64,000 nucleotides of DNA from Phycisphaeraceae bacterium (GTDB lineage Bacteria; Planctomycetota; Phycisphaerae; Phycisphaerales; UBA1924), in NCBI GenBank assembly GCA_019636795.1, contig JAHBWW010000006.1, positions 39,253 to 103,252 on the forward strand, written 5' to 3'. A program made the translations under genes and the position numbers. The notes beneath the pieces were generated by a model. The model ran no database searches, had not been told where the DNA came from, and saw only the letters and a list, made by a program, of their open reading frames with translations. Below, in pieces: positions 1-64,000 of the stretch. How positions within the stretch are numbered: the stretch's first letter is position 1; each line of letters begins with the position of its first letter.

Positions 1-2108
1 CAATACGCACGAAACTGCGACCAGCCTGTCCAGTCCGCCGACCACCGCGTCGTCGCATCGCCCGTAAACGCAAACACGCGCCCCAGCCCATACTGCCACT
101 GAGCTGCAATCGGGTCCTCTTCTTGCCCACGCAGCGTCACCATGCTCAGCCCGCCGCGATCAGCCGCCACCACATACCCCGTGATCGGAGGCACCGCCGC
201 GATCCCACGCATCGACTCGATCGGGGCCGCAACCACCGCCGGTGTAAACGCAGGCCCTTCCCAGATCAACGATCGTTTAACCGTCTGCGCTTCCTTGATG
301 AAGATCTCCGGCAGCGTCGTGATCGCCGCTTGCGAGTTCACCGGATAAAACGTCCCACCCGTGATCTCCGCCATGTCCTTGAGCGTGTTGAAGTCCGCCG
401 TCGAATGCGGGAAGACACCCACCGTGCTGATGCTCACCCCGGCAGCGGCAAACCGCGTCAGGATCGATCGGCTCAACGTCGGGTCGCCGTCCGAAATCAC
501 GATGCAGTGCTTCTGCCCCGCGTCTGCATTCATCAACCCCGCAAGCGCAAGGTTCAGCGATGGATCAAAACTCTGCATGTCGCCGAACGTCAGCTTGTTG
601 ATGGACTGCTTGATCGCCGAGCGATCGTTCAACTGCGACAACGGATGCACCCAGTCCACACCCTGCGACCAGTTCACCTCCACGATCCCCGCAAGGTCGC
701 GGCTCGAAAGCGCATCGACCGCAGCATTGCAGACCTGCTTCCCCCAGTACACCCCGTTGGGCATCTCCACCGAGTGAATCACCATCACCAGCGCGCCACG
801 TGGCATCTGCCGTTTCTGCGGCGGATCCAGTTGAATCGGCAGCGCATCCTCCAGCGGCGAGCCAATCCACCCACCCGCACCAAAACTCTCCGGCCCGCCA
901 ACCATCAAAAGCCCGCCGCCGCTGTCATGCACATACTGCCTTAGAATCTCCTGCTGCCGCTCGCTGAAGTTGTACGAAGGCTGATTCAGCATGATCACAG
1001 CTTCGTACCTGTTGAGCTCTGTCAGCGTCGTCGGCGCGCGTTCACGCGAAACAACTTCCGTGCGAACCTCCGCTTCTCCCAGTGCGCGCACAAAGTGCTG
1101 CGATTCGGCCGCTGAATCCGCAACAACCAGCACCCACCCCTCACGCCCCACAAAAGTCACGCCCTGCGCACGGTTGTTCTCTACCAGCGTATCGGCAGGC
1201 CCGATGATCTCATCGTCTTCGCTCAACGTGCCGATCGGCACAAACTCCGCATCAAACTCCTGTGGCCCCGGCGCCGACGGCGGCACCGGCACCGAAATCA
1301 CGTTCTTCCCCGCATCCAGCACCACCTCATACCCCAGCGATGCCGACGACGGATCAAGATCCACCGCCTCGCCATTCTGCGTCAGCATCAGTCGCCCCAG
1401 CGTCCGCTTGGTCGCGTTGATGACGATGCGCACATTGATCGTTTCCCCGCCACGAACCGTCGAAGGCAGCGCAACCCGCTCCACCATGACCTCGTTGTCA
1501 TAGTTGAGCCTCACCGCCAGCACATCGATCGGCACCCCCATCGCACGCGCATGCTCCGCTGCCGACCGCAGACTCCCAGCCGTCTCATTCCCATCGCTGA
1601 TCAGCACAATCCGGTTCGCCGCGTCGTTGGGCATCACCCCAAGTGCCAGTCGCAGCGCCGACGCCAGATTCGTCGAATCCGTTGAACCCACATACTGCCG
1701 TTCAAGCCCTCGCGTCATGCGACTTGGCAACATCTGCACATACGAACCCGTCCCCGCCGTCACCAACCCGAGGCGATCATCACGTCCCTTCGATGCTTCT
1801 CGCGCCTGATCGATGTAGCCGTCAATCTGCCCATCGAGCGTCCGCGGAATCGATCGGCTCACGTCCTGCACAATCGTCACCGATACGTCCTTGCCCTCGC
1901 GCCGAGACGCAGGCTCCGCCAGCGCGCCAGCCAGCAACGCAATCACCACCACACGCACCGCCAGCGCAACCCAGCGCAACTTCGTATCCATTCCCGACAG
2001 ACTCTTGCGCCCGATCCACCACGACGCCAATCCCAGCACCGGAATCAGCCACAACCACACCGGCCGATCAAACTGAATCGGTCCCAGCACCAACTCTCCA
2101 AACACCAT
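1..2108 (-). CDS. VWA-domain membrane protein with BatA-type N-terminus (N-terminal ~702 aa; C-terminus lies beyond window start)
   Basis: Not in the ORF track because there is no stop inside the window. My reverse-strand translation from ATG 2108 (alternative in-frame ATG 2126) gives MVFGELVLGPIQFDRPVWLWLIPVLGLASWWIGRKSL, a BatA-like double-TM anchor. It continues with VSVTIVQDVSRSI (DxSxS MIDAS of a VWA fold) and later IVISDGDPT, a second VWA-like segment. The frame stays open to base 1. Confidence 0.7.
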   Translation of the reverse strand, partial: MVFGELVLGPIQFDRPVWLWLIPVLGLASWWIGRKSLSGMDTKLRWVALAVRVVVIALLAGALAEPASRREGKDVSVTIVQDVSRSIPRTLDGQIDGYIDQAREASKGRDDRLGLVTAGTGSYVQMLPSRMTRGLERQYVGSTDSTNLASALRLALGVMPNDAANRIVLISDGNETAGSLRSAAEHARAMGVPIDVLAVRLNYDNEVMVERVALPSTVRGGETINVRIVINATKRTLGRLMLTQNGEAVDLDPSSASLGYEVVLDAGKNVISVPVPPSAPGPQEFDAEFVPIGTLSEDDEIIGPADTLVENNRAQGVTFVGREGWVLVVADSAAESQHFVRALGEAEVRTEVVSRERAPTTLTELNRYEAVIMLNQPSYNFSERQQEILRQYVHDSGGGLLMVGGPESFGAGGWIGSPLEDALPIQLDPPQKRQMPRGALVMVIHSVEMPNGVYWGKQVCNAAVDALSSRDLAGIVEVNWSQGVDWVHPLSQLNDRSAIKQSINKLTFGDMQSFDPSLNLALAGLMNADAGQKHCIVISDGDPTLSRSILTRFAAAGVSISTVGVFPHSTADFNTLKDMAEITGGTFYPVNSQAAITTLPEIFIKEAQTVKRSLIWEGPAFTPAVVAAPIESMRGIAAVPPITGYVVAADRGGLSMVTLRGQEEDPIAAQWQYGLGRVFAFTGDATTRWSADWTGWSQFRAY

Positions 2109-2125
2109 CACCTCGCACGCTCGCA

Positions 2126-3220
2126 TCAAGGGACGCTCCTGGACGCACGCGCCTCGCCAAACGCCCATGGCGGATTCAGCCGACGCGCCGATATCCCCGT
2201 CCGCTGCACACGATTGTTCCCCGAATCGAGCACCAACACCTCGCGACCGTTGATCGCAACCCCCCACGGGCTGGCCAATTCGCCCACCATTCTTCCCGCT
2301 GTCCCATGACTCCCAAGCGACGCGCCCGATTCAAGATCCACGATCTGCACCCGGTTGCCCAGAAACTCCACCACCAGCGCCCGCCCGCCCTCGAGCAGCA
2401 CAAGCCCTTGCGGATAGGCAAACGTCGCTTCGCCCGCATCATCTCCGATCCACGCGATCAACTCTCCCTCAAGTGTGAACCTCCCCACCCGATGGCTGCA
2501 CGTATCCGTCATCACGATCTCGCGCCGGGCATGATCGATTTCGATCGACTGAGGCCTCTGAAACTCAACCTCACGCGTTCCCACCACTCCACGCCCATCT
2601 CCAAAACGCCCGAACGCAAACGAGAATCGAATCTCGCCCTCAGCCACATCCCACACGCTGATCCGATCGTTCCCGCCATACTCCGTAACATACAACCTCG
2701 TCACCGCCCCATGCTCATCAAGAAGCGGCGCAACATCAGTCAGATACACAAACTGCCCATCCCCCGTGCCATAACTCCCAAACGAAAGCAACGGCTCGCG
2801 CGGCACCCGCGGATCCTCTCGCGAATCGCTCGGCACGTCATACACCATCACGCGGTGATAGTGCGTGTCCGCGATGTACAGCACTTGCCGCCCCGCATCG
2901 AAAGGATGCGAACCGATCGTCACGCCCGTCGGCTTGCCAAGATCAAGCTCCGGCATCCGAAACCCGCCCAGAAATTCCCCGGTCCGAGCATCCAGCCTCT
3001 GCACCCGTGCCGTCTTGTCAATCACCACCATCCAGCCCATCGAGGCGTCAATCGCACGCGGATAGCTGAACTGCCCCGGCGCGACACCGATCTCACCAAC
3101 AACCCCGTTCACTGTCAGCGGGCCATCATTCCCCCTGTCCGCACAGCCACCAAACGCAGCAATCGCCCACACCACTGCCGCGCGCCACAGGATTGGTCGG
3201 CCATTTGCCATCGACTCCAT
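2126..3220 (-). CDS. NHL-repeat beta-propeller lipoprotein
   Basis: Track ORF 2126..3313, trimmed to MESMANGRPILWRAAVVWAIAAFGGC (signal peptide plus lipobox Cys). Recurrent NHL-like units: GQFSYPRAID, GDGQFVYLTDV, FQRPQSIEID, FAYPQGLVLL, LASPWGVAING. Confidence 0.7.
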   Translation of the reverse strand: MESMANGRPILWRAAVVWAIAAFGGCADRGNDGPLTVNGVVGEIGVAPGQFSYPRAIDASMGWMVVIDKTARVQRLDARTGEFLGGFRMPELDLGKPTGVTIGSHPFDAGRQVLYIADTHYHRVMVYDVPSDSREDPRVPREPLLSFGSYGTGDGQFVYLTDVAPLLDEHGAVTRLYVTEYGGNDRISVWDVAEGEIRFSFAFGRFGDGRGVVGTREVEFQRPQSIEIDHARREIVMTDTCSHRVGRFTLEGELIAWIGDDAGEATFAYPQGLVLLEGGRALVVEFLGNRVQIVDLESGASLGSHGTAGRMVGELASPWGVAINGREVLVLDSGNNRVQRTGISARRLNPPWAFGEARASRSVP

Positions 3221-3245
3221 GGTACAGGCTTCCGCTTTCGAGGGT

Positions 3246-4925
3246 TCAAATTCCGCGCCGTGATCCCCAAATTGCAACCGAAGCCACACCTGAAAGCACC
3301 AACCCGCCCCCAATCAACCACGCCGCAGCCGCCGACAACTCCTCAAGCCGCGAAAAATGCAGGTAGCCCAGAATCTGCTGCGCAAGATTCCCCCGCCCCG
3401 GCGACTGCACCATCATCGTCGCCTCGATCTCATGGAACCCCATCAATCCAACAACAGCCGCCGCTCCGATCAACACCGGCAACTGCCAGGGCAGCGACGC
3501 CAGCCACCACCCACGTACCCCCGCCGCTCCGTCAAGCCAGCGCAGATCCCTTCGATCCCGAGGCTCACTCCACCCGACCACACAACCCGCCAGCGCCGCA
3601 ACACACCCAAATCGCACCAGATGTCCGATCACCACCAGCACATCTCCCGCGATGCCATGCCCAACTCCAACCCGCGCCAGGGCCGACCCGATCAACACCC
3701 CCGGCACCAACGCCGCAACTATCCACACCGACAACACCGCAATCACCCACCGCCGCGCCCACACGCCCCGGCCTGTCCCGATCGCGCACGCCATCGCGCC
3801 ACCGATCAACACCGCAGCCCCGGCGTCAATCGCCGCCACGATCGCGCCATGTCCAACCGCCTCCCCAGACAACATCCAGAACCGCCCGATCGAACTCCAA
3901 TGCCGAATCGACGCTGCAAACAACCCCAGCGGCACCAGCACGCTCGCGCCCCACACCACCACAGCCAGCACTTTCGCAACCCTGCTCACTCTTGCCGGCG
4001 TCGGGTCATCCTCGCGATGGTCACGATGCTGCATGCCGACCCAGAGCGCGATTGCCGCTCCGCCAACCAGCGCCGCGCCAAACAACGGCCACGCGCCCAC
4101 CCAGATTTTGTCCCAATCCACGCTGGCTGCTTCGCTCAGCCTGCGCCACAGATCAATCGCAAGCGTCTCGACCTGCGCCAAATGCAGCGGCAGCGCTGAC
4201 CCCAGCATCACCAGTGACACCGCTCCCGTCGCACCCGCGACCCCCGCCGCGTGCATCCGCAATTTTTCTCGCGCTCGTCGCAATCCACCCGCTTCCAGCC
4301 TCATCGCATCATCAACCGCCGCGCCCACGCGCACAAGCGAAGGACGCAGCATCAACGCCGCAATCGGCCACGCCCACATCGCCAACCCCACAATCGCAAG
4401 CCCGCGCCCCACCCCAATCGTCACCCACGCATGCCCCGACACCGCAAGCCTCGTCAGCATGTCCCCGACCATCCAGCTCGGATCGCGCACCAGTCCATAC
4501 CCCGAATACGCCAGGTACGGCGGCATCAACACCGGCACCAGCAACAACCCCGACCACCGCCCGCGCCCACCCGCCATCACGCACGCCGGAAACCACGCCA
4601 GCATCGTCGCCAGGAACCCAATCATCACCGCAACGCCCACCGTCACCCCGAGCACACGCATCGACCGAATCTCAAACGCGTCGCGCCCGCTCCACAGCCC
4701 GCCGGCCATCGGCACAATCACCGGCCCAAGCACCACAACACTCACCGCGCAGAGCACAATCATCGCAATCGGCAGTCGTGTTGTGTCGGCTCTGAACCTC
4801 ATCCGATTGTTCTGCTCCCATTCGATCGTGCTGCCCATCAGTGTAACGATGCCCTCGGCCGGCACGCATGACTTCGCCACACGCCCATCACCCGCGCAGC
4901 ACGCCCGCAGGCGCACTACCATCAC
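3246..4925 (-). CDS. polytopic membrane protein, probable fused two-domain ABC-transporter permease (iron(III)/thiamine-type layout)
   Basis: 559-aa ORF with about 12 hydrophobic segments. There is an EAA-loop-like segment (DDAMRLEAGGLRRAREKL) in the middle, and a tail (NLAQQILGYLHFSRLEELSAAAAWLIGGG) typical of such permeases. Start uncertain. No ATPase or binding-protein gene adjacent. Confidence 0.45.
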   Translation of the reverse strand: MMVVRLRACCAGDGRVAKSCVPAEGIVTLMGSTIEWEQNNRMRFRADTTRLPIAMIVLCAVSVVVLGPVIVPMAGGLWSGRDAFEIRSMRVLGVTVGVAVMIGFLATMLAWFPACVMAGGRGRWSGLLLVPVLMPPYLAYSGYGLVRDPSWMVGDMLTRLAVSGHAWVTIGVGRGLAIVGLAMWAWPIAALMLRPSLVRVGAAVDDAMRLEAGGLRRAREKLRMHAAGVAGATGAVSLVMLGSALPLHLAQVETLAIDLWRRLSEAASVDWDKIWVGAWPLFGAALVGGAAIALWVGMQHRDHREDDPTPARVSRVAKVLAVVVWGASVLVPLGLFAASIRHWSSIGRFWMLSGEAVGHGAIVAAIDAGAAVLIGGAMACAIGTGRGVWARRWVIAVLSVWIVAALVPGVLIGSALARVGVGHGIAGDVLVVIGHLVRFGCVAALAGCVVGWSEPRDRRDLRWLDGAAGVRGWWLASLPWQLPVLIGAAAVVGLMGFHEIEATMMVQSPGRGNLAQQILGYLHFSRLEELSAAAAWLIGGGLVLSGVASVAIWGSRRGI

Positions 4926-5041
4926 GAGCCGCGACTACACCTGGGATCGGGTGCGCTGGTAGACTTCGTTGCCGCTCAGCCGCGTAGGCTCAGCGATCTC
5001 ACACTTTTCGTTCTGTCGCATTCTCATCGAGCGACCTCATC

Positions 5042-5527
5042 ATGATTGATATTCGAAAACTCAAAGAACTCGTTCGACTCATGGTCGAAAACGAACTCAC
5101 CGAACTCGACCTTCAGGATCAGCAGGAGACCGTTAAAATCAAAAGAGGTGCCGACCTCGCACCAGTTATATATCAGGGCCACAACGCCCCAGCACCCACC
5201 TACGCACACGCTGCTTCATACGCCTCGTCCGACGACGACTCGGCACGGGCCGCAGCCAACGGCACCACCGCAATCGATGACCCCGACCTCCTCGCCATCG
5301 AATCCCCAATGGTCGGAACCTTCTACTCCGCGCCCAACCCCGACTCCGACGCCTACGTCTCCGCAGGGTCAACCATCTCCGACGACTCCGTCGTCTGCCT
5401 CGTCGAAGCCATGAAAGTCTTCAACGAAATCAAGTCCGGGGTCTCAGGTCGCGTCGAGCAGATCCTCGTCAAGGACGGCGACGCCGTTGAGTTCGGACAA
5501 AAACTCTTCCTCGTTCGCCCAAACTGA
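5042..5527 (+). CDS. accB: acetyl-CoA carboxylase biotin carboxyl carrier protein
   Basis: C-terminal lipoyl/biotinyl fold with SPMVGTFY and the biotinylation motif VEAMKVFNEI. Sits directly upstream of accC. Confidence 0.95.
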   Translation: MIDIRKLKELVRLMVENELTELDLQDQQETVKIKRGADLAPVIYQGHNAPAPTYAHAASYASSDDDSARAAANGTTAIDDPDLLAIESPMVGTFYSAPNPDSDAYVSAGSTISDDSVVCLVEAMKVFNEIKSGVSGRVEQILVKDGDAVEFGQKLFLVRPN

Positions 5528-5548
5528 TCGACCAACACGCGAGCATCC

Positions 5549-6889
5549 ATGTTCAAGAGAGTCCTCATCGCAAACCGGGGCGAGATCGCCCTTCGCATCA
5601 TCCGCGCATGCCAGGAACTCGGCATCGAGACCGTCTGCGTCTATTCCGAAGCCGATCGCGCAGCGCCATACCTCCGCCTCGCCGACCGCGCCATCTGCAT
5701 CGGACCCCCGCCCGCACGCGAAAGCTACCTCAACATCTCCCGCATCATCTCCGCAGCCGAAGTCGCCGATGTCGATGCCATTCACCCCGGCTACGGCTTC
5801 CTCTCCGAACGCCCCGACTTCTCCGAAGTCTGTCGCGACTGCAAAATCGAGTTCATCGGCCCAAGCCCCGAAGCAATGAAACGCCTCGGTGACAAAGTCG
5901 AAGCAAAACGTTTCGCAAAAGCCGCAAAAGTCCCCATCTTCCCCGGCTCCGAAGGTGCCATCGAAACCGAAGACGAAGCCGTAGAAGTCGCAAACGAAAT
6001 CGGATACCCCGTCATCATCAAGGCTGCAGCCGGCGGCGGCGGACGCGGCATGCGCGTCTGCCACAACGAAGCAACCCTCCGCGCCAACATCAAAAAAGCA
6101 CAACAGGAAGCACTCGCTGCCTTTGGCAACGGCTCAGTCTTTGTCGAAAAATTCCTCGAAGCCGCTCGTCATGTCGAAGTCCAGGTCCTCGGCGACAAAA
6201 AAGGCAACGCCGTTCACCTCTTCGAACGCGATTGCTCCATGCAACGCCGACACCAGAAAGTCATCGAAGAAGCCCCCGGCCCCGGCATCGACCGTAAAAA
6301 AATCCTCGCCGTCTGCGAATCCGCCGCACGCCTCGTCCGCAGTGCCGAATACGCCGGTGCGGCCACCGTCGAGTTCCTCATGGACTCGAAGCAGAACTTC
6401 TACATGCTCGAAGTCAACACCCGCGTCCAGGTCGAGCATCCCGTTACAGAACTCATCACAGGCATCGATATCGTCAAAATGTCGATCCTCGTCGCCTCCG
6501 GTGCCGCCCTTCCGTTCAAGCAGAAAGACATCTCCATCCGAGGCCACGCCATCGAGTGCCGAATCAACGCCGAGGACCCCACCAAAAACTTCATGCCCTC
6601 CGCAGGGCGCATCGACACCTGGGAACTCCCCGGAGGCCCCGGCGTCCGCATCGACTCCCACGTCATCCCAGGCTACTACGTCCCGCCAAACTACGACTCC
6701 ATGATCGGCAAACTCATCGTCCACGCCGACACGCGCGAAGAAGCGATCGATCGCGCAGCACGCGCACTCCGCGAGTTCCGCGTCGGACCCATCAAGACCA
6801 CCATCGACCTGCATCACCGCCTCATGCAGGATTCCGCATTCAAAACCGGTGGGATCGACATCCACTATCTCGAACGCATCCTCAAGTAA
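5549..6889 (+). CDS. accC: acetyl-CoA carboxylase biotin carboxylase subunit
   Basis: MFKRVLIANRGEIALRIIRAC, glycine loop AAAGGGGRGMRV, LEVNTRVQVEHPVTE. 446 aa, a typical ATP-grasp biotin carboxylase. Confidence 0.97.
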   Translation: MFKRVLIANRGEIALRIIRACQELGIETVCVYSEADRAAPYLRLADRAICIGPPPARESYLNISRIISAAEVADVDAIHPGYGFLSERPDFSEVCRDCKIEFIGPSPEAMKRLGDKVEAKRFAKAAKVPIFPGSEGAIETEDEAVEVANEIGYPVIIKAAAGGGGRGMRVCHNEATLRANIKKAQQEALAAFGNGSVFVEKFLEAARHVEVQVLGDKKGNAVHLFERDCSMQRRHQKVIEEAPGPGIDRKKILAVCESAARLVRSAEYAGAATVEFLMDSKQNFYMLEVNTRVQVEHPVTELITGIDIVKMSILVASGAALPFKQKDISIRGHAIECRINAEDPTKNFMPSAGRIDTWELPGGPGVRIDSHVIPGYYVPPNYDSMIGKLIVHADTREEAIDRAARALREFRVGPIKTTIDLHHRLMQDSAFKTGGIDIHYLERILK

Positions 6890-7382
6890 TCGCGCCCTTC
6901 TCCTGCCGCAGATCCGCAAACACCTCCGCAGGCACATACCGCGACACGATCTCCTCCCACCCTTCCGGCCCGATCATCCCTTTCACGAAACTCGACGAAA
7001 TCTCGCACAACTCCCGAGGCGGCATCAAAAAAACCGTCGTCAGCCCGGGGTTCAGGTCGCTGTTCACATACCGCATCCCACGCTCATACTGATAGTCCGC
7101 CTCATGGCGGATGCCGCGAATCACAAAAGCCGCGCCAACCTTCCGCGCATAGTGCGCCAGAAACTCGTTCTCGATGCTCGCAACCTCAACGTTGGGGTGC
7201 TTGCGCAACACCGTCCGTAGCCAGCCTAGACGCTGTTTCAGTGAATACGAGTACGACTTCTCAGGGTTTTGCGCCACCGCCACGATCAACCGATCGAACA
7301 ACGCCGCACTCTGTTCGATCATCCACACATGCCCGTTGGTGGGGGGGTCAAAACTGCCCGCATAAACCGCGACTTGGCTCAT
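6882..7382 (-). CDS. coaD: phosphopantetheine adenylyltransferase
   Basis: VAVYAGSFDPPTNGH nucleotidyltransferase motif, 166 aa. 8-nt convergent overlap with the accC stop. Confidence 0.95.
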   Translation of the reverse strand: MSQVAVYAGSFDPPTNGHVWMIEQSAALFDRLIVAVAQNPEKSYSYSLKQRLGWLRTVLRKHPNVEVASIENEFLAHYARKVGAAFVIRGIRHEADYQYERGMRYVNSDLNPGLTTVFLMPPRELCEISSSFVKGMIGPEGWEEIVSRYVPAEVFADLRQEKGAIT

Positions 7383-7545
7383 ACCCGCAGCATATCCGAT
7401 CCGCCCACCCCTAGCCGCCTCAAATTTTTCTGCCCTCTCCTGAGAGATTCCCCGCCCAGCAACAGAAGTATGGCGTCAGCAACCAACGCACGCACCTGTC
7501 GCCGTGCTCAACCAGGTCACTCAGCCTTTCAGGAGAAGAATCACA

Positions 7546-8235
7546 ATGAAGACTCGCACCGTAATCCTCGCCTCATCCCTTGCACTCACCCTCGCCTCTG
7601 CAGCCAACGCCTCAGTGTTCAACTTCCGTTCCGGCTACGTCGGAAACGCACCGGGCACCTTCGGCCAACTCGAAGACGACATCTCATGCCTCGGCATGCC
7701 CACCGGCACCATTCCCCTCACCGCTGCAAACTTCGCCGCCGCCTCCTCCGGTCCAATGGCCTACGTCATCCAGCCCCACAACGCATGGACCGCTCTCCTC
7801 CCCTCCGACAATCAGGCACGCTGGATCAACCCCGACATTTTCAATGCCGCCAACCCCCTCGGCGCGCCACGCTCCGCGATCTACGCCATCAACTTCACCG
7901 TCCCCAACTGGGCCTCCGCAACCAGCGCCACCTTCTCCATGGACTGGATGATCGACGACGTCCTCGGCGACAACAGCAACGTCGGGATCTACATCAACAA
8001 TCCCGCCCAGGGACTCAACATCTCCGGCGGAAACTTCGCAACCCCAACCAACGGCTTCGCAAACATCCCCACATCATGGCTCGGACTCAACAACACCCTC
8101 TACATCTACCAGTGGGACGCAGGCGCAGTCGTCAGCGGCATCATCTTCTCAGGCTCCATCCGTGTTGTCCCCACTCCAGCCTCAGCAGCACTCCTCGGCC
8201 TCGGCGCACTCGCAATCACACGCCGCCGCCGCTGA
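7546..8235 (+). CDS. PEP-CTERM-anchored secreted protein
   Basis: ATG 7546 lies behind AGGAGAAG. Signal peptide MKTRTVILASSLALTLASAANA. C-terminus VPTPASAALLGLGALAITRRRR (VPxP + TM + Arg cluster) is a PEP-CTERM sorting signal. Confidence 0.75.
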   Translation: MKTRTVILASSLALTLASAANASVFNFRSGYVGNAPGTFGQLEDDISCLGMPTGTIPLTAANFAAASSGPMAYVIQPHNAWTALLPSDNQARWINPDIFNAANPLGAPRSAIYAINFTVPNWASATSATFSMDWMIDDVLGDNSNVGIYINNPAQGLNISGGNFATPTNGFANIPTSWLGLNNTLYIYQWDAGAVVSGIIFSGSIRVVPTPASAALLGLGALAITRRRR

Positions 8236-8333
8236 ACACTCGCTCCGGCACCCGCGACATCAGTCTCACCTCTCACAGTCTCTCCCTCTCTCTCACAGCG
8301 TCGCCTCGCGCGACGTTGTGCGTTTTGTCGCGC

Positions 8334-8957
8334 CTACCACAACCGACGACTCGCCCAAGGCACCGCAACCCGCCCGATCAACACCGCAATCGCCCCCTTG
8401 ATCACCGCACCAGGCAAAAACGGATACAGCCCGCCCTCCAGCGCGCGTTCAATCCCGAACCCGTTCACCACCGCCAGCCAAGGCACCCCAACCCCGAAGA
8501 TCACAATCTCCGCCGCCAAAACCGCAACCACCAACGCCCCCCATCCACGCACCGATCCGTCGCGCCGCTTCACAATCCATCCGACCACCGGCTGACACGC
8601 CACAAACCCCACCAGATATCCCCCCGTCTGCCCCAGTATCGCCGCTGCCCCCTTCTCTCCCTCAGCAAAAACGCTCGCACCAACAATCCCCATCAGCACA
8701 TACAAACCCATCGACGCCGCCCCAAGCCGAGGCCCAAGACACATCGCCGCAAGCAGCACCGCAAGCGTCTGCATCGTCATCGGCACACCATCCGGTGGCA
8801 ACGGCACCGCTACGTGCGCCCCCAGACTCGTCAGCAGCGCAAAACCCGGCACCAGCATCAGCCGCAGGAGCGCCGCCCACCGCGCACCGCTTTCATCGCC
8901 CGCTTGCCCTATCGCTTCACGCAACATAGATCGCAAGCATACCGCTCTCGCAAGCAT
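8334..8957 (-). CDS. bioY: BioY-family biotin transporter
   Basis: GAHVAVPLPPDGVPMTMQTLAVLLAAMCLGPRLG and GGYLVGF signatures, multi-TM. The track start 8969 is TTG; the first ATG is at 8957. Confidence 0.8.
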   Translation of the reverse strand: MLARAVCLRSMLREAIGQAGDESGARWAALLRLMLVPGFALLTSLGAHVAVPLPPDGVPMTMQTLAVLLAAMCLGPRLGAASMGLYVLMGIVGASVFAEGEKGAAAILGQTGGYLVGFVACQPVVGWIVKRRDGSVRGWGALVVAVLAAEIVIFGVGVPWLAVVNGFGIERALEGGLYPFLPGAVIKGAIAVLIGRVAVPWASRRLW

Positions 8958-9028
8958 GCGACAAAACAACCGCAGCGGGCGCTCCCCTCACAGGCTCGCC
9001 CGCCGCAGTATCAATGAACTCACTCACA

Positions 9029-10600
9029 TTACGGGCAGCCGTTCGAGAACATATCGAGATAAATCAGAACGTCGAAAATGTCGTGCTGACTATCGCCATT
9101 CAGGTCCGCCCTTGGGTTTCCCGCCTGCCACATGCTGATGAAGGCAACAACGTCAAAGAAATCCAGCACCCCATCTGCAATCATGTCAGTTGCACATTCG
9201 GCCGTCGCAGGCGACGCTCCGAACTCGATCGCACCAAGATCCACAATCGGGCCCTCCCCGATCCCCGTGTCTGCCGTATCCGGGTCATCCACGAATCGCG
9301 CATTGCCCAGCAGGTCCAGCGTCACTCCGCTCGGCACCGCGCTGTTGTCGCCCGCATCGATCGCTGGCGACCCTGCCATCGGAGCAAAGTCCGCATCCAG
9401 CATCGGATGAATCTGCATCACCCCGCCGCCAATGTTCGTGTTCCAGATCGGACCGTTGACAATGCTGTTCGAAACCTGTGTCAGTCCGTTACCCCCGATC
9501 TCGTTTGATCCTGTGCCCGAGTTGCCGCTCAGAATCGAGTTCTTCACCACAGGTGACGCGTTGTACGTCGTGAACAGCGCCCACGGATTGTTCACGATCG
9601 TGCAGTTCGTGATCCGAGGCGACGAACTGTTGCAATACACCCCGCCACCAATCGCTGCCAGTGAGCCTGCCATCACCGTGTTCACAATCTCCAGCGTGCC
9701 ATCGCCCGCGATATAGAACGCCCCGCCATACGCCCCGCGATTACTGATGAATCGCGACCGATCAATCCGCCCCGATGTGTTCGACGTGTACACACCACCG
9801 CCCGCGAGCGTGTCGAACTGGATCGACCCGCTCTGCACTTCCGCAAAACCGTTGCTCTCCACGAGCATCTGCGAACCATTGATATTCACATGATTCAGCC
9901 ACAAACCACCGCCGAGCTGTCCGCATCCGTTCTCCCGCAGCTCCACCTCGCGCAGCGTCAGATGTCCCCCTTGCCCCGCCAGTCCGCCGCCGTTGTTGGT
10001 TGCACGATTGTTCTCCAACACTGTGCGCTCGATCGTGACATTCCCGCCCGCCGTGCTCACCGCACCACCAGACAAGGCCTCATTCTCCATGAACAGGGCA
10101 TCGATCACCGTAACGGTGCTTCCTTCCGCCCGCAGTCCGCCACCAAAGATGTTGCTGTTTCCCGTCACAACCACACCCTCGATCCGCGCAGTCGAGTTCG
10201 AGATCCAGATCCCTCCGCCCGTGGGGTGTGCTCCGCCGAGCGCGCCTAGCCCGCCCGTGATCGTAAACCCGCTCAGCACCGCCTCACCACCCGAAACGCC
10301 GTGCATCCGCACCACAAACGCAGCAATTCCTCCTGCGTCAATCGTCGTCACACCCGCGCCATCGCTCGATCGCACCGTGATGGCTTTGCTCCCAAACTGA
10401 AGAGTCTCCTGATACACGCCCGGCGAAACCACAATCACATCACCCGCCTGCGCAATATCGATCGCACCTTGAATCGTTGCCACGTCGCCCGGCACCGCGA
10501 TATCCGCGCTCATCGCCGCGCCCGCTGTCATGATCAAGGCAACCCCGATCAACCCCGCACGCCGCCCGGTACTCGACAGACCTTCTCTCAGAATGCTCAT
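9029..10600 (-). CDS. secreted right-handed beta-helix repeat protein with C-terminal GC-type dockerin-like domain
   Basis: Signal peptide, then many ~22-aa G/N-rich parallel beta-helix turns. The C-terminus CATDMIADGVLDFFDVVAFISMWQAGNPRADLNGDSQHDIFDVLIYLDMFSNGCP has two dockerin/EF-hand-like segments and ends in GC. ATG at 10600 (track start 10603 is GTG). Confidence 0.75.
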   Translation of the reverse strand: MSILREGLSSTGRRAGLIGVALIMTAGAAMSADIAVPGDVATIQGAIDIAQAGDVIVVSPGVYQETLQFGSKAITVRSSDGAGVTTIDAGGIAAFVVRMHGVSGGEAVLSGFTITGGLGALGGAHPTGGGIWISNSTARIEGVVVTGNSNIFGGGLRAEGSTVTVIDALFMENEALSGGAVSTAGGNVTIERTVLENNRATNNGGGLAGQGGHLTLREVELRENGCGQLGGGLWLNHVNINGSQMLVESNGFAEVQSGSIQFDTLAGGGVYTSNTSGRIDRSRFISNRGAYGGAFYIAGDGTLEIVNTVMAGSLAAIGGGVYCNSSSPRITNCTIVNNPWALFTTYNASPVVKNSILSGNSGTGSNEIGGNGLTQVSNSIVNGPIWNTNIGGGVMQIHPMLDADFAPMAGSPAIDAGDNSAVPSGVTLDLLGNARFVDDPDTADTGIGEGPIVDLGAIEFGASPATAECATDMIADGVLDFFDVVAFISMWQAGNPRADLNGDSQHDIFDVLIYLDMFSNGCP

Positions 10601-10768
10601 CACTCAATTCCTTTCCAGTTGTGACGCCCGAAACCGGGCATTCGTGAGATTCGACGCATCCGCGATGCGTCCGAGAAGCCGAACGGCTCCTTCTCGTGCT
10701 TCGCCCGGGTCACGCGGGCCGATTCACCAAAATTTGTAAAGATCTGCACCCCGCCGACAATGCGATTC

Positions 10769-11617
10769 CTACCGCGTCATCTCCACCAGCCACACCGCAA
10801 TCTCAGCGTCGCCATACGTCGCGTCCCAGGCGTTGTGATCCGCCTCCGGCAGCACCGTAAACCGGGGGGTCGAGCCCGCCGCAATCAAAACCTCAACCAG
10901 CAACTCGCTCTCCCGCATCGGCACCACCTGATCACGGGCACCATGCACCACCCACATCGGCATCTCCGCCAGCGCCGACGCATACCGAGTCAACGCCGGA
11001 TCATCCGCCTGAGTCCAGCTCCTCACTCCCCCAGGCCCCCACACCGGCGCCACATACCCGCACACCGGAACCGCAGCCCTGAATCGTTCCCGATGCCCAG
11101 CGCCGATCGCGATCGTCCCATGCCCGCCTTGACTCAACCCAGTGATCGCCACACGCTTGGAATCAATCAGCCCCGCTTCGATCGCCGCATCCACCATCGC
11201 CAGCACCGCACCCGCATGGTCCTCCCATGCATCCGCGAACTCAGGCTTCTGTGGCAGCACCACCACGAAAGGCCACCGATCAGGATCACGCTCCAGCGCA
11301 GGCCCAATCCCGACCGTCACCTGCTTGCGCCCATCCGTTCCGCACTCGCCCAGCCCATGCAGGAACACCAGCCCTGCGCAGGGCATCTCAATCCCGCTCG
11401 GCACCCACAGCGCATACCGATATTCCCGATCACCGAACATCACCGTCTCGTCGCGAAACGATCCCCCCGTCGGAACCTCAGGCTCGTTGGTCACTGCAGG
11501 ATGCAATGGTGCCGCGTCCACGTTCGGCGCCGTGCGCGCAGGTTCTCGAGCGCAACCCGACAAGCCACACCCCGCCGCACACACCGCCGCACACAACACG
11601 ACAACCCACGCCCTCAT
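10769..11617 (-). CDS. alpha/beta hydrolase (carboxylesterase / S9-like peptidase family) lipoprotein
   Basis: Lipoprotein-type N-terminus (AAGCGLSGC), nucleophile elbow GLSQGGHG, then HGARDQVVP and ADHNAW (candidate Asp/His of the triad). Its ATG overlaps the stop of the upstream M48 gene (ATGA). Confidence 0.7.
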   Translation of the reverse strand: MRAWVVVLCAAVCAAGCGLSGCAREPARTAPNVDAAPLHPAVTNEPEVPTGGSFRDETVMFGDREYRYALWVPSGIEMPCAGLVFLHGLGECGTDGRKQVTVGIGPALERDPDRWPFVVVLPQKPEFADAWEDHAGAVLAMVDAAIEAGLIDSKRVAITGLSQGGHGTIAIGAGHRERFRAAVPVCGYVAPVWGPGGVRSWTQADDPALTRYASALAEMPMWVVHGARDQVVPMRESELLVEVLIAAGSTPRFTVLPEADHNAWDATYGDAEIAVWLVEMTR

Positions 11618-12594
11618 CGCGCGTCAATCCGCGTCTCGACCGCCGCGTGCTCATCTCCCAGCGCCTCGGCCGCACACAGTCCACACCATGTCGCCGTCTC
11701 GTGCAGCGCAAAACCCTGATCCCACGCGCCACTCCTCGGCAGCATCGCCAAAGGCCTCAGCATGCGTGCCCGAAACCGGTCCTCATGAAACTCATACGCC
11801 GGGTCATCAACCATCGCGCTGTAATGCTTCTTGATGCGTTCATTGATATCCGCCACGCGCCGCTCCGGGTGCGGGTGCGTCGCAAACATCTCCGCCCCGC
11901 GCTCCGAACCCTGCGACAGGTCCGCCAAAACCTGCATCGCCCCGCGCGCGCCAAGCGGGTTGTACCCCGCTCTCACCATGTACCGCATCCCCAGCGCATC
12001 AGATTCCGACTCCTGATTCCGCCCATATCGCAGCAGATACAACCCCGTCCCCGCCCCGATCACCGCAGGCACGCCCGCCCGCACCACTTCGCTGTCCGAA
12101 CCCTGCGCCGCGACCCCAGCCCCAACCAGCAGCACCGACGCGCCGATCTGCTGGCTGATCCTCGTGTTCCCGTGCCTTGCCGTCACATGCCCGATCTCGT
12201 GCCCCATGATGAACGCCAGTTCCGCCTCATTGCTCAGTTTCTCAACCAGCCCACGCGACATGAACGTCTTGCCACCCGGAAGTGCAAACGCATTGATCAC
12301 CGGGCTGTCGAGCAGCGTGAACTCCCAGGGCAGCGTCGCCCAATCCCCTTCAGTGTGCGCGACCATGCTCATGCACACCTCAGCCAGATACGCCTGCACC
12401 GCCTCGTTCTTCACTCTCCCGCCATATTCCTCCGACAACTGCGCCTGGGCCTGCTCTCCAATCTCGATTTCCTGCGCCCGGCTCAGCAACGCAAACTGCG
12501 ATCGCCCCAACGTCGGATTGTCCGAACACCCCGCCAGCATCAATCCTGTCGATCCAACCACAAACACCACCAAGTACTTCATCACGCTCTTCAT
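11614..12594 (-). CDS. M48-family zinc metalloprotease, lipoprotein
   Basis: HEIGHVTARH (HExxH). Signal/lipobox MKSVMKYLVVFVVGSTGLMLAGC. ATG 12594 is preceded by GAAGGAG. Confidence 0.85.
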   Translation of the reverse strand: MKSVMKYLVVFVVGSTGLMLAGCSDNPTLGRSQFALLSRAQEIEIGEQAQAQLSEEYGGRVKNEAVQAYLAEVCMSMVAHTEGDWATLPWEFTLLDSPVINAFALPGGKTFMSRGLVEKLSNEAELAFIMGHEIGHVTARHGNTRISQQIGASVLLVGAGVAAQGSDSEVVRAGVPAVIGAGTGLYLLRYGRNQESESDALGMRYMVRAGYNPLGARGAMQVLADLSQGSERGAEMFATHPHPERRVADINERIKKHYSAMVDDPAYEFHEDRFRARMLRPLAMLPRSGAWDQGFALHETATWCGLCAAEALGDEHAAVETRIDAR

Positions 12595-12638
12595 CTGACG
12601 ACTCCTTCGCACCCTGCGACAGTGTTCTACCATCGCTG

Positions 12639-13430
12639 GTGAACTCCGCATCCAAAACTACCAATCAGGACACCGTCTGGACCGACGCCACCCTGACCGA
12701 TCCTCACCACGACGCCGACAAGCCCGCAAAGGTCCGGGCAATGTTCTCCGCCATCGCAAGATCCTATGACCTCAACAACCGGGTGCATTCCCTCGGCCAG
12801 GACCAACGCTGGCGAAAACTCGCCGTCCGTGCCGCCGCCGTTCAATCAGGAGACGTCGTCGCAGACGTCGCCTGTGGCACCGGTGACCTCACTCACGCAT
12901 TCGCCCGCACACCGGCATCCTCTATCCTCGGCCTCGACTTCACCCGCGCCATGCTCGATCTCGCAGAGCACAAACGCACCACCCGCTCCATCCCAGACCC
13001 CGACCGCATCAGATATCTCGAAGCGGACGCACAAAACCTCCCACTCGAATCGGGGTCGGTCGATGTCGTCTCGATCGCCTTCGGCATCCGCAACGTCCAG
13101 AATCCCGATCAGGCTCTGGCCGAGTTCGCCCGAGTCCTCCGCCCCGGCGGGCGACTCGTTATCCTCGAATTCGATCGCCCGGCGATCGCCCCGGTCCGGT
13201 GGTTCAACGCTTTCTACTGTGGCTGGGTCATGCCTCGTACCGCAACCCTCATCAGCCGCGACCGCTCGGGGGCTTATCGCTACTTGCCAAGGTCCGTCGA
13301 ATCATTCATGTCGCGAACAGATCTTGAATCAGCCATGAATCGCCACGGATTCTCACAGATTTCCTCCCGCCCCCTCAGCCTTGGCATCTGCACCCTCTAT
13401 CGCGCCGTCCGATCAGGTCCGCAAACCTGA
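12639..13430 (+). CDS. ubiE: demethylmenaquinone/ubiquinone C-methyltransferase (UbiE/MenG family)
   Basis: MFSAIARSYDLNNRVHSLGQDQRWR plus SAM motif VADVACGTGDL and RVLRPGGRLVILEF. The track start is GTG, so the exact start is uncertain. Confidence 0.85.
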   Translation: MNSASKTTNQDTVWTDATLTDPHHDADKPAKVRAMFSAIARSYDLNNRVHSLGQDQRWRKLAVRAAAVQSGDVVADVACGTGDLTHAFARTPASSILGLDFTRAMLDLAEHKRTTRSIPDPDRIRYLEADAQNLPLESGSVDVVSIAFGIRNVQNPDQALAEFARVLRPGGRLVILEFDRPAIAPVRWFNAFYCGWVMPRTATLISRDRSGAYRYLPRSVESFMSRTDLESAMNRHGFSQISSRPLSLGICTLYRAVRSGPQT

Positions 13431-13641
13431 CCTTCAAGGCCGACTTTGCGCGTTTCAATCCACACGCCACAACACACACCCGATTGTGCGAGATTTTTCT
13501 CTGTGCCTCCGATACTCCATCGCACGGGTGGCACGGAAGCCGACCCGGCCGATCGGACGGGAGTCGATCGTCGAACCCAAATCATGCCCCGGAGCGCGGT
13601 GGAACCGACGCCGGACGTACAGACGTCGGAGCACCACCAGT

Positions 13642-14355
13642 ATGAGTTCGAATCCACTGATCGAAGGGCTCTTTGATGCCCTCATCGCGGGCGATCGTCC
13701 GCTCGCACGCGCCGTTATTCACAATGCCGCACAGACCCTCCCGCCACAGGACATCCTCATCAATCTCCTCTGGCCCTCCTACGCGCTGCTCGACAAGATG
13801 CACCGCAAGGACCAACTCAGCAAACTCAGTTATCAGCTCGGCTCACGCCTCTTACGCGTGCTCGTCGATCAGGTCGCCGCAAACCTTCCTCTCACAGGCA
13901 CCGGGCCCGGCGAAGGACGCACCATCTTCACCTGCTGTGGCCCAACAGACCCCGACGAGCTCGGCGCACAGATCGCCGTCGACCTCCTCGAATCTCACGG
14001 CTTCACAGTCCAATTCGTCGGAGGCAACGTCCCGCACGACGAGATCATCTCCGCCCTCAGTGAAGAACGACCCGCAGTCTTCCTCTGCTTCTGCTCATCA
14101 CAGACAGACCTGCCCTACCTCCGCCTGATCTTCAACACCCTCCACGAAACCGGCATCTGCCCGGACATGCAGATCGCCGTCGGTGGGGGAGTCTTCAATC
14201 GTGCCGAAGGCCTCGCCGAAGAAATGGGCGCCGACGTCTGGGTGCAGGATCCTATCGAACTCGTCGAAGTCCTCATCCACGATCGAGACCTGCGCACCAG
14301 CGTCGCGCACCGCACGTTCGGCAAGCGCCGCCGCCGCTCCAAGCCCGCAGCATAA
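13642..14355 (+). CDS. stand-alone cobalamin-binding-domain-like protein (helical cap + Rossmann-like B12-binding fold)
   Basis: ATG 13642; the upstream part of the track ORF is Arg-rich junk. GRTIFTCCGPTDPDELGAQIAVDLLESHGFTVQFVGGNVP ... AVFLCFCSS ... IAVGGGVF follows the B12-binding domain layout. Confidence 0.6.
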   Translation: MSSNPLIEGLFDALIAGDRPLARAVIHNAAQTLPPQDILINLLWPSYALLDKMHRKDQLSKLSYQLGSRLLRVLVDQVAANLPLTGTGPGEGRTIFTCCGPTDPDELGAQIAVDLLESHGFTVQFVGGNVPHDEIISALSEERPAVFLCFCSSQTDLPYLRLIFNTLHETGICPDMQIAVGGGVFNRAEGLAEEMGADVWVQDPIELVEVLIHDRDLRTSVAHRTFGKRRRRSKPAA

Positions 14356-14396
14356 TTAAAGCCCGCCCGCCAAGGCTCGCTTCAACCACACAAACG

Positions 14397-14426
14397 AAAA
14401 ACCCCGGACACACGTCCGGGGTTTTA
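14397..14426. terminator. bidirectional intrinsic terminator between convergent genes
   Basis: AAAAA-CCCCGGAC-acac-GTCCGGGG-TTTT. An 8-bp GC stem flanked by an A-run and a T-run. Confidence 0.7.
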
Positions 14427-14467
14427 TCAATTCATGGTGATTGTCGCTTCAGGATGAAGCAATCGGC

Positions 14468-15334
14468 TTACTTCACAGGCTCAAACCCGCCCGCACCCCG
14501 ATCGCGATCAAGTTCAATCGAACCGCCACTCGGAGCACCCAGCGAGCGTGCCCCGCCCGATCCTCGAACGATGTAGATCTCGACGCGACGGTTCTCAGGC
14601 GTATTGCCGCTGGCAGTGTTCGGCACCGCAGGACGGAACTCGCCCCAACCTGCCGCCTCCATGCGCCCAGGCGTCACACCAAGCCCGATGAGCGCATCGC
14701 GCACCGCAATCGCCCGGTGCGCCGAAAGGTGCATGTTCGTCGCGTGACGCTGTGCCGTCGCCGCACTCACACGCTGCGAATCCGTATGCCCCACGATGCG
14801 AGCGTCATAGTTCATCGCATCCGACGAGTTGAGAATCCCCGCCAAGGCCCGCAGGCTGTCTCCCGCAGAAGCACGCACCACCGCAGAGCCCGAGTCAAAC
14901 GTCAGATCGCTCGCAAACCGCAGCATCCCACGGTCAGCGTCATACGACACCAGCCCAGGATACCGGTTGGCAAGATCACGCAACGCACTATCCGTCACCG
15001 GGTCCAGTCGTGTCATCGACATCGACGCCAGATCATCCTCGAACTGCCTGATCCGCGCCTGCGCAGCCGCCAGCTGCTGCCTCAGCGTCGCGTTCTCGCC
15101 AGTCAATCCCGTGATCGAATCGCTCGCGCTGCCGGTCTCCCCGCGTAGCGAACTGATCAATCGATTCCGGTCATCAAGTTGTGCCTGAAGATCCGAATTC
15201 GTCGCCTTCAGGCTCCGGTTCGTGTCCACCAGACGGTCATACTCCTGCTGACTCACGCACCCGCCCAGACCCATAACGGAAAGGCACGCCAGAACGCTTC
15301 CCACCAGCCAGCGACGATGCTTCGACATGTTCAT
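14468..15334 (-). CDS. OmpA/MotB-domain lipoprotein with coiled-coil region
   Basis: ATG 15334 behind AAGGAG. MNMSKHRRWLVGSVLACLSVMGLGGC lipobox. Q/L-rich coiled-coil middle. C-terminal OmpA-like domain (IVGHTDS ... NRRVEIYIV). Confidence 0.85.
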   Translation of the reverse strand: MNMSKHRRWLVGSVLACLSVMGLGGCVSQQEYDRLVDTNRSLKATNSDLQAQLDDRNRLISSLRGETGSASDSITGLTGENATLRQQLAAAQARIRQFEDDLASMSMTRLDPVTDSALRDLANRYPGLVSYDADRGMLRFASDLTFDSGSAVVRASAGDSLRALAGILNSSDAMNYDARIVGHTDSQRVSAATAQRHATNMHLSAHRAIAVRDALIGLGVTPGRMEAAGWGEFRPAVPNTASGNTPENRRVEIYIVRGSGGARSLGAPSGGSIELDRDRGAGGFEPVK

Positions 15335-15451
15335 CTTCCATACTCCTTGCGACGGCACACCGCACGGATCGGTCCCGACCCGGCGCCCAACCCGGCGCCC
15401 AACATGGTACCCTCGTGCCAGCAACCATATCGGACTCGTCCCCGCTTTGCC

Positions 15452-16801
15452 ATGAAAGACCTCATCACAGTTATCCCAGATCGCACTCCCACACTCGTCC
15501 TCCTCAGGCCCGACGCAGTATGGGATGCCCACCGGGATCCAAACATCGGAGCCTCGCTCCTGATCCTCATTGAACGCCATCACGACCAACTCACCCGCCT
15601 CCAGACACTCCAATGTTCCCCGTCTCTCGACGCCCCTTCCGGCACACTCACTCTCCCTCTCCCCGGCACCATCCTGCTCCCAGGGTTTGTCAATGCCCAC
15701 ACGCATCTCGATCTCACCGCCATAGGCCCACGACCAAGGCCCGCCGAATCAGCCTTCGCCGCTTGGCTCGACACCGTGCGCACATCGCGCCCGCAATCCG
15801 AACCCGACATCGCCGCTGCTGTCCGTCAGGGTGTCGAACGCTCACTCGCCGGAGGCGTCGTTGCAGTCGGCGACATCGCAGGCTGCACATCCACTGGTCC
15901 CACGCTCGCCCCATGGCACACACTCGCTGCATCGCCCTTGGCAGGTGTCAGTTTCCTCGAGTTCTTCGCCATCGGCAATCGCGCTCACGATCGCATCGCA
16001 CACCTCCACCAACTCCTCAACTCCATTGCATCCCAACCACCCACATCCCACACCACCCGCCTCGGCCTCAGCCCACACTCTCCATACTCCGCCGAGCCCT
16101 CTGCCTTCGACGCCGCACTCCAACTCGCCTCAGCACACAACCTCCCCCTCACGACACACCTGGCCGAAACACTCGACGAACGCAACTTCATCCAGCACGC
16201 ACAAGGTCCGCACCGCACATTCCTCGAGTCCCTCAGCCTTTTCCCCCCGCCCACCAGCGCACACTTCGGCCTCGGGCATCATCCCATCGAGCACCTCGCC
16301 CCATACCTCGCCCGCGCTCACTGGCTCTGCGCGCATTGCAACGACTGCCCCGACCACGCACTCGCCATCCTCGCCCGCTCTCGCGCAAGCGTCGCATACT
16401 GCCCGCGCGCCAGCGACTACTTCAACGCGCCACACTTCCTGGGCCCTCACCGCTATCGCGACATGCTCGCAGCCGGCATCAATGTCTGCCTCGGCACCGA
16501 CTCCATCATCAACCTCCCCGCAGATCCACACGACCAATCCACAGGCTCCCTCTCAACGCTCGATGAAGCCCGCCTGCTCATCCATCGCGATGATCTCGAC
16601 CCGCAGACCGCACTGGCCATGCTCACCACAAACGGCGCACGCGCCCTCGGCCTCGATCCCATCGCATGGACATTCACGCCCGGTGCCCCGCTCGCAGGCA
16701 TCGTCGCCCTCCCCGCAGGCCCCAATCCAGCCGACGCTCTCACCGCCACACACAAGCCCGCACTGCTCGCAATCTGCGCCGCAAGCACCACCCACCCCTG
16801 A
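15452..16801 (+). CDS. metal-dependent amidohydrolase (chlorohydrolase / aminofutalosine-deaminase-like)
   Basis: ATG 15452. LLPGFVNAHTHLDL (HxH metal site), THLAET, CLGTDS. The substrate cannot be assigned from sequence. Confidence 0.75.
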   Translation: MKDLITVIPDRTPTLVLLRPDAVWDAHRDPNIGASLLILIERHHDQLTRLQTLQCSPSLDAPSGTLTLPLPGTILLPGFVNAHTHLDLTAIGPRPRPAESAFAAWLDTVRTSRPQSEPDIAAAVRQGVERSLAGGVVAVGDIAGCTSTGPTLAPWHTLAASPLAGVSFLEFFAIGNRAHDRIAHLHQLLNSIASQPPTSHTTRLGLSPHSPYSAEPSAFDAALQLASAHNLPLTTHLAETLDERNFIQHAQGPHRTFLESLSLFPPPTSAHFGLGHHPIEHLAPYLARAHWLCAHCNDCPDHALAILARSRASVAYCPRASDYFNAPHFLGPHRYRDMLAAGINVCLGTDSIINLPADPHDQSTGSLSTLDEARLLIHRDDLDPQTALAMLTTNGARALGLDPIAWTFTPGAPLAGIVALPAGPNPADALTATHKPALLAICAASTTHP

Positions 16802-16945
16802 TCGCATCGCGCCCGACTCAAGGGAACACGCCTCTCCCGCCGAACAGGCCAGAACGACCTAGAATCCAAACCGCTGGCCGGTGAGTGTCGCGAGTATTCT
16901 GTCGATCGTCCTCTGCCGTCGCCGCGGTCCACAAATGGGAGCGTC

Positions 16946-19495
16946 ATGAGTCAAAAGTGGCAGCGTAGCAAGGCATGGGACGATCAACACTTTCCGTCCT
17001 GGGCATGGCCCTTCAAATTTCTCCTCCGCGCCTTCAGTTCCATCACCCTCGCAGTCATCGTCCTCGTCGGCGTCGCGCTCTACGCCGTCTTCGCATCCGT
17101 CCCCATCGGCATGCTCGCGCTCATTCCCACGTGGCTCATCAAGGTCGCCACCCTCGTTGTTCCTTTCACACTCATCGCCTTCCTCATCGTCCTCGTCGCC
17201 AATCGCCTCCCCCTCAAACGCACGGTCCGCTTCCCCCTCGTCCTCGGCCTGCTCATCCTTGTCGGCGTCGCCGGCACATCCTTCTGGGCCGCCAACGTCT
17301 GGCCCGCGCTGCACTATGACGCCGCCACAAACTCCGGCTTTCGCCTCTTCCCAGCCTTCGTCAGTCAATATCAGGCCATCACGCTCCGCCGCCTGCCTCC
17401 ATTCGAAATGACCGAACTCGAGTTCTACTCCTGGTGGCCAATGCGGCTCCTGCTGATGACCTTCATCATCAACATGTTCATCGCCACCATCCGACGCATC
17501 GAGTTCACCTTCAAAAACATCGGCGTCCTCACCGTTCACACCGGCATCATCACCATCGCCCTCGGCAGCATCTACTACCAGAAACTCAAGAAAGAAGGCG
17601 ACACCCTCCTCATCTCAGGCCGCGATGTCAGCGGTGCCGCCGCAATCGGCCCGCCCCAGGCAACCTTCTACGACAACACCGCCGTCGTTCTCTACGTCGC
17701 GCAGGATCACACCGGTCTCGGGCCCACCGCATGGGAACAACGTCCCATCAAGCGACTCCCACGCTACAACGACTACGCCCTCGACGTCGGCGACGAGCAC
17801 GCACGCACCAGCCTCTGGCGCACCGGCTCAGCCTCCCCATGGCAAGGTACGCCACAACGCCCACTCAACATCCCACTCCCCCCGACCACACACCTCATCG
17901 ACGACGACATCAACTTCCGCATCGTCGGCTACTGCTCCTATGGCCGACTTCAAAGCGATTATCTTGAAGTCGCCGACTCCCCCAACTTCGCCCGCGCAAA
18001 CCCCCTCCGCGTCGTCTCCCTCTTCCTCAACATCCCCGATGACCAGGGACAGGTGCGCACAGGCCCCGCATTCGAATTCACGCTCCTCCCCAACGCGCCG
18101 ATCCAGCGCATCAGCGAAAACGAAGCCTTCGGCCTCGAATACACCATCGGCATGGACCAACGCCGATGGGACACCCTCGCCCTCGATCTCCCGCCAGACA
18201 CGTCACACGCCCTCTCCATCGAGATTCCCGGCGAACAACCCCTGCGCATCGTCACACCAATCGCAGTCGGCGACTCTCTCACCATCGGCGACTCCGGCTA
18301 TCGCATCCAGGTCGAACAGATTTCTCCCACGCCTCCGATGCCCATCATCACGCGTGGCTACGAAGACGCCCCCAGCGCCGTCGCCATCGTTCGCATCACC
18401 AACCCCGCCGGGCAGTCCTACACACGCTGGCTCTACAGCCGTTTCTCCGAAATCAATCAGGACATCCTCGACGCAGTGGGGGAGGGAGGCCGTCCCCTCC
18501 GCCGCACCGCCGACCCCGCGATTCTCATCGACTTCATCGATGCGTCACGCTTGCAGGTCTATCTCGACGAGCGCGAGGATGGATCCCTGCGCGCCCTCGT
18601 CCGTCAGATGGGCGGCGAACTGCGCGTGCTCGATCACGTACCCGCAACCGACCGCATCACCGACGTCGTCGATCGCGTCGATCTCCAGGTCACAACGCGA
18701 TGGCAGCACGCCGAACGCTTCGAACGCCCACGTCCCGTTCCACCAGAGCAGCAACAAACAAATCTCGTCGGCTCGCATCAGGAGGCCGCCGTCGCTGTCC
18801 AAGTCTCCGCCACCGTCCGAGGCGAGCAATGGGTCCGCACGCTCTGGGTCCCATTTTCGCAATACATGGGCATGGGCCCCGAGCGCGAGCGAGCCGTCAG
18901 GCTCCCCGATGGACGAGCGCTCAAACTCGCCTTCGGCCGCCGACAGCACCGCTTCCCCGACTTCCACGTTCAACTCGTCAACTTCGAAATGATCGCCTAT
19001 GACCATCGCGGCGCGCCACGCGACTATCAATCCACCCTTCGCGTCAGCCCCACAACATTCACCGGCGACTCCCCTTCATTCAACGCCTACGAACACATCT
19101 GCAAACTCAACGCCCCGCTCCGCGCCCCGTATCACTGGGATGACAGCCGCACTCTTGTCTACAACCTCTCACGCCGCTTCTTCGCCGGCATCAATCCCAA
19201 CCAGTACAAACTCAGCCAGTCCGGATGGGATCAGCAAGGCTGGAATCAGTCCCAGGAACTCGTCGACCAGGGAATCATCGACAAACCCCTCGCACAGTTC
19301 ACCATCCTCGGCGTCGGCAACAACCCCGGCATCCACGTCGTCGCGTTCGGCAGCATACTCATGGGTATCGGAATCCCCTGGGCGTTCTACATCAAGCCAT
19401 ACCTCGTCCGTCGCGAAGCCGATCGACTTCGTCAAAAGGCCGCTGCCCAACGCCACGCACCCGCACAACAGCCATTGCAGGAGGTCGGAGCATGA
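16946..19495 (+). CDS. resB: cytochrome c biogenesis protein ResB/Ccs1 (system II)
   Basis: N-terminal TM cluster, very large soluble region and a C-terminal TM (VVAFGSILMGIGIPWAFYI). The stop overlaps the ccsA start (ATGA). The call rests on architecture plus synteny. Confidence 0.75.
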   Translation: MSQKWQRSKAWDDQHFPSWAWPFKFLLRAFSSITLAVIVLVGVALYAVFASVPIGMLALIPTWLIKVATLVVPFTLIAFLIVLVANRLPLKRTVRFPLVLGLLILVGVAGTSFWAANVWPALHYDAATNSGFRLFPAFVSQYQAITLRRLPPFEMTELEFYSWWPMRLLLMTFIINMFIATIRRIEFTFKNIGVLTVHTGIITIALGSIYYQKLKKEGDTLLISGRDVSGAAAIGPPQATFYDNTAVVLYVAQDHTGLGPTAWEQRPIKRLPRYNDYALDVGDEHARTSLWRTGSASPWQGTPQRPLNIPLPPTTHLIDDDINFRIVGYCSYGRLQSDYLEVADSPNFARANPLRVVSLFLNIPDDQGQVRTGPAFEFTLLPNAPIQRISENEAFGLEYTIGMDQRRWDTLALDLPPDTSHALSIEIPGEQPLRIVTPIAVGDSLTIGDSGYRIQVEQISPTPPMPIITRGYEDAPSAVAIVRITNPAGQSYTRWLYSRFSEINQDILDAVGEGGRPLRRTADPAILIDFIDASRLQVYLDEREDGSLRALVRQMGGELRVLDHVPATDRITDVVDRVDLQVTTRWQHAERFERPRPVPPEQQQTNLVGSHQEAAVAVQVSATVRGEQWVRTLWVPFSQYMGMGPERERAVRLPDGRALKLAFGRRQHRFPDFHVQLVNFEMIAYDHRGAPRDYQSTLRVSPTTFTGDSPSFNAYEHICKLNAPLRAPYHWDDSRTLVYNLSRRFFAGINPNQYKLSQSGWDQQGWNQSQELVDQGIIDKPLAQFTILGVGNNPGIHVVAFGSILMGIGIPWAFYIKPYLVRREADRLRQKAAAQRHAPAQQPLQEVGA

Positions 19496-21252
19496 TGCGC
19501 ACGATGCGATTGATATCCACTCTGTTCGTTCTCGTTGCCTTTACCGCCTCTTCTGCCGCGCAGACCGCGCCCGCAGGTAACGCACACCCCGAATCTCAGG
19601 ACGTCTCTGCCGCATCTGTCCACGCCAGCGTCTTCGGCCAGGTTCGTCTCGATCAACCAGTCACGGTTGAACAAAAATCCGACTTCGCCAAATCCCTCGA
19701 CCTTCGCCCGCTCGAAGATCTCGCTGTCCTCCACAACGGCCGCGTCAAGATCATGCACACCCTCGCACGCGAGACCGTCCACATCGTCACCGGCTCGCGC
19801 GCATACTTCGACCTCATCCCAGGCCCCACCAATAAATCCATCAAATTCAAGTACGCCCCCCTCTTCACCCTCCTCGACACCATCATCGATCCTGTCTACT
19901 ACATCGACCGCCCCCTCATCCACGTCGACTATCTCCCACTTCGCCAGTCCTATCTCGATTTCGCTTTCAAGTCCGACGACCCCAAACGCGAACTCTGGCT
20001 CAAACTCACCCGCGTCTCGCCTCGCGTTGTCGATCATTTCTCAACCCCAATCTTCGAGGCTCATGGCGGCGACCCCACATACCGCCGCGGGCTCGACCGC
20101 GTCGAACGTGCAACGCGCCTCTTCCTCGGCTCCGAGCAGAACCTTCTCCTCGTCGCCCCCGAAATCAGCGACGCACGCTGGCAGCACCTCGCCGATCTCC
20201 CACCAGCTCACCCCGCACGCCAGGCCGCCCTCGCCCTCGGCCAGGCATGGCGCGCACGCGATGCCGACAGCGCCAACGCTGCAATCGTCGACCTCGCCGC
20301 CGTCCTCCCCACCATAAACCCCGCCGTCTACCCCACCGAGCGACGCTCTCTCGAACTCACCTACAACAAATCCAACGCCTTCGAACTCGGCTACTGGACA
20401 TACCTCGTCAGTTTCCTCATGCTCATCCTCGCCTTCGGCACCGGACGCAAATGGCTCATCGCAGGAGGCATCGCAACCCTCGTCCTCGCAATCGGTCTCC
20501 ACGGCTTCGGATTCATCACACGCTGCCTCATCGCCGAACGCTTCGCAATCCAGAATCAGTTCGAATCAATGACCGGCGTCAGCCTCTTCGCCGCACTCGT
20601 CGGCCTCGCTGTCATGCTCGCACGCCGACAATGGCTCTTCGGCGCCGCAGCCGCTGGCACCGGATTCCTCGTCCTCATCATGGCAACACAAACCGGAATC
20701 CCAGGCGCAAACATCGAACGCGAAGCCGCGATCCTCAACACCAGCGTCCTCCTCAAGTATCACGTCACCACCGTACTCACCAGTTACGGCCTCATCACCC
20801 TCGGCTTCATCATCTCCCTCTTCTACCTCGGCACTCACTACGCCACCAAACTCTTCGGCGAACGCGCCGACCTCGTCGCAGTCGCTTCCACCGCTGTCCT
20901 CGCTCCCGGCACCGGCACCGATGTCAACACCGGCCCGCAACGCACTCTCCGCGATCTCGATCGCGCAACCATGACCGTCCTTCAACTCGCATTCTGGACT
21001 CTCGGCGTCGGCATCCTCCTCGGTGCATGGTGGGCAGATCACTCCTGGGGACGTTGGTGGGCATTCGACCCTAAGGAAACTTGGGCACTCGTCACATGGA
21101 TCGTCTACCTCATCGTCATCCACGTCCGCCAGGCCGGCATCCGCAACCGAGGCCTCGTCACCGCATGGCTCAGCGTCGTCGGATTCGTCGTTATGCTCTG
21201 GACCTACTTCGGCGTCAACCTCCTCCTCCCAGGTCTCCACGCCTACGCATAA
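19492..21252 (+). CDS. ccsA: cytochrome c biogenesis protein CcsA/ResC (system II haem handling)
   Basis: ATG 19492 with signal-like MMRTMRLISTLFVLVAFTASSAAQ. Trp-rich WWD motif WWADHSWGRWWAFDPKETWALVTW. Multi-TM. Confidence 0.9.
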   Translation: MMRTMRLISTLFVLVAFTASSAAQTAPAGNAHPESQDVSAASVHASVFGQVRLDQPVTVEQKSDFAKSLDLRPLEDLAVLHNGRVKIMHTLARETVHIVTGSRAYFDLIPGPTNKSIKFKYAPLFTLLDTIIDPVYYIDRPLIHVDYLPLRQSYLDFAFKSDDPKRELWLKLTRVSPRVVDHFSTPIFEAHGGDPTYRRGLDRVERATRLFLGSEQNLLLVAPEISDARWQHLADLPPAHPARQAALALGQAWRARDADSANAAIVDLAAVLPTINPAVYPTERRSLELTYNKSNAFELGYWTYLVSFLMLILAFGTGRKWLIAGGIATLVLAIGLHGFGFITRCLIAERFAIQNQFESMTGVSLFAALVGLAVMLARRQWLFGAAAAGTGFLVLIMATQTGIPGANIEREAAILNTSVLLKYHVTTVLTSYGLITLGFIISLFYLGTHYATKLFGERADLVAVASTAVLAPGTGTDVNTGPQRTLRDLDRATMTVLQLAFWTLGVGILLGAWWADHSWGRWWAFDPKETWALVTWIVYLIVIHVRQAGIRNRGLVTAWLSVVGFVVMLWTYFGVNLLLPGLHAYA

Positions 21253-21262
21253 TCCCAGCACA

Positions 21263-21892
21263 ATGCCCACGCTCCGCAGACCCTTCTTCGCCAAACCCGC
21301 TGACGTACTGGCACGCGATCTCATCGGCTGTCGCCTCGTCCGCTTCTTCCCCAGCGGCTGCCGCGCCGCGGGCATCATCGTCGAGACCGAGGCCTACCTC
21401 GGCGCCGACGATCGCGCCTCACACGCATACAAAAACCGCCGCACACCGCGCAATGAACCAATGTTCATGCTCCCAGGCACCAGTTACGTCTACTTCACCT
21501 ATGGCATGCATTTCTGCATGAATGTCTCCGCGCTCGCCGAAGATCAGCCACACGCCGTCCTCATCCGTGCCCTCGAACCCATCGAAGGCCTCGACCTTAT
21601 GCACGCCAACCGCACCAAGCCAGGCGCAAAACCCCTCCGCGACCTCGACCTCTGTTCCGGACCCGCAAAACTCTGCAAGGCCCTCGCCATCGATCGCGAT
21701 CTCAACGCCATCGACCTTTGTTCGAGTTCTGTCCTGACTCTCCAGCGAGCCCGACGCATATCGGACGAGCACATCATCCGCTCCCCACGCATCGGCATCG
21801 CAAACGCCGCTGACTGGACTTCTCGCCCCCTGCGCTTCAGCATCCGCGACAATCCACACGTCAGTGTCCCCCCGCGCGCGCAGGTTTTTTGA
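21263..21892 (+). CDS. mpg: DNA-3-methyladenine glycosylase (Mpg/AAG family)
   Basis: ARDLIGCRLV, GIIVETEAYLGADDRASHAY, RNEPMFMLPGTSYVYFTYGMHFCMNV. Confidence 0.9.
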   Translation: MPTLRRPFFAKPADVLARDLIGCRLVRFFPSGCRAAGIIVETEAYLGADDRASHAYKNRRTPRNEPMFMLPGTSYVYFTYGMHFCMNVSALAEDQPHAVLIRALEPIEGLDLMHANRTKPGAKPLRDLDLCSGPAKLCKALAIDRDLNAIDLCSSSVLTLQRARRISDEHIIRSPRIGIANAADWTSRPLRFSIRDNPHVSVPPRAQVF

Positions 21893-21986
21893 ACCACCGC
21901 CCGATTTTATTGGTTTTTTCCACGCAAGCCGATACAGTTAGTTCTGATTCGACCGCGATTCCCGTCCTTCCAGAGGGAGGGTCAGC

Positions 21987-22430
21987 ATGTCCGAGGACTT
22001 CGACATCAAGAGCATCTTTCACCGTGCAGGCGGTTACGCTCCCGATGCCTACCGCTTCATCCGCGACGGCCTCAGCCACACCGATCAGATGGTCCACGGC
22101 CAGTCCGACTCCGCCGACTTCGATCGCCCCGCCGAAGACGAATCACGCCACGTCACCGGGCAGCAACTCTGCCTCGGCCTGCGCGACTACGCAATCCAGC
22201 GCTACGGCATGCTCGCACGCACCGTCCTGCGCCGCTGGAACATCCACGCCACCGAAGACTTCGGCCGCATCGTCTTCGCTCTCATCGACGCAAACCTCAT
22301 GCGCAAGACCGAACAGGATTGCCTCGATGACTTCATCGGCGTCTACGAGTTCGATGAAGAATTCACCGAGCCCGCACACACCACCGCCCCCGCGATCACC
22401 GATCTCGGCCTCTCCCACGGTCGCAACTGA
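21987..22430 (+). CDS. conserved hypothetical protein, Minf_1886-type (Planctomycetes/Verrucomicrobia family, recalled from memory)
   Basis: ATG behind GAGGGAGG. YAPDAYRFIRDGL ... RHVTGQQLCLGLRDYAIQRYGMLARTVLRRWNI..TEDFGRIVFALID resembles that family as I remember it. Confidence 0.5.
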   Translation: MSEDFDIKSIFHRAGGYAPDAYRFIRDGLSHTDQMVHGQSDSADFDRPAEDESRHVTGQQLCLGLRDYAIQRYGMLARTVLRRWNIHATEDFGRIVFALIDANLMRKTEQDCLDDFIGVYEFDEEFTEPAHTTAPAITDLGLSHGRN

Positions 22431-22453
22431 TCCGCCTCACACGCCGCGCGCCA

Positions 22454-23398
22454 TCAACTCCCGACAGTCCCCGCCGCGCGCTCACGAATGCCGTCAATCA
22501 TCTCCCGAATTTCCTGCGCCATGCGCGAGTTCGGAAACTCCGCGATGATTCGATCCCCAACATCCGCTGCCCGCGCCCATTGCCGATCCTGCACCGCCAG
22601 TTTGAACTGCACACCAAGATTCTCGCGCGCCTTGCCGATCACCCCCTTGGCAACCTCCCGATACGGCTCGGCCTCCGGCTCCGTCAGGTAGTGATCCAAT
22701 TCCTTCAGCAGCGACAACGCCTCCTCAGCCCGGTCCTGTTCCGACGCCAGCAGAAACCGACGCTCAAGATCCTGCTTATACCGCGCCTGTGCCTGCACCA
22801 CACGATGCCGCAAGCCCTCAATCCGCGGCGAATCCGGGTACAGCCGCGAAATCCGCGCCGCTTCCGACAACGCATCTTCCCACCGCCGACCCACAATCAT
22901 CCCGTCAAGCCCCCTGATCGCCTCATCCACACGCCGCTCCAGCGTCTGATACCGCGCCGTCTCGATCCGAGAGCGAAAGTTCTCCGCGTCCGTTCGATAC
23001 CCGAAACGCTCCGCCAGTTCCTTCACCAGCACCATCGCCGCGTCCCAGTCCTCAGCCGAAATGTCCTCCTCGATCGCGCGCCGCAGCAACTCACGCTCGC
23101 GCCCCCGATTCAGCACCCGTCTCGCATCATCCGACAGCACCTGCTCCTTGGCAAGCTGCTCAATCGCGCGCACCAATTCCCCGACATCCGTCTCCGCCGC
23201 CGCGCCCCCCGAGCCTCTCGCACCCAGCACGACCGCAATCGGCGCGCTCCCCAGAAACACAATCAGCCCGATCGTGCTCAACGTAATGCGCGTGCTGTCT
23301 CCATCGCGCATGCCCAGCAGCAGGCTCCACACGCACGCCCCGATCAGCACCAGGTAGAACAGCGAAATCACCCACAAAGTTCGCGTTGTCGCATGCAT
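22454..23398 (-). CDS. membrane-anchored helical-repeat (TPR-like) protein, function unknown
   Basis: Two N-terminal TM helices, then a ~240-aa Arg/Glu-rich helical region with repeated ..A..L..L....P.S.... units. Composition looks coding. Confidence 0.5.
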   Translation of the reverse strand: MHATTRTLWVISLFYLVLIGACVWSLLLGMRDGDSTRITLSTIGLIVFLGSAPIAVVLGARGSGGAAAETDVGELVRAIEQLAKEQVLSDDARRVLNRGRERELLRRAIEEDISAEDWDAAMVLVKELAERFGYRTDAENFRSRIETARYQTLERRVDEAIRGLDGMIVGRRWEDALSEAARISRLYPDSPRIEGLRHRVVQAQARYKQDLERRFLLASEQDRAEEALSLLKELDHYLTEPEAEPYREVAKGVIGKARENLGVQFKLAVQDRQWARAADVGDRIIAEFPNSRMAQEIREMIDGIRERAAGTVGS

Positions 23399-23417
23399 GC
23401 CCGCACTCCTTTGCCCG

Positions 23418-23786
23418 TCAACTGCCCGGAACAGGGTCCCCGCAATTTCGCGTCACTGGCACGATACAAAGAAAACGCAGCCCCTCACTCCCTGTTGCCT
23501 GAAACTGGTGCTCCGAATCCGCCGGAACGTAAATCACATCCCCCGCACGGATCGGTCTCATCGCCCCCTCAAGCAGCACCTCGCCACTCCCCGCAACGAT
23601 GTACACCTCGTGTTCGTAATCATGCGAATGCCGGGGCGTGTGCCCGCCGGCTTCCACCTCAAACTGCCGCAACGAAAAATTCGGAGCCCCATCCTCGCGC
23701 CCGACCATGATCGCCATGGTCGCGCCCTTCACTCCATCCATCTTCACCGGCGTGCGCGGCGTCTCATTGATATTGCGAATCAGCAC
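23418..23786 (-). CDS. cupin-domain protein
   Basis: GGHTPRHSHDYEHEVYIVAGSGEV and IRAGDVIYVPADSEHQF, the two cupin motifs. GTG start. Confidence 0.8.
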   Translation of the reverse strand: MLIRNINETPRTPVKMDGVKGATMAIMVGREDGAPNFSLRQFEVEAGGHTPRHSHDYEHEVYIVAGSGEVLLEGAMRPIRAGDVIYVPADSEHQFQATGSEGLRFLCIVPVTRNCGDPVPGS

Positions 23787-23853
23787 AGTTCACTCCAGCC
23801 ATATTCAGTCCAGCCCACTTTGATCCAGCACCATTGTACCTACACTGCCCGCG

Positions 23854-24519
23854 ATGCATCCAAAAACGCACACATCACCCGTCATCGAGCCATTCCCCCT
23901 CGGCGAGTTCCAGACCAACTGCTATCTCGTCCGCCACGCCGACCCCACACACTCCAACGCCTGCTGGATCGCCGATGTCAGCTTCTCCCCCGCACCCCTT
24001 CTCGATCGCGTCGAAGCCCTCGGCCTCAACGTCCAAGCCATCATCCTCACTCACGCACACGTCGATCACATCGCCGGCCTCAACGAAGCAATCGACCGCC
24101 TCGGCCCAATCCCGATCTGGATTCACGAGGCCGAACGCGATTGGCTCTCAAACCCCGTCCTCAATCTCAGCACGCCTCTGGGCCTCGCCATCACCGGCCC
24201 CGCCCCCGCACGCTTGCTCAAACACAACGAATCACTCACCCTCATCGGCGAACCATGGCGCGTGCTCCACATCCCCGGCCACTCGCCAGGCAGCATCGCT
24301 CTCTATCACGAACCCTCACGCCAGATCATCTCCGGCGATGCCCTCTTCGCAGGCTCCATCGGACGCACCGACTTCCCCAACTGCTCCTTCGAACAGCTCG
24401 CACACTCCATCCGCACACATCTCTACACACTCCCCGACGAGACCCGCGTCTACCCAGGCCACGGCCCCGACACCACCATCGGCTTCGAACGACGCACCAA
24501 TCCCTTCGTGCGCCCCTGA
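23854..24519 (+). CDS. MBL-fold metallo-hydrolase (glyoxalase II-like)
   Basis: ILTHAHVDHIAG (HxHxDH), HIPGHSPGS, GDALF.GSIGRTD. Confidence 0.85.
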   Translation: MHPKTHTSPVIEPFPLGEFQTNCYLVRHADPTHSNACWIADVSFSPAPLLDRVEALGLNVQAIILTHAHVDHIAGLNEAIDRLGPIPIWIHEAERDWLSNPVLNLSTPLGLAITGPAPARLLKHNESLTLIGEPWRVLHIPGHSPGSIALYHEPSRQIISGDALFAGSIGRTDFPNCSFEQLAHSIRTHLYTLPDETRVYPGHGPDTTIGFERRTNPFVRP

Positions 24520-24521
24520 CT

Positions 24522-25052
24522 TCACCGCATCGCCGAAGGCAGCCCCATCACACGCCTCCACGCGCTCACCTGCCCAAGGTGCATCATCGCGTGCCCACCA
24601 AACAGAAACATCGTCGCAGCACCCATCGTCGGCATGATCTCGCTGAACCGCCCACCCGCAGGGTTCGGAGCCTTGAACTCCTCTTCCGTCATCGCCTCAA
24701 CCACCACCAGCGCCGCCCGATGCCACTCGAGCATCGACTTCACCAGCTCATCCTTCCCTGGATAAATCGTCCCCTCCGCATCATCCCGACACTCCGCGCC
24801 CGCCTTGAACAGGTCGTTCCACGCCGCCGGAGGCGTTAAAGTGCTCGCATCCTTCCCCGCAAGCCCCAGCACTCGCGCCGGATAGATCGCAAGGTGTCCA
24901 TACACAAAAGCCGGATGATTCGTCACGACTCGCTTGCCATCCGCCATCGGCTGACGCGCAAAAATCTTCGCGTCAACATCCGCAGCCAAAACTTCCGCCA
25001 GCCCAAGCATGCGCTCCGCCGTAATCCTGATCGTCGTTCCCATGAAACTCAT
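24522..25052 (-). CDS. DinB-family protein
   Basis: 176 aa, helical, with C-terminal GGHAMMHLGQVSAWRR typical of the DinB/YfiT superfamily. Confidence 0.65.
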   Translation of the reverse strand: MSFMGTTIRITAERMLGLAEVLAADVDAKIFARQPMADGKRVVTNHPAFVYGHLAIYPARVLGLAGKDASTLTPPAAWNDLFKAGAECRDDAEGTIYPGKDELVKSMLEWHRAALVVVEAMTEEEFKAPNPAGGRFSEIMPTMGAATMFLFGGHAMMHLGQVSAWRRVMGLPSAMR

Positions 25053-25079
25053 CGCAACACTCCTTGTTCAAATCTCGCC

Positions 25080-26144
25080 TCACGCACCAACATACCGAGC
25101 GTAGATCGCCCGCGCCCGCTCAGCCGATCGCACCCCACGCACCAGCGCACGCCCATCCTCAAACACCGTCAGCCCGATCGCTTCGCCTTCTTCACCACGC
25201 TCTTCATCAAGCTCACCCGTCACCACCATCTCCGCGACACGAAACCGTCCCACGCCCCCAAGCCGACGTGCAAGCGCCACAAGGTCCACCCGCGTTTCCA
25301 TCGGCGGCGAAACCTGCACCACCCCGCGGCCACACAGCGACACCGCCGCACCCTCATGCCCTGCGCCCTCAAGAAACTCATACCGCCCAAGCCCGCAGCA
25401 CGGACACGCCGCATCACGCGCTTCACGCAGATCCAGCCGCGACCGCGTTCCCTCCCACAGATCAAACGTCAAAAGCGACGGCATCAACTTCTCCCTCAGC
25501 CCCAGCAGAATCTTCAACGCCTCGGCCGCCTGATACCCCGCCACAATTGACACCGCAGGCCCCAGCACCCCCGCTGTATCGCATGTCGGCTGCGAACCCG
25601 CCGCAGGCATCTCCCGAAACACGCACCGCAAACACGCCGTCTCCCCCGGCAGCACGCTCATCGACATCCCACTCGCCGCCACCACGCCCGCATACACAAA
25701 CGCAATCCCGTGCTTCACCGCAACATCATTGAGCAGATACCGCGTCTCGAAGTTGTCCGTTCCATCCAGAATCACGTCCGGCTTCCAATCGCCCGCAATC
25801 AATCGCTCCGCGTTCAAGGGCGAAAAGTCCGCAACCACGCTGCGCACGCGCACGCCGCTGTTGATCCTTGCAAGATGCCGGCGCGCAGCCTCCGCCTTTG
25901 GCGATTGCTCTGCCGCATCACGCTCATCAAACAGCACCTGCCGCTGAAGGTTGGTCAGTTCCACCACATCGCGATCAACGATCGTCAGCCGCCCGACCCC
26001 CGCACGCACCAGCATCTCGCTGCTCACGCACCCAAGCGCCCCACAACCCACCACCAGCGCATGCGACTCAAGCAGCCTCGCCTGGCCGCCTTCGCCAACT
26101 CCCGCCAGCAGCATCTGCCGCTGATATCGTGACACTTCGCCCAT
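25080..26144 (-). CDS. ThiF/MoeB-family E1-like adenylyltransferase with ~100-aa C-terminal extension
   Basis: YQRQMLLAGVGEGGQ..L....ALVVGCGALGC (Rossmann). CxxC pairs CLRC and CPCC. Confidence 0.85.
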   Translation of the reverse strand: MGEVSRYQRQMLLAGVGEGGQARLLESHALVVGCGALGCVSSEMLVRAGVGRLTIVDRDVVELTNLQRQVLFDERDAAEQSPKAEAARRHLARINSGVRVRSVVADFSPLNAERLIAGDWKPDVILDGTDNFETRYLLNDVAVKHGIAFVYAGVVAASGMSMSVLPGETACLRCVFREMPAAGSQPTCDTAGVLGPAVSIVAGYQAAEALKILLGLREKLMPSLLTFDLWEGTRSRLDLREARDAACPCCGLGRYEFLEGAGHEGAAVSLCGRGVVQVSPPMETRVDLVALARRLGGVGRFRVAEMVVTGELDEERGEEGEAIGLTVFEDGRALVRGVRSAERARAIYARYVGA

Positions 26145-26207
26145 ATCAAAGCGTAGGGCTCACGCAGCGCGCGTCAGCCCGCCAGGCACTCGTCTCGCAG
26201 GCTGTCC

Positions 26208-26744
26208 CTACCGACGCCGACGCAACGCACACAACCCCGCAAGACCCAGCAACCCCGCCGACGCCGGCGCAGGCACATACGCCCGCCTCCACGACACGGC
26301 TCCACCACCCTGAATCCCCACACCCCAACTCGTCACCATGAAGTCCACATACGCATCATGCGCCTGAAGGTACATCACCGAGTTCATCCCGACAATGTTC
26401 GGCGTAAACGCTGGCTTCGCGTCCTCCCACACATCAAAATCCCCCAGCACGATCGAACCCCCGATCACATCCGCCACCGTCCCGCCAAAGTACCACAGCG
26501 TCCCCATCGGGCTCACCGTTCCCACATACCAGGGCTCCTGAATCGGGTTGTAGATCCCCGCCAGATTGCTCCGCGTCAGCGCCACATCGCTCGTGATCAC
26601 ATCCCAGTTCGCCGCATCATTCGGATCGGCAAACGCAGCCTTGGTAAACGTGACCGTCCCGCCCGAATACTGGAAGTACGACTGCCCGCACGCACCCGCT
26701 GCAACGCCCGCCACAGCCGCACATGCCAACATCGCCTTGTTCAT
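26208..26744 (-). CDS. PEP-CTERM-anchored secreted protein
   Basis: Signal peptide MNKAMLACAAVAGVAAGACG. C-terminus VPAPASAGLLGLAGLCALRRRR. Confidence 0.75.
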   Translation of the reverse strand: MNKAMLACAAVAGVAAGACGQSYFQYSGGTVTFTKAAFADPNDAANWDVITSDVALTRSNLAGIYNPIQEPWYVGTVSPMGTLWYFGGTVADVIGGSIVLGDFDVWEDAKPAFTPNIVGMNSVMYLQAHDAYVDFMVTSWGVGIQGGGAVSWRRAYVPAPASAGLLGLAGLCALRRRR

Positions 26745-27002
26745 GGAAACGCCCTCTCATCTCTCGCATAGCCGTCAGGCCAACGCCGAATCACGCTCGA
26801 CTGGCCAACCCTCATCTCTCCAATACCGTACCGCATCCTCCCCAATCAGTCAAAGCAAAAACCAGCAGATTGCCTGTCTTTACACCCAACCAATCCCCTC
26901 CACCGGCCACGCCGTCGGCGATAACACACCAAAACCCACGACATGCAATCTCGCCGCCTTCTTCGCCAAATATCCATAAAACCGTGAACGACCAGCCGCA
27001 CA

Positions 27003-28076
27003 TCATTCCTCGGTCCAGATTCGCTCTTCGATCCCGCACGCAGCACACACACGGTAATACTTCGCACCTTCTTTGCGAATACTCACCGGCAGCCCTTTCT
27101 CGCCCACAACTCCGCACACCGAGCACACTGTCGGCATCTTCGTATTCTTGTGGCAATCACGGCAGATCCAGTAATACCCATACTTGCCCCACCGCGCCAT
27201 CAGGTTCCGTCCGCCGCAACCCTTGCACACACTATCCGGCGCACCAAACCGCTCTTTCGTGGCTGGCTGAGGCGTCACATCATCTTCACACCGCTGTGCA
27301 ACCCCAGTGCTTCTTGGTCCTCTGCCGTCACCTTCAATCGGCTGATGCCGCGAATTCAGAAACTGCTCCACTCGCGCCAGTTCATTCACGCTCATCCGCC
27401 AAACCCCATACTCATCCGATGACATCAGCCCGCCACTCGCCCGATGCTGCCGCATTTCCGCACGCAACTTCTCTGCAACCTGATCGGCTTTACAAACAAA
27501 CGACCGAAACGGCTCCGTCGGCTCCTTCCAGCCCTTCTCACGACGGATCATGCCTTCGTCGCTGATCGCAACCACGATCTGAATCGGCATCTTTGTAAAT
27601 CCTCGCTGTGTCGTCCCGTTGACCACCAACGAGAGCGGCCGCATTCCCAGCGAGACCTGCCCCAGAAGATCCGCCCGATGCTCCTGCAGCACCCTGCGCA
27701 AAAACTCCGCCTGACGCTGCGCCTGTGCAATCGGCGAGGCCATCCCTGTCCTCCTGCCCCCAAACGAACGGGTCCACTCATCCCCGCCGCTGCCATCGCC
27801 GCGCACGCTGACCGTATCACAGACCGACTTGCTCTCAACGATGAACGCACCACGCGCATGCAGCACCAGATGATCCATCTGCGCTACGCCCGACTTTCCA
27901 CACGCCTCCGGCAAAGTATCGTCAACCAGCCGCAGGCCATGGATCACCCGTACGCCCTGCTCCGTCGCAAACGCGCGATGGAGATAGTGCGCCATCTGCC
28001 TCTCAGCCCGTTCGCCGGCACTGCGTCGCGCATCTTGTTGAGATGCAGTGCGATCATTCGATTGCGATCTTGACAT
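27003..28076 (-). CDS. NERD-domain protein fused to C4 zinc-ribbon (topoisomerase-type) fingers
   Basis: HYLHRAF ... VIHGLRL ... QMDHLVLHARGAFIVESKS is a NERD core. The C-terminus has CKGCGG..WICRDC and CSVCG..CAAC. ATG 28076 (track start 28082 is GTG). Confidence 0.7.
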   Translation of the reverse strand: MSRSQSNDRTASQQDARRSAGERAERQMAHYLHRAFATEQGVRVIHGLRLVDDTLPEACGKSGVAQMDHLVLHARGAFIVESKSVCDTVSVRGDGSGGDEWTRSFGGRRTGMASPIAQAQRQAEFLRRVLQEHRADLLGQVSLGMRPLSLVVNGTTQRGFTKMPIQIVVAISDEGMIRREKGWKEPTEPFRSFVCKADQVAEKLRAEMRQHRASGGLMSSDEYGVWRMSVNELARVEQFLNSRHQPIEGDGRGPRSTGVAQRCEDDVTPQPATKERFGAPDSVCKGCGGRNLMARWGKYGYYWICRDCHKNTKMPTVCSVCGVVGEKGLPVSIRKEGAKYYRVCAACGIEERIWTEE

Positions 28077-28119
28077 GCCCACAGGCTACACAAAAACACC
28101 CACCCATGCACGCCAATCT

Positions 28120-28284
28120 TCACTCCCGCTCTTCCCTCTCAATCGTCAGCCTCACCGATGTCTGCCGCCCGCGCCCCTTGCCCCGCGCCACACGAATCGC
28201 ACGCACCACACGCCACAGCCCAAACCCCGCCGCCAACGCGCACGCCCCCGTCACAATCCAGAACTGCACATCCCCCGTCGGCAT
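28120..28284 (-). CDS. possible small membrane protein downstream of feoB (54 aa)
   Basis: Below the track size cutoff. My translation is MPTGDVQFWIVTGACALAAGFGLWRVVRAIRVARGKGRGRQTSVRLTIEREERE: one TM helix plus a basic tail. The ATG lies 7 nt after the feoB stop. Confidence 0.35.
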   Translation of the reverse strand: MPTGDVQFWIVTGACALAAGFGLWRVVRAIRVARGKGRGRQTSVRLTIEREERE

Positions 28285-28290
28285 GATCGG

Positions 28291-30207
28291 CTACCCCCCA
28301 AGCCCCAGCACAATCGCCCGCGCAATCATCGCCCCGACATACGCCACCACCGTCATCCACCCCAACTGCAGCACCGCCCACCGCACGCCCCCAGCCTCAC
28401 GCGCCGTTACCGCAAGCGTCGGCAGACACTGCATCGCAAGCACATAAAACACCAGCAGCGACCACAGCGTCGCCGTCGAAAACACCAGACTCCCGTCATC
28501 ACGACGCGCCGATTTCATCCGCTCCAGAATCCCCTCGCCTTCCTCTTCACCCGCAAGCACCACCGACATCGTGCTCACAAACACCTCGCGCGCCGCAAAA
28601 CTGCTCATCACACCGATCGAGATCTGCCAGTCATACCCAAGCGGCCCAAACACAGGTGCCGCCGCACGCCCGATCTGACCCATAAAACTCCCACGCGCCG
28701 CGTCGCGCGCCGCCATACGTTCCGCCTCAGCCCGCAACTCCGCCGCCCGATCCTCGTCGGTCGCAACCTCCGCCGCCGCCGCAAGCGCCTGCGACTCCGC
28801 ACCAGGACCAACCTCCGGATAATTCGAAAGCCACCACAACGCCATCATCATCACCAGTATCACCGTCCCCGCCTTGCGCAGAAACACGCCCGAACGCACC
28901 GCTGCTGCCTTGAGCGCCGCACCAAGCCGCGGCACACGCCACTCAGGCAACTCGATCGCAAGCGAACTCGCTGGCCCACGCAAGATCGTCCGCCGCGCAA
29001 GCAGACTCGTCGCCAGCGCCGCAACCGCGCCCAGCGCATAACACCCCGCAAACGCAGTCGCAGCCAGCGCAGGCTTGTCCGCAAACAGAAACGACACCAG
29101 CAGCGCATACACCGCAAGCCGCGCACTGCAACTCATGAATGGCAACACCAGAATCGCCGTCACACGCTCACGCACATCGCGAATCGTCCGACACGCAACA
29201 ATCGAAGGAATCGCGCACGCATGCGCACTCAGCAGCGGCACAAACGCGCTCCCAGGCAGCCCAAACGGCCTCAACACCCGATCCGCCAAGAGCGCCCCAC
29301 GCGCCAGATACCCGCTCTCTTCCAGCAGCGAGATCAGAAAAAACAACATCGCAATCTGCGGCAGAAAAACCAACGTCGCGCCCACCCCGCCCACAATCCC
29401 ATCCCCAACCAGACTCGCCACAGGCCCTTCCGGCAGCGCATTCCCAATCACCCCCGCAAGCCACGAAAAAAAACCTTCGATCCAATCCATCGGATACGCC
29501 GCAATCGCAAAAACACTATAAAACAGCCCCCACATCACCGCCGCGAAAATCAGCACACCCGCTACCGGATGCAACGCAAGCCGGTCCGCTCGATCGCCAC
29601 GCGTGCCGCTCCCCGTCGCGCTCGCCCCACGCCAAACCAATCCCGCAGTCACATCCGCCCAGTCCGCCGCAAACACCCGCGCCACAGCCCCCGTCGCCAC
29701 CACGTCGCGCGCGACACTCCCAAAAACACGCTCCGAGCCCTCAATCCCGATCGCACGCACATCCGCAGCCTTCGCAAGCGACCTCGCAACCCCGCTCGTC
29801 TCCTCCCCGCGACCCACATCCGTCACCAGCACAAACACCGCATGCCCAGCCTCGATCGACTCACGCACCACACGCAGCCCGCGCGTCACATTCGCAACGT
29901 CGATCACCACACACACCGCATCAGGCTTCTCATCGCCCGACAGCACGCGCCGACACGCTGCCGACTCCGCCGACCCATCCAGAAAACTGTACATCCCCGG
30001 CAGATCAATCAACTCAACCGTCGCATCCGCAGTCATCGCGCCAAACCGCGCTTCCTGCGTCGTTCCAGGAAAGTTCGAAGTGTGATGCGACGCCGCGCAC
30101 CACCGATTGAACAAAGTTGTTTTCCCGACGTTCGGATTCCCGATCAGCGCAACACGCACCGTCGCACCACTTCGGCCCGCTCCCGACCCATCAAAGCCCG
30201 GAGCCAT
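28291..30207 (-). CDS. feoB: ferrous iron transporter FeoB
   Basis: VALIGNPNVGKTTLFN (G1), ELIDLPG (G3), followed by a large gate/nucleoside-recognition membrane domain. Start set at MAPGF (ATG 30207); the track start is 30303. Confidence 0.92.
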   Translation of the reverse strand: MAPGFDGSGAGRSGATVRVALIGNPNVGKTTLFNRWCAASHHTSNFPGTTQEARFGAMTADATVELIDLPGMYSFLDGSAESAACRRVLSGDEKPDAVCVVIDVANVTRGLRVVRESIEAGHAVFVLVTDVGRGEETSGVARSLAKAADVRAIGIEGSERVFGSVARDVVATGAVARVFAADWADVTAGLVWRGASATGSGTRGDRADRLALHPVAGVLIFAAVMWGLFYSVFAIAAYPMDWIEGFFSWLAGVIGNALPEGPVASLVGDGIVGGVGATLVFLPQIAMLFFLISLLEESGYLARGALLADRVLRPFGLPGSAFVPLLSAHACAIPSIVACRTIRDVRERVTAILVLPFMSCSARLAVYALLVSFLFADKPALAATAFAGCYALGAVAALATSLLARRTILRGPASSLAIELPEWRVPRLGAALKAAAVRSGVFLRKAGTVILVMMMALWWLSNYPEVGPGAESQALAAAAEVATDEDRAAELRAEAERMAARDAARGSFMGQIGRAAAPVFGPLGYDWQISIGVMSSFAAREVFVSTMSVVLAGEEEGEGILERMKSARRDDGSLVFSTATLWSLLVFYVLAMQCLPTLAVTAREAGGVRWAVLQLGWMTVVAYVGAMIARAIVLGLGG

Positions 30208-30523
30208 CGCCGCCAGTCTTATTGCATGTGCAGTCAACGTAGATCCGTCGAGCAATCTCACGCCCGATCCCGATCCGGCAAACACCGCCGCACGCAAACC
30301 CAACGTTCACCACGCACGGGCTCCCAGCACGGCACACCTCAACCTCCACCCCAGGCTCGATCCCGAGCCCGCGAAGATAGTCACACTCCGCCGCACAGCC
30401 GACCGTCGCCACCACACGCCCCCGACCACCACGCGGCAGATCCGCCACCGCCGACGAATGCGCCGGAGCAACGCCTGTCACGCGGGCACGCTTGATCGGG
30501 CTGAGCAATCCACGAAACCGCAC
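30191..30523 (-). CDS. feoA: FeoA-family protein
   Basis: GRVVATVGC...LRGLGIEPGVEVEVCRAGSPCVV is a FeoA SH3-like domain. GTG start at 30523, start uncertain. Overlaps the feoB start. Confidence 0.7.
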   Translation of the reverse strand: MRFRGLLSPIKRARVTGVAPAHSSAVADLPRGGRGRVVATVGCAAECDYLRGLGIEPGVEVEVCRAGSPCVVNVGFACGGVCRIGIGREIARRIYVDCTCNKTGGDGSGL

Positions 30524-30553
30524 AGCAATCTCCTGACCGCCACACCCGACGGC

Positions 30554-30570
30554 TCAATAGAGTTTATTGA
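30554..30570. promoter_or_regulatory. AT-rich 6-5-6 palindrome upstream of feoA (candidate metalloregulator operator)
   Basis: TCAATA-gagtt-TATTGA, 31-47 nt upstream of the feoA start. It stands out as AT-rich in a GC-rich intergenic region. Confidence 0.35.
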
Positions 30571-30655
30571 GACTCAGTCGCAAAAGCAATTCCCCACCAC
30601 GCGAAAGACGCTCACCACCCCGCACGCACACCCCATTCCCGCTAACCTGTTGGCC

Positions 30656-31915
30656 ATGGCCAACCCTCCCAATCCCAATAACCACCCTGACAAACGCCCC
30701 GATTGGGCTCGCCTGCACCTCTGGCAGATTCAGCCAGTCCGCGATGTCCTTGTCGTTTTCGTCATCCTCGGCCTCCTCTGGCTCGGACAAGCCATCAGCG
30801 TCGTCACGGTCCCCGTTCTCCTCGCCATCCTCTTCGCTTACCTCTTCGAACCTGTCATTCAACTCCTTGTTCGTCGCACACGCCTCTCTCGCAAAGGAGC
30901 CGTCGCCTCCATCCTCGTCGCCGCGATCGTCCTCGTGCTCATCCCCGTCACCCTTGGTCTCTCCTACGGCGTCATCCAGACTGCCGGACTCACTGCACGA
31001 CTCACCAACAACGTCCGCCTCGTCACTTCCTTCGTGCAAGCAGACGAAGCCGCCGCCATCGAAGCCGCCCGACAAAAACTCCTTGACCACTCCGGCCAAG
31101 CCTGGATCTGGATGGGCGAACAACTCCGCGCCGAAGAAGGCGGAGACCTCGAAATCGTCTTCGCAACCGCCTCCGCATGGACTCAGGCAAACGCACAACG
31201 CATCGCACAAACCGCCGTTGGCCTCGGTACCAACGTCTTTCAAACCGCACTCCAACTCATAACCGGCGCAATCTCACTCGCATTCATGGTCTTCCTCACC
31301 GGGTTCTTCTTCTACTTCATCGCCACCAAATGGATCGAATGCAAGGGATTCGCCGTTCACCTGCTCCCCGAAATACACCGCGCTCGCTCAATCGATCTCC
31401 TCAAACGCTTCGACATCGTCGTCTCCGCATTCATCCGAGGCCGCCTCACCATCGCATTCATTCAGTCCATCCTCTTCACCCTCGGATTCATGATCATCGG
31501 TGTGCCCGCAGCATTCATCCTCGGCCCACTCGTCGCAATCCTCGCCATCGTCCCATACCTCGCCCTCATCGGCGTCCCCATCGCAATCACGCTCCTCTGG
31601 CTCGAAAACCACACCGGCATTCGCGGCAACATCATCTGGGTCATCGCCGCACCCCTCGTCCTCTACTTCCTCGTACAGGCCGCCGACGACTACGTCCTTA
31701 CTCCCATGATCCAGGGAAAGGAAACCGGCATGTCCACCCCAATGATCCTCTTCGCTTCACTCGCCGGAGGAGCCCTCTTTGGGGTTTTTGGACTCCTCAT
31801 CGCAATCCCCATTGCCGCATGCCTCAAAATCGTCATCGAAGCAATTCTCTGGCCACGCTTCCGCGATTGGACCAAAGGCCGAAAAGCAGACTTCCTCCCA
31901 ATCGACTCCAACTAA
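30656..31915 (+). CDS. AI-2E (PerM/UPF0118) family transporter
   Basis: ATG 30656. 7-8 TM segments. The layout and the tail (MILFASLAGGALFGVFGLLIAIPIAACLKIV) are typical of the AI-2E family. Confidence 0.8.
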   Translation: MANPPNPNNHPDKRPDWARLHLWQIQPVRDVLVVFVILGLLWLGQAISVVTVPVLLAILFAYLFEPVIQLLVRRTRLSRKGAVASILVAAIVLVLIPVTLGLSYGVIQTAGLTARLTNNVRLVTSFVQADEAAAIEAARQKLLDHSGQAWIWMGEQLRAEEGGDLEIVFATASAWTQANAQRIAQTAVGLGTNVFQTALQLITGAISLAFMVFLTGFFFYFIATKWIECKGFAVHLLPEIHRARSIDLLKRFDIVVSAFIRGRLTIAFIQSILFTLGFMIIGVPAAFILGPLVAILAIVPYLALIGVPIAITLLWLENHTGIRGNIIWVIAAPLVLYFLVQAADDYVLTPMIQGKETGMSTPMILFASLAGGALFGVFGLLIAIPIAACLKIVIEAILWPRFRDWTKGRKADFLPIDSN

Positions 31916-32142
31916 ACCCAACCTTTCCCTGACCCGTCCACGCCTGAACCCCGCCTCGAACTCCTCTCCAACTCCAACTTTCTCCCCAAACGCGCAAAAA
32001 TCGACACCTTCGCGCCAAACATGCCGCCTCATTCTGGCCAAACTTGCCCACACGCGCCGATCAACTCCTCCGAACCAGCCACTCATCGGACGCGGGAGTC
32101 GCGCCCGGGCACACATTCAACCACTGACCGAAGGAGTCGATC

Positions 32143-32658
32143 ATGGCCTCAACAACATCAAACAACACCGAGATGACCGTCATCGGGCGTGACACCCGTA
32201 TCAAGGGTGAAATGTACTTCGAAGGCGGCGCACGCATCCTCGGTACCTTCGAAGGCAAAATCAATGCCGCAGGCGAAGTCCAGGTCGGACGCGGCGCAAC
32301 CTGCCGCGCAACCATCGAAGCCGAACGTGTCGTCGTCGATGGACAAATCGAAGGCGACATCGTCGCAACCGAACTTCTCACCCTCAATGCCGACGCTCGA
32401 GTCGAAGGCGACATCACCGCTTCCAAACTCGTCGTCATCGAAGGCGCAACATTCACCGGCCAATGCCGCGTCGGTCAGATCGGAGCGCCCTCCACGCAGA
32501 CTCAACCCGAATCACGCACCCGCACCGCACCTGCCTCCGCACCATCTCTTCACACCCCGCGCGCCACAACCCTCCGCTCCGCTGCCGAGCCAAAACCCGT
32601 CGTCGAAACCAGGCCCCTCTCCCTCGACATCGACTCACGCGCCGCAGACGTCGCCTGA
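32143..32658 (+). CDS. bactofilin
   Basis: AAGGAG RBS. DUF583-type windings VIGRDTRIKGEMYFEGGARILGTFEGKI ... VVVDGQIEGDIVATELLTLNADARVEGDITASKLVVIEGATFTG, followed by a Pro/Thr/Ser-rich tail. Confidence 0.85.
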   Translation: MASTTSNNTEMTVIGRDTRIKGEMYFEGGARILGTFEGKINAAGEVQVGRGATCRATIEAERVVVDGQIEGDIVATELLTLNADARVEGDITASKLVVIEGATFTGQCRVGQIGAPSTQTQPESRTRTAPASAPSLHTPRATTLRSAAEPKPVVETRPLSLDIDSRAADVA

Positions 32659-32781
32659 CATTCAACCCCAACGACACCGCTCACGACAGAGCCGTAGTCT
32701 GGCAAAAATCAGTTCCTCAACACCTCGTGCTGCATGCACCCGCATGCAACGCGCATTTTCACCGCCTCGTGCTCACTCCCC

Positions 32782-33222
32782 ATGACCACCGACGCACTTT
32801 CCATCCGTTCAGCAATCGTCGGCCGCCAAGGCACCGTTCCCGCCTGCTGCTACCACTGCGGAAACTCCATCAAGATCCCCGCTTCCGCAATGACCGTCAC
32901 ATGCCCCGAATGTTATAAACAACTCAACCTCGAAGACATCTCCGTCCGCGCCATGCACTGGGGAGGCAGCCTCCGAACCACCGGCGTCGTCGTCATCCAC
33001 AAAAAAGCTCGCGCCGTCTGCAACGACGTCATCGCAAGCCAGGGTGTCCGCATTCTCGGCTCGCTCGAAGCATCAGTCCGATCCGCAGGCCCCGTATACC
33101 TCGGCCCAAACGCAACAGTCAAGGGCGCCATCAACGCACCCAAACTCATCGTCGAGCCCGGCGCACAACTCCTCGGCGGGCCCTTCCGCGTCCCCGGCGC
33201 ATTCATCGAACCACGCCACTGA
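32782..33222 (+). CDS. bactofilin-like protein with N-terminal zinc ribbon
   Basis: CCYHCGNS...CPECY, followed by windings VVIHKKARAVCNDVIASQGVRILGSLEASVRSAGPVYLGPNATVKGAINAPKLIVEPGAQLLG. Confidence 0.65.
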   Translation: MTTDALSIRSAIVGRQGTVPACCYHCGNSIKIPASAMTVTCPECYKQLNLEDISVRAMHWGGSLRTTGVVVIHKKARAVCNDVIASQGVRILGSLEASVRSAGPVYLGPNATVKGAINAPKLIVEPGAQLLGGPFRVPGAFIEPRH

Positions 33223-33226
33223 CGCC

Positions 33227-34195
33227 TCACCCCGCCGCCATCTCCTCCCGCACCCTCTCAAGCAACTTCTTCGTCGCCCTGATCCCCGCATACTCATCGA
33301 GCACCCCGCCCTCATACTCGATACCCACAAACCCGCGATACCCAGCCTCAATCACAATCTTCATCATGAGGCGATAGTCCGTGTGCTTCTCATTCCCATC
33401 CTCATCAAAATCATGCGACTTGGCGCTCACCGCCTTCGCAAATGGCATCAACTCCGCAACCCCCTTGTACCGGTCATACGCCTCCGTCGCACTCACATTG
33501 AAATTCCCAAAATCCGGCAGCGTCCCGCATCGCTCATCGCCAAACTTCTTCATCACCCCCGCAAGCCACGCACCATTCGACGACAGCCCCCCGTGATTCT
33601 CCACAATCACGTTCAAACTCATCGGCCTCGCCCGCTCCGTCAGCCGCCTCAGCCCATCCGCCGCACGCTCCATCTGCTCTTCATAACTCCCAGAACTCTG
33701 CGCATTAACCCGAATCGAATGGCACCCCAGCGCCTTGGCCGCCTCAAGCCACCGCACATGATTCTCGATCGCTCGCGCCCGCCGATCCTCATCAGCATCG
33801 CCCAGCGCCCCCTCCCCATCCACCATGATCAGCAGATGCTTCACGCCAACATCGCGCGCCCGCTCATTCAGCGCCGCCAGATACTCCTCGTCCCGCGCCT
33901 TGTCCTTGAAAAATGTATTCACAAACTCAATCGCCTCGATCCCGAACTCCTCGCGCGCCACCTTCGCAAAATCCAGCGTCGTCAACTTCCCCGACTGCAG
34001 CGCCCGGTGCAGCGACCACTGCGCCAGCGAAATCCGAAACAACGGCTCGCGCAGCCACTCCCGCGCCAGCCCAGGCCCCGCCGCAACCGCCGCAAGCACG
34101 CCCCCGATCGCCGCACGACGACTGATGCCGCAACCCTTCGCCTCGATCGCGCTCGCCGCCCGTCTCGCATCATTCATCATCGCATCTCCCATCAT
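33227..34195 (-). CDS. Tat-exported sugar phosphate isomerase/epimerase (xylose isomerase-like TIM barrel)
   Basis: Twin-arginine signal [23 protein letters not shown]-barrel family pattern ([30 protein letters not shown]). Confidence 0.8.
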
Positions 34196-34221
34196 CGCTG
34201 TGTCGCATCACCCGCCGCACT

Positions 34222-34788
34222 TCACCCGCTCAGTCCCTTGATCCCGCCCATCCGCCGCAGATCCGAGTACCGCGCCAGCGAATTCTCGATGATCGCGTGC
34301 GCCATCTCCGCAGGCATGATCTCATCGACCTCCACGCCCTTGCCCTCGAGCATCTTGTAATCCTCGAAGAATCGCTTGAGCATCTTGAACGTGTGCCGCG
34401 GAAAGTCCGACGCCTTGTGATAATCCGCATACTCCGGATCGTTCACCAGCACCGAAACGATCTTGTGGTCCGGCTGCCCGTCATCCACCATCGTCATCAC
34501 GCCCACCGCCCGCGCCTCGCAGATGCACAGCGGCGGGATCTCCTCCGAGCAGAACACCAGCACATCCAGCGGGTCATCATCCTCCGCCATCGTCTGCGGT
34601 ATGAACCCATAGTTCGCCGGGTAGTACACCGCGCTCGACAGCACCCGGTCCAGCCGAATCATCCCCGTGTGCTTGTCCAGTTCGTACTTGTTGCTCGATC
34701 CCTTCGGGATCTCGATGATCGCCTTGAAAAACTCCGGCAGCGCCAGCCCGCTCACTCCAGGAGATACGTCATGCCACGGATGAATCAT
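34222..34788 (-). CDS. ppa: inorganic pyrophosphatase (family I)
   Basis: HPWHD, EIPKGSSNKYELD, YPANYGFIPQT..EDDDPLDVLV. Confidence 0.95.
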   Translation of the reverse strand: MIHPWHDVSPGVSGLALPEFFKAIIEIPKGSSNKYELDKHTGMIRLDRVLSSAVYYPANYGFIPQTMAEDDDPLDVLVFCSEEIPPLCICEARAVGVMTMVDDGQPDHKIVSVLVNDPEYADYHKASDFPRHTFKMLKRFFEDYKMLEGKGVEVDEIMPAEMAHAIIENSLARYSDLRRMGGIKGLSG

Positions 34789-34842
34789 GCACTCAGGATA
34801 GGCCCGCCCATTTCCGCTCCCAAGCCCGCTCAATCCTCAGCA

Positions 34843-35871
34843 TCAGACCTGGCTCAGGAACCGCAGATCGTTCTCAAACAGCATCCGTATATCTGGGATC
34901 CCGTACTTGCCCATCGCAATGCGCTCAATCCCAAACCCGAACGCAAACCCGGTCCATTCCTCCGGGTCGATGCCGCACGCCGACAGCACATTCGGATCCA
35001 CCATCCCGCAGCCGCCCAATTCCACCCATCCCGGAGCCTGCCCGGGCTTGAGCGCGATCTTCATGTCAAACTCTGCGCTCGGCTCAGTAAACGGGAAGAA
35101 ACTCGGCCGCAGACGAACCTCCGCATCCGGGCTGAAATACGCCCGCGCAAAGTGCATCAGCGTCGATTGCAGATCCACCATCGTCACATCGCGATCAATA
35201 TACAAACCCTCGATCTGATGAAACATGAACGAATGTGTCGCATCCACAGTGTCAGGCCGATACACCCGCCCCGGCGAAACAACCTTCAGTGGGGGCCCCC
35301 AGCCCCTCGCCACCGCATCCTCCATCGTCCGAATCTGCACCGTCGAAGTCTGGCTCCGCAGCATCCGCGGCCGCTGGGTCGTCGCAGGATTGTCAACATA
35401 AAAATTATCGATCGGATCACGCGCCGGGTGCTCAGCCGGAATGTTCAATTTGATAAAATTATGTTCGTCGTCTTCCAGCTCCGGCCCCGTCGCAACTTCA
35501 AACCCCATCCGCCCGAAAACATCGACCAGTTCATCCCGAACACGCGAAATAATGTGCCGCCTCCCAAGAGCCGACGACTGAATCACCCCCGGCTCCGTCA
35601 GATCAATCGCCGGCCCCGAACTCCCCGACGCCGCCATCGCAGCCGCACGCAGCGCAAACTCAGCCTCAAGCACAGCCTTCATCGCATTCACCGCCTGCCC
35701 ATACGCAGGCTTGTCCCCAGGCGCCACATCCTTCATCGCCCCCATCGCGGCGCGCACCTTCCCCTTCGAGCCAAGGTACTCCACACGCCAGCCTTCCAAA
35801 GCCGCCTGGTCGGCAACAGCAGCAAGTTCAGCAAGCGCCGCAGACTGAGTTGTACGAAGTGAATCAAGCAT
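34843..35871 (-). CDS. pheS: phenylalanine--tRNA ligase alpha subunit
   Basis: Class II motifs FPFTEPSAEFD, GCGMVDPNVL, GFAFGFGIERIAM. ATG 35871 (track start 35901 is GTG). Confidence 0.95.
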   Translation of the reverse strand: MLDSLRTTQSAALAELAAVADQAALEGWRVEYLGSKGKVRAAMGAMKDVAPGDKPAYGQAVNAMKAVLEAEFALRAAAMAASGSSGPAIDLTEPGVIQSSALGRRHIISRVRDELVDVFGRMGFEVATGPELEDDEHNFIKLNIPAEHPARDPIDNFYVDNPATTQRPRMLRSQTSTVQIRTMEDAVARGWGPPLKVVSPGRVYRPDTVDATHSFMFHQIEGLYIDRDVTMVDLQSTLMHFARAYFSPDAEVRLRPSFFPFTEPSAEFDMKIALKPGQAPGWVELGGCGMVDPNVLSACGIDPEEWTGFAFGFGIERIAMGKYGIPDIRMLFENDLRFLSQV

Positions 35872-35948
35872 CCAGTCACTATAGGATTCCGCACCCGACA
35901 CGCGGGCCTGTCACAACGAAATCAACGTGTGCGAAATCGAGGTGTGCA

Positions 35949-36191
35949 ATGACTCTTGAACTCGTCCGCGAACTCCTGCTGTGGTGCACAATCGTCAACG
36001 CTGCGATCCTGATCGTCTGGTTCGCCCTCTTCACCCTGGCCCGAGGTTGGATCAAGCGGCTGCACGGGCGCTGGTTTCGGCTCAGCGATGAGCAGTTCGA
36101 CGCAATCCACTACCTCGGCCTGATGCTGTACAAGTTGGGCATTTTCGTCTTCAATCTGGTACCCATGCTCGTCCTCTACGCCATCGGGTGA
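35949..36191 (+). CDS. small two-TM membrane protein, function unknown
   Basis: ATG 35949. MTLELVRELLLWCTIVNAAILIVWFALFTL ... LGIFVFNLVPMLVLYAIG. Confidence 0.5.
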   Translation: MTLELVRELLLWCTIVNAAILIVWFALFTLARGWIKRLHGRWFRLSDEQFDAIHYLGLMLYKLGIFVFNLVPMLVLYAIG

Positions 36192-36236
36192 TTGACCCAC
36201 CCCCCCCGGCACCAGCACCGCCAGCACAAACGGGCC

Positions 36237-36264
36237 AAAAAAAGCCCCGGCGTTTGGCCGGGGC
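36237..36264 (-). terminator. intrinsic terminator downstream of tRNA-Arg
   Basis: The minus strand reads GCCCCGGC-caaac-GCCGGGGC-TTTTTTT. Confidence 0.7.
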
Positions 36265-36279
36265 TGGTGGCGATAAAAG

Positions 36280-36353
36280 CACGGGCGAAAGGATTCGAAC
36301 CCTTAACCTCCTGATCCGTAGTCAGGTGCTCTATCCAGTTGAGCTACGCCCGC
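36280..36353 (-). tRNA. tRNA-Arg (anticodon ACG)
   Basis: Reverse complement: GCGGGCG-TA-GCTC-AACTGGATA-GAGC-A-CCTGA-CTACGGA-TCAGG-AGGTT-AAGGG-TTCGAAT-CCTTT-CGCCCGT-G. The cloverleaf folds with G1-U72 and one G-U pair in the T stem. No CCA encoded. Confidence 0.9.
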
Positions 36354-36567
36354 AGGATGTCGCAGATAGGTTAAGCGTCCCGGGCGTCCTCGGCAAGGGG
36401 GCCGGGGCATGGAGTTGATTTCTTTTGAGGTGCGTGCAAGCATATTGACCGGGTTGGGCCTACAGTTTGGGCCCTAGGCCGACGGCGGTAGTTGGCGGGA
36501 ATAATGGGCCTGGATTCAGGCTCACGAGGTTCAGGCAAACTGGTTTCCCGTATAGAGGTGTTTTCAT

Positions 36568-36837
36568 ATGGCTCACTCGAAGTCAGCGCAGAAGCGCGTT
36601 CGTCAGAATGAATCGGCTCGTGCTCGCAATCGCTGGCGTCTCCGGACCATGCGCGAAGCGATCAAGTCGTTCCAGACGGCGTGCGCAAGCGGGAGCGCTG
36701 AGGAGGCAGCCAAGGCGTATCAGTCGTGTGCGTCGATCATCGACAAGACAGCGTCCAAAGGCGTGATTCACAAGAATCAGGCCTCGCGTCGCAAGAGCCG
36801 ACTGCACGCACACCTGAAGGCCAAGAATTCGGCCTGA
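36568..36837 (+). CDS. rpsT: 30S ribosomal protein S20
   Basis: MAHSKSAQKRVRQNESARARNR ... IHKNQASRRKSRL. Confidence 0.95.
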   Translation: MAHSKSAQKRVRQNESARARNRWRLRTMREAIKSFQTACASGSAEEAAKAYQSCASIIDKTASKGVIHKNQASRRKSRLHAHLKAKNSA

Positions 36838-36910
36838 CGGGTGGGTTTACGAATGTTTTGCGTGGGTGGTTGAGGTCGCGTCGAGATCACGTTGAGAACA
36901 CGTTGAGATC

Positions 36911-37684
36911 ATGGCCCGACGCTCGACCACAGCACCACATCGACGAAAAAATCGCGAAGATGCGGAACTTGCCGGGTATGCGCGCGCATCAAAGGCGCCG
37001 TGGCAGATTCTGTGCCTGTTGCTGCCGCTGATTGTGGTGTATGAGGTTGGATCGCTGATCTATCTGACCAGTCCGGAGACGGATCAGGTGGCAACAGTTG
37101 AGGCCGACCGGCTGTTGGGAGCCGCATTCGAGCGCTTCGGTGTCACGGGGCTGCACCTGCCGGGGGTTGTGGTCGTAGTTGTTCTGCTGGTGTGGCACCT
37201 GCTGACGCGGGATTCGTGGCGGATTCGGTGGACAGTGCTGCTGGGGATGGTTGCGGAATCGGCGCTGTGGACGTTTCCGCTCCTTGTAATTGCGGTGCTG
37301 CTGGACCCCACAGCCCTGGCGCAAGGGACCGATGTGCGGTCGTGGGATCTGGGGGCGCGGATCACAATCTCAATCGGTGCAGGACTATATGAAGAACTCC
37401 TGTTCCGAATGATCATCATCGCGGCAGCCCACTTCGCCCTTGTCGATCTCCTCCGCGTCCCAGAACGAGCCGGTGCCATCGCAGCCGTTGCCATCTCCGC
37501 CGTCCTCTTCGGCTGGTATCACCTCCCAGCCGGGATGGGGTTCGATCTGGGCTGGTTTTTGTTTTATTGTGCTGCTGGTGCGTATTTCGGCGTGGTGTAC
37601 CTGCTTCGCGATTTCGGGATCGTTGTCGCCACTCACGCAATTTATGACCTGATCGTCCTGGTGCTGCTGGCAGGTGGCAGTTGA
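36911..37684 (+). CDS. CPBP-family intramembrane glutamic endopeptidase (CAAX protease-like)
   Basis: GLYEELLFRMII (EExxxR), FGWYHL, ATHAIYDL. Confidence 0.85.
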   Translation: MARRSTTAPHRRKNREDAELAGYARASKAPWQILCLLLPLIVVYEVGSLIYLTSPETDQVATVEADRLLGAAFERFGVTGLHLPGVVVVVVLLVWHLLTRDSWRIRWTVLLGMVAESALWTFPLLVIAVLLDPTALAQGTDVRSWDLGARITISIGAGLYEELLFRMIIIAAAHFALVDLLRVPERAGAIAAVAISAVLFGWYHLPAGMGFDLGWFLFYCAAGAYFGVVYLLRDFGIVVATHAIYDLIVLVLLAGGS

Positions 37685-37916
37685 GGTGCCAGGGGAGGGT
37701 TGACTGGAGCCGCAAGACCCCCTAAAGTGGGGTGTTGATGTTGGGGAAGATGTGGAAGTTGTGTGGAAGGGTATGGACAACGGCTCCTGAATCCGATAGA
37801 TTAGTGGTGGAGCCACCTTTTGTATTGGGAGGACCGATGACCGTGCGCACGGGCATCGGGTGAGTGTTTGGCTGTCAGGGTGGACAGCCTTGGCGATCGT
37901 GTGCTAGGGGCTTGTC

Positions 37917-38219
37917 ATGGGTCTGGACTTTGCGATTGACGAGTTGTACGCGACGGGGTGGTCAGCGCTGGACACGGTGGGCTGCGAGCACCACACCGAT
38001 GGCCGATCGTTTCCTCGATCGAGCCGGGTCAGTGCAGAGTTCGAGTCTGCTGGTTTCGACTTTTCGGTGAGGCACATTCAGTTGTTCGACTGCTATCGCG
38101 CAGAATGGCGCGAACGTGGCGGCAGTGCCGCCGGTGCAGTCGTCGGCCAGACCGAATCCGAAGCCTCCGTCTATGCACTCAGCCAACTCCGCCGCAACAT
38201 GTCAACCGCGACCGTGTGA
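37917..38219 (+). CDS. hypothetical protein (100 aa)
   Basis: ATG start with balanced amino-acid composition, unlike the neighbouring artefact ORFs. No motif recognised. Confidence 0.4.
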   Translation: MGLDFAIDELYATGWSALDTVGCEHHTDGRSFPRSSRVSAEFESAGFDFSVRHIQLFDCYRAEWRERGGSAAGAVVGQTESEASVYALSQLRRNMSTATV

Positions 38220-38332
38220 ACGATCGGCGTAATAGCGCCATCAACATATCCGCCGCATCGAGAAGCGCGGAGGGCGATTTGACCCTCTGTCGGCTGCGGC
38301 TACTGTTGTGCGAAACGAAGTCCGCATTGTCG

Positions 38333-38407
38333 GGCCCCATCGTCTAGTCTGGTCCAGGACGTCAGGTTCTCATCCTGAAAACTGGGGTTCGAATCCCCAT
38401 GGGGTCA
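38333..38407 (+). tRNA. tRNA-Glu (anticodon CTC)
   Basis: GGCCCCA-TC-GTCT-AGTCTGGTCC-AGGAC-G-TCAGG-TTCTCAT-CCTGA-AAAC-TGGGG-TTCGAAT-CCCCA-TGGGGTC-A. D-arm and T-arm closely resemble bacterial tRNA-Glu. Confidence 0.9.
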
Positions 38408-38593
38408 TTTCCACCAAGCCTCGCCCCGTTTCGCGAGCCGCGCTCATGCATCGAGCGCCACATCCCCCCGGCCAGCAAATCTCATTAAGACACGTCCCAA
38501 CGAGAAGAGTGTGAAGGCCCCTTCGCCGGGTGCCCGTCGTTATCCCATCAACCCTCACCATCTTTTCTGGCCACCGGGCTTGACGTGGCCGCA

Positions 38594-39070
38594 ATGTTCG
38601 CTATTCTTTACATCATGTCAACAACAATAGACGCCGCGTCAACAATGCCGTACCAAGAAAAGATCGCCTGGCTCTCTCTCGCCGGGATGATGCTGGCTTA
38701 CATCCCTTACTTCACCTGGGTGGCCGTCGTGCAACCGTCAAACCAACTTCCAGACCTCAAAACCATGAAGGTCTTCGCAGCCGCTGCGCTCGTCCATGCC
38801 GCGACCTCAATCGCGGGGCGGATCGTGCTCTTCATGCGCTCGCCCGACGACGCCAGAGCACCACTTGATGAACGCGACCAGGCCATCGCGCAGCGAAGCA
38901 TCAGCCTCGCCTACTGGCTCCTGATCGTCGGCATCATCCAGGTCGGCTGCGTCATGCCGTTCATCACTGGCGGCTGGCCCCTCATCAACGTCGCGATCGC
39001 CACGATCGTGCTGGCCGAAACAGTGCGATATGGCATTGTGATTGTCAGTTATCGCCGCTGGTGGGGGTGA
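38594..39070 (+). CDS. four-TM membrane protein (partner of the downstream XRE regulator; DUF2178-like arrangement)
   Basis: Hydrophobic segments IAWLSLAGMMLAYIPYF, VFAAAALVHAATSIAG, LAYWLLIVGIIQVGCV, LINVAIATIVLAE. The stop lies 3 nt before the regulator ATG. Confidence 0.55.
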   Translation: MFAILYIMSTTIDAASTMPYQEKIAWLSLAGMMLAYIPYFTWVAVVQPSNQLPDLKTMKVFAAAALVHAATSIAGRIVLFMRSPDDARAPLDERDQAIAQRSISLAYWLLIVGIIQVGCVMPFITGGWPLINVAIATIVLAETVRYGIVIVSYRRWWG

Positions 39071-39073
39071 TGA

Positions 39074-39367
39074 ATGGACAAACTCCGAATCGTCAACGAC
39101 ATTCGAACACTGCGATTCCTCTCTGGCGAAATGACACAAACCCAGCTGGGCCATCGCGTGGGACTAACGCGACAGACCATCGCAGCGATCGAATCCGGCA
39201 AGTACTCGCCATCCCTCGAAGCCGCATTCCGAATCGCAGAGGTATTCGGCAAGCGCATAGATGAAGTCTTTCGACACGAATCACCCGACGTCAAACCCGA
39301 CGTCAAACCCGACACCAAACGCGATGACAGCGGGCGACATGCCCCCGCCGCTTCAACGCGGGCATAA
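39074..39367 (+). CDS. XRE-family helix-turn-helix transcriptional regulator
   Basis: QTQLGHRVGLTRQTIAAIESGKYSPSLEAAFRIAEVF. The tail has a short PDVK repeat. Confidence 0.85.
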   Translation: MDKLRIVNDIRTLRFLSGEMTQTQLGHRVGLTRQTIAAIESGKYSPSLEAAFRIAEVFGKRIDEVFRHESPDVKPDVKPDTKRDDSGRHAPAASTRA

Positions 39368-39804
39368 TCGCCAGCCCGGTGCCGTGTGCATACGTGTGAG
39401 TGGGGACGTGGCACCGACTGCAAGCCATGATTCATCCCCCCGTGCCACCCGCCTCCAGTCAGGACTCAGAGCGCGCCAGTCACGACTTGGAGAGTTCCAG
39501 TCATGACTGGAGGAGGGCCATTCGCCCACTCACTATCCACAATTCGGCCCTGGCGCGGTCAGGAACGCGGTTTTGCCCCGCCCGGCTCCCCAGAACTGAA
39601 ATCGGAAGCCCGCCAGAAGCCGCAGGCACCCCAATCGGCGGTATTCACACGGTTCAAGTTAGGAGACATCGGGGCGCTCTGGCTGGAGCCCAACCCTGAC
39701 GGCGCGGCACCGACCGCAATCGCTGATCTCATGCCCCCGAACACCGTCAGCCATGTCTCCTGTCTATACACAAAGCCGCGGTCCGATGGCACGACCCCAA
39801 GCAA

Positions 39805-41025
39805 TTATCTCGTACCGTCGGTGCTGCCCGCCTGCACAGCCGGATCCCGAATCTCCCCCGCAATGGCGGCGACTTCCCGCAGAATGCCGCGCGGCGGTCG
39901 CTGCAGATCCAGCGTGCGAACCCGCACGTTCCGAGCCGCGCCTTCGATGACGTGCGTGACCGAGGTCAATCCGGCATCCGCAGCGTAGATGAGCATCCCG
40001 GACTGCAAGCCAGTCGCGATGAGATACACGAGCATCTGGTACACGTCGGCGTTCTGGTAGCCAGCCGCACTAAGCCGCTTGTATTTCGCATCGCCCACCC
40101 AGAAGATGGTGCCATTCGAGATCAGACTCAGGTCAGGCTTGAGTGGAATGCGTTCCGCAGCATCAAGTCGGAGACGCGGTGACTTATCCGGGAACTCCGC
40201 GAGCGAACATCCAAGCGCTTCTCGCAGAGCCACGCGGAGAAACATCTCGAATACGGCGTTCATGTCGACGAGAAAAGCGTCAGCTCGACGGATGCCGCCC
40301 CCGCAATCAACCGATGCCGAGCGAAGAACCAGCCGGGCGATTCGTAGAGCGGGATCGTAGTGCCGGTTCAACTGCGTGATCATTGGTTCGGGGATGGTGT
40401 GCCTTTGGTAGTGACACAGTTCCACGCCTCCGAAGAGCCTGGCGGCCCGCTGGATCTCATGCTTGATTTTTGAGGACCGCAATGGGAGACGGCGGAGACA
40501 GGCGAGAGCACTAAACAGGATCCGATTCTCGACGATGTCTGTCGTGAAGAGGTCGTGCTCAATCTCGATGGGCGGTGCTTGTCCAAGACGCTGACTCAAC
40601 TGCTCGGAAAAGCGAATTCGACCGCGGGGTGCCGAGAGTGACTCCTCATGCGACCGGTAGCCGGCAAGAAGTCCTCGCCTTGTCGCCCGCTCGATGTTGC
40701 GGCACAAGACAGCAGCGACAAGGTCCATCAGCGTGGCATCGTCTTTCCACGCCGTCTCCATTGGGGACCATTTCACGCGGTCCGCCGCGTACGAGACAAG
40801 GAAGACCACCGAGGACATCGGCATCTTGGGCTGGATCTCGATGGTGACCGATGAGAGCTGAACCACACCGATATGCTGATCCGGTGTAAGATCGACTCGC
40901 CCGGGCAACCCGATCGATGGCTCTATCCGAAGGGTGGGATGCGCGCGGCGGAGCATCGCAACCTCATCGGAGTTGAGGTGCAGCCCAGTGGCGGTGACGT
41001 ACTCAGTCAGCGTCAGACGACGCAT
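39805..41025 (-). CDS. mcrC: McrC-like restriction endonuclease subunit
   Basis: FLVDMNAVFEMFLRVAL and WVGDAKYK (PD-(D/E)xK core as in McrC). Directly downstream of, and overlapping, the McrB-like gene. The track start 41049 is TTG; ATG at 41025. Confidence 0.8.
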   Translation of the reverse strand: MRRLTLTEYVTATGLHLNSDEVAMLRRAHPTLRIEPSIGLPGRVDLTPDQHIGVVQLSSVTIEIQPKMPMSSVVFLVSYAADRVKWSPMETAWKDDATLMDLVAAVLCRNIERATRRGLLAGYRSHEESLSAPRGRIRFSEQLSQRLGQAPPIEIEHDLFTTDIVENRILFSALACLRRLPLRSSKIKHEIQRAARLFGGVELCHYQRHTIPEPMITQLNRHYDPALRIARLVLRSASVDCGGGIRRADAFLVDMNAVFEMFLRVALREALGCSLAEFPDKSPRLRLDAAERIPLKPDLSLISNGTIFWVGDAKYKRLSAAGYQNADVYQMLVYLIATGLQSGMLIYAADAGLTSVTHVIEGAARNVRVRTLDLQRPPRGILREVAAIAGEIRDPAVQAGSTDGTR

Positions 41026-42769
41026 CTTCGTCCTCCGCTTGATCGGCAACGACGTCGTCAGAGGTAACCCGATCTCTCATAGTGTCGTATCGAAACTGGC
41101 TCATCTCACTGGGGTTATCGAAGAACCGATCGGCGAGTGCCGGCATGACCGAGTGGTCCCAGATCTGCTTGGCCCACTCCTCGGTCAGTGCTCTCGGATC
41201 GTCGGTCAGGAAGTGGCTTGGGCCAATTGCTGCGTGCCGATCGTCCACAATCTTGTTCACGCAATCGATCATGTCTGCGAGGTAGACCATGTCTGGCGCG
41301 TTGATGTCAAGGAAGCGTTTAAGGAGTCCATCAATGGGTTTCTCGCCAGGCACGAGATCGATGAAACGGAACCTCCGACGCAGCGCCATGTCGAGCAAGG
41401 CGATTGAGCGATCGGCGGTGTTCATTGTCGCGATGATCAGGAGGTTTCGCGGCAGGCGGAACGGGGCTTCGGAGTACTGGAGCGTGATCGCCTCGTCGCG
41501 GTACTCCAGCAGGAAGAGCAGCTCTCCGAATACCTTGGCGATGTTGCCCCGGTTGATCTCGTCGATGAGCAACACGAAGCGGGCGTCGGGCTCAGCCGCT
41601 GCGCGTATTGCAATCCGCTTGAGTGGTCCGTCCTTGACCTCGAAGTGGTTCGGACCAGCCGGGCGAAAGCCCTCAACAAAATCCTCGTACGCATAGGACG
41701 GATGAAACTGGACGATGGTCACCCGATCCGATGTGCCCGCAAGCGACTCTGCCATCTTGCGAGCGATGAAGGTCTTGCCAGTACCAGGAGGGCCCTGAAT
41801 AATGATCTGGCCCTTCTCGACGAGCAATGCTGCCCAACGCGACAGGGTGTCCGTCGGTTCCAGCATGAGGGTTTCTGCCAGATTGTCGAGCGACTCAATC
41901 ACAGCCGGAGCGTCGCTTGCCGACAGACCTGGACCGGGCTGCGTGATCTTTGGGGATTCGCCGTCTGACTGCTTCTTCGGCTTCGGTTCCTTGGGCTCCT
42001 TCCACTGCTGAATGAAGGGCTGGCGGTAGAAGTGAAAGCCGGCCCCAGCTTCCTTTTCCAGTGCATTTCGGATGACAAGCAAGTCGCGGTCGATGTTCTC
42101 GGTTGCTCCATCTGGCAACAAGTGCATAAAGGTACTTTGGATGGCCTTCTTGTCATTGCGCGATGAGATGTTCTCGAAAGTGTCTGGGAACGCGATGTAC
42201 AGCCAAGCCTCGCGCATCGGCTGGAATGCCTGCAGCGAAGTCTTGAGTCCAAGGACGTCTTCGCGGAACGCCCACGGATCCTCAAGCAGGCGCGTCCGTT
42301 CCGGTTCCAGGAGCTCATGCCAGTGGAGCAGATACTCGTTTACCCAAGCCAGATGCCAAGGTCGGTGCTGGTTGAAACTCTGGTCTCCCGCATAGCCCCT
42401 GGCACCTTCGACCGCCCATTCGGGCACCTCGACAGGCCGATCGCACCAAGCCAGCACCTCGCGGACGTTCTCGATCTTCTTCGGCGCGCCGGTCTGGGTC
42501 GTGAAGATTTGTTGGACGTACATCAACTCTGCAGCGAGTTGCATCGTGTCGTCATCTGCACCGTCGAGCTGATGGCGATACTTGTTGAGGAACGTCCCTT
42601 CCCCTTCATCGAATCGCTGGACAAACATCTCGTGGTGCCGCTGGAGATTCCGCGCCGTCCAGATCTTCCGCTCCGGAGTAAAGAGACTGCCAAAGCCGAC
42701 CAGCGCGGTCTCCCGTACTCGACGGAGAGCTTCGTAGCAAGCGTCTGAACAACCGTTTAGCTTCGCCAT
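41003..42769 (-). CDS. mcrB: McrB-like AAA+ GTPase restriction subunit with large unassigned N-terminal domain
   Basis: IIIQGPPGTGKTFIARKMAE (Walker A), FVLLIDEINRGNIAKVFGELLFLLEYRD (Walker B plus McrB signature), LLIIATMNTADRS. ATG 42769 (MAKLNG). Confidence 0.85.
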   Translation of the reverse strand: MAKLNGCSDACYEALRRVRETALVGFGSLFTPERKIWTARNLQRHHEMFVQRFDEGEGTFLNKYRHQLDGADDDTMQLAAELMYVQQIFTTQTGAPKKIENVREVLAWCDRPVEVPEWAVEGARGYAGDQSFNQHRPWHLAWVNEYLLHWHELLEPERTRLLEDPWAFREDVLGLKTSLQAFQPMREAWLYIAFPDTFENISSRNDKKAIQSTFMHLLPDGATENIDRDLLVIRNALEKEAGAGFHFYRQPFIQQWKEPKEPKPKKQSDGESPKITQPGPGLSASDAPAVIESLDNLAETLMLEPTDTLSRWAALLVEKGQIIIQGPPGTGKTFIARKMAESLAGTSDRVTIVQFHPSYAYEDFVEGFRPAGPNHFEVKDGPLKRIAIRAAAEPDARFVLLIDEINRGNIAKVFGELLFLLEYRDEAITLQYSEAPFRLPRNLLIIATMNTADRSIALLDMALRRRFRFIDLVPGEKPIDGLLKRFLDINAPDMVYLADMIDCVNKIVDDRHAAIGPSHFLTDDPRALTEEWAKQIWDHSVMPALADRFFDNPSEMSQFRYDTMRDRVTSDDVVADQAEDEDASSDAD

Positions 42770-42870
42770 GTGGTCCTTTCTCTGACGTATGGTACATGCC
42801 ATGGAGGCGGGCGGTTGGGGGTCCGGGGGGTCGCGGGTCTGGCACGTTGAGTTGCCGCATATCCTCACTC

Positions 42871-43749
42871 ATGACCAAGCCTCATCCCGGCACTCTTCTC
42901 CGCTCCGCCATGGCTTCCGGAGTCGTCGCCGCGCCCGGAGCTTTCAATGCTCTGGCGGCACGCGCGGTTGCACGCGCCGGGTTCAACGCCTGTTACGTCT
43001 CCGGGGCCGCGACCAGCGTCTCGGCCGGCGTGCCCGATGTCGGGCTGCTCTCGCTCGAAGCCTTCTGCCGCACCATCCGCGACGTCGCCGACGGCAGCGG
43101 CCTGCCCGTCATCGCCGATGCCGACACCGGTTTCGGCGAAGAAGAGATGGTCCGCCGGACCGTCATCGACTATCACCGCGCCGGGGCCGCCGGGCTGCAT
43201 CTCGAAGACCAGGTCTTCCCCAAACGCTGCGGCCATCTCGACGGCAAGACGCTCGTCGGCGTCGAACACTGCGCCAGCAAGATCGCGTGGGCGGCCGAAG
43301 CGGCGCGGGCGTGCAGCGGCGGGGCGTTCATCGTCATCGCGCGGACCGATGCGGCCGGGGTCGAAGGCTTCGACGCGGCCGTCGCGCGCGCGAAGGTCTA
43401 CCGCCAGGCCGGGGCGGACATGATCTTCCCCGAAGGCCTGCACAGCGAAGACGAGTTCGCGCGCTTCGCCGAGGCGCTGCGGCCGACGGGCGCACTGCTG
43501 CTGGCCAACATGACCGAGTTCGGCAAGTCGCCACTGATTCCGCTGGCGCGCCTCGGCGCGCTGGGCTACGACCTGGTGATCTATCCGGTGACGCTGCTGC
43601 GCATCGCGATGAAGGCGGTGGCCGATGCGCTGGGCGTGCTGCGCGACAGCGGCAGCGCCGAGGGGCTGCTGGAGCGGATGCAGACGCGGGCCGAGCTCTA
43701 CGACCTGATCGGCTACACGCCCGGCGAGCCGTGGGAGTTTCGGGCGTAA
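42871..43749 (+). CDS. isocitrate lyase/PEP mutase family enzyme (methylisocitrate lyase PrpB-like)
   Basis: GAFNALAARAVARAGFNACYVSGAA, ADADTGFG, HLEDQVFPKRCGHLDGK. Confidence 0.85.
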   Translation: MTKPHPGTLLRSAMASGVVAAPGAFNALAARAVARAGFNACYVSGAATSVSAGVPDVGLLSLEAFCRTIRDVADGSGLPVIADADTGFGEEEMVRRTVIDYHRAGAAGLHLEDQVFPKRCGHLDGKTLVGVEHCASKIAWAAEAARACSGGAFIVIARTDAAGVEGFDAAVARAKVYRQAGADMIFPEGLHSEDEFARFAEALRPTGALLLANMTEFGKSPLIPLARLGALGYDLVIYPVTLLRIAMKAVADALGVLRDSGSAEGLLERMQTRAELYDLIGYTPGEPWEFRA

Positions 43750-43815
43750 ACCCGATCGCGCGCGGGCGGTTGTCGCGGCTACAGTCCGGTCCATTCATGA
43801 GAAAGGACCGACTGG

Positions 43816-44913
43816 ATGTTCAACCCGCTTGCTGATATCACTCGCATTACTGCTGGCCGCACCCGCTCGATCTGTGCTGAGAACCCCAAGGGCAAGAAGG
43901 GGGGCGGCGCGCAGGCCAAGGTCGGCGATGATCAACATTGCACCGAGGCGGCGAGCGAGCTGGGCAAGGGCTGGAAGGTGCGGCCTTGCCTGAAGAACTT
44001 CGCGCCCGGGCAGACGCTGACGCTGGCCGACATCGAGGGGCCGGGGGTGATCCAGCACATCTGGTGTACGGTGCTGCAGGGCGTACATCGGCATATTGCG
44101 CTGGAAGTGTTTTATGATGATGCGAAGGAGCCGAGCATTCGCTGTCCGCTGGGCGATTTCTTCGCCAACGGGGTCAATGGCAAGGCGCTGGTGAACTCGG
44201 CGACGGTGGTGGTGGCGCCGATGGGCGGGCAGAACTCGTATTGGCCGATGCCGTTTCGCAAGCGGATACGGATCACGGTGCGCAACGACGGGCCGGAGAT
44301 GATTCCGGACTTCTTTTATCAGATTACGTATGCCGAGCAGGAGGTCGGGGCCGATGCGGGGCTGCTGCACGTGGCGTGGAACCGGAGCCTGACGACGCGC
44401 CAGAATCCTGAACACGTGATTCTCGAAGGCATCAAGGGCAAGGGGCACTACGTCGGGACGTACCTGGTGTGGAATCAGTTGAGTTCGTGCTGGTGGGGCG
44501 AGGGGGAAGTGAAGTTCTTCATCGACGGCGACAAGCACGACGCGCCGACGATCTGCGGGACGGGGACGGAGGACTATTTTGGCGGGGCGTGGGGGTTTGT
44601 GATGGATCATGATGATCCGGCGCTGCCGCCACAGGTGTATTCGACGCCGTACCTTGGCTATTGCCAGTTCGAGGAGGGGTACAAGAAGAAGTGGGGCCCG
44701 CGCGTGCCGGCGCATGGTTTGTATCGGTGGCATCTGCCCGACCCGGTGCGGTTTGCCAGGGATCTGCGCGTGACGGTGCAGGCGCTGGGGTGGTACGAGA
44801 CGAAGAAGTATCAGCCACTGACCGACGACATCGCCTCGACGGCGTTCTGGTATCAGGCCAAGGCGATCGGGGCGCCGAAGTTGCCGGCGCTGAATGAGCG
44901 GCTGCCGCGGTGA
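43816..44913 (+). CDS. DUF2961 / GH172-family protein
   Basis: 365 aa. ICAENPKG N-terminus and GEGEVKFFIDGD...GTGTEDYFGGAWG motif, recalled for DUF2961. Confidence 0.75.
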   Translation: MFNPLADITRITAGRTRSICAENPKGKKGGGAQAKVGDDQHCTEAASELGKGWKVRPCLKNFAPGQTLTLADIEGPGVIQHIWCTVLQGVHRHIALEVFYDDAKEPSIRCPLGDFFANGVNGKALVNSATVVVAPMGGQNSYWPMPFRKRIRITVRNDGPEMIPDFFYQITYAEQEVGADAGLLHVAWNRSLTTRQNPEHVILEGIKGKGHYVGTYLVWNQLSSCWWGEGEVKFFIDGDKHDAPTICGTGTEDYFGGAWGFVMDHDDPALPPQVYSTPYLGYCQFEEGYKKKWGPRVPAHGLYRWHLPDPVRFARDLRVTVQALGWYETKKYQPLTDDIASTAFWYQAKAIGAPKLPALNERLPR

Positions 44914-45385
44914 GTTGGGAGAGCGCGGGGGCGTGCGTGGGGGCTTGCGTGCCGGGCGGTTGTGTGCCGGGCGTGTTGGGCGAGACGCACAGTGATCTGA
45001 AGAGCCGTCCTGCGGCGGAGATGGCGCGGGTGTGGGTCTGGCGATCGCGCGGGGTGTCGGTGGGCGCGGTCTGAAGAAGATCGACCAGTGCGCTGACGGC
45101 GAGCGATGCAAGTTCGGCGGCCTGGACGCGGGCGCGGGCGATGGCGGCGCGCTCGACGAGGGCGAGCTTGTCCTGGATGTGGGGGAGTTCGAGCCAGCGG
45201 GCGATGATGGTGACGGAGATGTTGAACTCGGCGGCGATCTCGGGGAGCGGGAGGCTTGAACGCAGAAGCGTGCTGAAGAGTTCGGACTCGCAGACGTGAG
45301 GCGGGAGGGGTGAAGTCGAGATCGGGTGATCGGGCGCGGCTCGTGAGGCGCAGGGTGTGTCGTGTGGTGCGATCATGAAGTGCAT
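44519..45385 (-). pseudogene. HTH-containing ORF whose reading frame runs 394 nt antisense into the GH172 gene (possible decayed or fused gene)
   Basis: Only the N-terminal ~110 aa look protein-like (LPLPEIAAEFNISVTIIARWLELPHIQDKLALVERAAIARARV). The rest is Pro/Thr/Ala/Arg-rich, and no stop occurs before 44519. Confidence 0.3.
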
Positions 45386-45496
45386 GATGCACACCTGCGG
45401 GGGAAATGCAAGAGGGAAGCGTGGAAGGGACGGAATGTTGCGCGCGCGGGTGGGAGATGCGGAGGGAATTGTGGGCAGCGGGGAGGTGGGATGGGG

Positions 45497-45594
45497 GTTG
45501 TTGGCAGGGGTGTTACAAGAGACCAAGACACACCGACCGCTCAGAGCCGCGGATCGGTGGCACGGGGATCGACGGTTTTGGTCGGTGTCACCTG
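45497..45594 (+). repeat. REP-like double-hairpin element, copy 1 (with 5' extension TTGTTGGCAGGGGTGTTACAAGAGACCAAGA)
   Basis: CACACCGACCGCTCAGAGCCGCGGaTCGGTGGCACGGGGATCGACGGTTTTGGTCGGTGTCACC. One base is inserted in the first stem. Confidence 0.9.
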
Positions 45595-45625
45595 CCTATC
45601 CTGCCCGCAACAAGAAGCCAAAGGG

Positions 45626-45690
45626 CACACCGACCGCTCAGAGCCGCGGTCGGTGGCACGGGGGATCGACGGTTTTGGTCGGTGCCACCC
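45626..45690 (+). repeat. REP-like element, copy 2
   Basis: CACACCGACCGCTCAGAGCCGCGGTCGGTGGCACGGGGGATCGACGGTTTTGGTCGGTGCCACC. Stem 1 is CACCGACCGC/GCGGTCGGTG; stem 2 is GGTGGCAC/GTGCCACC. Confidence 0.9.
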
Positions 45691-45729
45691 GCCATCACCA
45701 TTATTGAGCACGTCAATCTCCCATAAATC

Positions 45730-46341
45730 ATGCCATACACACTATTTACATCTCCAGTCGGCTTTAACTGTATCGAGATGACTCGAACGCAGGCAAAGCA
45801 ATTTTTTGAGCATTTCATGAATCAAATGCCGGAGCGTATCCAAATGTTGAGCCTTGAAGTTCGTGAGACATCCGGTTTTGAGGCATGGATTCCGGATGGG
45901 AGTGAACAATCTGTTCTTGGACTTGGGTTATGGCTCAAAGATCAAGCCAAAGCTCGGGAACTCACTGAGGAAGACCGTCAACAAATTGGTATTATCGACG
46001 ACAATCCGCTAAACGAGTGGATTGCAAGAACTCACATCGAAATGTCTGCAAAAACTTACTCGTACAGCATAGATTCTGGCATGTACTTCGGGGAAATTAT
46101 TCGAACCCGTCATCCGGCTACCGCGTGGCGGATCGGGTCAAAACCTAAGCGCGGAGTGAATTATAATCGTCCAGTCGTTGCGACGGAGGATGATTATTTT
46201 ATTATTGATCCAGTTGGGTGGATAGCCAATAGTCTTCATGGCTATTTATTGTATCGTCATGGAGTACCCGGATACGCGTCTGCCAGGAATTTTGACTTGT
46301 TGCGTGACCTGCATGAAAGAGAGCGTCATATTCAGCGATAG
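45730..46341 (+). CDS. hypothetical protein encoded by a conspicuously AT-richer gene
   Basis: 203-aa ORF with an ATG start. Normal mixed composition (K, E, I, N, F, Y frequent), unlike neighbouring genes. No motif recognised. Confidence 0.6.
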   Translation: MPYTLFTSPVGFNCIEMTRTQAKQFFEHFMNQMPERIQMLSLEVRETSGFEAWIPDGSEQSVLGLGLWLKDQAKARELTEEDRQQIGIIDDNPLNEWIARTHIEMSAKTYSYSIDSGMYFGEIIRTRHPATAWRIGSKPKRGVNYNRPVVATEDDYFIIDPVGWIANSLHGYLLYRHGVPGYASARNFDLLRDLHERERHIQR

Positions 46342-46483
46342 GGATCGGAATTGATCAGTTTTACGAGCAATGATACGTATTGTCATTGCCCTTCTGATCT
46401 TGGTCTTTGTTTGTACAACGTTTCCTGATCTCTCTATCTCCCATGACGGCATGAACTGGCTAGTGTGGGTGTGCGTGGACGGC

Positions 46484-46554
46484 AGGTGGCACCGACCGTC
46501 GACTTGGATTGACTTCTTCGTGCCACCGACCGCGGCTTTAAGCGGTCGGTGTGT
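46484..46554 (-). repeat. REP-like element, copy 3 (inverted orientation, divergent spacer)
   Basis: Reverse complement: CACACCGACCGCTTAAAGCCGCGGTCGGTGGCACGaagaagtcaatccaagtcgaCGGTCGGTGCCACC. Confidence 0.85.
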
Positions 46555-46579
46555 TTTCGAGTGAGTCAGTTCGATCGGT

Positions 46580-47260
46580 TCATACATATCCCTCCCACAT
46601 GGCCCAGGCGCGGGGGTCGCCTGGCGGCCAATCGCATGGGACATCTGCTGGATCCTGCTCGTGGCTTCGCTGGCGTGCGAACCACCATCGCGCACTTGAC
46701 CAGCGCCAATCGAGCGGCGCTGCGACCAGACCTCGTGCGACCGGGTTGTGGTGTGTGTAGCGAATGGCTTTATTAAGTTCGGTCTGCTCGCGAACATTGC
46801 GGTCGAAGCCGCCGCCCTTCTGCCAGAATCGGGTCGCTCCATCGGCCCGGACGATCTCTGACGCGAGCGGATCGCCTGAGTGTCGAAGGAAACGAAGAAC
46901 ACGTTGCTGGATCGAGAGTTTAAGGGATTTGAGAACAGGAGCAAGCGGGGATCCGTCAGGTGGAATGAGGAGAAGGTGGGTGTGTTCGGGCATGGCGACC
47001 CAGGCCAGCAACTTGAAGCTCAGTCGGTCTCTGGCTTCGCGGAGCGAACGTGCGAAGAGATCGCGAGCGTCGGGGGAGCCGAGCAGCGGGAGCCGACGTT
47101 CGCAGGAGAATGTTATAAATCGGACGCCGCCCGGAACCTCGCGGCGGGTCATGTGTTTTCGTATGGGATGTGGACTACCGCTCGCATCCGAGGTTGTAGG
47201 CTTGGAGGAGGATGTGGCTTCAGGTCGGGGGTCGCTGTTCATCGCTGCAGCATACCGCAT
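46580..47260 (-). CDS. REP-associated tyrosine transposase (RAYT; IS200-like Y1 HUH transposase family)
   Basis: GGVRFITFSCERRLPLL, MPEHTHLLL (HUH), AIRYTHHNPVARGL (catalytic Tyr + HxNP), WRWSS. Start uncertain: ATG at 47260, 47242 or 47152; the track GTG is at 47320. Confidence 0.8.
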   Translation of the reverse strand: MRYAAAMNSDPRPEATSSSKPTTSDASGSPHPIRKHMTRREVPGGVRFITFSCERRLPLLGSPDARDLFARSLREARDRLSFKLLAWVAMPEHTHLLLIPPDGSPLAPVLKSLKLSIQQRVLRFLRHSGDPLASEIVRADGATRFWQKGGGFDRNVREQTELNKAIRYTHHNPVARGLVAAPLDWRWSSARWWFARQRSHEQDPADVPCDWPPGDPRAWAMWEGYV

Positions 47261-47317
47261 CCGTCGGAGGGGAAATGGATGTGCATTGCGGATGGAACGG
47301 GTTGAAGGTGGGGAAGG

Positions 47318-47380
47318 CACACCGACCGCTCAAAGCCGCGGTCGGTGGCACGGGGGATCGACGGTTTTGGTCGGTGCACC
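47318..47380 (+). repeat. REP-like element, copy 4
   Basis: CACACCGACCGCTCAAAGCCGCGGTCGGTGGCACGGGGGATCGACGGTTTTGGTCGGTGCACC. Abuts the 5' end of the RAYT ORF. Confidence 0.9.
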
Positions 47381-47390
47381 CGCCGGGGAG

Positions 47391-47461
47391 GGGATTGTTG
47401 GCAGGGGTGTTACAAGAGACCAAGACACACCGACCGCTCAGAGCCGCGGTCGGTGGCACGG
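47391..47461 (+). repeat. REP-like element, copy 5 (5' extension as in copy 1; only the first hairpin is present)
   Basis: GGGATTGTTGGCAGGGGTGTTACAAGAGACCAAGACACACCGACCGCTCAGAGCCGCGGTCGGTGGCACGG. Confidence 0.85.
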
Positions 47462-47737
47462 TGAGCGTGGATGGCGAGGGGTGGTTGGTGCCACAACGCT
47501 GTTGGCGCGGGAATCTGGAGTTGTGGGAGAGGGATGAGGCTTTGTGAACTTTCGTTTCCTCTGCCCCTTCGGGGCAGGGTTGGAGAGATGCGGGTCTGTT
47601 CCACGGGTTGCGCTGCGCCCGGCTGGGGCCGGGCTGCGCTTCACCCGTGGCTACAAGCCTTCGCCCCTTCGGGGCGAGGACGTGCGGGAGCGTAATGGGT
47701 ACGACTGCGCGAGCTGATCGGCTGCGAGTCGTGGCGC

Positions 47738-47870
47738 GCGAGGTGGGAGTTGGGGCACGCGAGGTGGGAGTTGTGGCACGCGAGGTGGGAGTTGTGGCAC
47801 GCGAGGTGGGAGTTGTGGCACGCGAGGTGGGAGTTGTGGCATGTGAGGTGGGAGTTGTGGCATGTGAGGG
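47738..47870. repeat. 21-bp tandem repeat array, about 6.3 units
   Basis: GCGAGGTGGGAGTTGTGGCAC repeated head-to-tail at 47738, 47759, 47780, 47801, 47822 and 47843, plus a partial unit. Variants occur only at unit edges (GGGGCAC, GGCAT, GTGAGG). Confidence 0.95.
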
Positions 47871-47962
47871 ACGGGTGTTGTCGCACCGAAGTCGCAGAGC
47901 CGACTTCGGTGGCACGCCGACATCGTGGCACGGGTCATGAGACGGTTCGAAAGGGCGAAGAC

Positions 47963-48025
47963 ACACCGACCGCTCAGAGCCGCGGTCGGTGGCACGGGGG
48001 ATCGACGGTTTTGGTTGGTGTCACC
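47963..48025 (+). repeat. REP-like element, copy 6
   Basis: CACACCGACCGCTCAGAGCCGCGGTCGGTGGCACGGGGGATCGACGGTTTTGGTTGGTGTCACC. Confidence 0.9.
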
Positions 48026-48048
48026 AGCCGGAGAGAGTGGTCGGAGAA

Positions 48049-48070
48049 CCCAGGGATTGGGATCCCTGGG
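48049..48070. repeat. palindromic hairpin repeat, copy a
   Basis: CCCAGGGAT-tggg-ATCCCTGGG embedded in GAGAACCCAGGGATTGGGATCCCTGGGCTTGGGGG. Confidence 0.9.
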
Positions 48071-48226
48071 CTTGGGGGTCGGGTGGGTTTGGTGTTGGGC
48101 ATCATGGATGTTCATGATGGGCCTTGGGCGGCGTATTGCAAGGGGTTTTGGAGGTTGGGTCGGGAACTTGCGAGCGTGGGGGGATGGGGGGAGATTTTGG
48201 GGAGGTCGGGTTGAAGTCGGGGAAGG

Positions 48227-48289
48227 CACACCGACCGCTCAGAGCCGCGGTCGGTGGCACGGGGATCGACGGTTTTGGTTGGTGTCACC
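48227..48289 (+). repeat. REP-like element, copy 7
   Basis: CACACCGACCGCTCAGAGCCGCGGTCGGTGGCACGGGGATCGACGGTTTTGGTTGGTGTCACC. Its 3' end supplies the stop codon of the PPTase ORF. Confidence 0.9.
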
Positions 48290-49172
48290 AGCCGGAGAGA
48301 GTGGTCGGAGAACCCAGGGATTGGGATCCCTGGGCTTGGGGGAGTGTGGTTGGAGAACCCAGGGATTGGGATCCCTGGGCTTGGGGGTCGGTGGCATGGG
48401 GAGGGTGGATGGCGAGTGCGGCGGTGTGGGCAGGGTCGGCGGGATCGAGTGCGAGGTTGGTCAGGTGGATGGGTGCGGGGCTCTTGAGCGCGTTGGGGCT
48501 GGGGAGCGCGACGGTATTGCGGCTGGGCAGTGCGACGGCACCTGGGCTTGGGGGAATGACGGTATTGGGGCTGGGGAGCATGATGGTATCGGGGCGGGTG
48601 TCGATGGTTTGGGGGTTGGTGGCGAAGCCGGTGCCGAGGGCTTTGAGGAGGGCTTCTTTGCGGGTCCAGAGTTGGAAGAAGTGCTGCGGTTGTGCGGTGG
48701 GCGGGAGTGCGGCGTGGGCTGCGAGTTCGTCCGGGTGCATGAAGATGCGGGCGGCGTCGAGGGTTGCGTGGGCGGGGTCGATGTGGGCCAGGTCGATGCC
48801 GAGGCGGCGGTGCGGGGCGAGCGCGAGGGCGGCGATGTTGCCAGCGGACGCGGTCGAGAGGTGGATGTGTGTGAGGTGATGGGGGGCGGTGATGGTGGGG
48901 CAGCCTAGGGCGTCGTGGGTGATGCGGATGTCGGCGGGGGCGAGGTTGAAGGTGCGGGCGATGAATTGGGTGCGCCACCAGCGGCGGCAGATGAAGCGGG
49001 CGCGGTGAAGACCAGAGCGCAGCGATGCGGCGCGGGTTTGCTCGGCTGGGTCGAGGGTTGCGGCGAGGGCGTCGAGGGGTTCGCTTATGGTGTCGAGCGC
49101 GATCATGGCGGTCAGGACGCCATCGAAGGGCTCGGGCAGCGCGAGGGGCGAGGTGGAGAGTGCGAAGGTCAC
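48285..49172 (-). CDS. Sfp-type 4'-phosphopantetheinyl transferase (with repeat-encoded C-terminal tail)
   Basis: RRLGIDLAHI and FFQLWTRKEALLKALGTG, the PPTase motifs. Lies 30 nt downstream of the NRPS stop. GTG start at 49172 (alternative ATG 49106). Confidence 0.85.
   Translation of the reverse strand: MTFALSTSPLALPEPFDGVLTAMIALDTISEPLDALAATLDPAEQTRAASLRSGLHRARFICRRWWRTQFIARTFNLAPADIRITHDALGCPTITAPHHLTHIHLSTASAGNIAALALAPHRRLGIDLAHIDPAHATLDAARIFMHPDELAAHAALPPTAQPQHFFQLWTRKEALLKALGTGFATNPQTIDTRPDTIMLPSPNTVIPPSPGAVALPSRNTVALPSPNALKSPAPIHLTNLALDPADPAHTAALAIHPPHATDPQAQGSQSLGSPTTLPQAQGSQSLGSPTTLSGW
48313..48334. repeat. palindromic hairpin repeat, copy b
   Basis: CCCAGGGAT-tggg-ATCCCTGGG. Confidence 0.9.
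48358..48379. repeat. palindromic hairpin repeat, copy c
   Basis: CCCAGGGAT-tggg-ATCCCTGGG. Confidence 0.9.
48498..48617. repeat. imperfect 24-bp tandem repeat x5 inside the PPTase ORF tail
   Basis: Units GCTGGGGAGCGCGACGGTATTGCG / GCTGGGCAGTGCGACGGCACCTGG / GCTTGGGGGAATGACGGTATTGGG / GCTGGGGAGCATGATGGTATCGGG / GCGGGTGTCGATGGTTTGGGGGTT. Confidence 0.7.
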
Positions 49173-49202
49173 GGGGGGATTGTTGGCGCGCGGGGGTTGG
49201 CT

Positions 49203-52200
49203 TCAGGTTGAGGAGGAGGTGTGAATGGGGGCGGGGGTGAGGATGCGGTCGAGTTCGCGTGCCAGGACGCCGGCGGAGCGCGGGCTAAAGAAGTTGAGAT
49301 GGTCGCAGGGGAGTGGATGGACGTTGAGCTCGCCGCGGGCGAAGTTTTCCCAGCCGAGGGCGTGGAGGTCTTTGTATTCGTCTTCCTGATGCTGGGCGCG
49401 GAGGAGGGAGATGGGTCCGGCCCAGGGGCGGGGGCGGTATTTGAAGTAGGCGGAGAGGTTGGCGAAGCGCACTGGCCAGGGGCGGAGGCGGCGCGGGATG
49501 GGGAGGTTGAAGCGTGCGCAGAGTTTGTAGGCGTTGCGTTCGACGGGGCCGATCCAGAGCGTTCGGAGGAAGTGGCGCGGGCCGGAGCGGAGTTGATAGA
49601 TGAAGCGTTTGCGGAGGGTGCGCTGGAGCGAGCGACCGGCGGCCTGTCGGAGGACTCGGGTGTCGATCATGATGATGCGTTCGACGGGCTGATCGAGTTG
49701 TGTGAGGCGGTGGGCGATTTCGAGTGCGATGGCGCCGCCGAGGGAGTAGCCGCCGAGGATGTAGGGGCCTTGCGGTTGGATGGTGCGGATGGCGTCGAGG
49801 TAATGATCGGCCATGTCTTCGATGGTGGTCAGCGGGGTTGCGTCGCCGTGGACACCGCGTGCCATGATGCCGTAGAGGGGCTGATCGGGGGAGAGGCCGG
49901 GGAGAAGGCGTTCGAGGAAGAGGACGTTGCCGTCCATGCCGTGGATGCAGAAGAAGGGGATGCGTGAGCCGGTGGTGCGGAAGGGGGCGATGACGGAGGT
50001 GTCGTGTGGGGATTGATTGCCTTCGATGAGGTCGCGCAGGGCGGCGGGGGTGGAGGCGCGGAGGAGGGCGGCGAGGGGGATGGTCTTTTTGAACTCGGCT
50101 TCGATGCGTGCGACGAGTTTGACGGCGAGGAGGGAGTGGCCGCCGAGGTCGAAGAAGGATTGAGCAGGGCCGACGGCGGGGAGGGCGAGGAGGGATTGGA
50201 AGATTTCGCAGATGCGGCGTGTGGTGGGATCGGTGATGGGCTCGGTGGTGATGATGTTGGTGGGGTCGGGGAGGGCGGTGCGGTTGAGTTTGCCGTTGGG
50301 GGTGCGCGGGAGGTGATCGAGGGGGATGAGTGCGGCGGGGAGCATGTAGTCGGGGAGGCGGCCTTTGAGGAAGCGGCGGATTTCGGGCGTGTGGTCGGTG
50401 GGCTCGGTGCTGCCGTTGGCTGGGACGAAGTAGGCGTGGAGTGCGGTGCCGGTGTGGGTGTTGCGCGCGATGACGGCGGCTTCGAGGACGGCGGGGTGCA
50501 TGCTGATGGTGTGTTCGACTTCGCCGAGTTCGACGCGGAAGCCTCGGATTTTGGTCTGGTTGTCGGCGCGGCCGAGGTATTCGAGGTTGCCTTGGTCGTT
50601 CCAGCGTGCGAGGTCGCCGGTGTTGAAGAGGGTTGATGCGTTGAGTTCGGGGATGGGGATGGGGTTGGGGTTGGGGAGGAAGCGTTCGGCGGTGAGGTCG
50701 GGGCGGTTGTGGTAGCCATCGGCGAGGCATGGTCCGGCGACGTGGATGATGCCGGGGACGTTGGGGGGGGTTGGGTGGAGGCGATGATCGAGGAGGGCGA
50801 TTTTGACGTTGGAGATGGGGCGGCCGATGGGAATGACACCGGCGTCGATGTCGGCGGAGGTGACGACGTGTGCGGTGGCGTCGGCGGCGATTTCGGATGA
50901 GCCGTAGAGGTTGATGAGTTCGACGTGCGGGAGTGCGGCGAGGAAGCGCTGGGCGCGGTTCCAGGAGAGTGCTTCGCCGCTGGAGACGCAGATGCGGAGG
51001 TGCGGGAGGTGTTTGTGGAGGTCTGGGTGTGTGTCGAGGATGGCTTCGAGGAGTGCGGGGACGACGGTGATGCGTGAGATTTTGTTTTTGCGGAGTGCGG
51101 CGACGAGTGCGCGTGGGTCTTTGACGGTTTGGTGTGGGAGGATGTTGATGGGGACGCCGGCGAGGAGTGGACCGAAGGCTTCCCAGACGTGATCGACGAA
51201 GTTGATGGTGGTCTGCCAGGAGGTGGTTTCGTTTGGTTGGAAGGGTCGCCAGTTCCACATCCATCGGAAGCGGTTGATGGCGCCGGCGTGTGTGCCGCGG
51301 ACGCCTTTGGGGAGGCCCGTGGAGCCGGAGGTGTAGGTGATGTAGGCGACGGTTGCGTCGGGCGATGGGAGGGGGGCGTTGGAGGGTTTGATGGTGGCGA
51401 TGTTGATGACGGTTGCGAGGCTGGGAGGGAGAACGGCGGCGGTGTCGGCGGTTGCGAGGACGAATGGGGGTGCGGCGTCGCGGAGGATGTGTTCGAGGCG
51501 TGCTGCGGGGTAGGTGGGATCGAGTGGGACGTAGCAGCAGTTGGCGCGGAGGACGCCGAGGAGGGCGGTGGGGAGCTGGAGCGATGGTTCGATGCAGACT
51601 GCGATGGGGGTGTTGGGCGAGACGCCGAGGGAGATGAGGTGGGCGGCGACTGCGGCGCTCTGGCGGTCGAGGGCGGCGTAGGTGAGCGAGGAGGAGTTGT
51701 ATCGGTATGCGGTGGCGTTTGGGGTTTTGCGGGCTTGCTCGGCGAAGAGGCTTTGGATGGTGGCGGGAGGGTTTGAGGCGATGGTTTGATTGGGGAGCGT
51801 GATGAGGCGAAGGCGATCGGCGTCGTCGGTGATTTCGATTGCGTCGATGGAGAGGGCCGGATCGGCGGCGAGGCGGCGCATGGTGCGCAGGGTGTCATCG
51901 AGGAGTTGGCGGACGAGTGCGGGATCGACGGCTGCGGTGTCGAATCGGGCTTCGATGTCGAATGTTTTCCATGGGGTGACCATGAGGGTGAGGGGGACGT
52001 CGGTCCAGCCGAAGGATTTTGGGGATTCGATGGAGATTGGTGATGCGCGGCCGGAGCGTGCGTCGTCGAGGGGGTAGTTGCCGAAGACGACGATGGAGTT
52101 GAAGAGTGGGGTGCGTGGTGGGAAGTGTGCGCAGCGGTGGATGTCGGAGAGGGGGGTTTGTTCGAAGCGGGTGGAGTCGGAGATTTGTTTCTGGATTGAG

Positions 52201-53156
52201 GAGAGGAAGTCGGCGATGGTTGTGTTGCGGGGGATCTGGGCGCGGACGGGTGCGGCGTTCATGAGGAGGCCGACGATGCGTTCGATGTCTGGGGTGTCGA
52301 GTGAGCGGCCTGAGAAGGTGGTGCCGAAGATGATGTCGTCGTTGCGTGTGTAGCGGCTGAGGACGAGGGTCCATGCGGCGAGCATGAGTGTGCTGAGGGT
52401 GAAGCGATTTTCGCGTGCGAACTGCCTGATGTGTGTGTAGTCGGAGTCGGGGAGAGTTGCGGGGATGACGGTGGGTTGTCTGGAGCGTCCGGGGATGTCG
52501 TGGTCGGGGCGAGAGGCGGGGAGTGGAGTGGGGGTATCGAGGCCGGCGAGGAGAGCGGTCCAGTAGCGCTCGGCATCGGAAGCGGGGAAGCGGGCCAGAG
52601 CGGCGAGGGCGCTTTGGAATGAAGCGGGGGGAGGGAGATCGGGAGCGTGGTTCTGGGTGAGTGCGTGGTAGGTTGCGTGGACGTCGGCGAGGATGATGGA
52701 GACGGACCATGCGTCGATGAGGATGTGGTGGAATGACCAGATGACGCGGTGGAGGTTGTGTTCGAGACGCGCGAGGGCGAAGCGCATGAGTGGGGGGCGG
52801 GTGAGTTTGAAGAGTGTGGCGCGATCGCGCGCGAGATAGTCGTCGAGTGGTGGCGCGTCGGGGGTGGACCAGTCGAGGTTGGTCCAGGGGAGGTTGACGT
52901 GCTTGCGGATGATCTGGAGGGGGCGGTCGTCTTTTTGCCAGATGAATTGTGCGCGGAGGGCGGGGCAGCGGGCGATGACGGATTCCCATGCGCGCTGATA
53001 TGCGGCGGGATCGATGGGGCCACGGATGAGGAAGGTGAATTGCTCGAAGTATGCGATGGAGTCCGGGGCGTGAGCGATTTCGAGCAGCGTGAACTGCTGC
53101 ATTGGAGTCAGAGGGAGGATGTCCTGAACGTTTTCAAGTGCTGGGCGGTCACTCAT
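49203..53156 (-). CDS. non-ribosomal peptide synthetase, terminal module C-A-T-TE (1317 aa)
   Basis: ATG 53156 overlaps the upstream NRPS stop by 8 nt (GATGAGTGA). C domain: LPLTPMQQ, SFHHILIDAWS. A domain: AYITYTSGSTGLPKGV, NLYGSSE, NTGDLARW, GRADNQTKIRGFRVELGEVE, PNGKLNR. T domain: FFDLGGHSLLAV. TE domain: GYSLGGAIALE. Confidence 0.95.
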   Translation of the reverse strand: MSDRPALENVQDILPLTPMQQFTLLEIAHAPDSIAYFEQFTFLIRGPIDPAAYQRAWESVIARCPALRAQFIWQKDDRPLQIIRKHVNLPWTNLDWSTPDAPPLDDYLARDRATLFKLTRPPLMRFALARLEHNLHRVIWSFHHILIDAWSVSIILADVHATYHALTQNHAPDLPPPASFQSALAALARFPASDAERYWTALLAGLDTPTPLPASRPDHDIPGRSRQPTVIPATLPDSDYTHIRQFARENRFTLSTLMLAAWTLVLSRYTRNDDIIFGTTFSGRSLDTPDIERIVGLLMNAAPVRAQIPRNTTIADFLSSIQKQISDSTRFEQTPLSDIHRCAHFPPRTPLFNSIVVFGNYPLDDARSGRASPISIESPKSFGWTDVPLTLMVTPWKTFDIEARFDTAAVDPALVRQLLDDTLRTMRRLAADPALSIDAIEITDDADRLRLITLPNQTIASNPPATIQSLFAEQARKTPNATAYRYNSSSLTYAALDRQSAAVAAHLISLGVSPNTPIAVCIEPSLQLPTALLGVLRANCCYVPLDPTYPAARLEHILRDAAPPFVLATADTAAVLPPSLATVINIATIKPSNAPLPSPDATVAYITYTSGSTGLPKGVRGTHAGAINRFRWMWNWRPFQPNETTSWQTTINFVDHVWEAFGPLLAGVPINILPHQTVKDPRALVAALRKNKISRITVVPALLEAILDTHPDLHKHLPHLRICVSSGEALSWNRAQRFLAALPHVELINLYGSSEIAADATAHVVTSADIDAGVIPIGRPISNVKIALLDHRLHPTPPNVPGIIHVAGPCLADGYHNRPDLTAERFLPNPNPIPIPELNASTLFNTGDLARWNDQGNLEYLGRADNQTKIRGFRVELGEVEHTISMHPAVLEAAVIARNTHTGTALHAYFVPANGSTEPTDHTPEIRRFLKGRLPDYMLPAALIPLDHLPRTPNGKLNRTALPDPTNIITTEPITDPTTRRICEIFQSLLALPAVGPAQSFFDLGGHSLLAVKLVARIEAEFKKTIPLAALLRASTPAALRDLIEGNQSPHDTSVIAPFRTTGSRIPFFCIHGMDGNVLFLERLLPGLSPDQPLYGIMARGVHGDATPLTTIEDMADHYLDAIRTIQPQGPYILGGYSLGGAIALEIAHRLTQLDQPVERIIMIDTRVLRQAAGRSLQRTLRKRFIYQLRSGPRHFLRTLWIGPVERNAYKLCARFNLPIPRRLRPWPVRFANLSAYFKYRPRPWAGPISLLRAQHQEDEYKDLHALGWENFARGELNVHPLPCDHLNFFSPRSAGVLARELDRILTPAPIHTSSST

Positions 53157-56100
53157 CCGTGAACTCGCTTGCGTCGAAGAGTGCGGACAGACGTGCGAGG
53201 CCTTCATCGTCGAGGCCTGCGAGGGGGAAGGCGCTGGCTGCTGCGGGAGCGGTGTTTGATGCTGCTGCGGCGTCGCGGATGATGTGGGCGATTGCGGTAG
53301 AGAAGTTTGCAGCGAGCGACTGGATCGTGGATTCGTTGTGGAGCGCGGAGCTTGCGATCCAGTCGATGCGGAGTACGTCATCGACGATCATGGCGTCGAC
53401 TTCGATGATGGCTGGGCGTGTGTTTGAAGGGTGGCGTGTTGGGCCACAGGAAGTGCGTGCGATGCGGAGGCTCCAGCCCTGGGAGAGGGATTGATCGAAT
53501 TGTCCAAGGTAGTTGAATGAGAGTGCGGCGGGCGCGGCCTGGCGGATAGCGCTCCCGAGATCGGTGGTATCCCATGAGCGTGCGAGGCCGAAACCGATGC
53601 CGCGTGCAGGGATCTGTCGGAGGTGTTCGCGTGCAGCGTTGATTGCGGAGGCGGGGTTGGTCATTGTGTGAAGTGGGAGGGCGACGGGGAAGAGGGTGGT
53701 GAACCAGCCGACGGTGCGTGAGACGTCGAGATCGTCGGAGATTGCTTCGCGGCCATGGCCCATCATGTCGATGCGAAGGGTGTCGCGGCTGACCCATTGG
53801 CGGAGGGTGATGCCGAGTGCTGCGAGGAGAATGTCGTTGATCTGTGCGTGATATGAGGCTGGGACATCGTGGAGGAGTGCGCGCGTTGCGGCGGGGTCGA
53901 TGATGGTGGTGTGGACGATGGCGGATGCTTCGGTGTTGTCGGCTGCGGGGTGATCGAGGGGGATCTGCGGTGAGGCGGCGAGTTCGCGCATCCACCATTC
54001 GCGCTGTTGCGGCGAAGCGGAGATTGAGGGTGTGTGTTGCTCGAGCGCGTGTGCCCAGTCGCGGAGGGAGTGGGTCTTTTGTGGGAGGGAGGGGGACTGG
54101 CCCTGCGAGATGTGTTCGCAGGCGAGCATGAGGTCTTCGATGATGAGGCGCCAGGAGAAGCCATCGAGGACGAGGTGATGTGCTGCCATGAGGAGGCGTG
54201 CGGAGCCGCCGTTGCGTTCGCGGAAGAGGACTGCGCCGAAGAGGGGGCCTTGTGCGAGATTGAAACCTGTCTGGAGGGTGGTGCCGTGGCGTTCGACGGA
54301 GGCATCGGCGGCGGGGGTGGAGAATTGATCGACGAGCGCGGTGTGGAATGCGAGATTGGTTGCGTCGGGGGTGTCGAAGTGCTGGGTCCAGGTCTGATCG
54401 TTTCGTTGGTAACGGAGGCGCAGGGCATCGTGATGATTGACGACGGCGAGCAGTGCGCGTCGGAAGGTGAGGTCGTCGATGCGTGAGGGGACTTCGAGCA
54501 TTATGGCTGCGTTCCAGTGCGATGGCTGGGCGAGGTTCTGATCGAGGAGCCACTGCTGGATTGGAATGAGCGGGGAGTGTCCGGTGACGGGGCCCTGATG
54601 TGCGGTGAGTGCTGCGGCTTGTCGAGCGTGCGGGGCGAGGAGTGCGATTGTTGGATGATCGAAGAGTTGGTTTGGGGTGATGAGGATGCCGTGGCGGCGT
54701 GCGCGTGCGCAGATCTGAATGCTGAGGATGGAGTCGCCACCGATTTCGAAGAAGTTGTCGTTGAGTGCGACGGAGTCGAGGCGGAGGACTTGAGCCCAGA
54801 CGGCGGCGAGGGTTGACTCGAGATCGGTCGCGTGCTCGGCGGCAGAGCGATCGGCGGCGGATGCGGCGGCGCGCGAGGGGGCAGGGAGTGCGCGGCGGTC
54901 GAGTTTGCCGTTGGAGGTGACGGGGAGCGAGTCGAGGGTGACGAAGGCTGCGGGGACCATGTATTCGGGGAGTGTGCGCGCGAGTGCGGCGCGGAGGGTT
55001 GCGTGATCGGCGCTACCGACGATGTATGCGACGATGCGTGGGCTGGCGGGGATGTCTTCGCGTGCGATGACGACGGCGTGCTGGACGTTGGGCTGGTGAG
55101 CGATTGCGTGTTGGATTTCGCCGAGTTCGATGCGGAAGCCTCGGATCTTGACCTGATCGTCGAGTCGGCCGAGGTATTCGATGGATCCATCGTTGAGGAA
55201 GCGTGCGAGGTCGCCGGTTTTGTAGAGTTTTTCGGCAGGGCGGAATGGGTGCTGGATGAAGCGTTCGGCGGTGAGTTCTGGTCGGTTGACGTATCCGATG
55301 CCGACCTGGATGCCTCCGATGTAGAGCTCGCCGGGAGTGCCGATGGGGGCGAGTTCGAGGCGTGGATCGAGGACGAGCAAGTGGGTGTTTGCGATGGGGA
55401 AGCCGATGGGGATGATGTTTCGTGGGTCGCGTGGGGCGCATTCCCATGCGGTGACATCGACTGCGGCCTCGGTTGGGCCATAGAGGTTTGCGAGGCGTAC
55501 AGCGGGGAGGATGGTGAAGAATCGCTGAACGAGATCGAATGGGAGGGCTTCGCCGGAGCAGACGACGCGGCGGAGGGAGGTGATGCGTGGGAGGGTTGGT
55601 TCTTCGAGGAATGCGCGGAGCATGGAGGGGACGAAGTGCATGACGGAGACGTTGTGGTGCTGGATGATGTGTGCGAGGTATGCGGTGTCGCGGTGACCTT
55701 CTGGTTTTGCGACGACGATTGCGGCGCCGGTGATGAGTGGCCAGAAGAACTCCCAGACGGAGACGTCGAAACTGAAGGGAGTTTTCTGAAGGACGCGATC
55801 GCTGGGGGTGAGTTGGTATTCGTCCTGCATCCAGAGGAGGCGGTTGATGATGGCGCGGTGGGCGTTGAGTGCGGCTTTGGGGCGGCCGGTGGAGCCTGAG
55901 GTGAAGATGGCGTATGCGGGGTCGTCGGGAGTTGCGGTGGAGGCGGGGGGGGTTGAGGGGGAAGTTGCGAGCGACGGATCGTCGAGGAAGAGAGTTGGTC
56001 CTTGCCAGTTGAGGGTGGCGAGTTGGGCGGAGGAGGATGGAAGCGTGGGGTCGGATGCGGAGGTGATGAAGGCGGCGAGGGCGGCGTCGTCGATCATGTT

Positions 56101-59100
56101 GGCGAGGCGCTCGGGGGGATAGGTTGGATCGAGGGGGACGTATGCGGCGCCTGCGCGCATGACGCCGAGGAGGGCGGCGACGAGCTCGGTGCTGCGCTGG
56201 AGGCAGACTCCGACGAGGGAGTGTGGTTTGACGCCGAGGGCGAGAAGTCGGTGTGCGATGCGGTTTGCGTTGGCGTCGAGTTGTGCGTAGGTGGTGGTCT
56301 GGTCGCTGAAGATGACGGCTGGTGCGTGAGGGGTTGCGGCTGCCTGTTGTGCGATGAGTTGATCGAGGGTGAGGTTTTGTGGATAGGGTCGTGCGGGGCC
56401 TGCGAAGTCATCGAGGAGTTGTCGTTTTTCGCTTTTTGGGAGCATGGCTGCGGGGGAGGCGGGCTGGTGAGGGTCGGCGGCGATGGCGCGGAGTGCGGCG
56501 AGGTAGTATCGGCCGATCTGCTTGACCTGATCGCGGGTCATGTGTTTGTTGTTGTAGTTGAGGACGACATCAAGGCGTTTGTCGTATGCGTCGACGCGGA
56601 AGTTTGCGACGAGGACGTAGTGGAATGGGTCGGTGAAATCGACGCGGAGGAACTCGATATCGTCGCGTCCGGCGAGGCGGTCGTAGACGTGGAAATGTGT
56701 GTAGTTGAAACCGGTTTCGAAGAGGTTGTCCTGACCTGCGCGGCCGAGATCGCGGAGGAGTTGTGCGCCGATGTATCGGCGGTGTGGGAGTGCGGCGAGT
56801 TCGGCGTGGTGTGCTGATTGTGCGAGTTCGAACCAAGTCTGGTCGGCGACGTGGAGGCGGTAGGGCATGGTGTTGAGGTGGTTGCCGAGGGAGGAGTCGC
56901 CGCCCGGGTCTTCGATGCGGCCGTTCATGACGAGGCCTGTGACGACGTCGTCCTGATGAGCGAGCATGCCGAGGACGCGCGTGTGCGCGGCGAGGTAGAA
57001 GGACTTGAGCGGGATTGCGAGTTCGCGTGCGCGTTCGATGACGCGCTGGTTGACGTCGGCGGGGATGGGGACGATGAGGTCGAGATTGCGTGCGACGGGG
57101 ACATCGGCTCCGACGCCGGGGATGCGCGGGACTTGTGTGAAGGGGGCGTCGTCCATGAGTCCGGCCCAGAAAGTCTGGGCGTCGTGGGAGTTGAGGGTGG
57201 TGCGTTCGAGGGCGACGAAATCGCGGTATGTGATGGGGTTTGGTGTGAGATCGAGATCGGGGGCGCCGGCGAGCATGTTGACGTAGCGGGAGAAGATTTC
57301 GGTCATCATGTTCGACGTGCTCCAGCCGTCGAGGATTGCGTCGTGGAAGGTGATGCCGAACTGGAAGGTGTCGGGGGAGCGTTTGTGGACGGTGTATTTG
57401 AGGAGCGGGGGGCGAGACCAATCGAATTCGTATTCGGCTTCGTCGTCGATCCATCGGGCGAGGAGGGCTTGCTGCGATTCGGAGGGGAGGTGGGAGATAT
57501 CGTGGTATTCGATTGGGGCTGAGGCGGCAGCGTGTACGAGTTGCATTGGTTCGGCGAAGGTGCCGAGGTCGAAACTGGTGCGGAGGATGGGATTGCGTGC
57601 GACGACCTGATCGACGGCGCGCTGGAGGAGCGTGAGGTCGAGTCGTGCGCGGACATGGAGGCTCATGGCGACTTGATAGAGGTATGAGCCGATGGCGCGT
57701 TCGCTGTGAAAGACCATGCCGCTCTGGAGTGCGCTGAGGGGGTAGGCGTCGATGATGTCGGGGGGGAGTTTTGCGCGGTCGTTTGCGGAGATGAGTTGGA
57801 ATGGCTGGGTGCGCGTGGTGGCGGTGGATTGAGCAGTTGCAGCGGTTGAGGCGAGGGCGCGGACGGTGGGCGCGCGGAAGAGGTCGTGGACTGCGATATG
57901 GATGTCTGCGTCGGAGGCTTTTGCGACGATGCGGAGGGCGAGGATTGAGTCGCCGCCGATTTCGAAGAAGTTGTCGTCGATGGAGACACGCGGGAGGTTG
58001 AGGACCTGGGCCCAGATTTGTGCGAGTTGTGCTTCGGTGTCGGAGGTTGGGGCGACAAAGGGGCGATCGGAAGCGAAGGCGGAGCCGCGGGGCGGGGCGG
58101 GGAGTGCGCGGCGATCGAGTTTGCCATTTGCGGTGACGGGGAGAGCATCGAGGGTGACGAAGGCAGCGGGGACCATGTATTCGGGGAGGAGTTTTGCGAG
58201 TGCATCGCGGAGTGCGCTGTGGGTGGCGCTGCCGACGATGTATGCGACGAGGCGTTTGGTGCCTGGGACATCTTCGCGTGCGAGAACGACGGCTTCCTGA
58301 ACGTCGGGTTGGGCGGAGAGGACGAATTCGATTTCGCCAAGTTCGATGCGGAAGCCTCGGATCTTGACCTGGTCGTCGAGTCGGCCGAGGTATTCGATGG
58401 AGGCATCGGGGAGGAAGCGTCCGAGGTCTCCGGTTTTGTACATTTTCTCGCCGGGGCGGAATGGGTTCTGGATGAAGCGATCGGCGGTGAGTTCTGGTCG
58501 GTTGACGTAACCCATGCCGACCTGTATGCCTCCGATGAAGAGTTCGCCGGGGACGCCGGTTGGTGTTGGGGTCAGGTGATCGTCGAGTGCGTACATGAAG
58601 GTATTTGGGACGGCGCTGCCGATTGGGACGATGCCGCGTGGGTCGTTGGGGTGGCATTCCCATGCGGTGACATCGACGGCGGCCTCGGTTGGGCCATAGA
58701 GGTTGGCGAGGTGAGCGTTTGGGAGGCGCGAGAAGAATCGTTCGACGAGATCGAAGGGGAGTGCTTCGCCGGAGCAGACGACGCGGCGAATGGTGGTGCA
58801 ACTGGTGACGTTGCGCTCTTCGATGAAGACGCGGAGCATTGAGGGGACGAAGTGGAGGACAGTGACGGCGTGGTGTGCGATGAGGTCTACGAGGTAGGCG
58901 CTGTCGCGGTGGCCTTCGGGCTTGGCGACGACGATGGTGGCGCCGGTGATGAGTGGCCAGAAGAACTCCCAGACGGAGACGTCGAAGGAGTATGGTGTTT
59001 TCTGGAGGACGCGGTCGGTGGGGGTGAGTTGATAGTGCTCCTGCATCCACATGAGGCGGTTGATGATTGCGACATGTGCGTTGGCGGCGCCTTTTGGTTT

Positions 59101-61260
59101 GCCGGTGGAGCCGGAGGTGAAGATGACGTATGCGGGGTCGTGCTCAGTTGCGGGGCATGTGGGCGTGTGGGCGGGGTTAGCAGCGAGGGAGGGATCATCG
59201 ACGAAGAGGGTTTGGCCTTGCCAGTCGAGGGATTTGTAGAGGGGTGTGGTTGAGTGAGATGAGGGTGAGTTTTGTGACGTGACGAGGACGGCGAGGTGTG
59301 CGTCTTCGATCATGTTTTTGAGGCGTTCGATGGGGTATGAGGGGTCGAGGGGGACGTAGGCGCCGCCGCTCTTGATGACGGCGACGAGGGTTGCGACGAG
59401 TTCGGTGCTGCGTTCGAGGCAGACGCCGACGAGTGAGCCGGGCTTGACGCCCTGTGCGATGAGACGGTGTGCGATGCGGTTGGAGAGCGCGTCGAGTTGT
59501 GCGTAGGTGGTGATGGTGTCGTTGAAGATGACAGCGGGCGCATCGGGGTGCTGGGCGACCATGCGGGCGATGAGATCGGCCAGGGTGATGCCGCGTTCGT
59601 AGTTGCGTGTGGGTCCTGCGAAGGTTTCGAGGACACGGCGGCGTTCTGCGGGAGTCAGAATGGAGAGGCGTGAGCCGAGTTCGTGAGGAGCAGCGGAGGC
59701 CTGGGCGAGGAGTTGCTGAAATTGTGCGGCGATGTCGATGGCCTGATCGGTTGGGACGGCATCGGTGCGGAAGCGGAGGGAGCAGCCGGTGTCGGAGGGG
59801 AGGAGTGTGATGGCGGCGCGGCTGGAGGCGTGAGGGGTGAGTTCGATTGCGGCGTGCCAGAGATGGGTTGAGCGCAGTTCGGCGATATCGCGGAGGCGTG
59901 TGCTGCGTGCGAGCAGATCGCGGGCGTAGGTTGGGTGCTTTGCCAGGGTTTCGAGTTCGGCGGTGATGGCGTGTTGTATGGACTGGAAAGAGGTTTCGAG
60001 GTTGAGATCGACGCGCATCGGCGGATGAGTCTCGAAGAGTTGACCGGCGGGCGCGAGTGGGTTGGGTTGCGCGGGTGTGTGGAGCGGGAGGTCGAAACGC
60101 GTGTTGCGTGAGACGCGCGCGAGATAGATGGCGAAGGCGGCGATCTGCTGGGCGGCGGTGGAGCCGAGGGGGGTTGCGATGTCGAGTGTGCTTGTTTCGG
60201 CTGAGGGGTCGGGGTGGAGTGACTGGAGGCTGGAGATGAAGGGCGTCTGGATGGGCTGGACGTTGGCGAGGCGGTTGATCCACCAGTTTTCGGTGCGGTG
60301 TGCGGCGGAGTCGAGCGCGATGATGCGCTGAAGTTCGGCGGGGTCAAGAGGTGGGAGTTGGCGTGCGCATGCGAAGCGGGGCTCGGCGAGGTTTGCGGGT
60401 GAGCCATCAATTTCGCGCAGGCCGAGGAGGCGGATGTCGGATGAGCCTCCGGTGCTGACGCGGAGGGATGCGTCGGCGACGGAGATGATGGTTCCGGGTG
60501 CGGAGTTTGGTCCGGTGTCGGTTGGAGCGGCATTGGTGGCGAAGAGGAAGCGTGATCCGGTCCAGATGCGTGCGGTGCCGAGGCGGTTGTCGTATGGGCC
60601 GAAGTCGAGGGCGCGTACGAGGCGGAGGAGATCGGTTGCGGAGGCAGTCCAATCGAGGATGCCTGCGTGGGGCGGGCGATGGTGTCGGCCGAACCATGTG
60701 CGCTGCGATTCGGACTGTGGCGCGCGTGAGTGAGTCTGCGATTCGAGTTGTGTGAGGAGCGTGCGAAATGAGCGGAGGGCGGCTTCGTATGCTTTTGCGT
60801 TGAGGGTGAAGGCGGAGTCGGCGGCGGAGATGGGGAATGGTTCGGACGCGAGAATGTCGCCGAAGTCGACGCGGTCGGTCATGACGTGCCATGAGACGGC
60901 GTGCTCGGTTTCGCCGGCGAGAATTGCCCATGATGTGGCGTGAATGCCGGCGTAACGCGGGAGTGGTCCGTCGTGATAGTTGATGGCGAGGTGAGTTGGC
61001 CAGGTCAGGGCGGTTGATGGAAGGACGTCGTTGTTGACGATGCTCCAGAGGAGGTCGGGGGCTTGGGGGGTGAGGGAGATCAGGCCTGCGAAATCGGAGG
61101 CGAAGGGGATTGAGGCTGCGTGTGCCCATGTTGCGACGCGTGGATCGGGCGATGCGACAGCGACGACGGAGTGTCCGCGGCGGAGGAGTTCGTCGGCGCA
61201 CTGGATGAGGACACTGCCGGTGCCGATCAATGCACAGCGGAATCGAATCTGAGGATTCAC
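53149..61260 (-). CDS. non-ribosomal peptide synthetase: formyltransferase-like domain, C-like remnant, then A-T-C-A-T-E
   Basis: GTG 61260 lies 6 nt after AGGAG (the track GTG 61302 is also possible). Fmt-like: CALIGTGS, NYHDGPLPRYAGIHATSWAI, MTDRVDFGDIL. A1: AYVIFTSGSTGKPKGA. T1: FFEIGGDSILAL. C: YPLSALQSGMVFH, FHDAILDGWS. A2: AYAIFTSGSTGRPKAA. T2: FFEIGGDSILSI. E: AAHHLVLDGFSWRLI. Confidence 0.95.
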   Translation of the reverse strand: MNPQIRFRCALIGTGSVLIQCADELLRRGHSVVAVASPDPRVATWAHAASIPFASDFAGLISLTPQAPDLLWSIVNNDVLPSTALTWPTHLAINYHDGPLPRYAGIHATSWAILAGETEHAVSWHVMTDRVDFGDILASEPFPISAADSAFTLNAKAYEAALRSFRTLLTQLESQTHSRAPQSESQRTWFGRHHRPPHAGILDWTASATDLLRLVRALDFGPYDNRLGTARIWTGSRFLFATNAAPTDTGPNSAPGTIISVADASLRVSTGGSSDIRLLGLREIDGSPANLAEPRFACARQLPPLDPAELQRIIALDSAAHRTENWWINRLANVQPIQTPFISSLQSLHPDPSAETSTLDIATPLGSTAAQQIAAFAIYLARVSRNTRFDLPLHTPAQPNPLAPAGQLFETHPPMRVDLNLETSFQSIQHAITAELETLAKHPTYARDLLARSTRLRDIAELRSTHLWHAAIELTPHASSRAAITLLPSDTGCSLRFRTDAVPTDQAIDIAAQFQQLLAQASAAPHELGSRLSILTPAERRRVLETFAGPTRNYERGITLADLIARMVAQHPDAPAVIFNDTITTYAQLDALSNRIAHRLIAQGVKPGSLVGVCLERSTELVATLVAVIKSGGAYVPLDPSYPIERLKNMIEDAHLAVLVTSQNSPSSHSTTPLYKSLDWQGQTLFVDDPSLAANPAHTPTCPATEHDPAYVIFTSGSTGKPKGAANAHVAIINRLMWMQEHYQLTPTDRVLQKTPYSFDVSVWEFFWPLITGATIVVAKPEGHRDSAYLVDLIAHHAVTVLHFVPSMLRVFIEERNVTSCTTIRRVVCSGEALPFDLVERFFSRLPNAHLANLYGPTEAAVDVTAWECHPNDPRGIVPIGSAVPNTFMYALDDHLTPTPTGVPGELFIGGIQVGMGYVNRPELTADRFIQNPFRPGEKMYKTGDLGRFLPDASIEYLGRLDDQVKIRGFRIELGEIEFVLSAQPDVQEAVVLAREDVPGTKRLVAYIVGSATHSALRDALAKLLPEYMVPAAFVTLDALPVTANGKLDRRALPAPPRGSAFASDRPFVAPTSDTEAQLAQIWAQVLNLPRVSIDDNFFEIGGDSILALRIVAKASDADIHIAVHDLFRAPTVRALASTAATAQSTATTRTQPFQLISANDRAKLPPDIIDAYPLSALQSGMVFHSERAIGSYLYQVAMSLHVRARLDLTLLQRAVDQVVARNPILRTSFDLGTFAEPMQLVHAAASAPIEYHDISHLPSESQQALLARWIDDEAEYEFDWSRPPLLKYTVHKRSPDTFQFGITFHDAILDGWSTSNMMTEIFSRYVNMLAGAPDLDLTPNPITYRDFVALERTTLNSHDAQTFWAGLMDDAPFTQVPRIPGVGADVPVARNLDLIVPIPADVNQRVIERARELAIPLKSFYLAAHTRVLGMLAHQDDVVTGLVMNGRIEDPGGDSSLGNHLNTMPYRLHVADQTWFELAQSAHHAELAALPHRRYIGAQLLRDLGRAGQDNLFETGFNYTHFHVYDRLAGRDDIEFLRVDFTDPFHYVLVANFRVDAYDKRLDVVLNYNNKHMTRDQVKQIGRYYLAALRAIAADPHQPASPAAMLPKSEKRQLLDDFAGPARPYPQNLTLDQLIAQQAAATPHAPAVIFSDQTTTYAQLDANANRIAHRLLALGVKPHSLVGVCLQRSTELVAALLGVMRAGAAYVPLDPTYPPERLANMIDDAALAAFITSASDPTLPSSSAQLATLNWQGPTLFLDDPSLATSPSTPPASTATPDDPAYAIFTSGSTGRPKAALNAHRAIINRLLWMQDEYQLTPSDRVLQKTPFSFDVSVWEFFWPLITGAAIVVAKPEGHRDTAYLAHIIQHHNVSVMHFVPSMLRAFLEEPTLPRITSLRRVVCSGEALPFDLVQRFFTILPAVRLANLYGPTEAAVDVTAWECAPRDPRNIIPIGFPIANTHLLVLDPRLELAPIGTPGELYIGGIQVGIGYVNRPELTAERFIQHPFRPAEKLYKTGDLARFLNDGSIEYLGRLDDQVKIRGFRIELGEIQHAIAHQPNVQHAVVIAREDIPASPRIVAYIVGSADHATLRAALARTLPEYMVPAAFVTLDSLPVTSNGKLDRRALPAPSRAAASAADRSAAEHATDLESTLAAVWAQVLRLDSVALNDNFFEIGGDSILSIQICARARRHGILITPNQLFDHPTIALLAPHARQAAALTAHQGPVTGHSPLIPIQQWLLDQNLAQPSHWNAAIMLEVPSRIDDLTFRRALLAVVNHHDALRLRYQRNDQTWTQHFDTPDATNLAFHTALVDQFSTPAADASVERHGTTLQTGFNLAQGPLFGAVLFRERNGGSARLLMAAHHLVLDGFSWRLIIEDLMLACEHISQGQSPSLPQKTHSLRDWAHALEQHTPSISASPQQREWWMRELAASPQIPLDHPAADNTEASAIVHTTIIDPAATRALLHDVPASYHAQINDILLAALGITLRQWVSRDTLRIDMMGHGREAISDDLDVSRTVGWFTTLFPVALPLHTMTNPASAINAAREHLRQIPARGIGFGLARSWDTTDLGSAIRQAAPAALSFNYLGQFDQSLSQGWSLRIARTSCGPTRHPSNTRPAIIEVDAMIVDDVLRIDWIASSALHNESTIQSLAANFSTAIAHIIRDAAAASNTAPAAASAFPLAGLDDEGLARLSALFDASEFTDE

Positions 61261-61356
61261 AGAGCGCTCCTGCAAAGGGAATCGTGCACGCCGAGGGTGC
61301 ACGGCATGATGAGATTGGATCGGTAAGTCGGACGGAGAGGCGCGATCGGCGTGCGA

Positions 61357-61728
61357 TCAGCGGTTGTCGTAGCGGATGATTTCGTCGATTGTGTTGTCGG
61401 GCTTCATGAGGACGGCGCGGGGTTTGTGGAGGCGGTATTCGTCGTCGTTCATGAAAGCGTAGTGCATGATGATGACGACATCGCCTTTTGAGGCGAGGTG
61501 GCCTGCGGCACCGTTGATGATGATTTGTCGTGAGCCGGCTTCGCCGCGGAAGACATAGGTCTCGAAGCGTGAGCCGGTGTTGCAGTTGGCGATGACGACC
61601 TGGTCGTTTGGGCGCATGCCGCTGGCTTCGAGGAGGTCGGCGTCGATGGTGATGGAGCCGACGTAGTCGATGCGTGCTTCGGTGACGACGGCTCGGTGGA
61701 TTTTGGAGTGAAGGACTGCACGAAACAT
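61357..61728 (-). CDS. panD: aspartate 1-decarboxylase (pyruvoyl-dependent)
   Basis: MFRAVLHSKIHRAVVTEARIDYVGSITID (Gly-Ser self-processing site), NGAAGHL. First gene of the NRPS operon. Confidence 0.95.
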   Translation of the reverse strand: MFRAVLHSKIHRAVVTEARIDYVGSITIDADLLEASGMRPNDQVVIANCNTGSRFETYVFRGEAGSRQIIINGAAGHLASKGDVVIIMHYAFMNDDEYRLHKPRAVLMKPDNTIDEIIRYDNR

Positions 61729-61878
61729 GGAAAACTCCCCAGAAATGGTGTGGCAGCGATGGCGGCGCACGGACTTTTAAGTCGTAGCGTGCCTGTGATG
61801 TGGAACTCACGATATGGGATAACTGCTGGTTGGCTGATGATCTCTCTGGGCGCAATATACGAGCGTAAGGTACAGGAT

Positions 61879-61916
61879 TCAATAGAATTTGCGCCGGAAT
61901 TCAGGGGAAATTCACT
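61879..61916. promoter_or_regulatory. AT-rich motif cluster in the panD-NRPS upstream region (candidate operator)
   Basis: TCAATAGAATTT matches the feoA-upstream TCAATAGAGTTT at 11 of 12 positions. It is followed by GAATTT-gcgccg-GAATTC-agggg-AAATTC, which has dyad symmetry. Confidence 0.25.
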
Positions 61917-62106
61917 CTGGTATGGAGTCCGCTTGGACTTCAGCTCAAGGTGACTGAATGAGGGATGAATAGTTGTTGGCGGTTGAAGTGCTTTTGTCGT
62001 GTTTTGTACCTGGTATCAGACGGGCATCGTGCATGAACGGATATGGTGGCGATGTTGGGGTACGGTCGGATAACGAAGTGGATGAGTCTGAGTGTGAGGA
62101 GGATGG

Positions 62107-63996
62107 ATGCTGACGATTGATGAATTGGCGAGCGATTGGCTGAAACCTGAGCGTGAAGAGGAGTTCAGCCTGCCGGTGATAACGAACTTTCGGGGGGTGG
62201 TGCAGGCGGCGTGGGACGTTGCGGGTGTTCAGAACTGGGTGTGTGCGCCGACGGGGATGGCGACGCCTACGGGGCTGATGTTCTGGAGCGATGGCGAGCG
62301 GATTCGCCGGTATCCGCGGAGCGTTGCGTACAGGTGGAAGGCGTACGAAATCGAACGGATGGGAGTGGGGGTGGGGGCGGGTGTGAGCAGTTTTGTGCGT
62401 ATGGCGGCGGGGCTGCCGGTGGTGATGGAGCGGATTCGGTTTGCGCGGTCGATGCGGATTCATCTGGTGTTTGGGGGGCTGCCTCGAGTGTGGCGGTTTA
62501 CGGACTACTGGAATGTGCCGCCTGAGGATGTGCCGATGCTCAACGTCGAACGGCATGAGGGGCGGTTTGTCTTGACGGATACGAAGACGTTTGGCATGGC
62601 GGAGTTTCATGTGCCGGGGGAGCTTCGGGTGTTTTCGGATCTGTGCGCGTGGCGTGATGGTGATGAGGAAGTGGAGCGTGGTCGCGTTGGAGTTGCGACG
62701 GTTGATGTGGTTGCGGGCGATGAGGTGATGTGGTATGGGGTGCAGGGGTGTGAGTCTGGGTCGGTGGTGGATGTTGAAGAGGCGTGGGACTCGGGGCGTG
62801 AGGAGTGGGAGCGGACGTGGAAGGCGGCGTTTGAGCCGGGAAATACGGTGTTTTCGGGGAGTCTGCCGAGGCGAGAGCGTGGGGGCGGGCTTGAACGGTT
62901 GTATGACATGTCGGTTTTGTCGTTGTTGATGACGCGGCGGGAGATGCCGGAGTTATCGGAGAGAGCGGGCGTTGCGACCGGGGGGCAGTGCATCTGGACG
63001 GAGGAGGTTCGGCCTTTGAAGACGGCGTATGTGATCGGTGGGCCTGAGGGTGCGCCGACGACGTGTTTTTTGTGGGAGATGGAGTTTCAGGCGTCGATGC
63101 TGGCGCGGTTGGACCCGGCGGTGCTGCGCGAGATGATGGAAGCGATGATGCGCGTGGACCTGCACGAGCATTGGGGCGTGGAGATGGTGAGCGGGCGCGG
63201 GGCGGGGATGGGGTATGGGATCAATGCGGGGGCGTTTTTGTCGGTGGTTCGGGACTATGTGCGTGTGACGGGGGATCGAGCGTGGGCGATGAGGCATCTG
63301 GAGTATCTGCGGAGTTGTGCGCGGCGGGAGTTGACGGACTATGGGCACTATCAGCACATTCTGGAGTGTGTGAGTTCGTATGAACACACGATCGCGTCGT
63401 TCAATGCGCTGAATGTCGCGGGGTTGCGGTTTCTGGAAGAGTTGACGGGTGAGGGGGAGTATGGGCGTGCTGCCGATGAGTTGGCGGGGCGCGTGCTGGA
63501 GTTGTATGAGGGCGGGCCTTATGCGTGTGTGCTGCCGGATGGGCGTCGGCGGACGGTGAAGACGGTGCTGGATTTTGTGTATGTTGGGCGGTGTCTTGCG
63601 GAGGATCTTTCGGGGGAGATGAAGAGGGGGATGGTGGAGTTCTTTGAGCGGGACCTGAAGACGGAGGATTGGGTGTATGCGCTTTCGCCTCGGGATGAGA
63701 ATGCGCTGACGCGAGGGCTGCCGAGTTTTCAGACGTTCAGGGCGGACCATCAGGCGACGGGGGCGTATGACGGGTGGCCTGCGCGTGCGGCGGAGGTTTT
63801 GTTGCGTTTCGGCAGGCGTGACGAGGCGATTGAGTGGCTGGGTGGGATTGAACGTGTGACGCGTGAGGGGCCTTTTGGGCAGGCGCATTACATTTATGAG
63901 GATGGGGCGCGCAAGGCGAGTTTCTTCAACGGGAACATGTATCTTTCGACAGCGGGGTGTGCGTATGCGGGGGTGATGATTGAGTTTGGGGTTTGA
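62107..63996 (+). CDS. hypothetical protein (629 aa)
   Basis: ATG behind GAGGAGG. Coding-like composition throughout. Divergent from the NRPS operon. No catalytic motif recognised; only a vague resemblance to (alpha/alpha)6 glycosidase-like proteins. Confidence 0.55.
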   Translation: MLTIDELASDWLKPEREEEFSLPVITNFRGVVQAAWDVAGVQNWVCAPTGMATPTGLMFWSDGERIRRYPRSVAYRWKAYEIERMGVGVGAGVSSFVRMAAGLPVVMERIRFARSMRIHLVFGGLPRVWRFTDYWNVPPEDVPMLNVERHEGRFVLTDTKTFGMAEFHVPGELRVFSDLCAWRDGDEEVERGRVGVATVDVVAGDEVMWYGVQGCESGSVVDVEEAWDSGREEWERTWKAAFEPGNTVFSGSLPRRERGGGLERLYDMSVLSLLMTRREMPELSERAGVATGGQCIWTEEVRPLKTAYVIGGPEGAPTTCFLWEMEFQASMLARLDPAVLREMMEAMMRVDLHEHWGVEMVSGRGAGMGYGINAGAFLSVVRDYVRVTGDRAWAMRHLEYLRSCARRELTDYGHYQHILECVSSYEHTIASFNALNVAGLRFLEELTGEGEYGRAADELAGRVLELYEGGPYACVLPDGRRRTVKTVLDFVYVGRCLAEDLSGEMKRGMVEFFERDLKTEDWVYALSPRDENALTRGLPSFQTFRADHQATGAYDGWPARAAEVLLRFGRRDEAIEWLGGIERVTREGPFGQAHYIYEDGARKASFFNGNMYLSTAGCAYAGVMIEFGV

Positions 63997-64000
63997 GGTC

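Follow-up and report, generated by a model that had tools for sequence, protein, structure and literature searches.

Hairpin repeats clustered around a RAYT gene in a Phycisphaeraceae bacterium: a probable REPtron with an unusual recognition tag

The repeat cluster and its transposase gene

In the 64-kb window (the whole stretch of DNA analysed here), a unit of 63-68 nt occurs six times in forward and once in inverted orientation at 45529-48293, where zero would be expected by chance, and inside this cluster lies a gene for a RAYT (REP-associated tyrosine transposase). The features are listed below, with the copies given as putative REP units c1-c7 whose coordinates include the conserved 3' end.

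39400-39470, minus strand: decayed partial unit with stem end, tag, spacer and echo (alignment score 60 against a null maximum of 56)
39690-39800, strand undefined: decayed or rearranged REP relic with arm, loop, tag and echo-like pieces (alignment score 53)
45529-45596, plus strand: unit c1, with hairpin, GCACG tag, spacer and echo GGTCGGTGTCACCTGCC, its 3' arm longer by a 1-nt insertion (from the direct-repeat family, 84%)
45626-45693, plus strand: unit c2, the reference copy, its echo end (45677-45693) adjoining the low-GC island
45730-46341, plus strand: 203-aa ORF in an island of 44-46% GC (about 45694-46480), between the echo ends of c2 and c3
46481-46553, minus strand: unit c3, inverted, 29 nt beyond the RAYT stop
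46580-47152, minus strand: RAYT gene, 190 aa, an intact ORF with the HUH motif as H-T-H in PEHTHLL and the Tyr motif YTHHNP
47318-47384, plus strand: unit c4, about 170 nt upstream of the RAYT start
47426-47494, plus strand: unit c5, hairpin and tag unchanged, spacer different, echo GGTTGGTGCCAC
47726-47869, plus strand: 21-nt tandem array of 6.9 units, every one holding GTGGCACG, which equals the REP stem foot plus tag
47882-47916, plus strand: eighth hairpin, a putative variant REP with stem CACCGAAGTCG/CGACTTCGGTG, the family loop CAGAGC and the tag GCACG (fold z -4.8)
47962-48029, plus strand: unit c6, together with a CCCAGGGATTGGGATCCCTGGG palindrome in a duplicated composite block
48227-48293, plus strand: unit c7, its echo motif containing the stop codon (48285-48287) of a minus-strand PPTase ORF

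An earlier note on this DNA, made by eye, had described seven similar copies of a double-hairpin repeat, six forward and one inverted. This count and the similarity were borne out by a scan with the 28-nt core CACCGACCGC-N8-GCGGTCGGTG, which gave 6 matches at no more than 3 mismatches versus 0.00 in 100 dinucleotide-preserving shuffles, and by a 68-nt direct-repeat family that recovered c1 at 84% identity; c1 was absent from the core scan only because of the 1-nt insertion in its 3' arm (GCGGATCGGTG). The peptides said to recur in ORFs of the region are likewise present, in spurious ORFs across the cluster. The claim that no copy occurs elsewhere stands for intact hairpins, since all 7 tagged perfect hairpins of the window lie at 45.6-48.3 kb, but not for the two decayed relics at about 39.4-39.8 kb, both of which exceed the null 99th percentile of alignment scores (48.9). 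All intact copies within the 64 kb adjoin the RAYT gene and only the two relics lie farther off.

The spacing of the units is irregular (97, 1692, 108, 536 and 265 nt). Similarity of the 5' flanks had been noticed in copies 1 and 5 and in copies 4 and 7, and it does continue past the unit, with 95% identity over 65 nt for c1/c5 and 80% over 87 nt for c4/c7; c6 and c7 also share flank outside the unit, and c2 and c3 have unrelated flanks. These shared flanks show that part of the local copy number is the product of larger-block duplication and not of unit-by-unit transposition.

The RAYT protein matched the NCBIfam equivalog NF047646 REP_Tyr_transpos with 89.8 bits (cut-off 80, E 1.5e-25) and stayed under the cut-off of Pfam Y1_Tnp (19 vs 23 bits). 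Its best and only PDB match was 4ER8, the E. coli TnpA_REP, in which PEHMHCI aligned with PEHTHLL and YIYINPV with YTHHNPV, so that the H-T-H of the HUH motif (within AMPEHTHLL) falls on the HMH of 4ER8. Both HUH histidines are invariant in 7 aligned sequences. The middle residue, Thr, is atypical, as the six aligned relatives have H-V-H or H-A-H and the residues listed for this position are L, V, I, F, Y and M, with Thr absent (PMC6006769). Y---NP is the class 2 signature (PMC6006769), and read from its motifs the gene is an intact class-2 Y1/HUH transposase gene. In a motif comparison with a published table, the motifs WQ and YIH[RH]NP and the length of about 190 aa resembled several published subclasses. 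The window has one RAYT copy; in several relatives there are at least two homologous genes. No record matched the window's RAYT in exact-protein look-ups. The only sequencing run found contained two 151-nt traces of the organism, as DNA, and no RNA.

A constant tag and loop, a covarying stem and a 3' echo

The first hairpin, proposed earlier as a perfect 10-bp stem with an 8-nt loop, is perfect in six of the seven copies. Throughout the family GGTGGCAC and GTGCCACC are constant and exact reverse complements, and between genomes the stems differ yet remain paired, while the tag (CGTGC/CAC...GTG/GCACG) and the loop stay constant. Compensatory changes preserve the hairpin, with covariation at stem positions 5-11 and no variation at positions 1-2; the tag of 5 nt, the first 2-3 pairs of the stem and the loop do not change. 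A first hairpin survey had required perfect stems, whereas the pairing test was anchored on tag and loop only; it found 155 well-paired sites vs 4.1 (maximum 10) when the arms were re-dealt. Variant stems are present both in the window and in the relatives, and the stem changes of the variant at 47882-47916 are fully compensatory. The canonical REP definition places a 5' GT[AG]G tetranucleotide at the hairpin foot (PMC6006769). Here that position has GTGC (CGTGC) instead, read on the strand that begins with the tag.

The double-hairpin description holds in its first half, as hairpin 1 is robust and covarying, but the window-specific spacer hairpin is not conserved, even in c3 and c5, nor in the relatives. 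The proposed stem 2 contains a G.T in c1, c6 and c7, since these read GTGTCACC, and in c6 a second hairpin was not predicted and the whole-unit z was only -1.3; in c4 the 3' motif has lost 1 nt. As RNA, the element folded at -35.3 kcal/mol (z -3.9). What looked like a second hairpin is more aptly described as an echo: the unit's 3' part repeats the last ~8 nt of its own 3' arm and continues with the constant motif CCACCYGCC. This 3' part can pair with the 5' arm or, via GTGCCACC, with the foot and tag. The alternative pairing of the 3' GGTCGGTG with the 5' arm, raised in the earlier note, gains from comparison, as this 3' sequence covaries with the stem where the REPs of other genomes have other stems; in these genomes the 5 nt before GTGCCAC match the genome's own arm in 23/51 cases vs 3 in the control. 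The echo accompanies 17% of the RAYT-near hairpins, 7% of those elsewhere and 5/7 in the window. A unit of the window consists of one full hairpin and an echo of 13-17 nt with no second REP, and differs in this from a REPIN, in which two complete REPs face each other across a short spacer and form a long hairpin. The genome-contig scan for the window-specific spacer gave one unrelated match, in a Kuenenia MAG, and none in another Phycisphaerales record; a metagenome scan gave no match.

The hairpin family in Phycisphaerales and a low-GC slot beside the RAYT gene

A search located the exact stem in at least 120 stretches, about 100 of them in about 25 Phycisphaerales assemblies. The tag GCACG follows in 94/102 copies even though the search did not impose it, and while gene-like ORFs make up 74% of the DNA, 72/102 cores are located outside them (P ~1e-21). 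In these relatives (about 25 assemblies) the hairpin with its tag is spread over many contigs without RAYT, and 26/102 form true inverted doublets with gaps of 14-56 nt. An Rfam search with the element gave nothing above noise.

Units c3 and c4 are inverted relative to each other and bracket the RAYT gene with their tags outward, which delimits a putative REPtron at 46481-47384. The window and the four closest relatives, whose RAYTs have 61-76% aa identity, share this layout: taking the gene's direction as reference, a REP(-) is found 139-196 nt upstream of it and a REP(+) 29-42 nt downstream. The clade sample comprised 196 relatives, for which 80 loci were fetched, and tagged hairpins occurred within -450 to +350 nt of RAYT at 60/80 of these loci. 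Among the hairpins near RAYT 171/203 carried the tag, and the density of tagged hairpins was 2.7 per kb near RAYT vs 0.07 per kb more than 1.2 kb away (~38-fold). The clade loci had 76 distinct stems, 64 of which start with CAC. Within the fetched stretches no neighbour gene of the window was found near the relatives' RAYTs, a result that shows neither vertical inheritance nor mobility of the locus. The reading as REP-type extragenic palindromes is strengthened by the RAYT inside the cluster, bracketed by copies, and by the dispersed and extragenic core in relatives, and it also survives the check for a larger mobile element, as no further terminal repeats or mobility genes enclose the cluster.

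The hairpins of c2 and c3 are separated by an 868-nt stretch which encloses the low-GC island in a locus of ~63% GC. The island protein had no Pfam, NCBIfam or PADLOC matches, no match in a PDB sequence search and no record in an exact-protein look-up; one PHROG match (E 0.016) has no assigned function there, and 6/48 homologues have a weak DUF6278 link. Its structure model was confident (pLDDT 94.6) and a fold search with it gave no match (best E 0.68, TM 0.37). At 32 clade loci a REP(+) stands just past the RAYT stop, and in 9 a REP(-) within 3 kb closes the slot, whose GC is below that of the locus in 7/9 and whose length is 795-871 nt in four slots. Five relatives' slots contained five different ORFs, none related to the window's island gene: one lipoprotein-like, one weakly SUKH-1-like, one of 88 aa, and in two relatives ORFs with transmembrane-like hydrophobic stretches, one of these also with a zinc-ribbon-like Cys motif. 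It is conceivable, though unlikely, that the echo end (immediately after …GTGCCACCYGCC) is a junction at which foreign DNA is captured beside the RAYT gene, with a variable cassette slot bounded by inward-facing units. If true, the slot would be roughly the HUH-enzyme counterpart of an integron site, and a recurrent, REP-bounded low-GC gene slot by RAYT would be of wider interest if it is more than accessory genes between repeats.

A probable REPtron, its rivals and known systems

It is very likely that the repeats are REPs of a Phycisphaerales-wide family which cluster around their cognate RAYT as a REPtron. By analogy with E. coli TnpA_REP and IS608 TnpA, the RAYT would bind the folded hairpin on single-stranded DNA, for example on the lagging-strand template, and would read the unpaired foot tag; where canonical REPs have GT[AG]G, this tag is 5'-CGTGC, as written on the complement of the consensus strand. 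The enzyme would then cut and rejoin nearby, so that units spread or persist, and the echo may mark the unit end and help to position cleavage, as guide-target pairing does in IS608. As a by-product, the hairpins probably serve as terminators or transcript ends, both behind the NRPS-PPTase operon and between the island ORF and the RAYT gene, which converge; read on the plus strand, c3 is a hairpin followed by the terminator-like TGTTTTC.

Several observations could also be expected if the copies were no more than long terminal inverted repeats belonging to the RAYT gene (a TIRtron, Di Nocera), multiplied locally by unequal recombination or slippage: the intact copies are all within 2.8 kb of RAYT, the flanks shared by c1/c5, c4/c7 and c6/c7 past the unit are a mark of block duplication, the window-specific spacer has no match in another Phycisphaerales record, and the relatives' tagged hairpins are ~38 times denser by RAYT. 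We consider this origin quite improbable, as the identical hairpin and tag occur extragenically on many RAYT-less contigs of ~25 assemblies, two relics lie 6 kb off in the window and the flanks of c2 and c3 are unrelated. An autonomous IS200/IS605-type insertion sequence, made up of the RAYT and its flanking hairpins with the other copies as solo ends, would likewise combine a Y1/HUH transposase with subterminal hairpins, and the two or more homologous genes in several relatives and the gene neighbourhoods differing among genomes would suit it. Against this stand the Tyr motif Y---NP (class 2, TnpA_REP) instead of Y---Q, flanking hairpins that are mutually inverted and not co-oriented as LE/RE ends are, the single copy in 64 kb with no tnpB, and the NCBIfam assignment to the REP-associated equivalog, which together leave this reading with a very low probability.

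That the elements act first of all at the RNA level, as terminators, transcript stabilisers or a small-RNA family, with the RAYT nearby by coincidence, appears extremely unlikely, since most copies have no T-run, both orientations are present, Rfam has no match and the tag-outward bracketing of RAYT at 60/80 loci would be left unexplained; it draws on the stable RNA fold, on c3 with a T-rich tail after the island ORFs and on copies downstream of the NRPS-PPTase operon. Finally, the foreign-looking gene in one repeat-bounded interval could recall an array of integron or CRISPR type, in which the repeats would be attC sites between cassettes or CRISPR repeats between spacers, but this is scarcely credible, as it is contradicted by the anatomy: there is no IntI or cas gene among the neighbouring ORFs, the spacing is irregular and the orientations mixed, and the consensus is without GTTRRRY/RYYYAAC core sites. 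A DDE-type MITE was rejected, as no such transposase is present and the element is a hairpin beside a RAYT.

The locus on the favoured REPtron reading belongs to a known kind of bacterial repeat system; its host lineage within the Phycisphaerae is uncultured, its recognition tag is unusual and its layout has two parts. If the cluster is an ordinary REP/RAYT system, there is no need to consider the many ORFs that cross it. The RAYT clade occurs widely among Phycisphaerales, and the tag CGTGC of its REPs, other than GT[AG]G, would be a natural specificity variant for the guide reading of TnpA_REP. The conservation of loop and stem foot, with the distal stem free to vary, maps the likely DNA contact surface, and the 3' echo co-evolving with the stem is a candidate determinant of the unit end or cleavage site. 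The tag variant, the conserved loop and foot and the two-part unit could thus be of use to HUH-enzyme and REPIN specialists.

As in the ends of IS200/IS605 elements (IS608, ISDra2), a Y1 HUH enzyme would here read subterminal hairpins on single-stranded DNA. In those ends a distant short sequence can pair with the tetranucleotide at the hairpin foot, to which the complementarity of echo and tag is analogous; unlike them, the present locus has Y---NP and not Y---Q, inverted flanking hairpins and a gene that is single-copy in the window. Unlike most TIRs of TIRtrons and TIRYTs, the repeat on either side of this gene is a hairpin of a family that is dispersed in the relatives. The tag falls outside both superfamilies of GTAG- and CGTC-tagged palindromic repeats (PMC3733652), and in contrast to the CGTC repeats there is a dedicated transposase. 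The closest likeness is to the REPtrons (REP/BIME with TnpA_REP) of E. coli, Pseudomonas and Stenotrophomonas (4ER8; PMC6006769, PMC3116915, PMC3337134): one intact class-2 Y1/HUH gene, as predicted here, has inverted GC-rich hairpins around it, further copies of the hairpin are scattered outside genes, singly, as inverted doublets or in clusters (here in the relatives), the foot of the hairpin bears an unpaired tag, and stems and transposase lineage co-evolve. The present system differs from those REPtrons in its tag, (C)GTGC and not GT[AG]G, in a loop (CARAGC or AGGA) conserved across lineages, in the 3' own-arm echo and constant CCACCYGCC of many units, and in its host, a member of the Phycisphaerales (Planctomycetota); in the planctomycete R. 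baltica many such genes with flanking repeats have already been noted (Di Nocera et al. 2013, PMC3733652).

Repeat units and the RAYT gene

The window holds seven copies (c1 to c7) of a repeat unit of 63-68 nt at 45.5-48.3 kb, six forward and one inverted, as had been counted in an earlier note on this DNA. Their 28-nt core (CACCGACCGC, an 8-nt loop and GCGGTCGGTG) was matched six times at no more than 3 mismatches, with 0 matches expected from 100 dinucleotide-preserving shuffles. An insertion of 1 nt in the 3' arm kept c1 out of these matches, but the copy was recovered as a member of a 68-nt direct-repeat family. Alignment of all copies showed that the hairpin is invariant, as is the GGCAC(G) directly 3' of it, while the following spacer is common to c1, c2, c4, c6 and c7 and is of other sequence in c3 and c5. 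A conserved GGTYGGTGYCACC(N)GCC closes the unit. In the 21-nt tandem array of the window, GTGGCACG occurs in each unit. The subfamilies which the note had distinguished by their 5' flanks were recovered as repeat families D4-D6, and these shared flanks show that blocks larger than the unit were duplicated. Its statement that there is no copy elsewhere holds for intact copies, of which neither a Hamming scan nor a hairpin scan found more in the 64 kb, but remnants of two units, partial and decayed, are present near 39.4 and 39.7 kb.

Units, RAYT gene (REP-associated tyrosine transposase) and variant hairpin in the window
45529-45596, 45626-45693: c1 and c2
46481-46553: c3, inverted; 29 nt past the RAYT stop
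46580-47152, minus strand: RAYT, 190 aa counted from the ATG common to all homologues
47318-47384: c4; about 170 nt before the RAYT start, inverted relative to c3, tags of both outward
46481-47384: REPtron, the RAYT gene with its bracketing REPs
47426-47494, 47962-48029, 48227-48293: c5, c6 and c7
47882-47916: variant hairpin, same loop and tag, different and fully complementary stem

Folded as ssDNA and as RNA, hairpin 1 formed in every prediction. The description of the unit as a double hairpin stands only for this first one: a second hairpin was predicted in c2, where it is built from the window-specific spacer, but not in c6, whose whole-unit z-score is just -1.3. As the second hairpin depends on the spacer and is absent in c6, only hairpin 1 is a robust structure.

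The gene between c3 and c4 scored 89.8 bits against the curated threshold of 80 for the NCBIfam REP-associated tyrosine transposase equivalog. The sole PDB match of its product is 4ER8, E. coli TnpA_REP, in an alignment spanning the HUH and catalytic Tyr motifs. Class 2 TnpA_REP proteins carry the signature Y---NP and IS200 transposases Y---Q (PMC6006769); the Tyr motif here, YTHHNP, is of the Y---NP type and not Y---Q. The HUH motif reads H-T-H in the window and H-V-H or H-A-H in six aligned relatives.

Hairpins and RAYTs in related genomes

When sequence collections were scanned for the exact stem with any loop, it was found in at least 120 stretches, about 100 of them, among the matches listed, from some 25 Phycisphaerales/Phycisphaeraceae assemblies. 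The other listed matches (actinomycetes etc.) were dismissed as chance because their loops are unrelated. GCACG, the tag at the hairpin foot, was no part of the query and directly follows the hairpin in 94 of the 102 loop-oriented copies among the matches listed. An inverted partner precedes 26 of these 102 by 14-56 nt, and the resulting doublets, whose tags point outward, are REPIN/BIME-like. Again among the matches listed, 72 of 102 cores fall outside gene-like ORFs, as defined by a crude GC3 rule, with a gene-like share of the DNA of 74% (P ~1e-21). Loci were chosen for holding the stem or a RAYT, and the frequencies are those of such neighbourhoods, not of whole genomes. A RAYT 54-76% identical to that of the window is encoded at six of the listed stem loci, and the four closest listed RAYTs (61-76% identical) are flanked as in the window, by a REP(-) at 139-196 nt on the upstream side and a REP(+) at 32-42 nt on the downstream side.

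A profile built from seven RAYTs retrieved 196 relatives, almost all from Phycisphaerales, and 80 loci were fetched. In the interval from -450 to +350 nt around the RAYT, 60 of the 80 loci have at least one perfect tagged hairpin (GTGC 5' or GCAC 3'), and tags are present on 171 of all 203 hairpins there. Tagged hairpins number 2.7 per kb close to the RAYT vs 0.07 per kb at distances above 1.2 kb, and in 24 of 46 loci the closest hairpin on either side of the gene has its tag outward. The stems differ between loci (76 distinct ones, 64 starting with CAC), with CARAGC or AGGA(A) as the loop in most cases. This survey required perfect stems, and pairing was therefore retested with an anchor on tag and loop alone, which yielded 155 sites having one mismatch or none vs 4.1 (maximum 10) after the arms had been re-dealt among sites. 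Across 45 different stems of 11 bp, the pairs at positions 1-2 never change (C-G, A-T) and those at positions 5-11 vary freely with complementarity kept. The invariant foot and the varying but paired distal stem suggest that selection or the enzyme sees hairpin, foot, loop and tag, leaving the distal stem free.

Two of the loci carry five REP hairpins beside the RAYT in a regular tandem array, spaced at 59 nt in L140 (CAZBDZ010000026.1), where two hairpin types alternate like BIMEs, and at about 48 nt in L155 (JBFWWU010000003.1). A further RAYT, 46% identical to that of the window, comes from a contig of 2.9 kb (PWLK01000079.1) that has been assigned to a Woesearchaeota archaeon and is probably mis-binned Phycisphaerae. 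The variant stem at 47882-47916, CACCGAAGTCG, is similar to REPs flanking more distant RAYTs, e.g. CACCGAAGTCT in loci L142 and L153, and from this resemblance in sequence a second RAYT/REP pair may exist elsewhere in the genome of the window.

The echo and the low-GC slots

The 3' part of the unit resembles the unit's own 3' arm and is followed by a constant CCACCYGCC; we call it the echo. That it is the remnant of an inverted REP was ruled out, as CACCYG is constant after GTGC irrespective of the stem. The sequence before GTGC is a copy of the unit's own 3' arm (arm CGGTAATCGGTG with CGTAATCGGTGCCACCCG, arm GAGGTCAGTG with CGAGGTCAGTGCCACCCG): in genomes with other stems, the 5 nt preceding GTGCCAC match the genome's own arm in 23 of 51 cases vs 3 with other arms as control, one mismatch being allowed. 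A spacer of 3-45 nt (median about 15) precedes the echo, which accompanies 17% of the hairpins lying no more than 500 nt from a RAYT, 7% of others and five of the seven in the window. Solo tags (GGCACG) are enriched in the 80 nt that follow REPs (23 vs 5.9 expected). Pairing of the echo with the 5' arm, noted earlier, is possible; alternatively, GTGCCACC can pair with foot plus tag, GGTGGCAC. In IS608, the cleavage-site sequence is remote from the hairpin and pairs with a tetranucleotide at its foot (PMC6006769), and by analogy the echo would define the unit end or position the cut.

Low-GC DNA beside the RAYT
Between the echo ends of c2 and c3: island, 0.8 kb, 44-46% GC vs about 63% for the locus
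45730-46341: island ORF, 203 aa

The long start of the island ORF is right, because homologues align from residue 1-3. Its family comprises about 587 representative clusters without annotation, six of 48 members having a weak DUF6278 link. The protein model is confident (AlphaFold pLDDT 94.6), and a Foldseek search found no PDB neighbour for it (best E 0.68, TM 0.37). In an unsorted survey, a REP(+) lies just past the RAYT stop in 32 of 81 loci, nine of which are closed by a REP(-) inside the fetched 3 kb. In seven of the nine, the DNA enclosed in the slot has a GC content below that of the locus; four slots measure 795-871 nt, and the junctions are alike (echo-CCACCYGCC, insert, GGCRGGTGG-echo). 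Five relatives' slots were examined and each holds a different ORF, one weakly SUKH-1-like and none related to the island gene of the window. The sample is small. The slot may be a capture site, which we consider improbable; the slots could also be just accessory genes between repeats in a variable region.

Neighbouring sequence and comparison with known systems

A palindrome, CCCAGGGATTGGGATCCCTGGG, occurs three times (48049-48070, 48313-48334, 48358-48379), two copies being duplicated as a block with c6 and c7 (families D5, I11-I13) that is identical over 82 nt, or about 116 nt counting the REP core. Upstream of the RAYT (47622-47722) are GC-rich stem-loops of the GCCCCTTCGGGGC type. In one DNA run they match many contigs of other organisms, with a summed word depth of about 430 and loose ends to either side, which points to a distinct short repeat of wide distribution. 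The PPTase ORF (in part 48285-48620) has its ACPS domain at residues 124-196 and continues through tandem and palindromic repeats to a stop codon (48285-48287) inside the c7 echo motif, so that the repeats are the probable origin of its C-terminal part. GC skew of the plus strand is very high at 48000-52000 (+0.4 to +0.59 in 200-nt windows), where the PPTase and NRPS genes lie on the minus strand; their coding strand is strongly C over G, an unusual composition. A small minus-strand ORF upstream of c1 and c2 (44853-45385) has a helix-turn-helix-like stretch, LPEIAAEFNISVTIIARWLE, no Pfam or PHROG match and a marginal PADLOC hit only (E 0.05), and may be the true gene of the stretch that separates DUF2961 from the REP cluster.

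Our literature search found no paper mentioning Phycisphaerae together with repetitive extragenic palindromes; tyrosine-transposase genes with flanking repeats have already been noted in another planctomycete (PMC3733652). The system in the window is a REP/RAYT system, a REPtron, in all tested respects but the tag. Canonical REPs are defined by GT[AG]G and other described classes by CGTC or CnGA, whereas the tag here, (C)GTGC, is none of these, and the units of the window do not qualify as strict REPINs.

What the first reader, a model, noticed from the sequence alone, without database searches (positions are those of the whole stretch)
45691..46483. AT-rich foreign-looking gene cassette sandwiched between inverted REP copies next to rayT
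The 203-aa ORF at 45730-46341 and its downstream spacer are visibly much AT-richer than everything around them. They have many A/T third positions and frequent K/N/I/F/Y codons. The segment is delimited by REP copy 2 (forward, ending 45690) and REP copy 3 (inverted, starting 46484). Beyond copy 3 lies rayT. This looks like cargo captured or mobilised between REP hairpins, or a REP-rich recombination hotspot that accepted foreign DNA. I cannot assign a function to the protein (MPYTLFTSPVGFNCIEMTRTQAKQFFEHFMNQMPERIQML...). Its size and context would suit an orphan immunity-type protein, but that is speculation.
Basis: partly seen in the sequence, partly recalled or inferred. Interest (0 to 1): 0.6.

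Follow-up and report, generated by a model that had tools for sequence, protein, structure and literature searches.

The report
Orphan toxin-immunity gene inside REP/RAYT cluster
A 787-base piece of foreign, AT-rich DNA wedged exactly between two mirror-image hairpin repeats next to their transposase gene carries an intact antidote gene against an RHS-type bacterial toxin, with only the last ten codons of the toxin gene left. It is an ordinary kind of gene in an unusual and possibly recurring setting.

Summary
Window 45694-46480 has 45.8% GC against 61.9% for the window (z = -5.6, the lowest stretch of that size). The ORF's GC3 is 43% against 80-85% in neighbouring genes. The segment abuts the 3' ends (CACCNGCC) of two inverted REP copies, and beyond the second lies a RAYT gene that passes NCBIfam's cut-off.

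The 203-aa ORF belongs to an unnamed family of about 200-aa proteins (587 cluster representatives, no Pfam model). In five independent metagenome loci its relatives sit directly behind one conserved C-terminal toxin domain of RHS proteins, or behind a stub of it. In the window, the 11 codons before the ORF (AITIIEHVNLP*) are the tail of that toxin. So this is an orphan RHS immunity gene. Low GC is a trait of such toxin/immunity modules in every host examined.

How it got between the REPs is not settled. No close relative of the locus was available, and the whole-genome tools were shut. Two loci with homologous RAYT/REP systems (L058, L060) also hold RHS toxin/immunity cassettes bounded by REPs. 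This keeps open, at about 20%, that RAYT/REP systems capture such cassettes.

The immunity fold model is confident (pLDDT 95.5) and has no match in PDB or BFVD.

The parts
45527..45596 (+). REP copy 1 (double hairpin, slightly degenerate), preceded by a 40-nt linker that recurs at 47385-47423
45624..45693 (+). REP copy 2. Its 3' end ...GTGCCACCCGCC abuts the insert. It is 98% identical to REP4.
45691..45726 (+). Stub of an RHS toxin gene: the last 11 codons, AITIIEHVNLP, plus the TAA stop. The first codon overlaps the REP end. It matches the C-termini GITVIEHVNLP* (L087), GITIIEHTSLP* (L001) and GITIVEHVNQ* (L004).
45730..46341 (+). Intact 203-aa immunity gene of an unnamed family. The public gene call of 174 aa starts at Met30, but relatives align from residue 1-3.
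46342..46480 (.). AT-rich non-coding tail of the insert. No supported similarity to anything fetched.
46481..46558 (-). REP copy 3, inverted and the most divergent copy. Its 3' end (GGCAGGTG on the + strand) abuts the insert. Hairpin 46524-46551 plus TGTTTTC is terminator-like for the + strand.
46580..47260 (-). rayT (REP-associated tyrosine transposase), with HUH motif PEHTHLL and Tyr motif IRYTHHNP. The longest ORF runs to 47320, into REP4, so the likely start is Met21 at 47260.
47316..47383 (+). REP copy 4. Together with REP3 it forms the inverted pair around rayT.
47424..47490 (+). REP copy 5 (second hairpin diverged)
47960..48028 (+). REP copy 6
48225..48293 (+). REP copy 7

Best explanation
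The insert 45694-46480 is a fragment of an RHS polymorphic-toxin locus. It holds the last 11 codons of a toxin gene, the complete cognate immunity gene (203 aa) and 139 nt of downstream spacer.

Inferred function: the protein stays in the cytoplasm and binds the roughly 110-aa C-terminal toxin domain that neighbouring bacteria deliver on RHS proteins. That domain carries a restriction-endonuclease-like E...D...ExK motif, so it is probably a nuclease, and binding would block it. Because this locus has no toxin gene, the gene acts as an orphan ('cheater') immunity gene that protects without arming the cell.

Its low GC is the usual composition of RHS tip/immunity modules, which circulate horizontally.

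It sits inside the REPtron, the cluster of REP hairpins around the single rayT gene. It most likely arrived by illegitimate or hairpin-provoked recombination in that repeat cluster. The exact route is not shown.

Shown: composition, borders, family membership, and the toxin-immunity gene order in relatives. Inferred: binding and neutralisation, nuclease activity of the toxin, expression, and mode of arrival.
For: Composition is an outlier.

The family is large. A single-sequence search found 587 representatives at E<=1e-3, mostly 185-210 aa, and all nearly invariant residues are present in the window protein. The AF2 model has pLDDT 95.5 and pTM 0.91.

Gene context of relatives:
- L087-89: the relative overlaps by 4 nt the stop of a protein of at least 1604 aa with RHS_repeat (49.7 bits).
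- L004-09: the relative starts 10 nt after a toxin that carries the RHS core end ...GRFMQADP...NPWGRSDPLGL.
- L001: same toxin tail.
- L091: the relative follows a partial copy of the toxin domain in an array with Imm27 and an RHS gene.
- L084: an orphan copy behind a 40-aa toxin stub, inside an RHS array.
- L003: a relative fused to an RHS remnant, behind an RHS core end (48.8 bits, TIGR03696).
- L085: next to an Imm26 gene.

The same toxin domain ends six RHS proteins of 1824-2804 aa. Its motif GE..L...R.VDQ...HESKVG is conserved.

The window stub AITIIEHVNLP* lies 3 nt before the ATG.

Low GC is a module trait. In L087, GC falls from 65% to 47% at the DPxGL border and to 38% in the immunity gene, then returns to 65%. 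The immunity gene is below its contig's GC in all 7 loci checked.

No RHS gene or further toxin piece is in the 64-kb window.
Against: - There is no experimental datum for any member of the family.
- Pfam, NCBIfam and PADLOC give nothing for the window protein. Only weak family-level hits exist, to DUF6278 (11 of 100 members) and WapI (1 of 100).
- Three of the relatives' contexts show no toxin locus: L092/93, the P0126 contig and L090.
- The toxin's fold is not established. The AF2 model has pLDDT 55. Tox-REase-3 is hit by 1 of 6 sequences at E 0.018, below the cut-off.
- No sigma-70-like promoter lies upstream, and there are no RNA data.
- Whether the rest of the genome encodes the cognate toxin could not be checked.
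Confidence: 0.72

Rival explanations
1. Active capture or mobilisation by the RAYT/REP system. RayT cuts single-stranded DNA at the foot of REP2 and REP3 (after CACCNGCC). It then either joined a foreign single strand between them, or moves the unit REP-cargo-REP as an oversized REPIN. On this reading the identity of the cargo (an orphan RHS immunity gene) stays the same, and only the route differs.
For: - Both ends of the insert coincide with complete REP 3' ends facing inward.
- REPs occur nowhere else in the 64 kb, so the insert lies within the REPtron itself.
- L058 has a RayT 47% identical and a homologous REP, with the same loop GCTCAAAGC, compensatory stem changes and the same GGCCACCCGCCG end. 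There an RHS tip plus a 37%-GC small ORF is bracketed in the same way by a 75-nt inverted REP pair.
- In L060, three low-GC ORFs behind an RHS gene are separated by REP copies and end at rayT.
- The RHS core-end motif occurs in 2 of 30 RayT loci against 0 of 44 control loci.
- TnpA-REP joins any 3'-OH oligonucleotide to a cleaved REP flank in vitro (PMC8266576).
- Earlier notes of this scan describe similar cases in other Planctomycetota. These are leads only.
Against: - No second copy, no empty site and no circular or excised form was seen.
- The cleavage site of this RayT is unknown.
- A REP border is by definition the point where copies diverge, so exact abutment is partly circular.
- REPtrons are reported not to transpose as units (PMC6006769).
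- The control loci come from other phyla.
- L058 and L060 were picked from only 16 loci with usable flanks. REPs, RHS arrays and IS elements (L058 has an IS481-type transposase) may simply share 'junkyard' regions.
Confidence: 0.2
2. Erosion of a larger island. A longer RHS orphan toxin/immunity array once lay here. REPs multiplying around rayT inserted into it, and REP-REP deletions removed the rest, leaving one gene between two REPs.
For: - The fragment is cut at arbitrary points of the donor locus, inside the toxin's last codons.
- The orphan copy in L084 likewise keeps a toxin stub of 40 aa.
- REP2 and REP4 are 98% identical direct repeats, and the linker 45488-45552 recurs at 47385-47449. 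This shows duplication or recombination among the REPs.
- The region from the tRNA-Glu gene to rayT is accessory and is not syntenic in 83%-identical relatives.
Against: No other AT-rich or RHS-derived remnant exists outside the two REPs or anywhere in the 64 kb. Two independent deletions would have to end exactly at REP ends.
Confidence: 0.15
3. The ORF is not an immunity gene. It would be a family of other function, such as a regulator or stress protein, that merely often neighbours RHS loci. Alternatively the copy here is a dead remnant.
For: No functional data exist. Three relatives lie outside toxin loci. There is no fold match to any known immunity protein. No promoter was found.
Against: - Tight coupling (-4 to +10 nt) to one specific toxin domain is seen in loci whose immunity proteins are only 34-48% identical to the window's.
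- Relatives occur in arrays with Imm26 and Imm27.
- Solitary copies are expected for immunity genes.
- The 203-codon frame is open in 46%-GC DNA and keeps all conserved residues.
Confidence: 0.08
4. Assembly chimera: a foreign read cluster was joined into the MAG contig at repeats.
For: The window comes from a metagenome-type assembly, the borders lie at repeats, and the left junction has no independent read support.
Against: Both flanks are the host's own REPs. An exact 151-nt unitig in run X1 crosses insert/REP3/rayT. A chimera would need the foreign organism to carry the same REPs on both sides of a 787-bp piece.
Confidence: 0.03

Closest known systems
Orphan immunity genes and orphan toxin/immunity modules of RHS and CDI loci (polymorphic toxin systems; Zhang et al. 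2012, PMC3482391; orphan modules described by Poole et al. 2011 and Koskiniemi et al. 2014, cited from my own knowledge)
   Same: A small gene lies directly behind a variable C-terminal toxin tip. It has low GC relative to the host, and a short 3' stub of the toxin gene is retained. Solitary copies occur in genomes without the toxin.
   Different: The immunity family and its toxin tip have no Pfam model. Here the module lies not behind an rhs gene but between two REP hairpins inside a REPtron.
REPtron / REPIN-RAYT systems (Nunvar 2010 PMC2817692; Ton-Hoang 2012 PMC3333891; Bertels & Rainey 2011 PMC3116915; Corneloup 2021 PMC8266576)
   Same: A single rayT gene is flanked by inverted REPs and further REP copies cluster around it. 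The REP is a double hairpin. The RayT passes the NCBIfam model.
   Different: Known REPINs have spacers of tens of bases and carry no gene. Here an inverted REP pair encloses 787 bp with a foreign gene. This REP has no GTAG foot and ends in CACCNGCC.
Restriction-endonuclease-fold toxin tips (Tox-REase-1 to -10) with their immunity families such as Imm7 and SUKH (PMC3482391)
   Same: The cognate toxin has an E...D...ExK pattern at an RHS C-terminus. One of six sequences touches Tox-REase-3.
   Different: That hit is below the Pfam cut-off (15.8 bits against 25). The motif spacing differs from the published Tox-REase-3 signature ([KR]ExD, K, ExQxK). The immunity protein is neither Imm7 nor SUKH.
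Gene-capture platforms for immunity genes: integron cassettes, and the recombinase-associated acquired interbacterial defence clusters of Bacteroidales (Ross et al. 2019, cited from my own knowledge)
   Same: Foreign immunity genes are collected beside a recombinase and delimited by repeats. L060 looks like a small array of this kind.
   Different: There is no tyrosine recombinase of the integrase type and no attC. The enzyme would be an HUH Y1 transposase acting on single-stranded hairpins. Capture is not shown.
Pfam DUF6278 and WapI-like immunity family
   Same: Weak sequence hits for some family members (11 and 1 of 100).
   Different: The window protein itself does not hit either, and no member reaches a convincing score (best E 2.4e-5).

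Membership tests
Immunity protein of an RHS polymorphic toxin | The gene lies immediately downstream of, and co-oriented with, the variable C-terminal toxin domain | tested here: met
   Relatives in L087-89 (4-nt overlap), L004-09 (10-nt gap), L001 and L091. Toxin stubs lie before the gene in L084 and in the window.
Immunity protein of an RHS polymorphic toxin | The upstream protein is a true RHS protein, with RHS repeats and a core end ...DPxGL before the tip | tested here: met
   L087: RHS_repeat 49.7 bits against a cut-off of 22. L003: TIGR03696 48.8 bits against 32.5. Six RHS proteins of 1.8-2.8k aa end in the same tip. For L004/5 the core-end hit is below the cut-off (E 0.004), but the motif is visible.
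Immunity protein of an RHS polymorphic toxin | Toxin and immunity co-vary as a pair | tested here: met
   One toxin domain (57-61% identity among L087, L004 and L001) pairs with relatives that are 34-48% identical to the window protein.
Immunity protein of an RHS polymorphic toxin | Binds and neutralises its toxin | not testable with these tools
   Needs co-expression and pull-down.
Orphan immunity gene | No intact cognate toxin gene beside it or elsewhere in the genome | tested here: inconclusive
   None in the 64-kb window; only an 11-codon stub remains. The rest of the genome could not be searched.
RAYT (REP-associated tyrosine transposase) | Y1 HUH protein that matches the family model, with HUH and Tyr motifs | tested here: met
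   NF047646 89.2 bits against a cut-off of 80. The motifs PEHTHLL and IRYTHHNP can be read in the translation. Pfam Y1_Tnp gives only 18.3 bits, below its cut-off of 23.
REPtron | rayT is flanked by inverted copies of a palindromic repeat that is repeated nearby | tested here: met
   REP3 (-) and REP4 (+) flank rayT, and 7 copies lie within 2.8 kb.
REPIN (mobile inverted REP doublet) | Two inverted REPs separated by a short spacer, present in many copies in the genome | tested here: not met
   REP2 and REP3 are inverted, but the spacer is 787 bp and holds a gene. Genome-wide copy number could not be counted. No other copy lies in the window outside 45.5-48.3 kb.
Tox-REase-3 (PF15647), for the cognate toxin | Match to the family model above its gathering score | tested here: not met
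   1 of 6 tips hits, at 15.8 bits against 25. No PDB sequence match. The AF2 model is too poor for a fold search.
Known immunity folds (solved structures) | Structural similarity to a solved or viral predicted structure | tested here: not met
   Foldseek best E is 1.4 with TM 0.35 in PDB and 0.8 with TM 0.18 in BFVD, despite pLDDT 95.5. No AlphaFold DB library was on hand.

The most novel reading that the evidence does not exclude
In Planctomycetota, RAYT/REP systems act as a single-strand gene-capture or shuttle device for RHS toxin/immunity cassettes. RayT cuts at the REP foot (CACCNGCC) and joins foreign single-stranded DNA between inverted REPs. REPtrons thereby collect orphan immunity genes, as an integron-like platform built on an HUH enzyme. 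The window, L058 and L060 would be three snapshots of this process.
Probability: 0.18. Interest if true: 0.8.

Novelty: new variant of a known kind. Interest (0 to 1): 0.42.

Why it matters
Taken alone, the gene adds one more immunity family, paired with one more RHS toxin tip, to a long list. Both are large, unannotated and now defined by sequence. The immunity protein has a confident fold with no solved relative, which makes it a reasonable structural target.

The setting matters more. REP/RAYT systems are regarded as domesticated, vertically inherited elements that move only their own hairpins. A foreign gene seated exactly between inverted REP feet inside a REPtron, with parallel cases at homologous RAYT/REP systems, points to a testable idea: these enzymes may also take up passenger DNA. 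If so, they would give bacteria a route to acquire protection against neighbours' toxins.

Tried and rejected
- Pfam, NCBIfam and PADLOC on the 203-aa protein gave no hit.
- A PDB sequence profile search gave only noise. Foldseek against PDB and BFVD gave no match.
- Presence/absence in relatives could not be done:
  - A genome-contig scan with the protein found nothing.
  - DUF2961-anchored loci at 83% aa identity are not syntenic beyond that gene and hold no REP, rayT or cassette.
  - RayT relatives in metagenomes reach only 57% identity.
- The whole-genome search was shut. This ruled out a REP census, a search for the cognate toxin and a search for second copies.
- I first thought the downstream tail (46342-46480, small ORF MIRIVIALL...) was the start of the next RHS fragment, as in L001. 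Shuffling tests do not support this (DNA 202 of 500 shuffles reach the score, protein 34 of 1000), and blastn finds nothing. I dropped the idea.
- The AF2 model of the toxin tip from 3 sequences was too poor (pLDDT 55) to search with.
- Sequencing runs: only one low-depth DNA run holds the stretch. There is no RNA and no joined (empty-site) form.
- The CACCAT string just inside the L058 and window junctions looked like shared microhomology. In the window it is part of the conserved toxin codons and it is absent from other REP flanks, so I treat it as coincidence.

Full report
**1. The observation**

The stretch is the sharpest compositional outlier in the window.
- Its GC is 0.458. The window mean is 0.619 and the sd for 793-nt windows is 0.029, so z = -5.6. 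No other such window falls below 0.53.
- The ORF 45730-46341 is open for 203 codons.
- Its GC3 is 0.43. GC3 is 0.80-0.86 in the PEP-mutase, DUF2961, HTH, PPTase and NRPS genes around it, 0.61 in rayT and 0.71 in the McrB-like gene.

The repeat is real.
- The core pattern has six matches at 3 or fewer mismatches where none is expected. One more degenerate copy exists. All seven lie between 45.5 and 48.3 kb.
- Aligning the seven copies with their flanks shows that similarity ends after CACCNGCC.
- REP2 therefore ends at 45693 and the inverted REP3 starts at 46481. The insert is 45694-46480 (787 bp) and abuts a complete REP 3' end on each side.

The ORF beyond REP3 is a RAYT.
- It scores 89.2 bits against NCBIfam REP_Tyr_transpos, whose cut-off is 80.
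- It has readable HUH and Tyr motifs.
- It is flanked by REP3 and REP4 in inverted orientation. This is the classical REPtron layout.

**2. What the ORF is**

The curated libraries are silent on the window protein. In the 5.8-billion-protein word-indexed search it has only two close relatives, at 53% and 46% identity. The exhaustive HMMER search finds 587 cluster representatives at E<=1e-3, nearly all 185-210 aa. None carries a name.

In a 100-member alignment W68 is invariant and ten further positions are at least 90% conserved. All are present in the window protein. Relatives align from residue 1-3, so the 203-aa reading is right. The public 174-aa call, which starts at Met30, is too short.

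AlphaFold2 on this alignment gives a confident alpha+beta model (pLDDT 95.5, pTM 0.91). Foldseek finds nothing similar in PDB (best E 1.4, TM 0.35) or BFVD.

**3. Context gives the function**

- L087-89: the relative P0008 (34% identical) overlaps by 4 nt the stop of a protein of at least 1604 aa with RHS repeats (49.7 bits). Its C-terminus reads ...NPWMRSDPAGL, followed by a tip of about 250 aa ending ...ELRAALQRAGITVIEHVNLP*.
- L004-09: P0004 (48% identical) starts 10 nt after a homologous tip ending ...GITIVEHVNQ*, behind ...GRFMQADP...NPWGRSDPLGL.
- L001: P0003 follows ...GITIIEHTSLP*.
- L091: P0009 follows a partial copy of the same tip. The array also holds Imm27, a second copy of the tip and an RHS gene.
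- L084: P0005 is an orphan behind a 40-aa stub of the tip (...TLRRAVITVVEHINL*, E 3e-4). It lies after another RHS toxin and that toxin's own immunity gene.
- L003 and L085: relatives sit in an RHS array and beside an Imm26 gene.

The tip also ends six RHS proteins of 1824-2804 aa.

In the window, the 11 codons before the ORF read AITIIEHVNLP and are followed by a stop 3 nt ahead of the ATG. The insert is therefore a toxin stub plus an immunity gene.

Three relatives lie in unrelated contexts. Free-standing copies are expected for immunity genes.

**4. The toxin**

Across nine sequences the tip conserves GE..L..LGG.SQV...T..G.R.VDQ.....HESKVG...WHFF.SP.TG. This is an E...D...ExK pattern like that of restriction-endonuclease-fold toxins. 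The support is weak:
- One of six tips touches Tox-REase-3, at 15.8 bits against a cut-off of 25.
- There is no PDB sequence hit.
- The AF2 model is poor, at pLDDT 55.

'Nuclease' is therefore an inference.

**5. Why it is AT-rich**

In L087, GC drops from about 65% to 47% at the DPxGL border and to 38% in the immunity gene. It then returns to 65%. In all seven loci checked the immunity gene is below the GC of its contig. Low GC is thus a property of these circulating modules. It shows foreignness to the host core genome, but it does not reveal a donor or a date.

**6. How it came to lie between REPs**

This is not resolved.
- No close relative of the locus exists in the collections. DUF2961-anchored loci at 83% aa identity share nothing else with this region.
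- RayT relatives reach at most 57% identity.
- The genome tools were shut.

The REP cluster shows internal duplication. REP2 and REP4 are 98% identical direct repeats, and a 65-nt linker+REP block recurs at 45488 and 47385.

Notes from earlier agents of this scan describe orphan immunity genes between REP pairs in other Planctomycetota. Prompted by them, I examined the 30 RayT loci fetched. Sixteen have at least 2.5 kb of sequence, and two of those carry RHS modules.

- L058: an RHS 3' fragment plus tip plus a 37%-GC 159-aa ORF is bracketed by a 75-nt inverted repeat. That repeat is a homologue of the window's REP. It has the same loop GCTCAAAGC, compensatory stem changes and the same GGCCACCCGCCG end facing the cargo. 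A further copy near the L058 rayT has the very stem of the window's REP.
- L060: an RHS gene with a Peptidase_M76-like tip is followed by three low-GC ORFs. Each is separated from the next by a 66-nt REP, and the series ends at rayT.

The RHS core-end motif occurs in 2 of 30 RayT loci (143 kb) and in 0 of 44 control loci (696 kb). The controls are mostly from other phyla, so this is only suggestive.

The published biochemistry makes capture conceivable. TnpA-REP cleaves beside REPs and joins any 3'-OH single strand to the cut in vitro (PMC8266576). In some E. coli strains the REPtron locus is replaced by a toxin/antitoxin operon (PMC6006769). [quoted passage not shown]

**7. Verdict**

- Identity as an orphan immunity gene of an RHS toxin, on a foreign module inside a REPtron: about 0.7-0.8.
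- Route of arrival:
  - passive recombination in the repeat cluster is the default;
  - erosion of a larger array: about 0.15;
  - active RAYT/REP capture: about 0.2;
  - assembly chimera is unlikely, because an exact unitig crosses the right junction.

The gene itself is an ordinary kind of thing. The architecture is a variant not described for REPtrons, and it recurs often enough to deserve a proper survey.

Noticed in passing
L058:100-2240: In a metagenome contig whose RayT is 47% identical, a 75-nt inverted pair of homologous REPs brackets an RHS 3' fragment, its toxin tip and a 37%-GC 159-aa ORF. After a third REP come a DUF6258 gene (158 bits) and an IS481-type transposase.
   Followed up: partly
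L060:23-6645: An RHS gene with a Peptidase_M76-like tip is followed by three low-GC ORFs. Two of them end in CxxC...CPECG motifs. Each ORF is separated from the next by a 66-nt REP copy, and the array ends at a rayT gene. It looks like a REP-punctuated cassette array.
   Followed up: partly
window 45730-45817: The public gene call for this ORF (174 aa) starts at Met30. Relatives conserve Tyr3 and Pro9, so the true start is 45730.
   Followed up: yes
window 46580-47320: The GC3 of rayT (0.61) is well below that of the core genes around it (0.80-0.86). The longest ORF runs into REP4, so the real start is probably Met21 (47260).
   Followed up: no
window 45488-45693 and 47316-47449: REP2 and REP4 are 98% identical direct repeats. 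They flank the 1.6-kb unit of insert, REP3 and rayT. A 65-nt linker+REP block is shared at 95% identity. Recombination between these copies could delete or duplicate the whole unit.
   Followed up: partly
window 46524-46560: The first hairpin of REP3, read on the + strand, is followed by TGTTTTC. It looks like an intrinsic terminator for the immunity gene.
   Followed up: no
L091:1-8200: A polyimmunity-type array holds Imm27, several unnamed small ORFs, two copies of the same toxin tip (one inside a 455-aa ORF) and an RHS/YD-shell gene downstream.
   Followed up: partly
L010 (RHKP01000005.1): A contig labelled 'Cyanobacteria bacterium CYA N2_1' encodes a DUF2961 protein 84% identical to the window's, the same level as the two Phycisphaerales/Planctomycetota MAGs. 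It may be a mis-binned planctomycete contig.
   Followed up: no
L084:4877-5090: The orphan relative P0005 seems to have lost its start codon. The conserved N-terminus (..YGLYQSPVGFEVD) is readable upstream of the called Met but has no ATG/GTG/TTG in frame nearby.
   Followed up: no

Follow-up and report, generated by a model that had tools for sequence, protein, structure and literature searches.

The locus considered here raises the question of whether a transposase-like gene (rayT) and the hairpins found beyond each of its ends form a REP/RAYT system, or whether the gene and the hairpins have a different origin. To our knowledge, REP/RAYT biology is based almost entirely on Enterobacteria, Pseudomonas, and Stenotrophomonas. 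The locus lies in the genome of a Phycisphaeraceae bacterium (Planctomycetota), and the 64-kb stretch of DNA that was analysed is referred to as the window. Tagged GTAG-type REPs associated with RAYTs were reported in the PVC group in 2013 (PMC3733652), and some homologs of the rayT product have already been named "REP-associated tyrosine transposase" by NCBI and JGI, so that the presence of such a system in the PVC group is not new. A literature search found no paper linking RAYTs or REPINs with Phycisphaerae. The evidence described below makes it very probable that the locus is a REP/RAYT system, or REPtron.

The rayT gene and its start codon

The initial annotation described an open reading frame that carries the sequences MPEHTHLLL and AIRYTHHNPV. 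This frame is present, and the ORF call places it on the minus strand at 46580..47320, where it encodes 246 amino acids that include both motifs. The residue numbering of the motifs given below is that of the 246-aa ORF. An NCBI record for the identical protein, named "transposase [Phycisphaeraceae bacterium]" and located on a 336-kb contig, starts at position 47152 and is 190 aa long. Homologs feature a conserved N-terminal PIRK(R/H)M block that the NCBI start leaves out, and the alignment with relatives of 218-220 aa extends across an N-terminal stretch that is absent from the 190-aa record. Because the conserved block and these longer relatives cover the region upstream of the NCBI start, the likely start of rayT is M27, position 47242. 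The gene is therefore probably 46580..47242 on the minus strand and probably encodes 220 aa followed by a stop codon, which would correct the start codon of the deposited protein.

Family, motifs, and fold of the rayT product

The assignment of the rayT product as a RAYT, a predicted HUH-Y1 single-strand DNA endonuclease, had been made from its motifs and is supported by profile, sequence, and fold comparisons. The curated NCBIfam equivalog NF047646 (REP_Tyr_transpos), which is specific to RAYTs, scores the protein at 89.2 bits, above its cut-off of 80 (E 2.3e-25), over model positions 3-146 of 146. The Pfam model PF01797 (Y1_Tnp), which the initial annotation had proposed as a check, gives a borderline result of 18.3 bits under a gathering score of 23 (E 0.0027, residues 71-141), and a precomputed PF01797 match is present in most of the homologs; the fold described below agrees with membership of this superfamily.

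The HuH motif consists of H113-T-H115, the WQ motif of residues 166-167, and the Y-x3-NP motif of Y188, N192, and P193 (YTHHNP). H113 and H115 are both invariant among 17 sequences, and in an alignment of 38 sequences one of the two is invariant and the other nearly so. The WQKGGGFDRN block is invariant among the 17 homologs and its Gln is nearly invariant in the 38-sequence alignment, while in the Y-x3-NP motif the Pro is invariant and the Tyr and Asn are nearly invariant in both alignments; one homolog has Cys in place of the Tyr. The middle residue of the HuH motif is Thr in the window protein and Val in most homologs, and the class 2 middle residues listed in the accessible part of PMC6006769 do not include Thr.

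The sole solved structure matched by sequence is E. coli TnpA-REP (4ER8, E 3.3e-6), in which HMH aligns with the HTH of the window protein. Y115 and N119 of 4ER8 are the counterparts of Y188, the Tyr of IRYTHHNPV, and of N192, respectively. The residues W94, Q95, and R104, which contact the guide in 4ER8, align with the invariant W166, Q167, and R177 of the rayT product, and E100/H101 align with D173/R174. Substitution of the E100/H101 positions by D/R is reported for RAYT subclasses 2.5 and 2.7 in PMC6006769. An AlphaFold model calculated from the 38-sequence alignment has a pLDDT of 90.2 and a pTM of 0.81, and a fold search of this model against the PDB returned 4er8_A at rank 1 (E 1.8e-10, target TM 0.72). 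The next match is ISDra2 (E 5e-6); the IS608 and IS200 transposases also score lower, and IS200/IS605 structures occupy ranks 2-30. The protein family, the motifs, and the fold are established by these comparisons. Additionally, dN/dS values for rayT against four orthologs range from 0.11 to 0.37, with dS at or near saturation, and these values show that the gene is under purifying selection and therefore functional.

The fold is also that of the IS200/IS605 enzymes, and the locus could be read as an autonomous insertion sequence of that type, in which the gene and two subterminal hairpins are mobile together and the dispersed hairpins are solo ends or MITEs. The protein itself argues against this reading, since Y-x3-NP is the class 2 (RAYT) signature and IS200 features Y-x3-Q, as described in PMC6006769, since the RAYT model NF047646 is passed, and since 4ER8 ranks above every IS transposase structure. 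The gene is present in a single copy within the window, and each homolog cluster is found on 1-3 contigs, unlike multicopy IS elements. A search of the window ORFs and their Pfam matches revealed no TnpB-like ORF or Pfam match adjoining rayT. The remaining evidence on this reading comes from the repeats and from the gene neighbourhood, and is considered below.

REP copies in the window

The hairpin CACCGACCGC-N8-GCGGTCGGTG is found beyond either end of rayT, at 46524-46551 on the minus strand and at 47320-47347 on the plus strand. The two hairpins are inverted relative to each other, with 93% complementarity over 40 nt, and the unpaired tags of both REPs point outward. The number of matches expected by chance for such a flanking inverted pair is 0 in 100 dinucleotide-preserving shuffles, so the pair is real at these coordinates, and the inverted REP copies that had been described around rayT are confirmed.

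A covariance model was built from 70 REP copies taken from other genomes only and was run over the window. It identified eight copies between 45521 and 48268, one on the minus strand and the other seven on the plus strand, and no credible copy above noise across the remaining 60 kb of the window. The initial annotation had recognised one copy on each side of the gene, and both are present, but this pair represents two of eight clustered copies. Module 2, a second sequence element (GGTCGGTGCCACCYGCC or a near variant), follows seven of the eight copies.

Upstream of the pair in window coordinates, copy A (45529..45596, plus; model interval 45521-45571, 54.3 bits) has a 1-nt bulge in its hairpin and module 2 at 45580-45596, and copy B (45626..45693, plus; model interval 45618-45667, 63.2 bits) is a full composite unit with its hairpin at 45628-45655 and module 2 at 45677-45693. 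Copy C (46481..46554, minus; model interval 46512-46561, 56.7 bits) is located on the 3' side of rayT; it is supported by an exact pattern match and by alignment and consists, in plus-strand coordinates, of module 2 at 46481-46497, a CGTGC tag at 46519-46523, and the hairpin at 46524-46551. Copy D (47318..47384, plus; model interval 47310-47359, 64.8 bits) is located on the 5' side of rayT and features the hairpin at 47320-47347, a GCACG tag at 47348-47352, and a module 2 with a 1-nt deletion at 47369-47384. Copies C and D had been described as the same element of about 63 bp at both ends. They do have the hairpin, tag, and terminal GGTCGGTGCCACC module in common; however, copy C spans about 74 nt (46481-46554), and its spacer is longer than those of the other copies and bears no relation to them.

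Beyond copy D, copy E (47426..47499, plus; model interval 47418-47467, 66.1 bits) combines a hairpin at 47428-47455 with a different spacer and with a module 2 at 47483-47499 that is degenerate. Copy F (47884..47916, plus; model interval 47874-47923, 31.4 bits) has a stem, CACCGAAGTCG/CGACTTCGGTG, that differs yet remains paired, retains the loop and the GCACG tag, and lacks module 2. Copies G (47962..48029, plus; model interval 47954-48003, 65.8 bits) and H (48227..48293, plus; model interval 48219-48268, 65.5 bits) are composite units that belong to a local duplication of about 265 nt, in which 47997-48078 and 48261-48342 are 100% identical over 82 nt. A degenerate remnant at 39407..39446 on the minus strand, downstream of the McrBC genes, consists of a tag, a spacer, and module 2 and has no intact hairpin; the covariance model gives 7.4 bits nearby.

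All window copies are located outside called genes, and they are situated between a DUF2961 gene, an ORF without a Pfam match, rayT, and a phosphopantetheinyl transferase gene. The inverted pair around rayT is the only one in the window; the other copies form direct arrays and composite units. DNA folding gives the bulged copy A a z-score of -1.25 and the other seven copies z-scores between -2.2 and -2.9. A CRISPR array was rejected on the basis of irregular spacing (97, 108, 265 nt and more), mixed orientation, and the single dispersed copies found in other genomes.

One point counts against a REP/RAYT explanation of the window itself, which is that all eight copies are found within 2.8 kb and that several have shared flanks or are 100% identical duplicates. 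The sequence at 45488-45552 is 95% identical to that at 47385-47449, including 41 nt of non-REP sequence. Part of the local REP cluster arose via ordinary segmental duplication and not via the enzyme.

The composite unit

The repeat had been described as a double hairpin with two stems. The first hairpin is perfect in nearly all copies and is the structure that shows conservation and covariation, and the second "stem" of the unit folds weakly and inconsistently. On the canonical strand module 2 corresponds to a GTGG tag followed by the 5' stem arm CACCGACC, without the partner arm. Counted with a 17-nt pattern, module 2 occurs at least 25 times, and in 23 of 25 cases, spread over at least 12 assemblies, a same-strand tag precedes it by no more than 60 nt. 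Because module 2 is tied to same-strand tags in this many assemblies, the composite unit is real, yet it is a minority form, with module 2 following about one REP copy in eight. The two-stem unit is thus a full REP followed by a half-REP, and this part of the earlier description stands as a sub-architecture, while its second stem is weak. A metagenome scan for the window-specific combination of spacer and module 2 (GGGGATCGACGGTTTTGGTYGGTG) gave 0 matches.

The REP family in other Phycisphaerales genomes

An exact scan for the hairpin arms plus GGCAC, with 24 specified bases and one genome per species, returned matches in at least 120 stretches from at least 30 assemblies. Each listed assembly is a Phycisphaerales/Phycisphaeraceae MAG, with matches on many contigs each; JBGTSD carries at least 29 REP copies in at least 17 stretches, and BJHL01 carries copies on at least 6 contigs. 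The 32-nt REP core, which comprises the hairpin and the tag, is identical across at least 30 Phycisphaerales species-level genomes. Positions left free by the pattern are also conserved among the matches listed, with a loop of TCARAGCN, and with a G after the tag in 129 of 139 copies.

The REP structure features a perfect 10-bp stem, an 8-nt loop, and an unpaired tag located directly at the foot of the hairpin. The covariance model identified 218 copies over the listed stretches and the window, and in this set 98.7% of the helix cells are paired and six of the ten pairs show double changes, in an alignment that was fitted by the covariance model itself and is biased towards structure. None of 500 shuffles and no slid control approached the observed pairing and covariation values. 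Among the matches listed, 57 copies have an altered 5' arm, and in these 73 of 79 altered stem positions are still paired and the tag GCAC(G/A) is kept in 54. The repeat structure and its covariation are established by these results. The tag reads CGTGC on the canonical strand, and its GCACG form on the other strand is found in 196 of the 218 copies. It occupies the position of the tag in REPs and differs in its fourth base, which is C, from the canonical GT[AG]G located 0-2 nt 5' of the hairpin foot. A GGCACG motif excess downstream of REPs (0.18 versus 0.044 per 60 nt) was dropped because neighbouring copies confound it and a similar excess is found upstream.

Neighbouring copies are arranged with a strict polarity. 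Among the matches listed, copies at most 150 nt apart form 41 "-+" pairs, 0 "+-" pairs, and 25 direct pairs, and the "-+" centres are separated by 39-75 nt, with one exception of 2 nt that corresponds to a palindromic site scored on both strands. Thirty-six of 40 inverted doublets are heterodimers of the main stem type and a variant, most often CACCGACCGT/ACGGTCGGTG, while direct pairs are mostly homotypic. The polarity rule is established. Also established, for the related genomes, are the dispersal of the REPs and their extragenic bias, with 58 of 188 copies (31%) in coding frames compared with 75% of the sequence (binomial p 3e-37), as estimated with a rough home-made gene caller based on codon usage.

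The extragenic location of the copies bears on a second reading, in which the hairpins mainly serve the host, for example as terminators, mRNA stabilisers, or protein-binding sites, and are kept by host selection, and the transposase is an incidental or decayed passenger. This reading also draws on the identical 32-nt core found beside RAYTs of 50-58% identity (in loci L020 and L022) while synonymous sites are saturated, and on copy C, which is terminator-like and located behind the plus-strand ORF 45730-46341. The T-rich tail is found at copy C only, most copies lack a T-run, and an Rfam search of 44.5-49.5 kb at permissive E-values returned chance-level matches only. Host selection on the hairpins would leave unexplained the recurrent bracket around rayT, the fact that purifying selection acts on a protein whose catalytic site is intact, the conservation of an unpaired tag at the position where RAYTs read their guide, and the strict one-polarity doublets. 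It is therefore a highly improbable account of the family. A co-option of hairpins by the host as terminators or RNA stabilisers is compatible with the RAYT explanation and does not exclude it.

The rayT bracket in related genomes

Homologs of rayT were identified by tblastn in six of the listed stretches (L030, L023, L053, L010, L020, and L022). The arrangement REP(-)-rayT-REP(+) is found in the window and in L023/L121, L122 (JAHBXM), L123/L124, L030, L053, and L010, which represent at least seven other genomes. The initial annotation had compared the locus to the classic arrangement of a rayT gene with flanking REPs, and the recurrence of the same bracket, together with a hairpin that belongs to a dispersed extragenic family, bears this out. 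L123/L124 carries the closest rayT relative among the matches listed, with 80% identity, and its bracket is as in the window. In L020 and L022 REP arrays are found on both sides of the rayT homolog, and these more distant RAYTs, which are 50-58% identical to that of the window, are flanked by copies with an identical REP core.

L121 (JAHBXL) and L122 are syntenic and their RAYT proteins are identical; on the same side of rayT, L121 contains two and L122 three tandem REPs that repeat every 52 nt. These identical RAYTs with different REP numbers establish a recent copy-number change beside rayT. The outward-tag polarity of the rayT bracket is that of the dispersed doublets; the bracket and the inverted doublets therefore have the same geometry, and the doublets look like gene-less derivatives of the bracket.

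The neighbours of rayT vary by lineage and include PPTase/NRPS genes in the window, an aldo-keto reductase and Dus in JAHBXL/JAHBXM, and an RND efflux system on a JGI contig. A tblastn search with five window neighbours against all loci gave no matches, and rayT synteny is not conserved among the sampled lineages. Neighbours that are different in every lineage examined are what the insertion sequence introduced above would predict, and the inverted bracket is similar to IS ends. The locus is also situated in a lower-GC stretch near the McrBC genes. However, the hairpins far exceed the genes in number and most are located away from any rayT, and a scan of viral contigs for the REP gave 0 matches. 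Together with the features of the protein, these observations make a self-mobile IS200/IS605-type element a highly improbable description of the locus.

Proposed mechanism

The mechanism proposed for the REP/RAYT system is modelled on E. coli TnpA-REP and on the IS200/IS605 enzymes, as described in PMC6006769. By analogy with these enzymes, the rayT product would be a monomeric HUH-Y1 nuclease that binds the REP hairpin in single-stranded DNA and recognises the unpaired tag that is conserved at its foot and has the sequence 5'-CGTGC on the canonical strand. The enzyme would then cut and rejoin the DNA next to the tag through a covalent tyrosine-DNA intermediate formed via Tyr188, with the outcome that REPs and REP doublets may be copied or maintained around the chromosome. 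That the RAYT binds and cleaves REPs, that the tag has this role, and that the enzyme is active today are inferred from this likeness.

Comparison with known systems

The best structural match is the E. coli system of TnpA-REP with REP/BIME (4ER8), and the fold is common to both proteins. TnpA-REP is assigned to TnpAY1 subclass 2.2 in PMC6006769. The window RAYT and TnpA-REP share the HuH, WQ, and Y-x3-NP motifs and have 22% sequence identity. In both systems inverted REPs flank the gene and each REP forms a hairpin whose foot carries an unpaired tag, and the Phycisphaerales doublets are mostly heterodimers of the two stem types, like the E. coli Y/Z BIMEs. Unlike the E. coli protein, the window RAYT is extended at both ends, by about 30 aa at the N terminus and by a Trp-rich segment containing a conserved CD-PPGD motif at the C terminus. 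The guide is contacted by a D/R pair in the window RAYT and by E/H in E. coli, and the tag is GTGC in the Phycisphaerales REP and GTAG in E. coli. In place of the long bulged stem of the E. coli REP, the Phycisphaerales REP has a perfect helix of 10 bp and a loop of 8 nt that is conserved.

The Phycisphaerales family resembles the Pseudomonas REPIN-RAYT systems (PMC3116915, PMC5581495) in having inverted REP doublets, separated by 45-55 nt, whose polarity matches that of the gene bracket and a REP sequence that persists across species, and the occurrence of each homolog cluster on 1-3 contigs may be a further likeness. It differs from them in the direct arrays and composite units of the window and in the lack of conserved rayT synteny. 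The GTAG-tagged REP super-family (PMC3733652) has in common with the family described here tagged stem-loops with stems of 5-13 bp and loops of 2-20 nt, clusters and dimers among which HT dimers are rare, and an association with RAYT genes, and the differences are the C at the fourth tag base and the second module GGTCGGTGCCACCYGCC. The IS200/IS605 elements IS608 and ISDra2 share the HUH-Y1 fold and the recognition of a hairpin and a guide in single-stranded DNA; the Y-x3-Q motif, dimers, multicopy state, and frequent TnpB of that group were not seen in the window system.

Significance

The general picture of REP systems is unchanged by this locus, which adds a member from a little-studied lineage to a type of system already known. 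Two traits are peculiar to this lineage, the GTGC tag and the half-REP module. PMC6006769 describes REPs as species-specific, which makes a core shared unchanged by at least 30 species notable; the long persistence of REP-RAYT systems was already known (bioRxiv 10.1101/2021.07.10.451892). It is conceivable, though doubtful, that these features reflect one ancient Phycisphaerales REP/RAYT lineage, in which at least 30 species retain an identical 32-nt core despite divergence of the transposase to about 50% identity, and in which a non-canonical GTGC guide is used. In this tentative proposal a subset of the REPs would carry a half-REP whose arm competes with the hairpin's own arm and might act as a structural switch or as a second recognition/cleavage site. 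If true, it would represent a previously undescribed REP architecture.

The covariance model and the consensus enable the annotation of REPs in Phycisphaerales MAGs, where the repeats probably break assemblies. The Phycisphaerae family is well defined by its perfect 10-bp stem, conserved loop, variant tag, strict doublet polarity, and composite sub-form, and it provides an independent system in which to test by what means a RAYT recognises its guide and what allows REP populations to persist.

Genomic Context and Strand Composition of the REP Cluster

The REP cluster, in which eight copies of the hairpin repeat surround rayT, lies at 45.5–48.3 kb. A McrBC-type restriction pair is encoded on the minus strand at 39805–42868; its AAA_5 ATPase is 621 aa long and its McrC protein 414 aa. 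The pair is separated from the cluster by ~4 kb, and a REP remnant is found directly downstream of it at 39407–39446. The other side of the cluster is directly adjoined by a minus-strand block at 48285–61302, which features a phosphopantetheinyl transferase of the ACPS superfamily and, behind it, giant ORFs (1392 and 2717 aa) that are putatively NRPS-like, judging by the appearance of their translations. Between REP copies B (45626–45693, plus strand) and C (46481–46554, minus strand) is a plus-strand ORF of 203 aa (45730–46341), for which a Pfam search gave no match. The kilobase that holds this ORF has a GC content of 0.536, lower than any other in the window, and the ORF may be foreign DNA.

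The GC skew over the window (1–64000) is extreme. It is about −0.2 to −0.4 at 1–36 kb, mostly near 0 at 36–44 kb (range −0.13 to +0.19), and +0.25 to +0.49 at 44–64 kb, except for a dip to +0.10 at 46–47 kb. Long ORFs switch from the plus strand in the left part of the window to the minus strand in the right part. Given the skew on either side of this switch, the coding strand is strongly C-rich; transcription converges on the region of the REP cluster. The third-position skew is as low as −0.75 in the putative NRPS genes. Other Phycisphaerales stretches have a weaker skew than the window, with JAHBXK, JAXMAK, and CAYNSB being the few similar ones.

The rayT Start Codon

The start of rayT was placed at 47152 in the identical deposited protein P0001 (190 aa), versus an upstream Met at 47242. 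The upstream Met is favoured because a PIRK(R/H)M block is conserved and relatives are 218–220 aa long; the deposited start is probably 30 codons too late. P0075, a RAYT homolog from a 650-kb contig, features a Cys at the position of the catalytic Tyr (RCIHRNP), and, judged from this residue, it may be inactive or repurposed.

Repeats and REP Composition

A tandem array of ~8 units of 21 nt, TGGGAGTTGTGGCACGCGAGG, is located at 47702–47890. The unit contains GTGGCACG, which corresponds to the last stem bases of the REP and its tag, and a covariance-model scan of the window with the REP model gave weak matches of 11–12 bits within the array, which may have been seeded from a REP tail. A local duplication of ~265 nt (47997–48387), of which 82 nt are 100% identical, holds REP copies G (47962–48029) and H (48227–48293), and the 45-nt repeats of this region contain the palindrome CCCAGGGATTGGGATCCCTGGG.

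REP copy number differs between two MAGs, JAHBXL and JAHBXM, that have identical RAYT proteins and an unchanged gene order. The difference is one 52-nt REP unit, with two tandem copies in L121 (10694–10795) versus three in L122 (10694–10847); these tandem REPs sit between rayT and a Dus gene.

Inverted REP doublets are nearly always heterodimers (loci L020, L035, L046, L055, L091, L110, and others). One partner has the stem CACCGACCGC and the loop TCARAGCM, and the other has the stem CACCGACCGT and the loop GCARAGCC. These Phycisphaerales heterodimers of two stem types recall the Y and Z REP types of the E. coli BIMEs.
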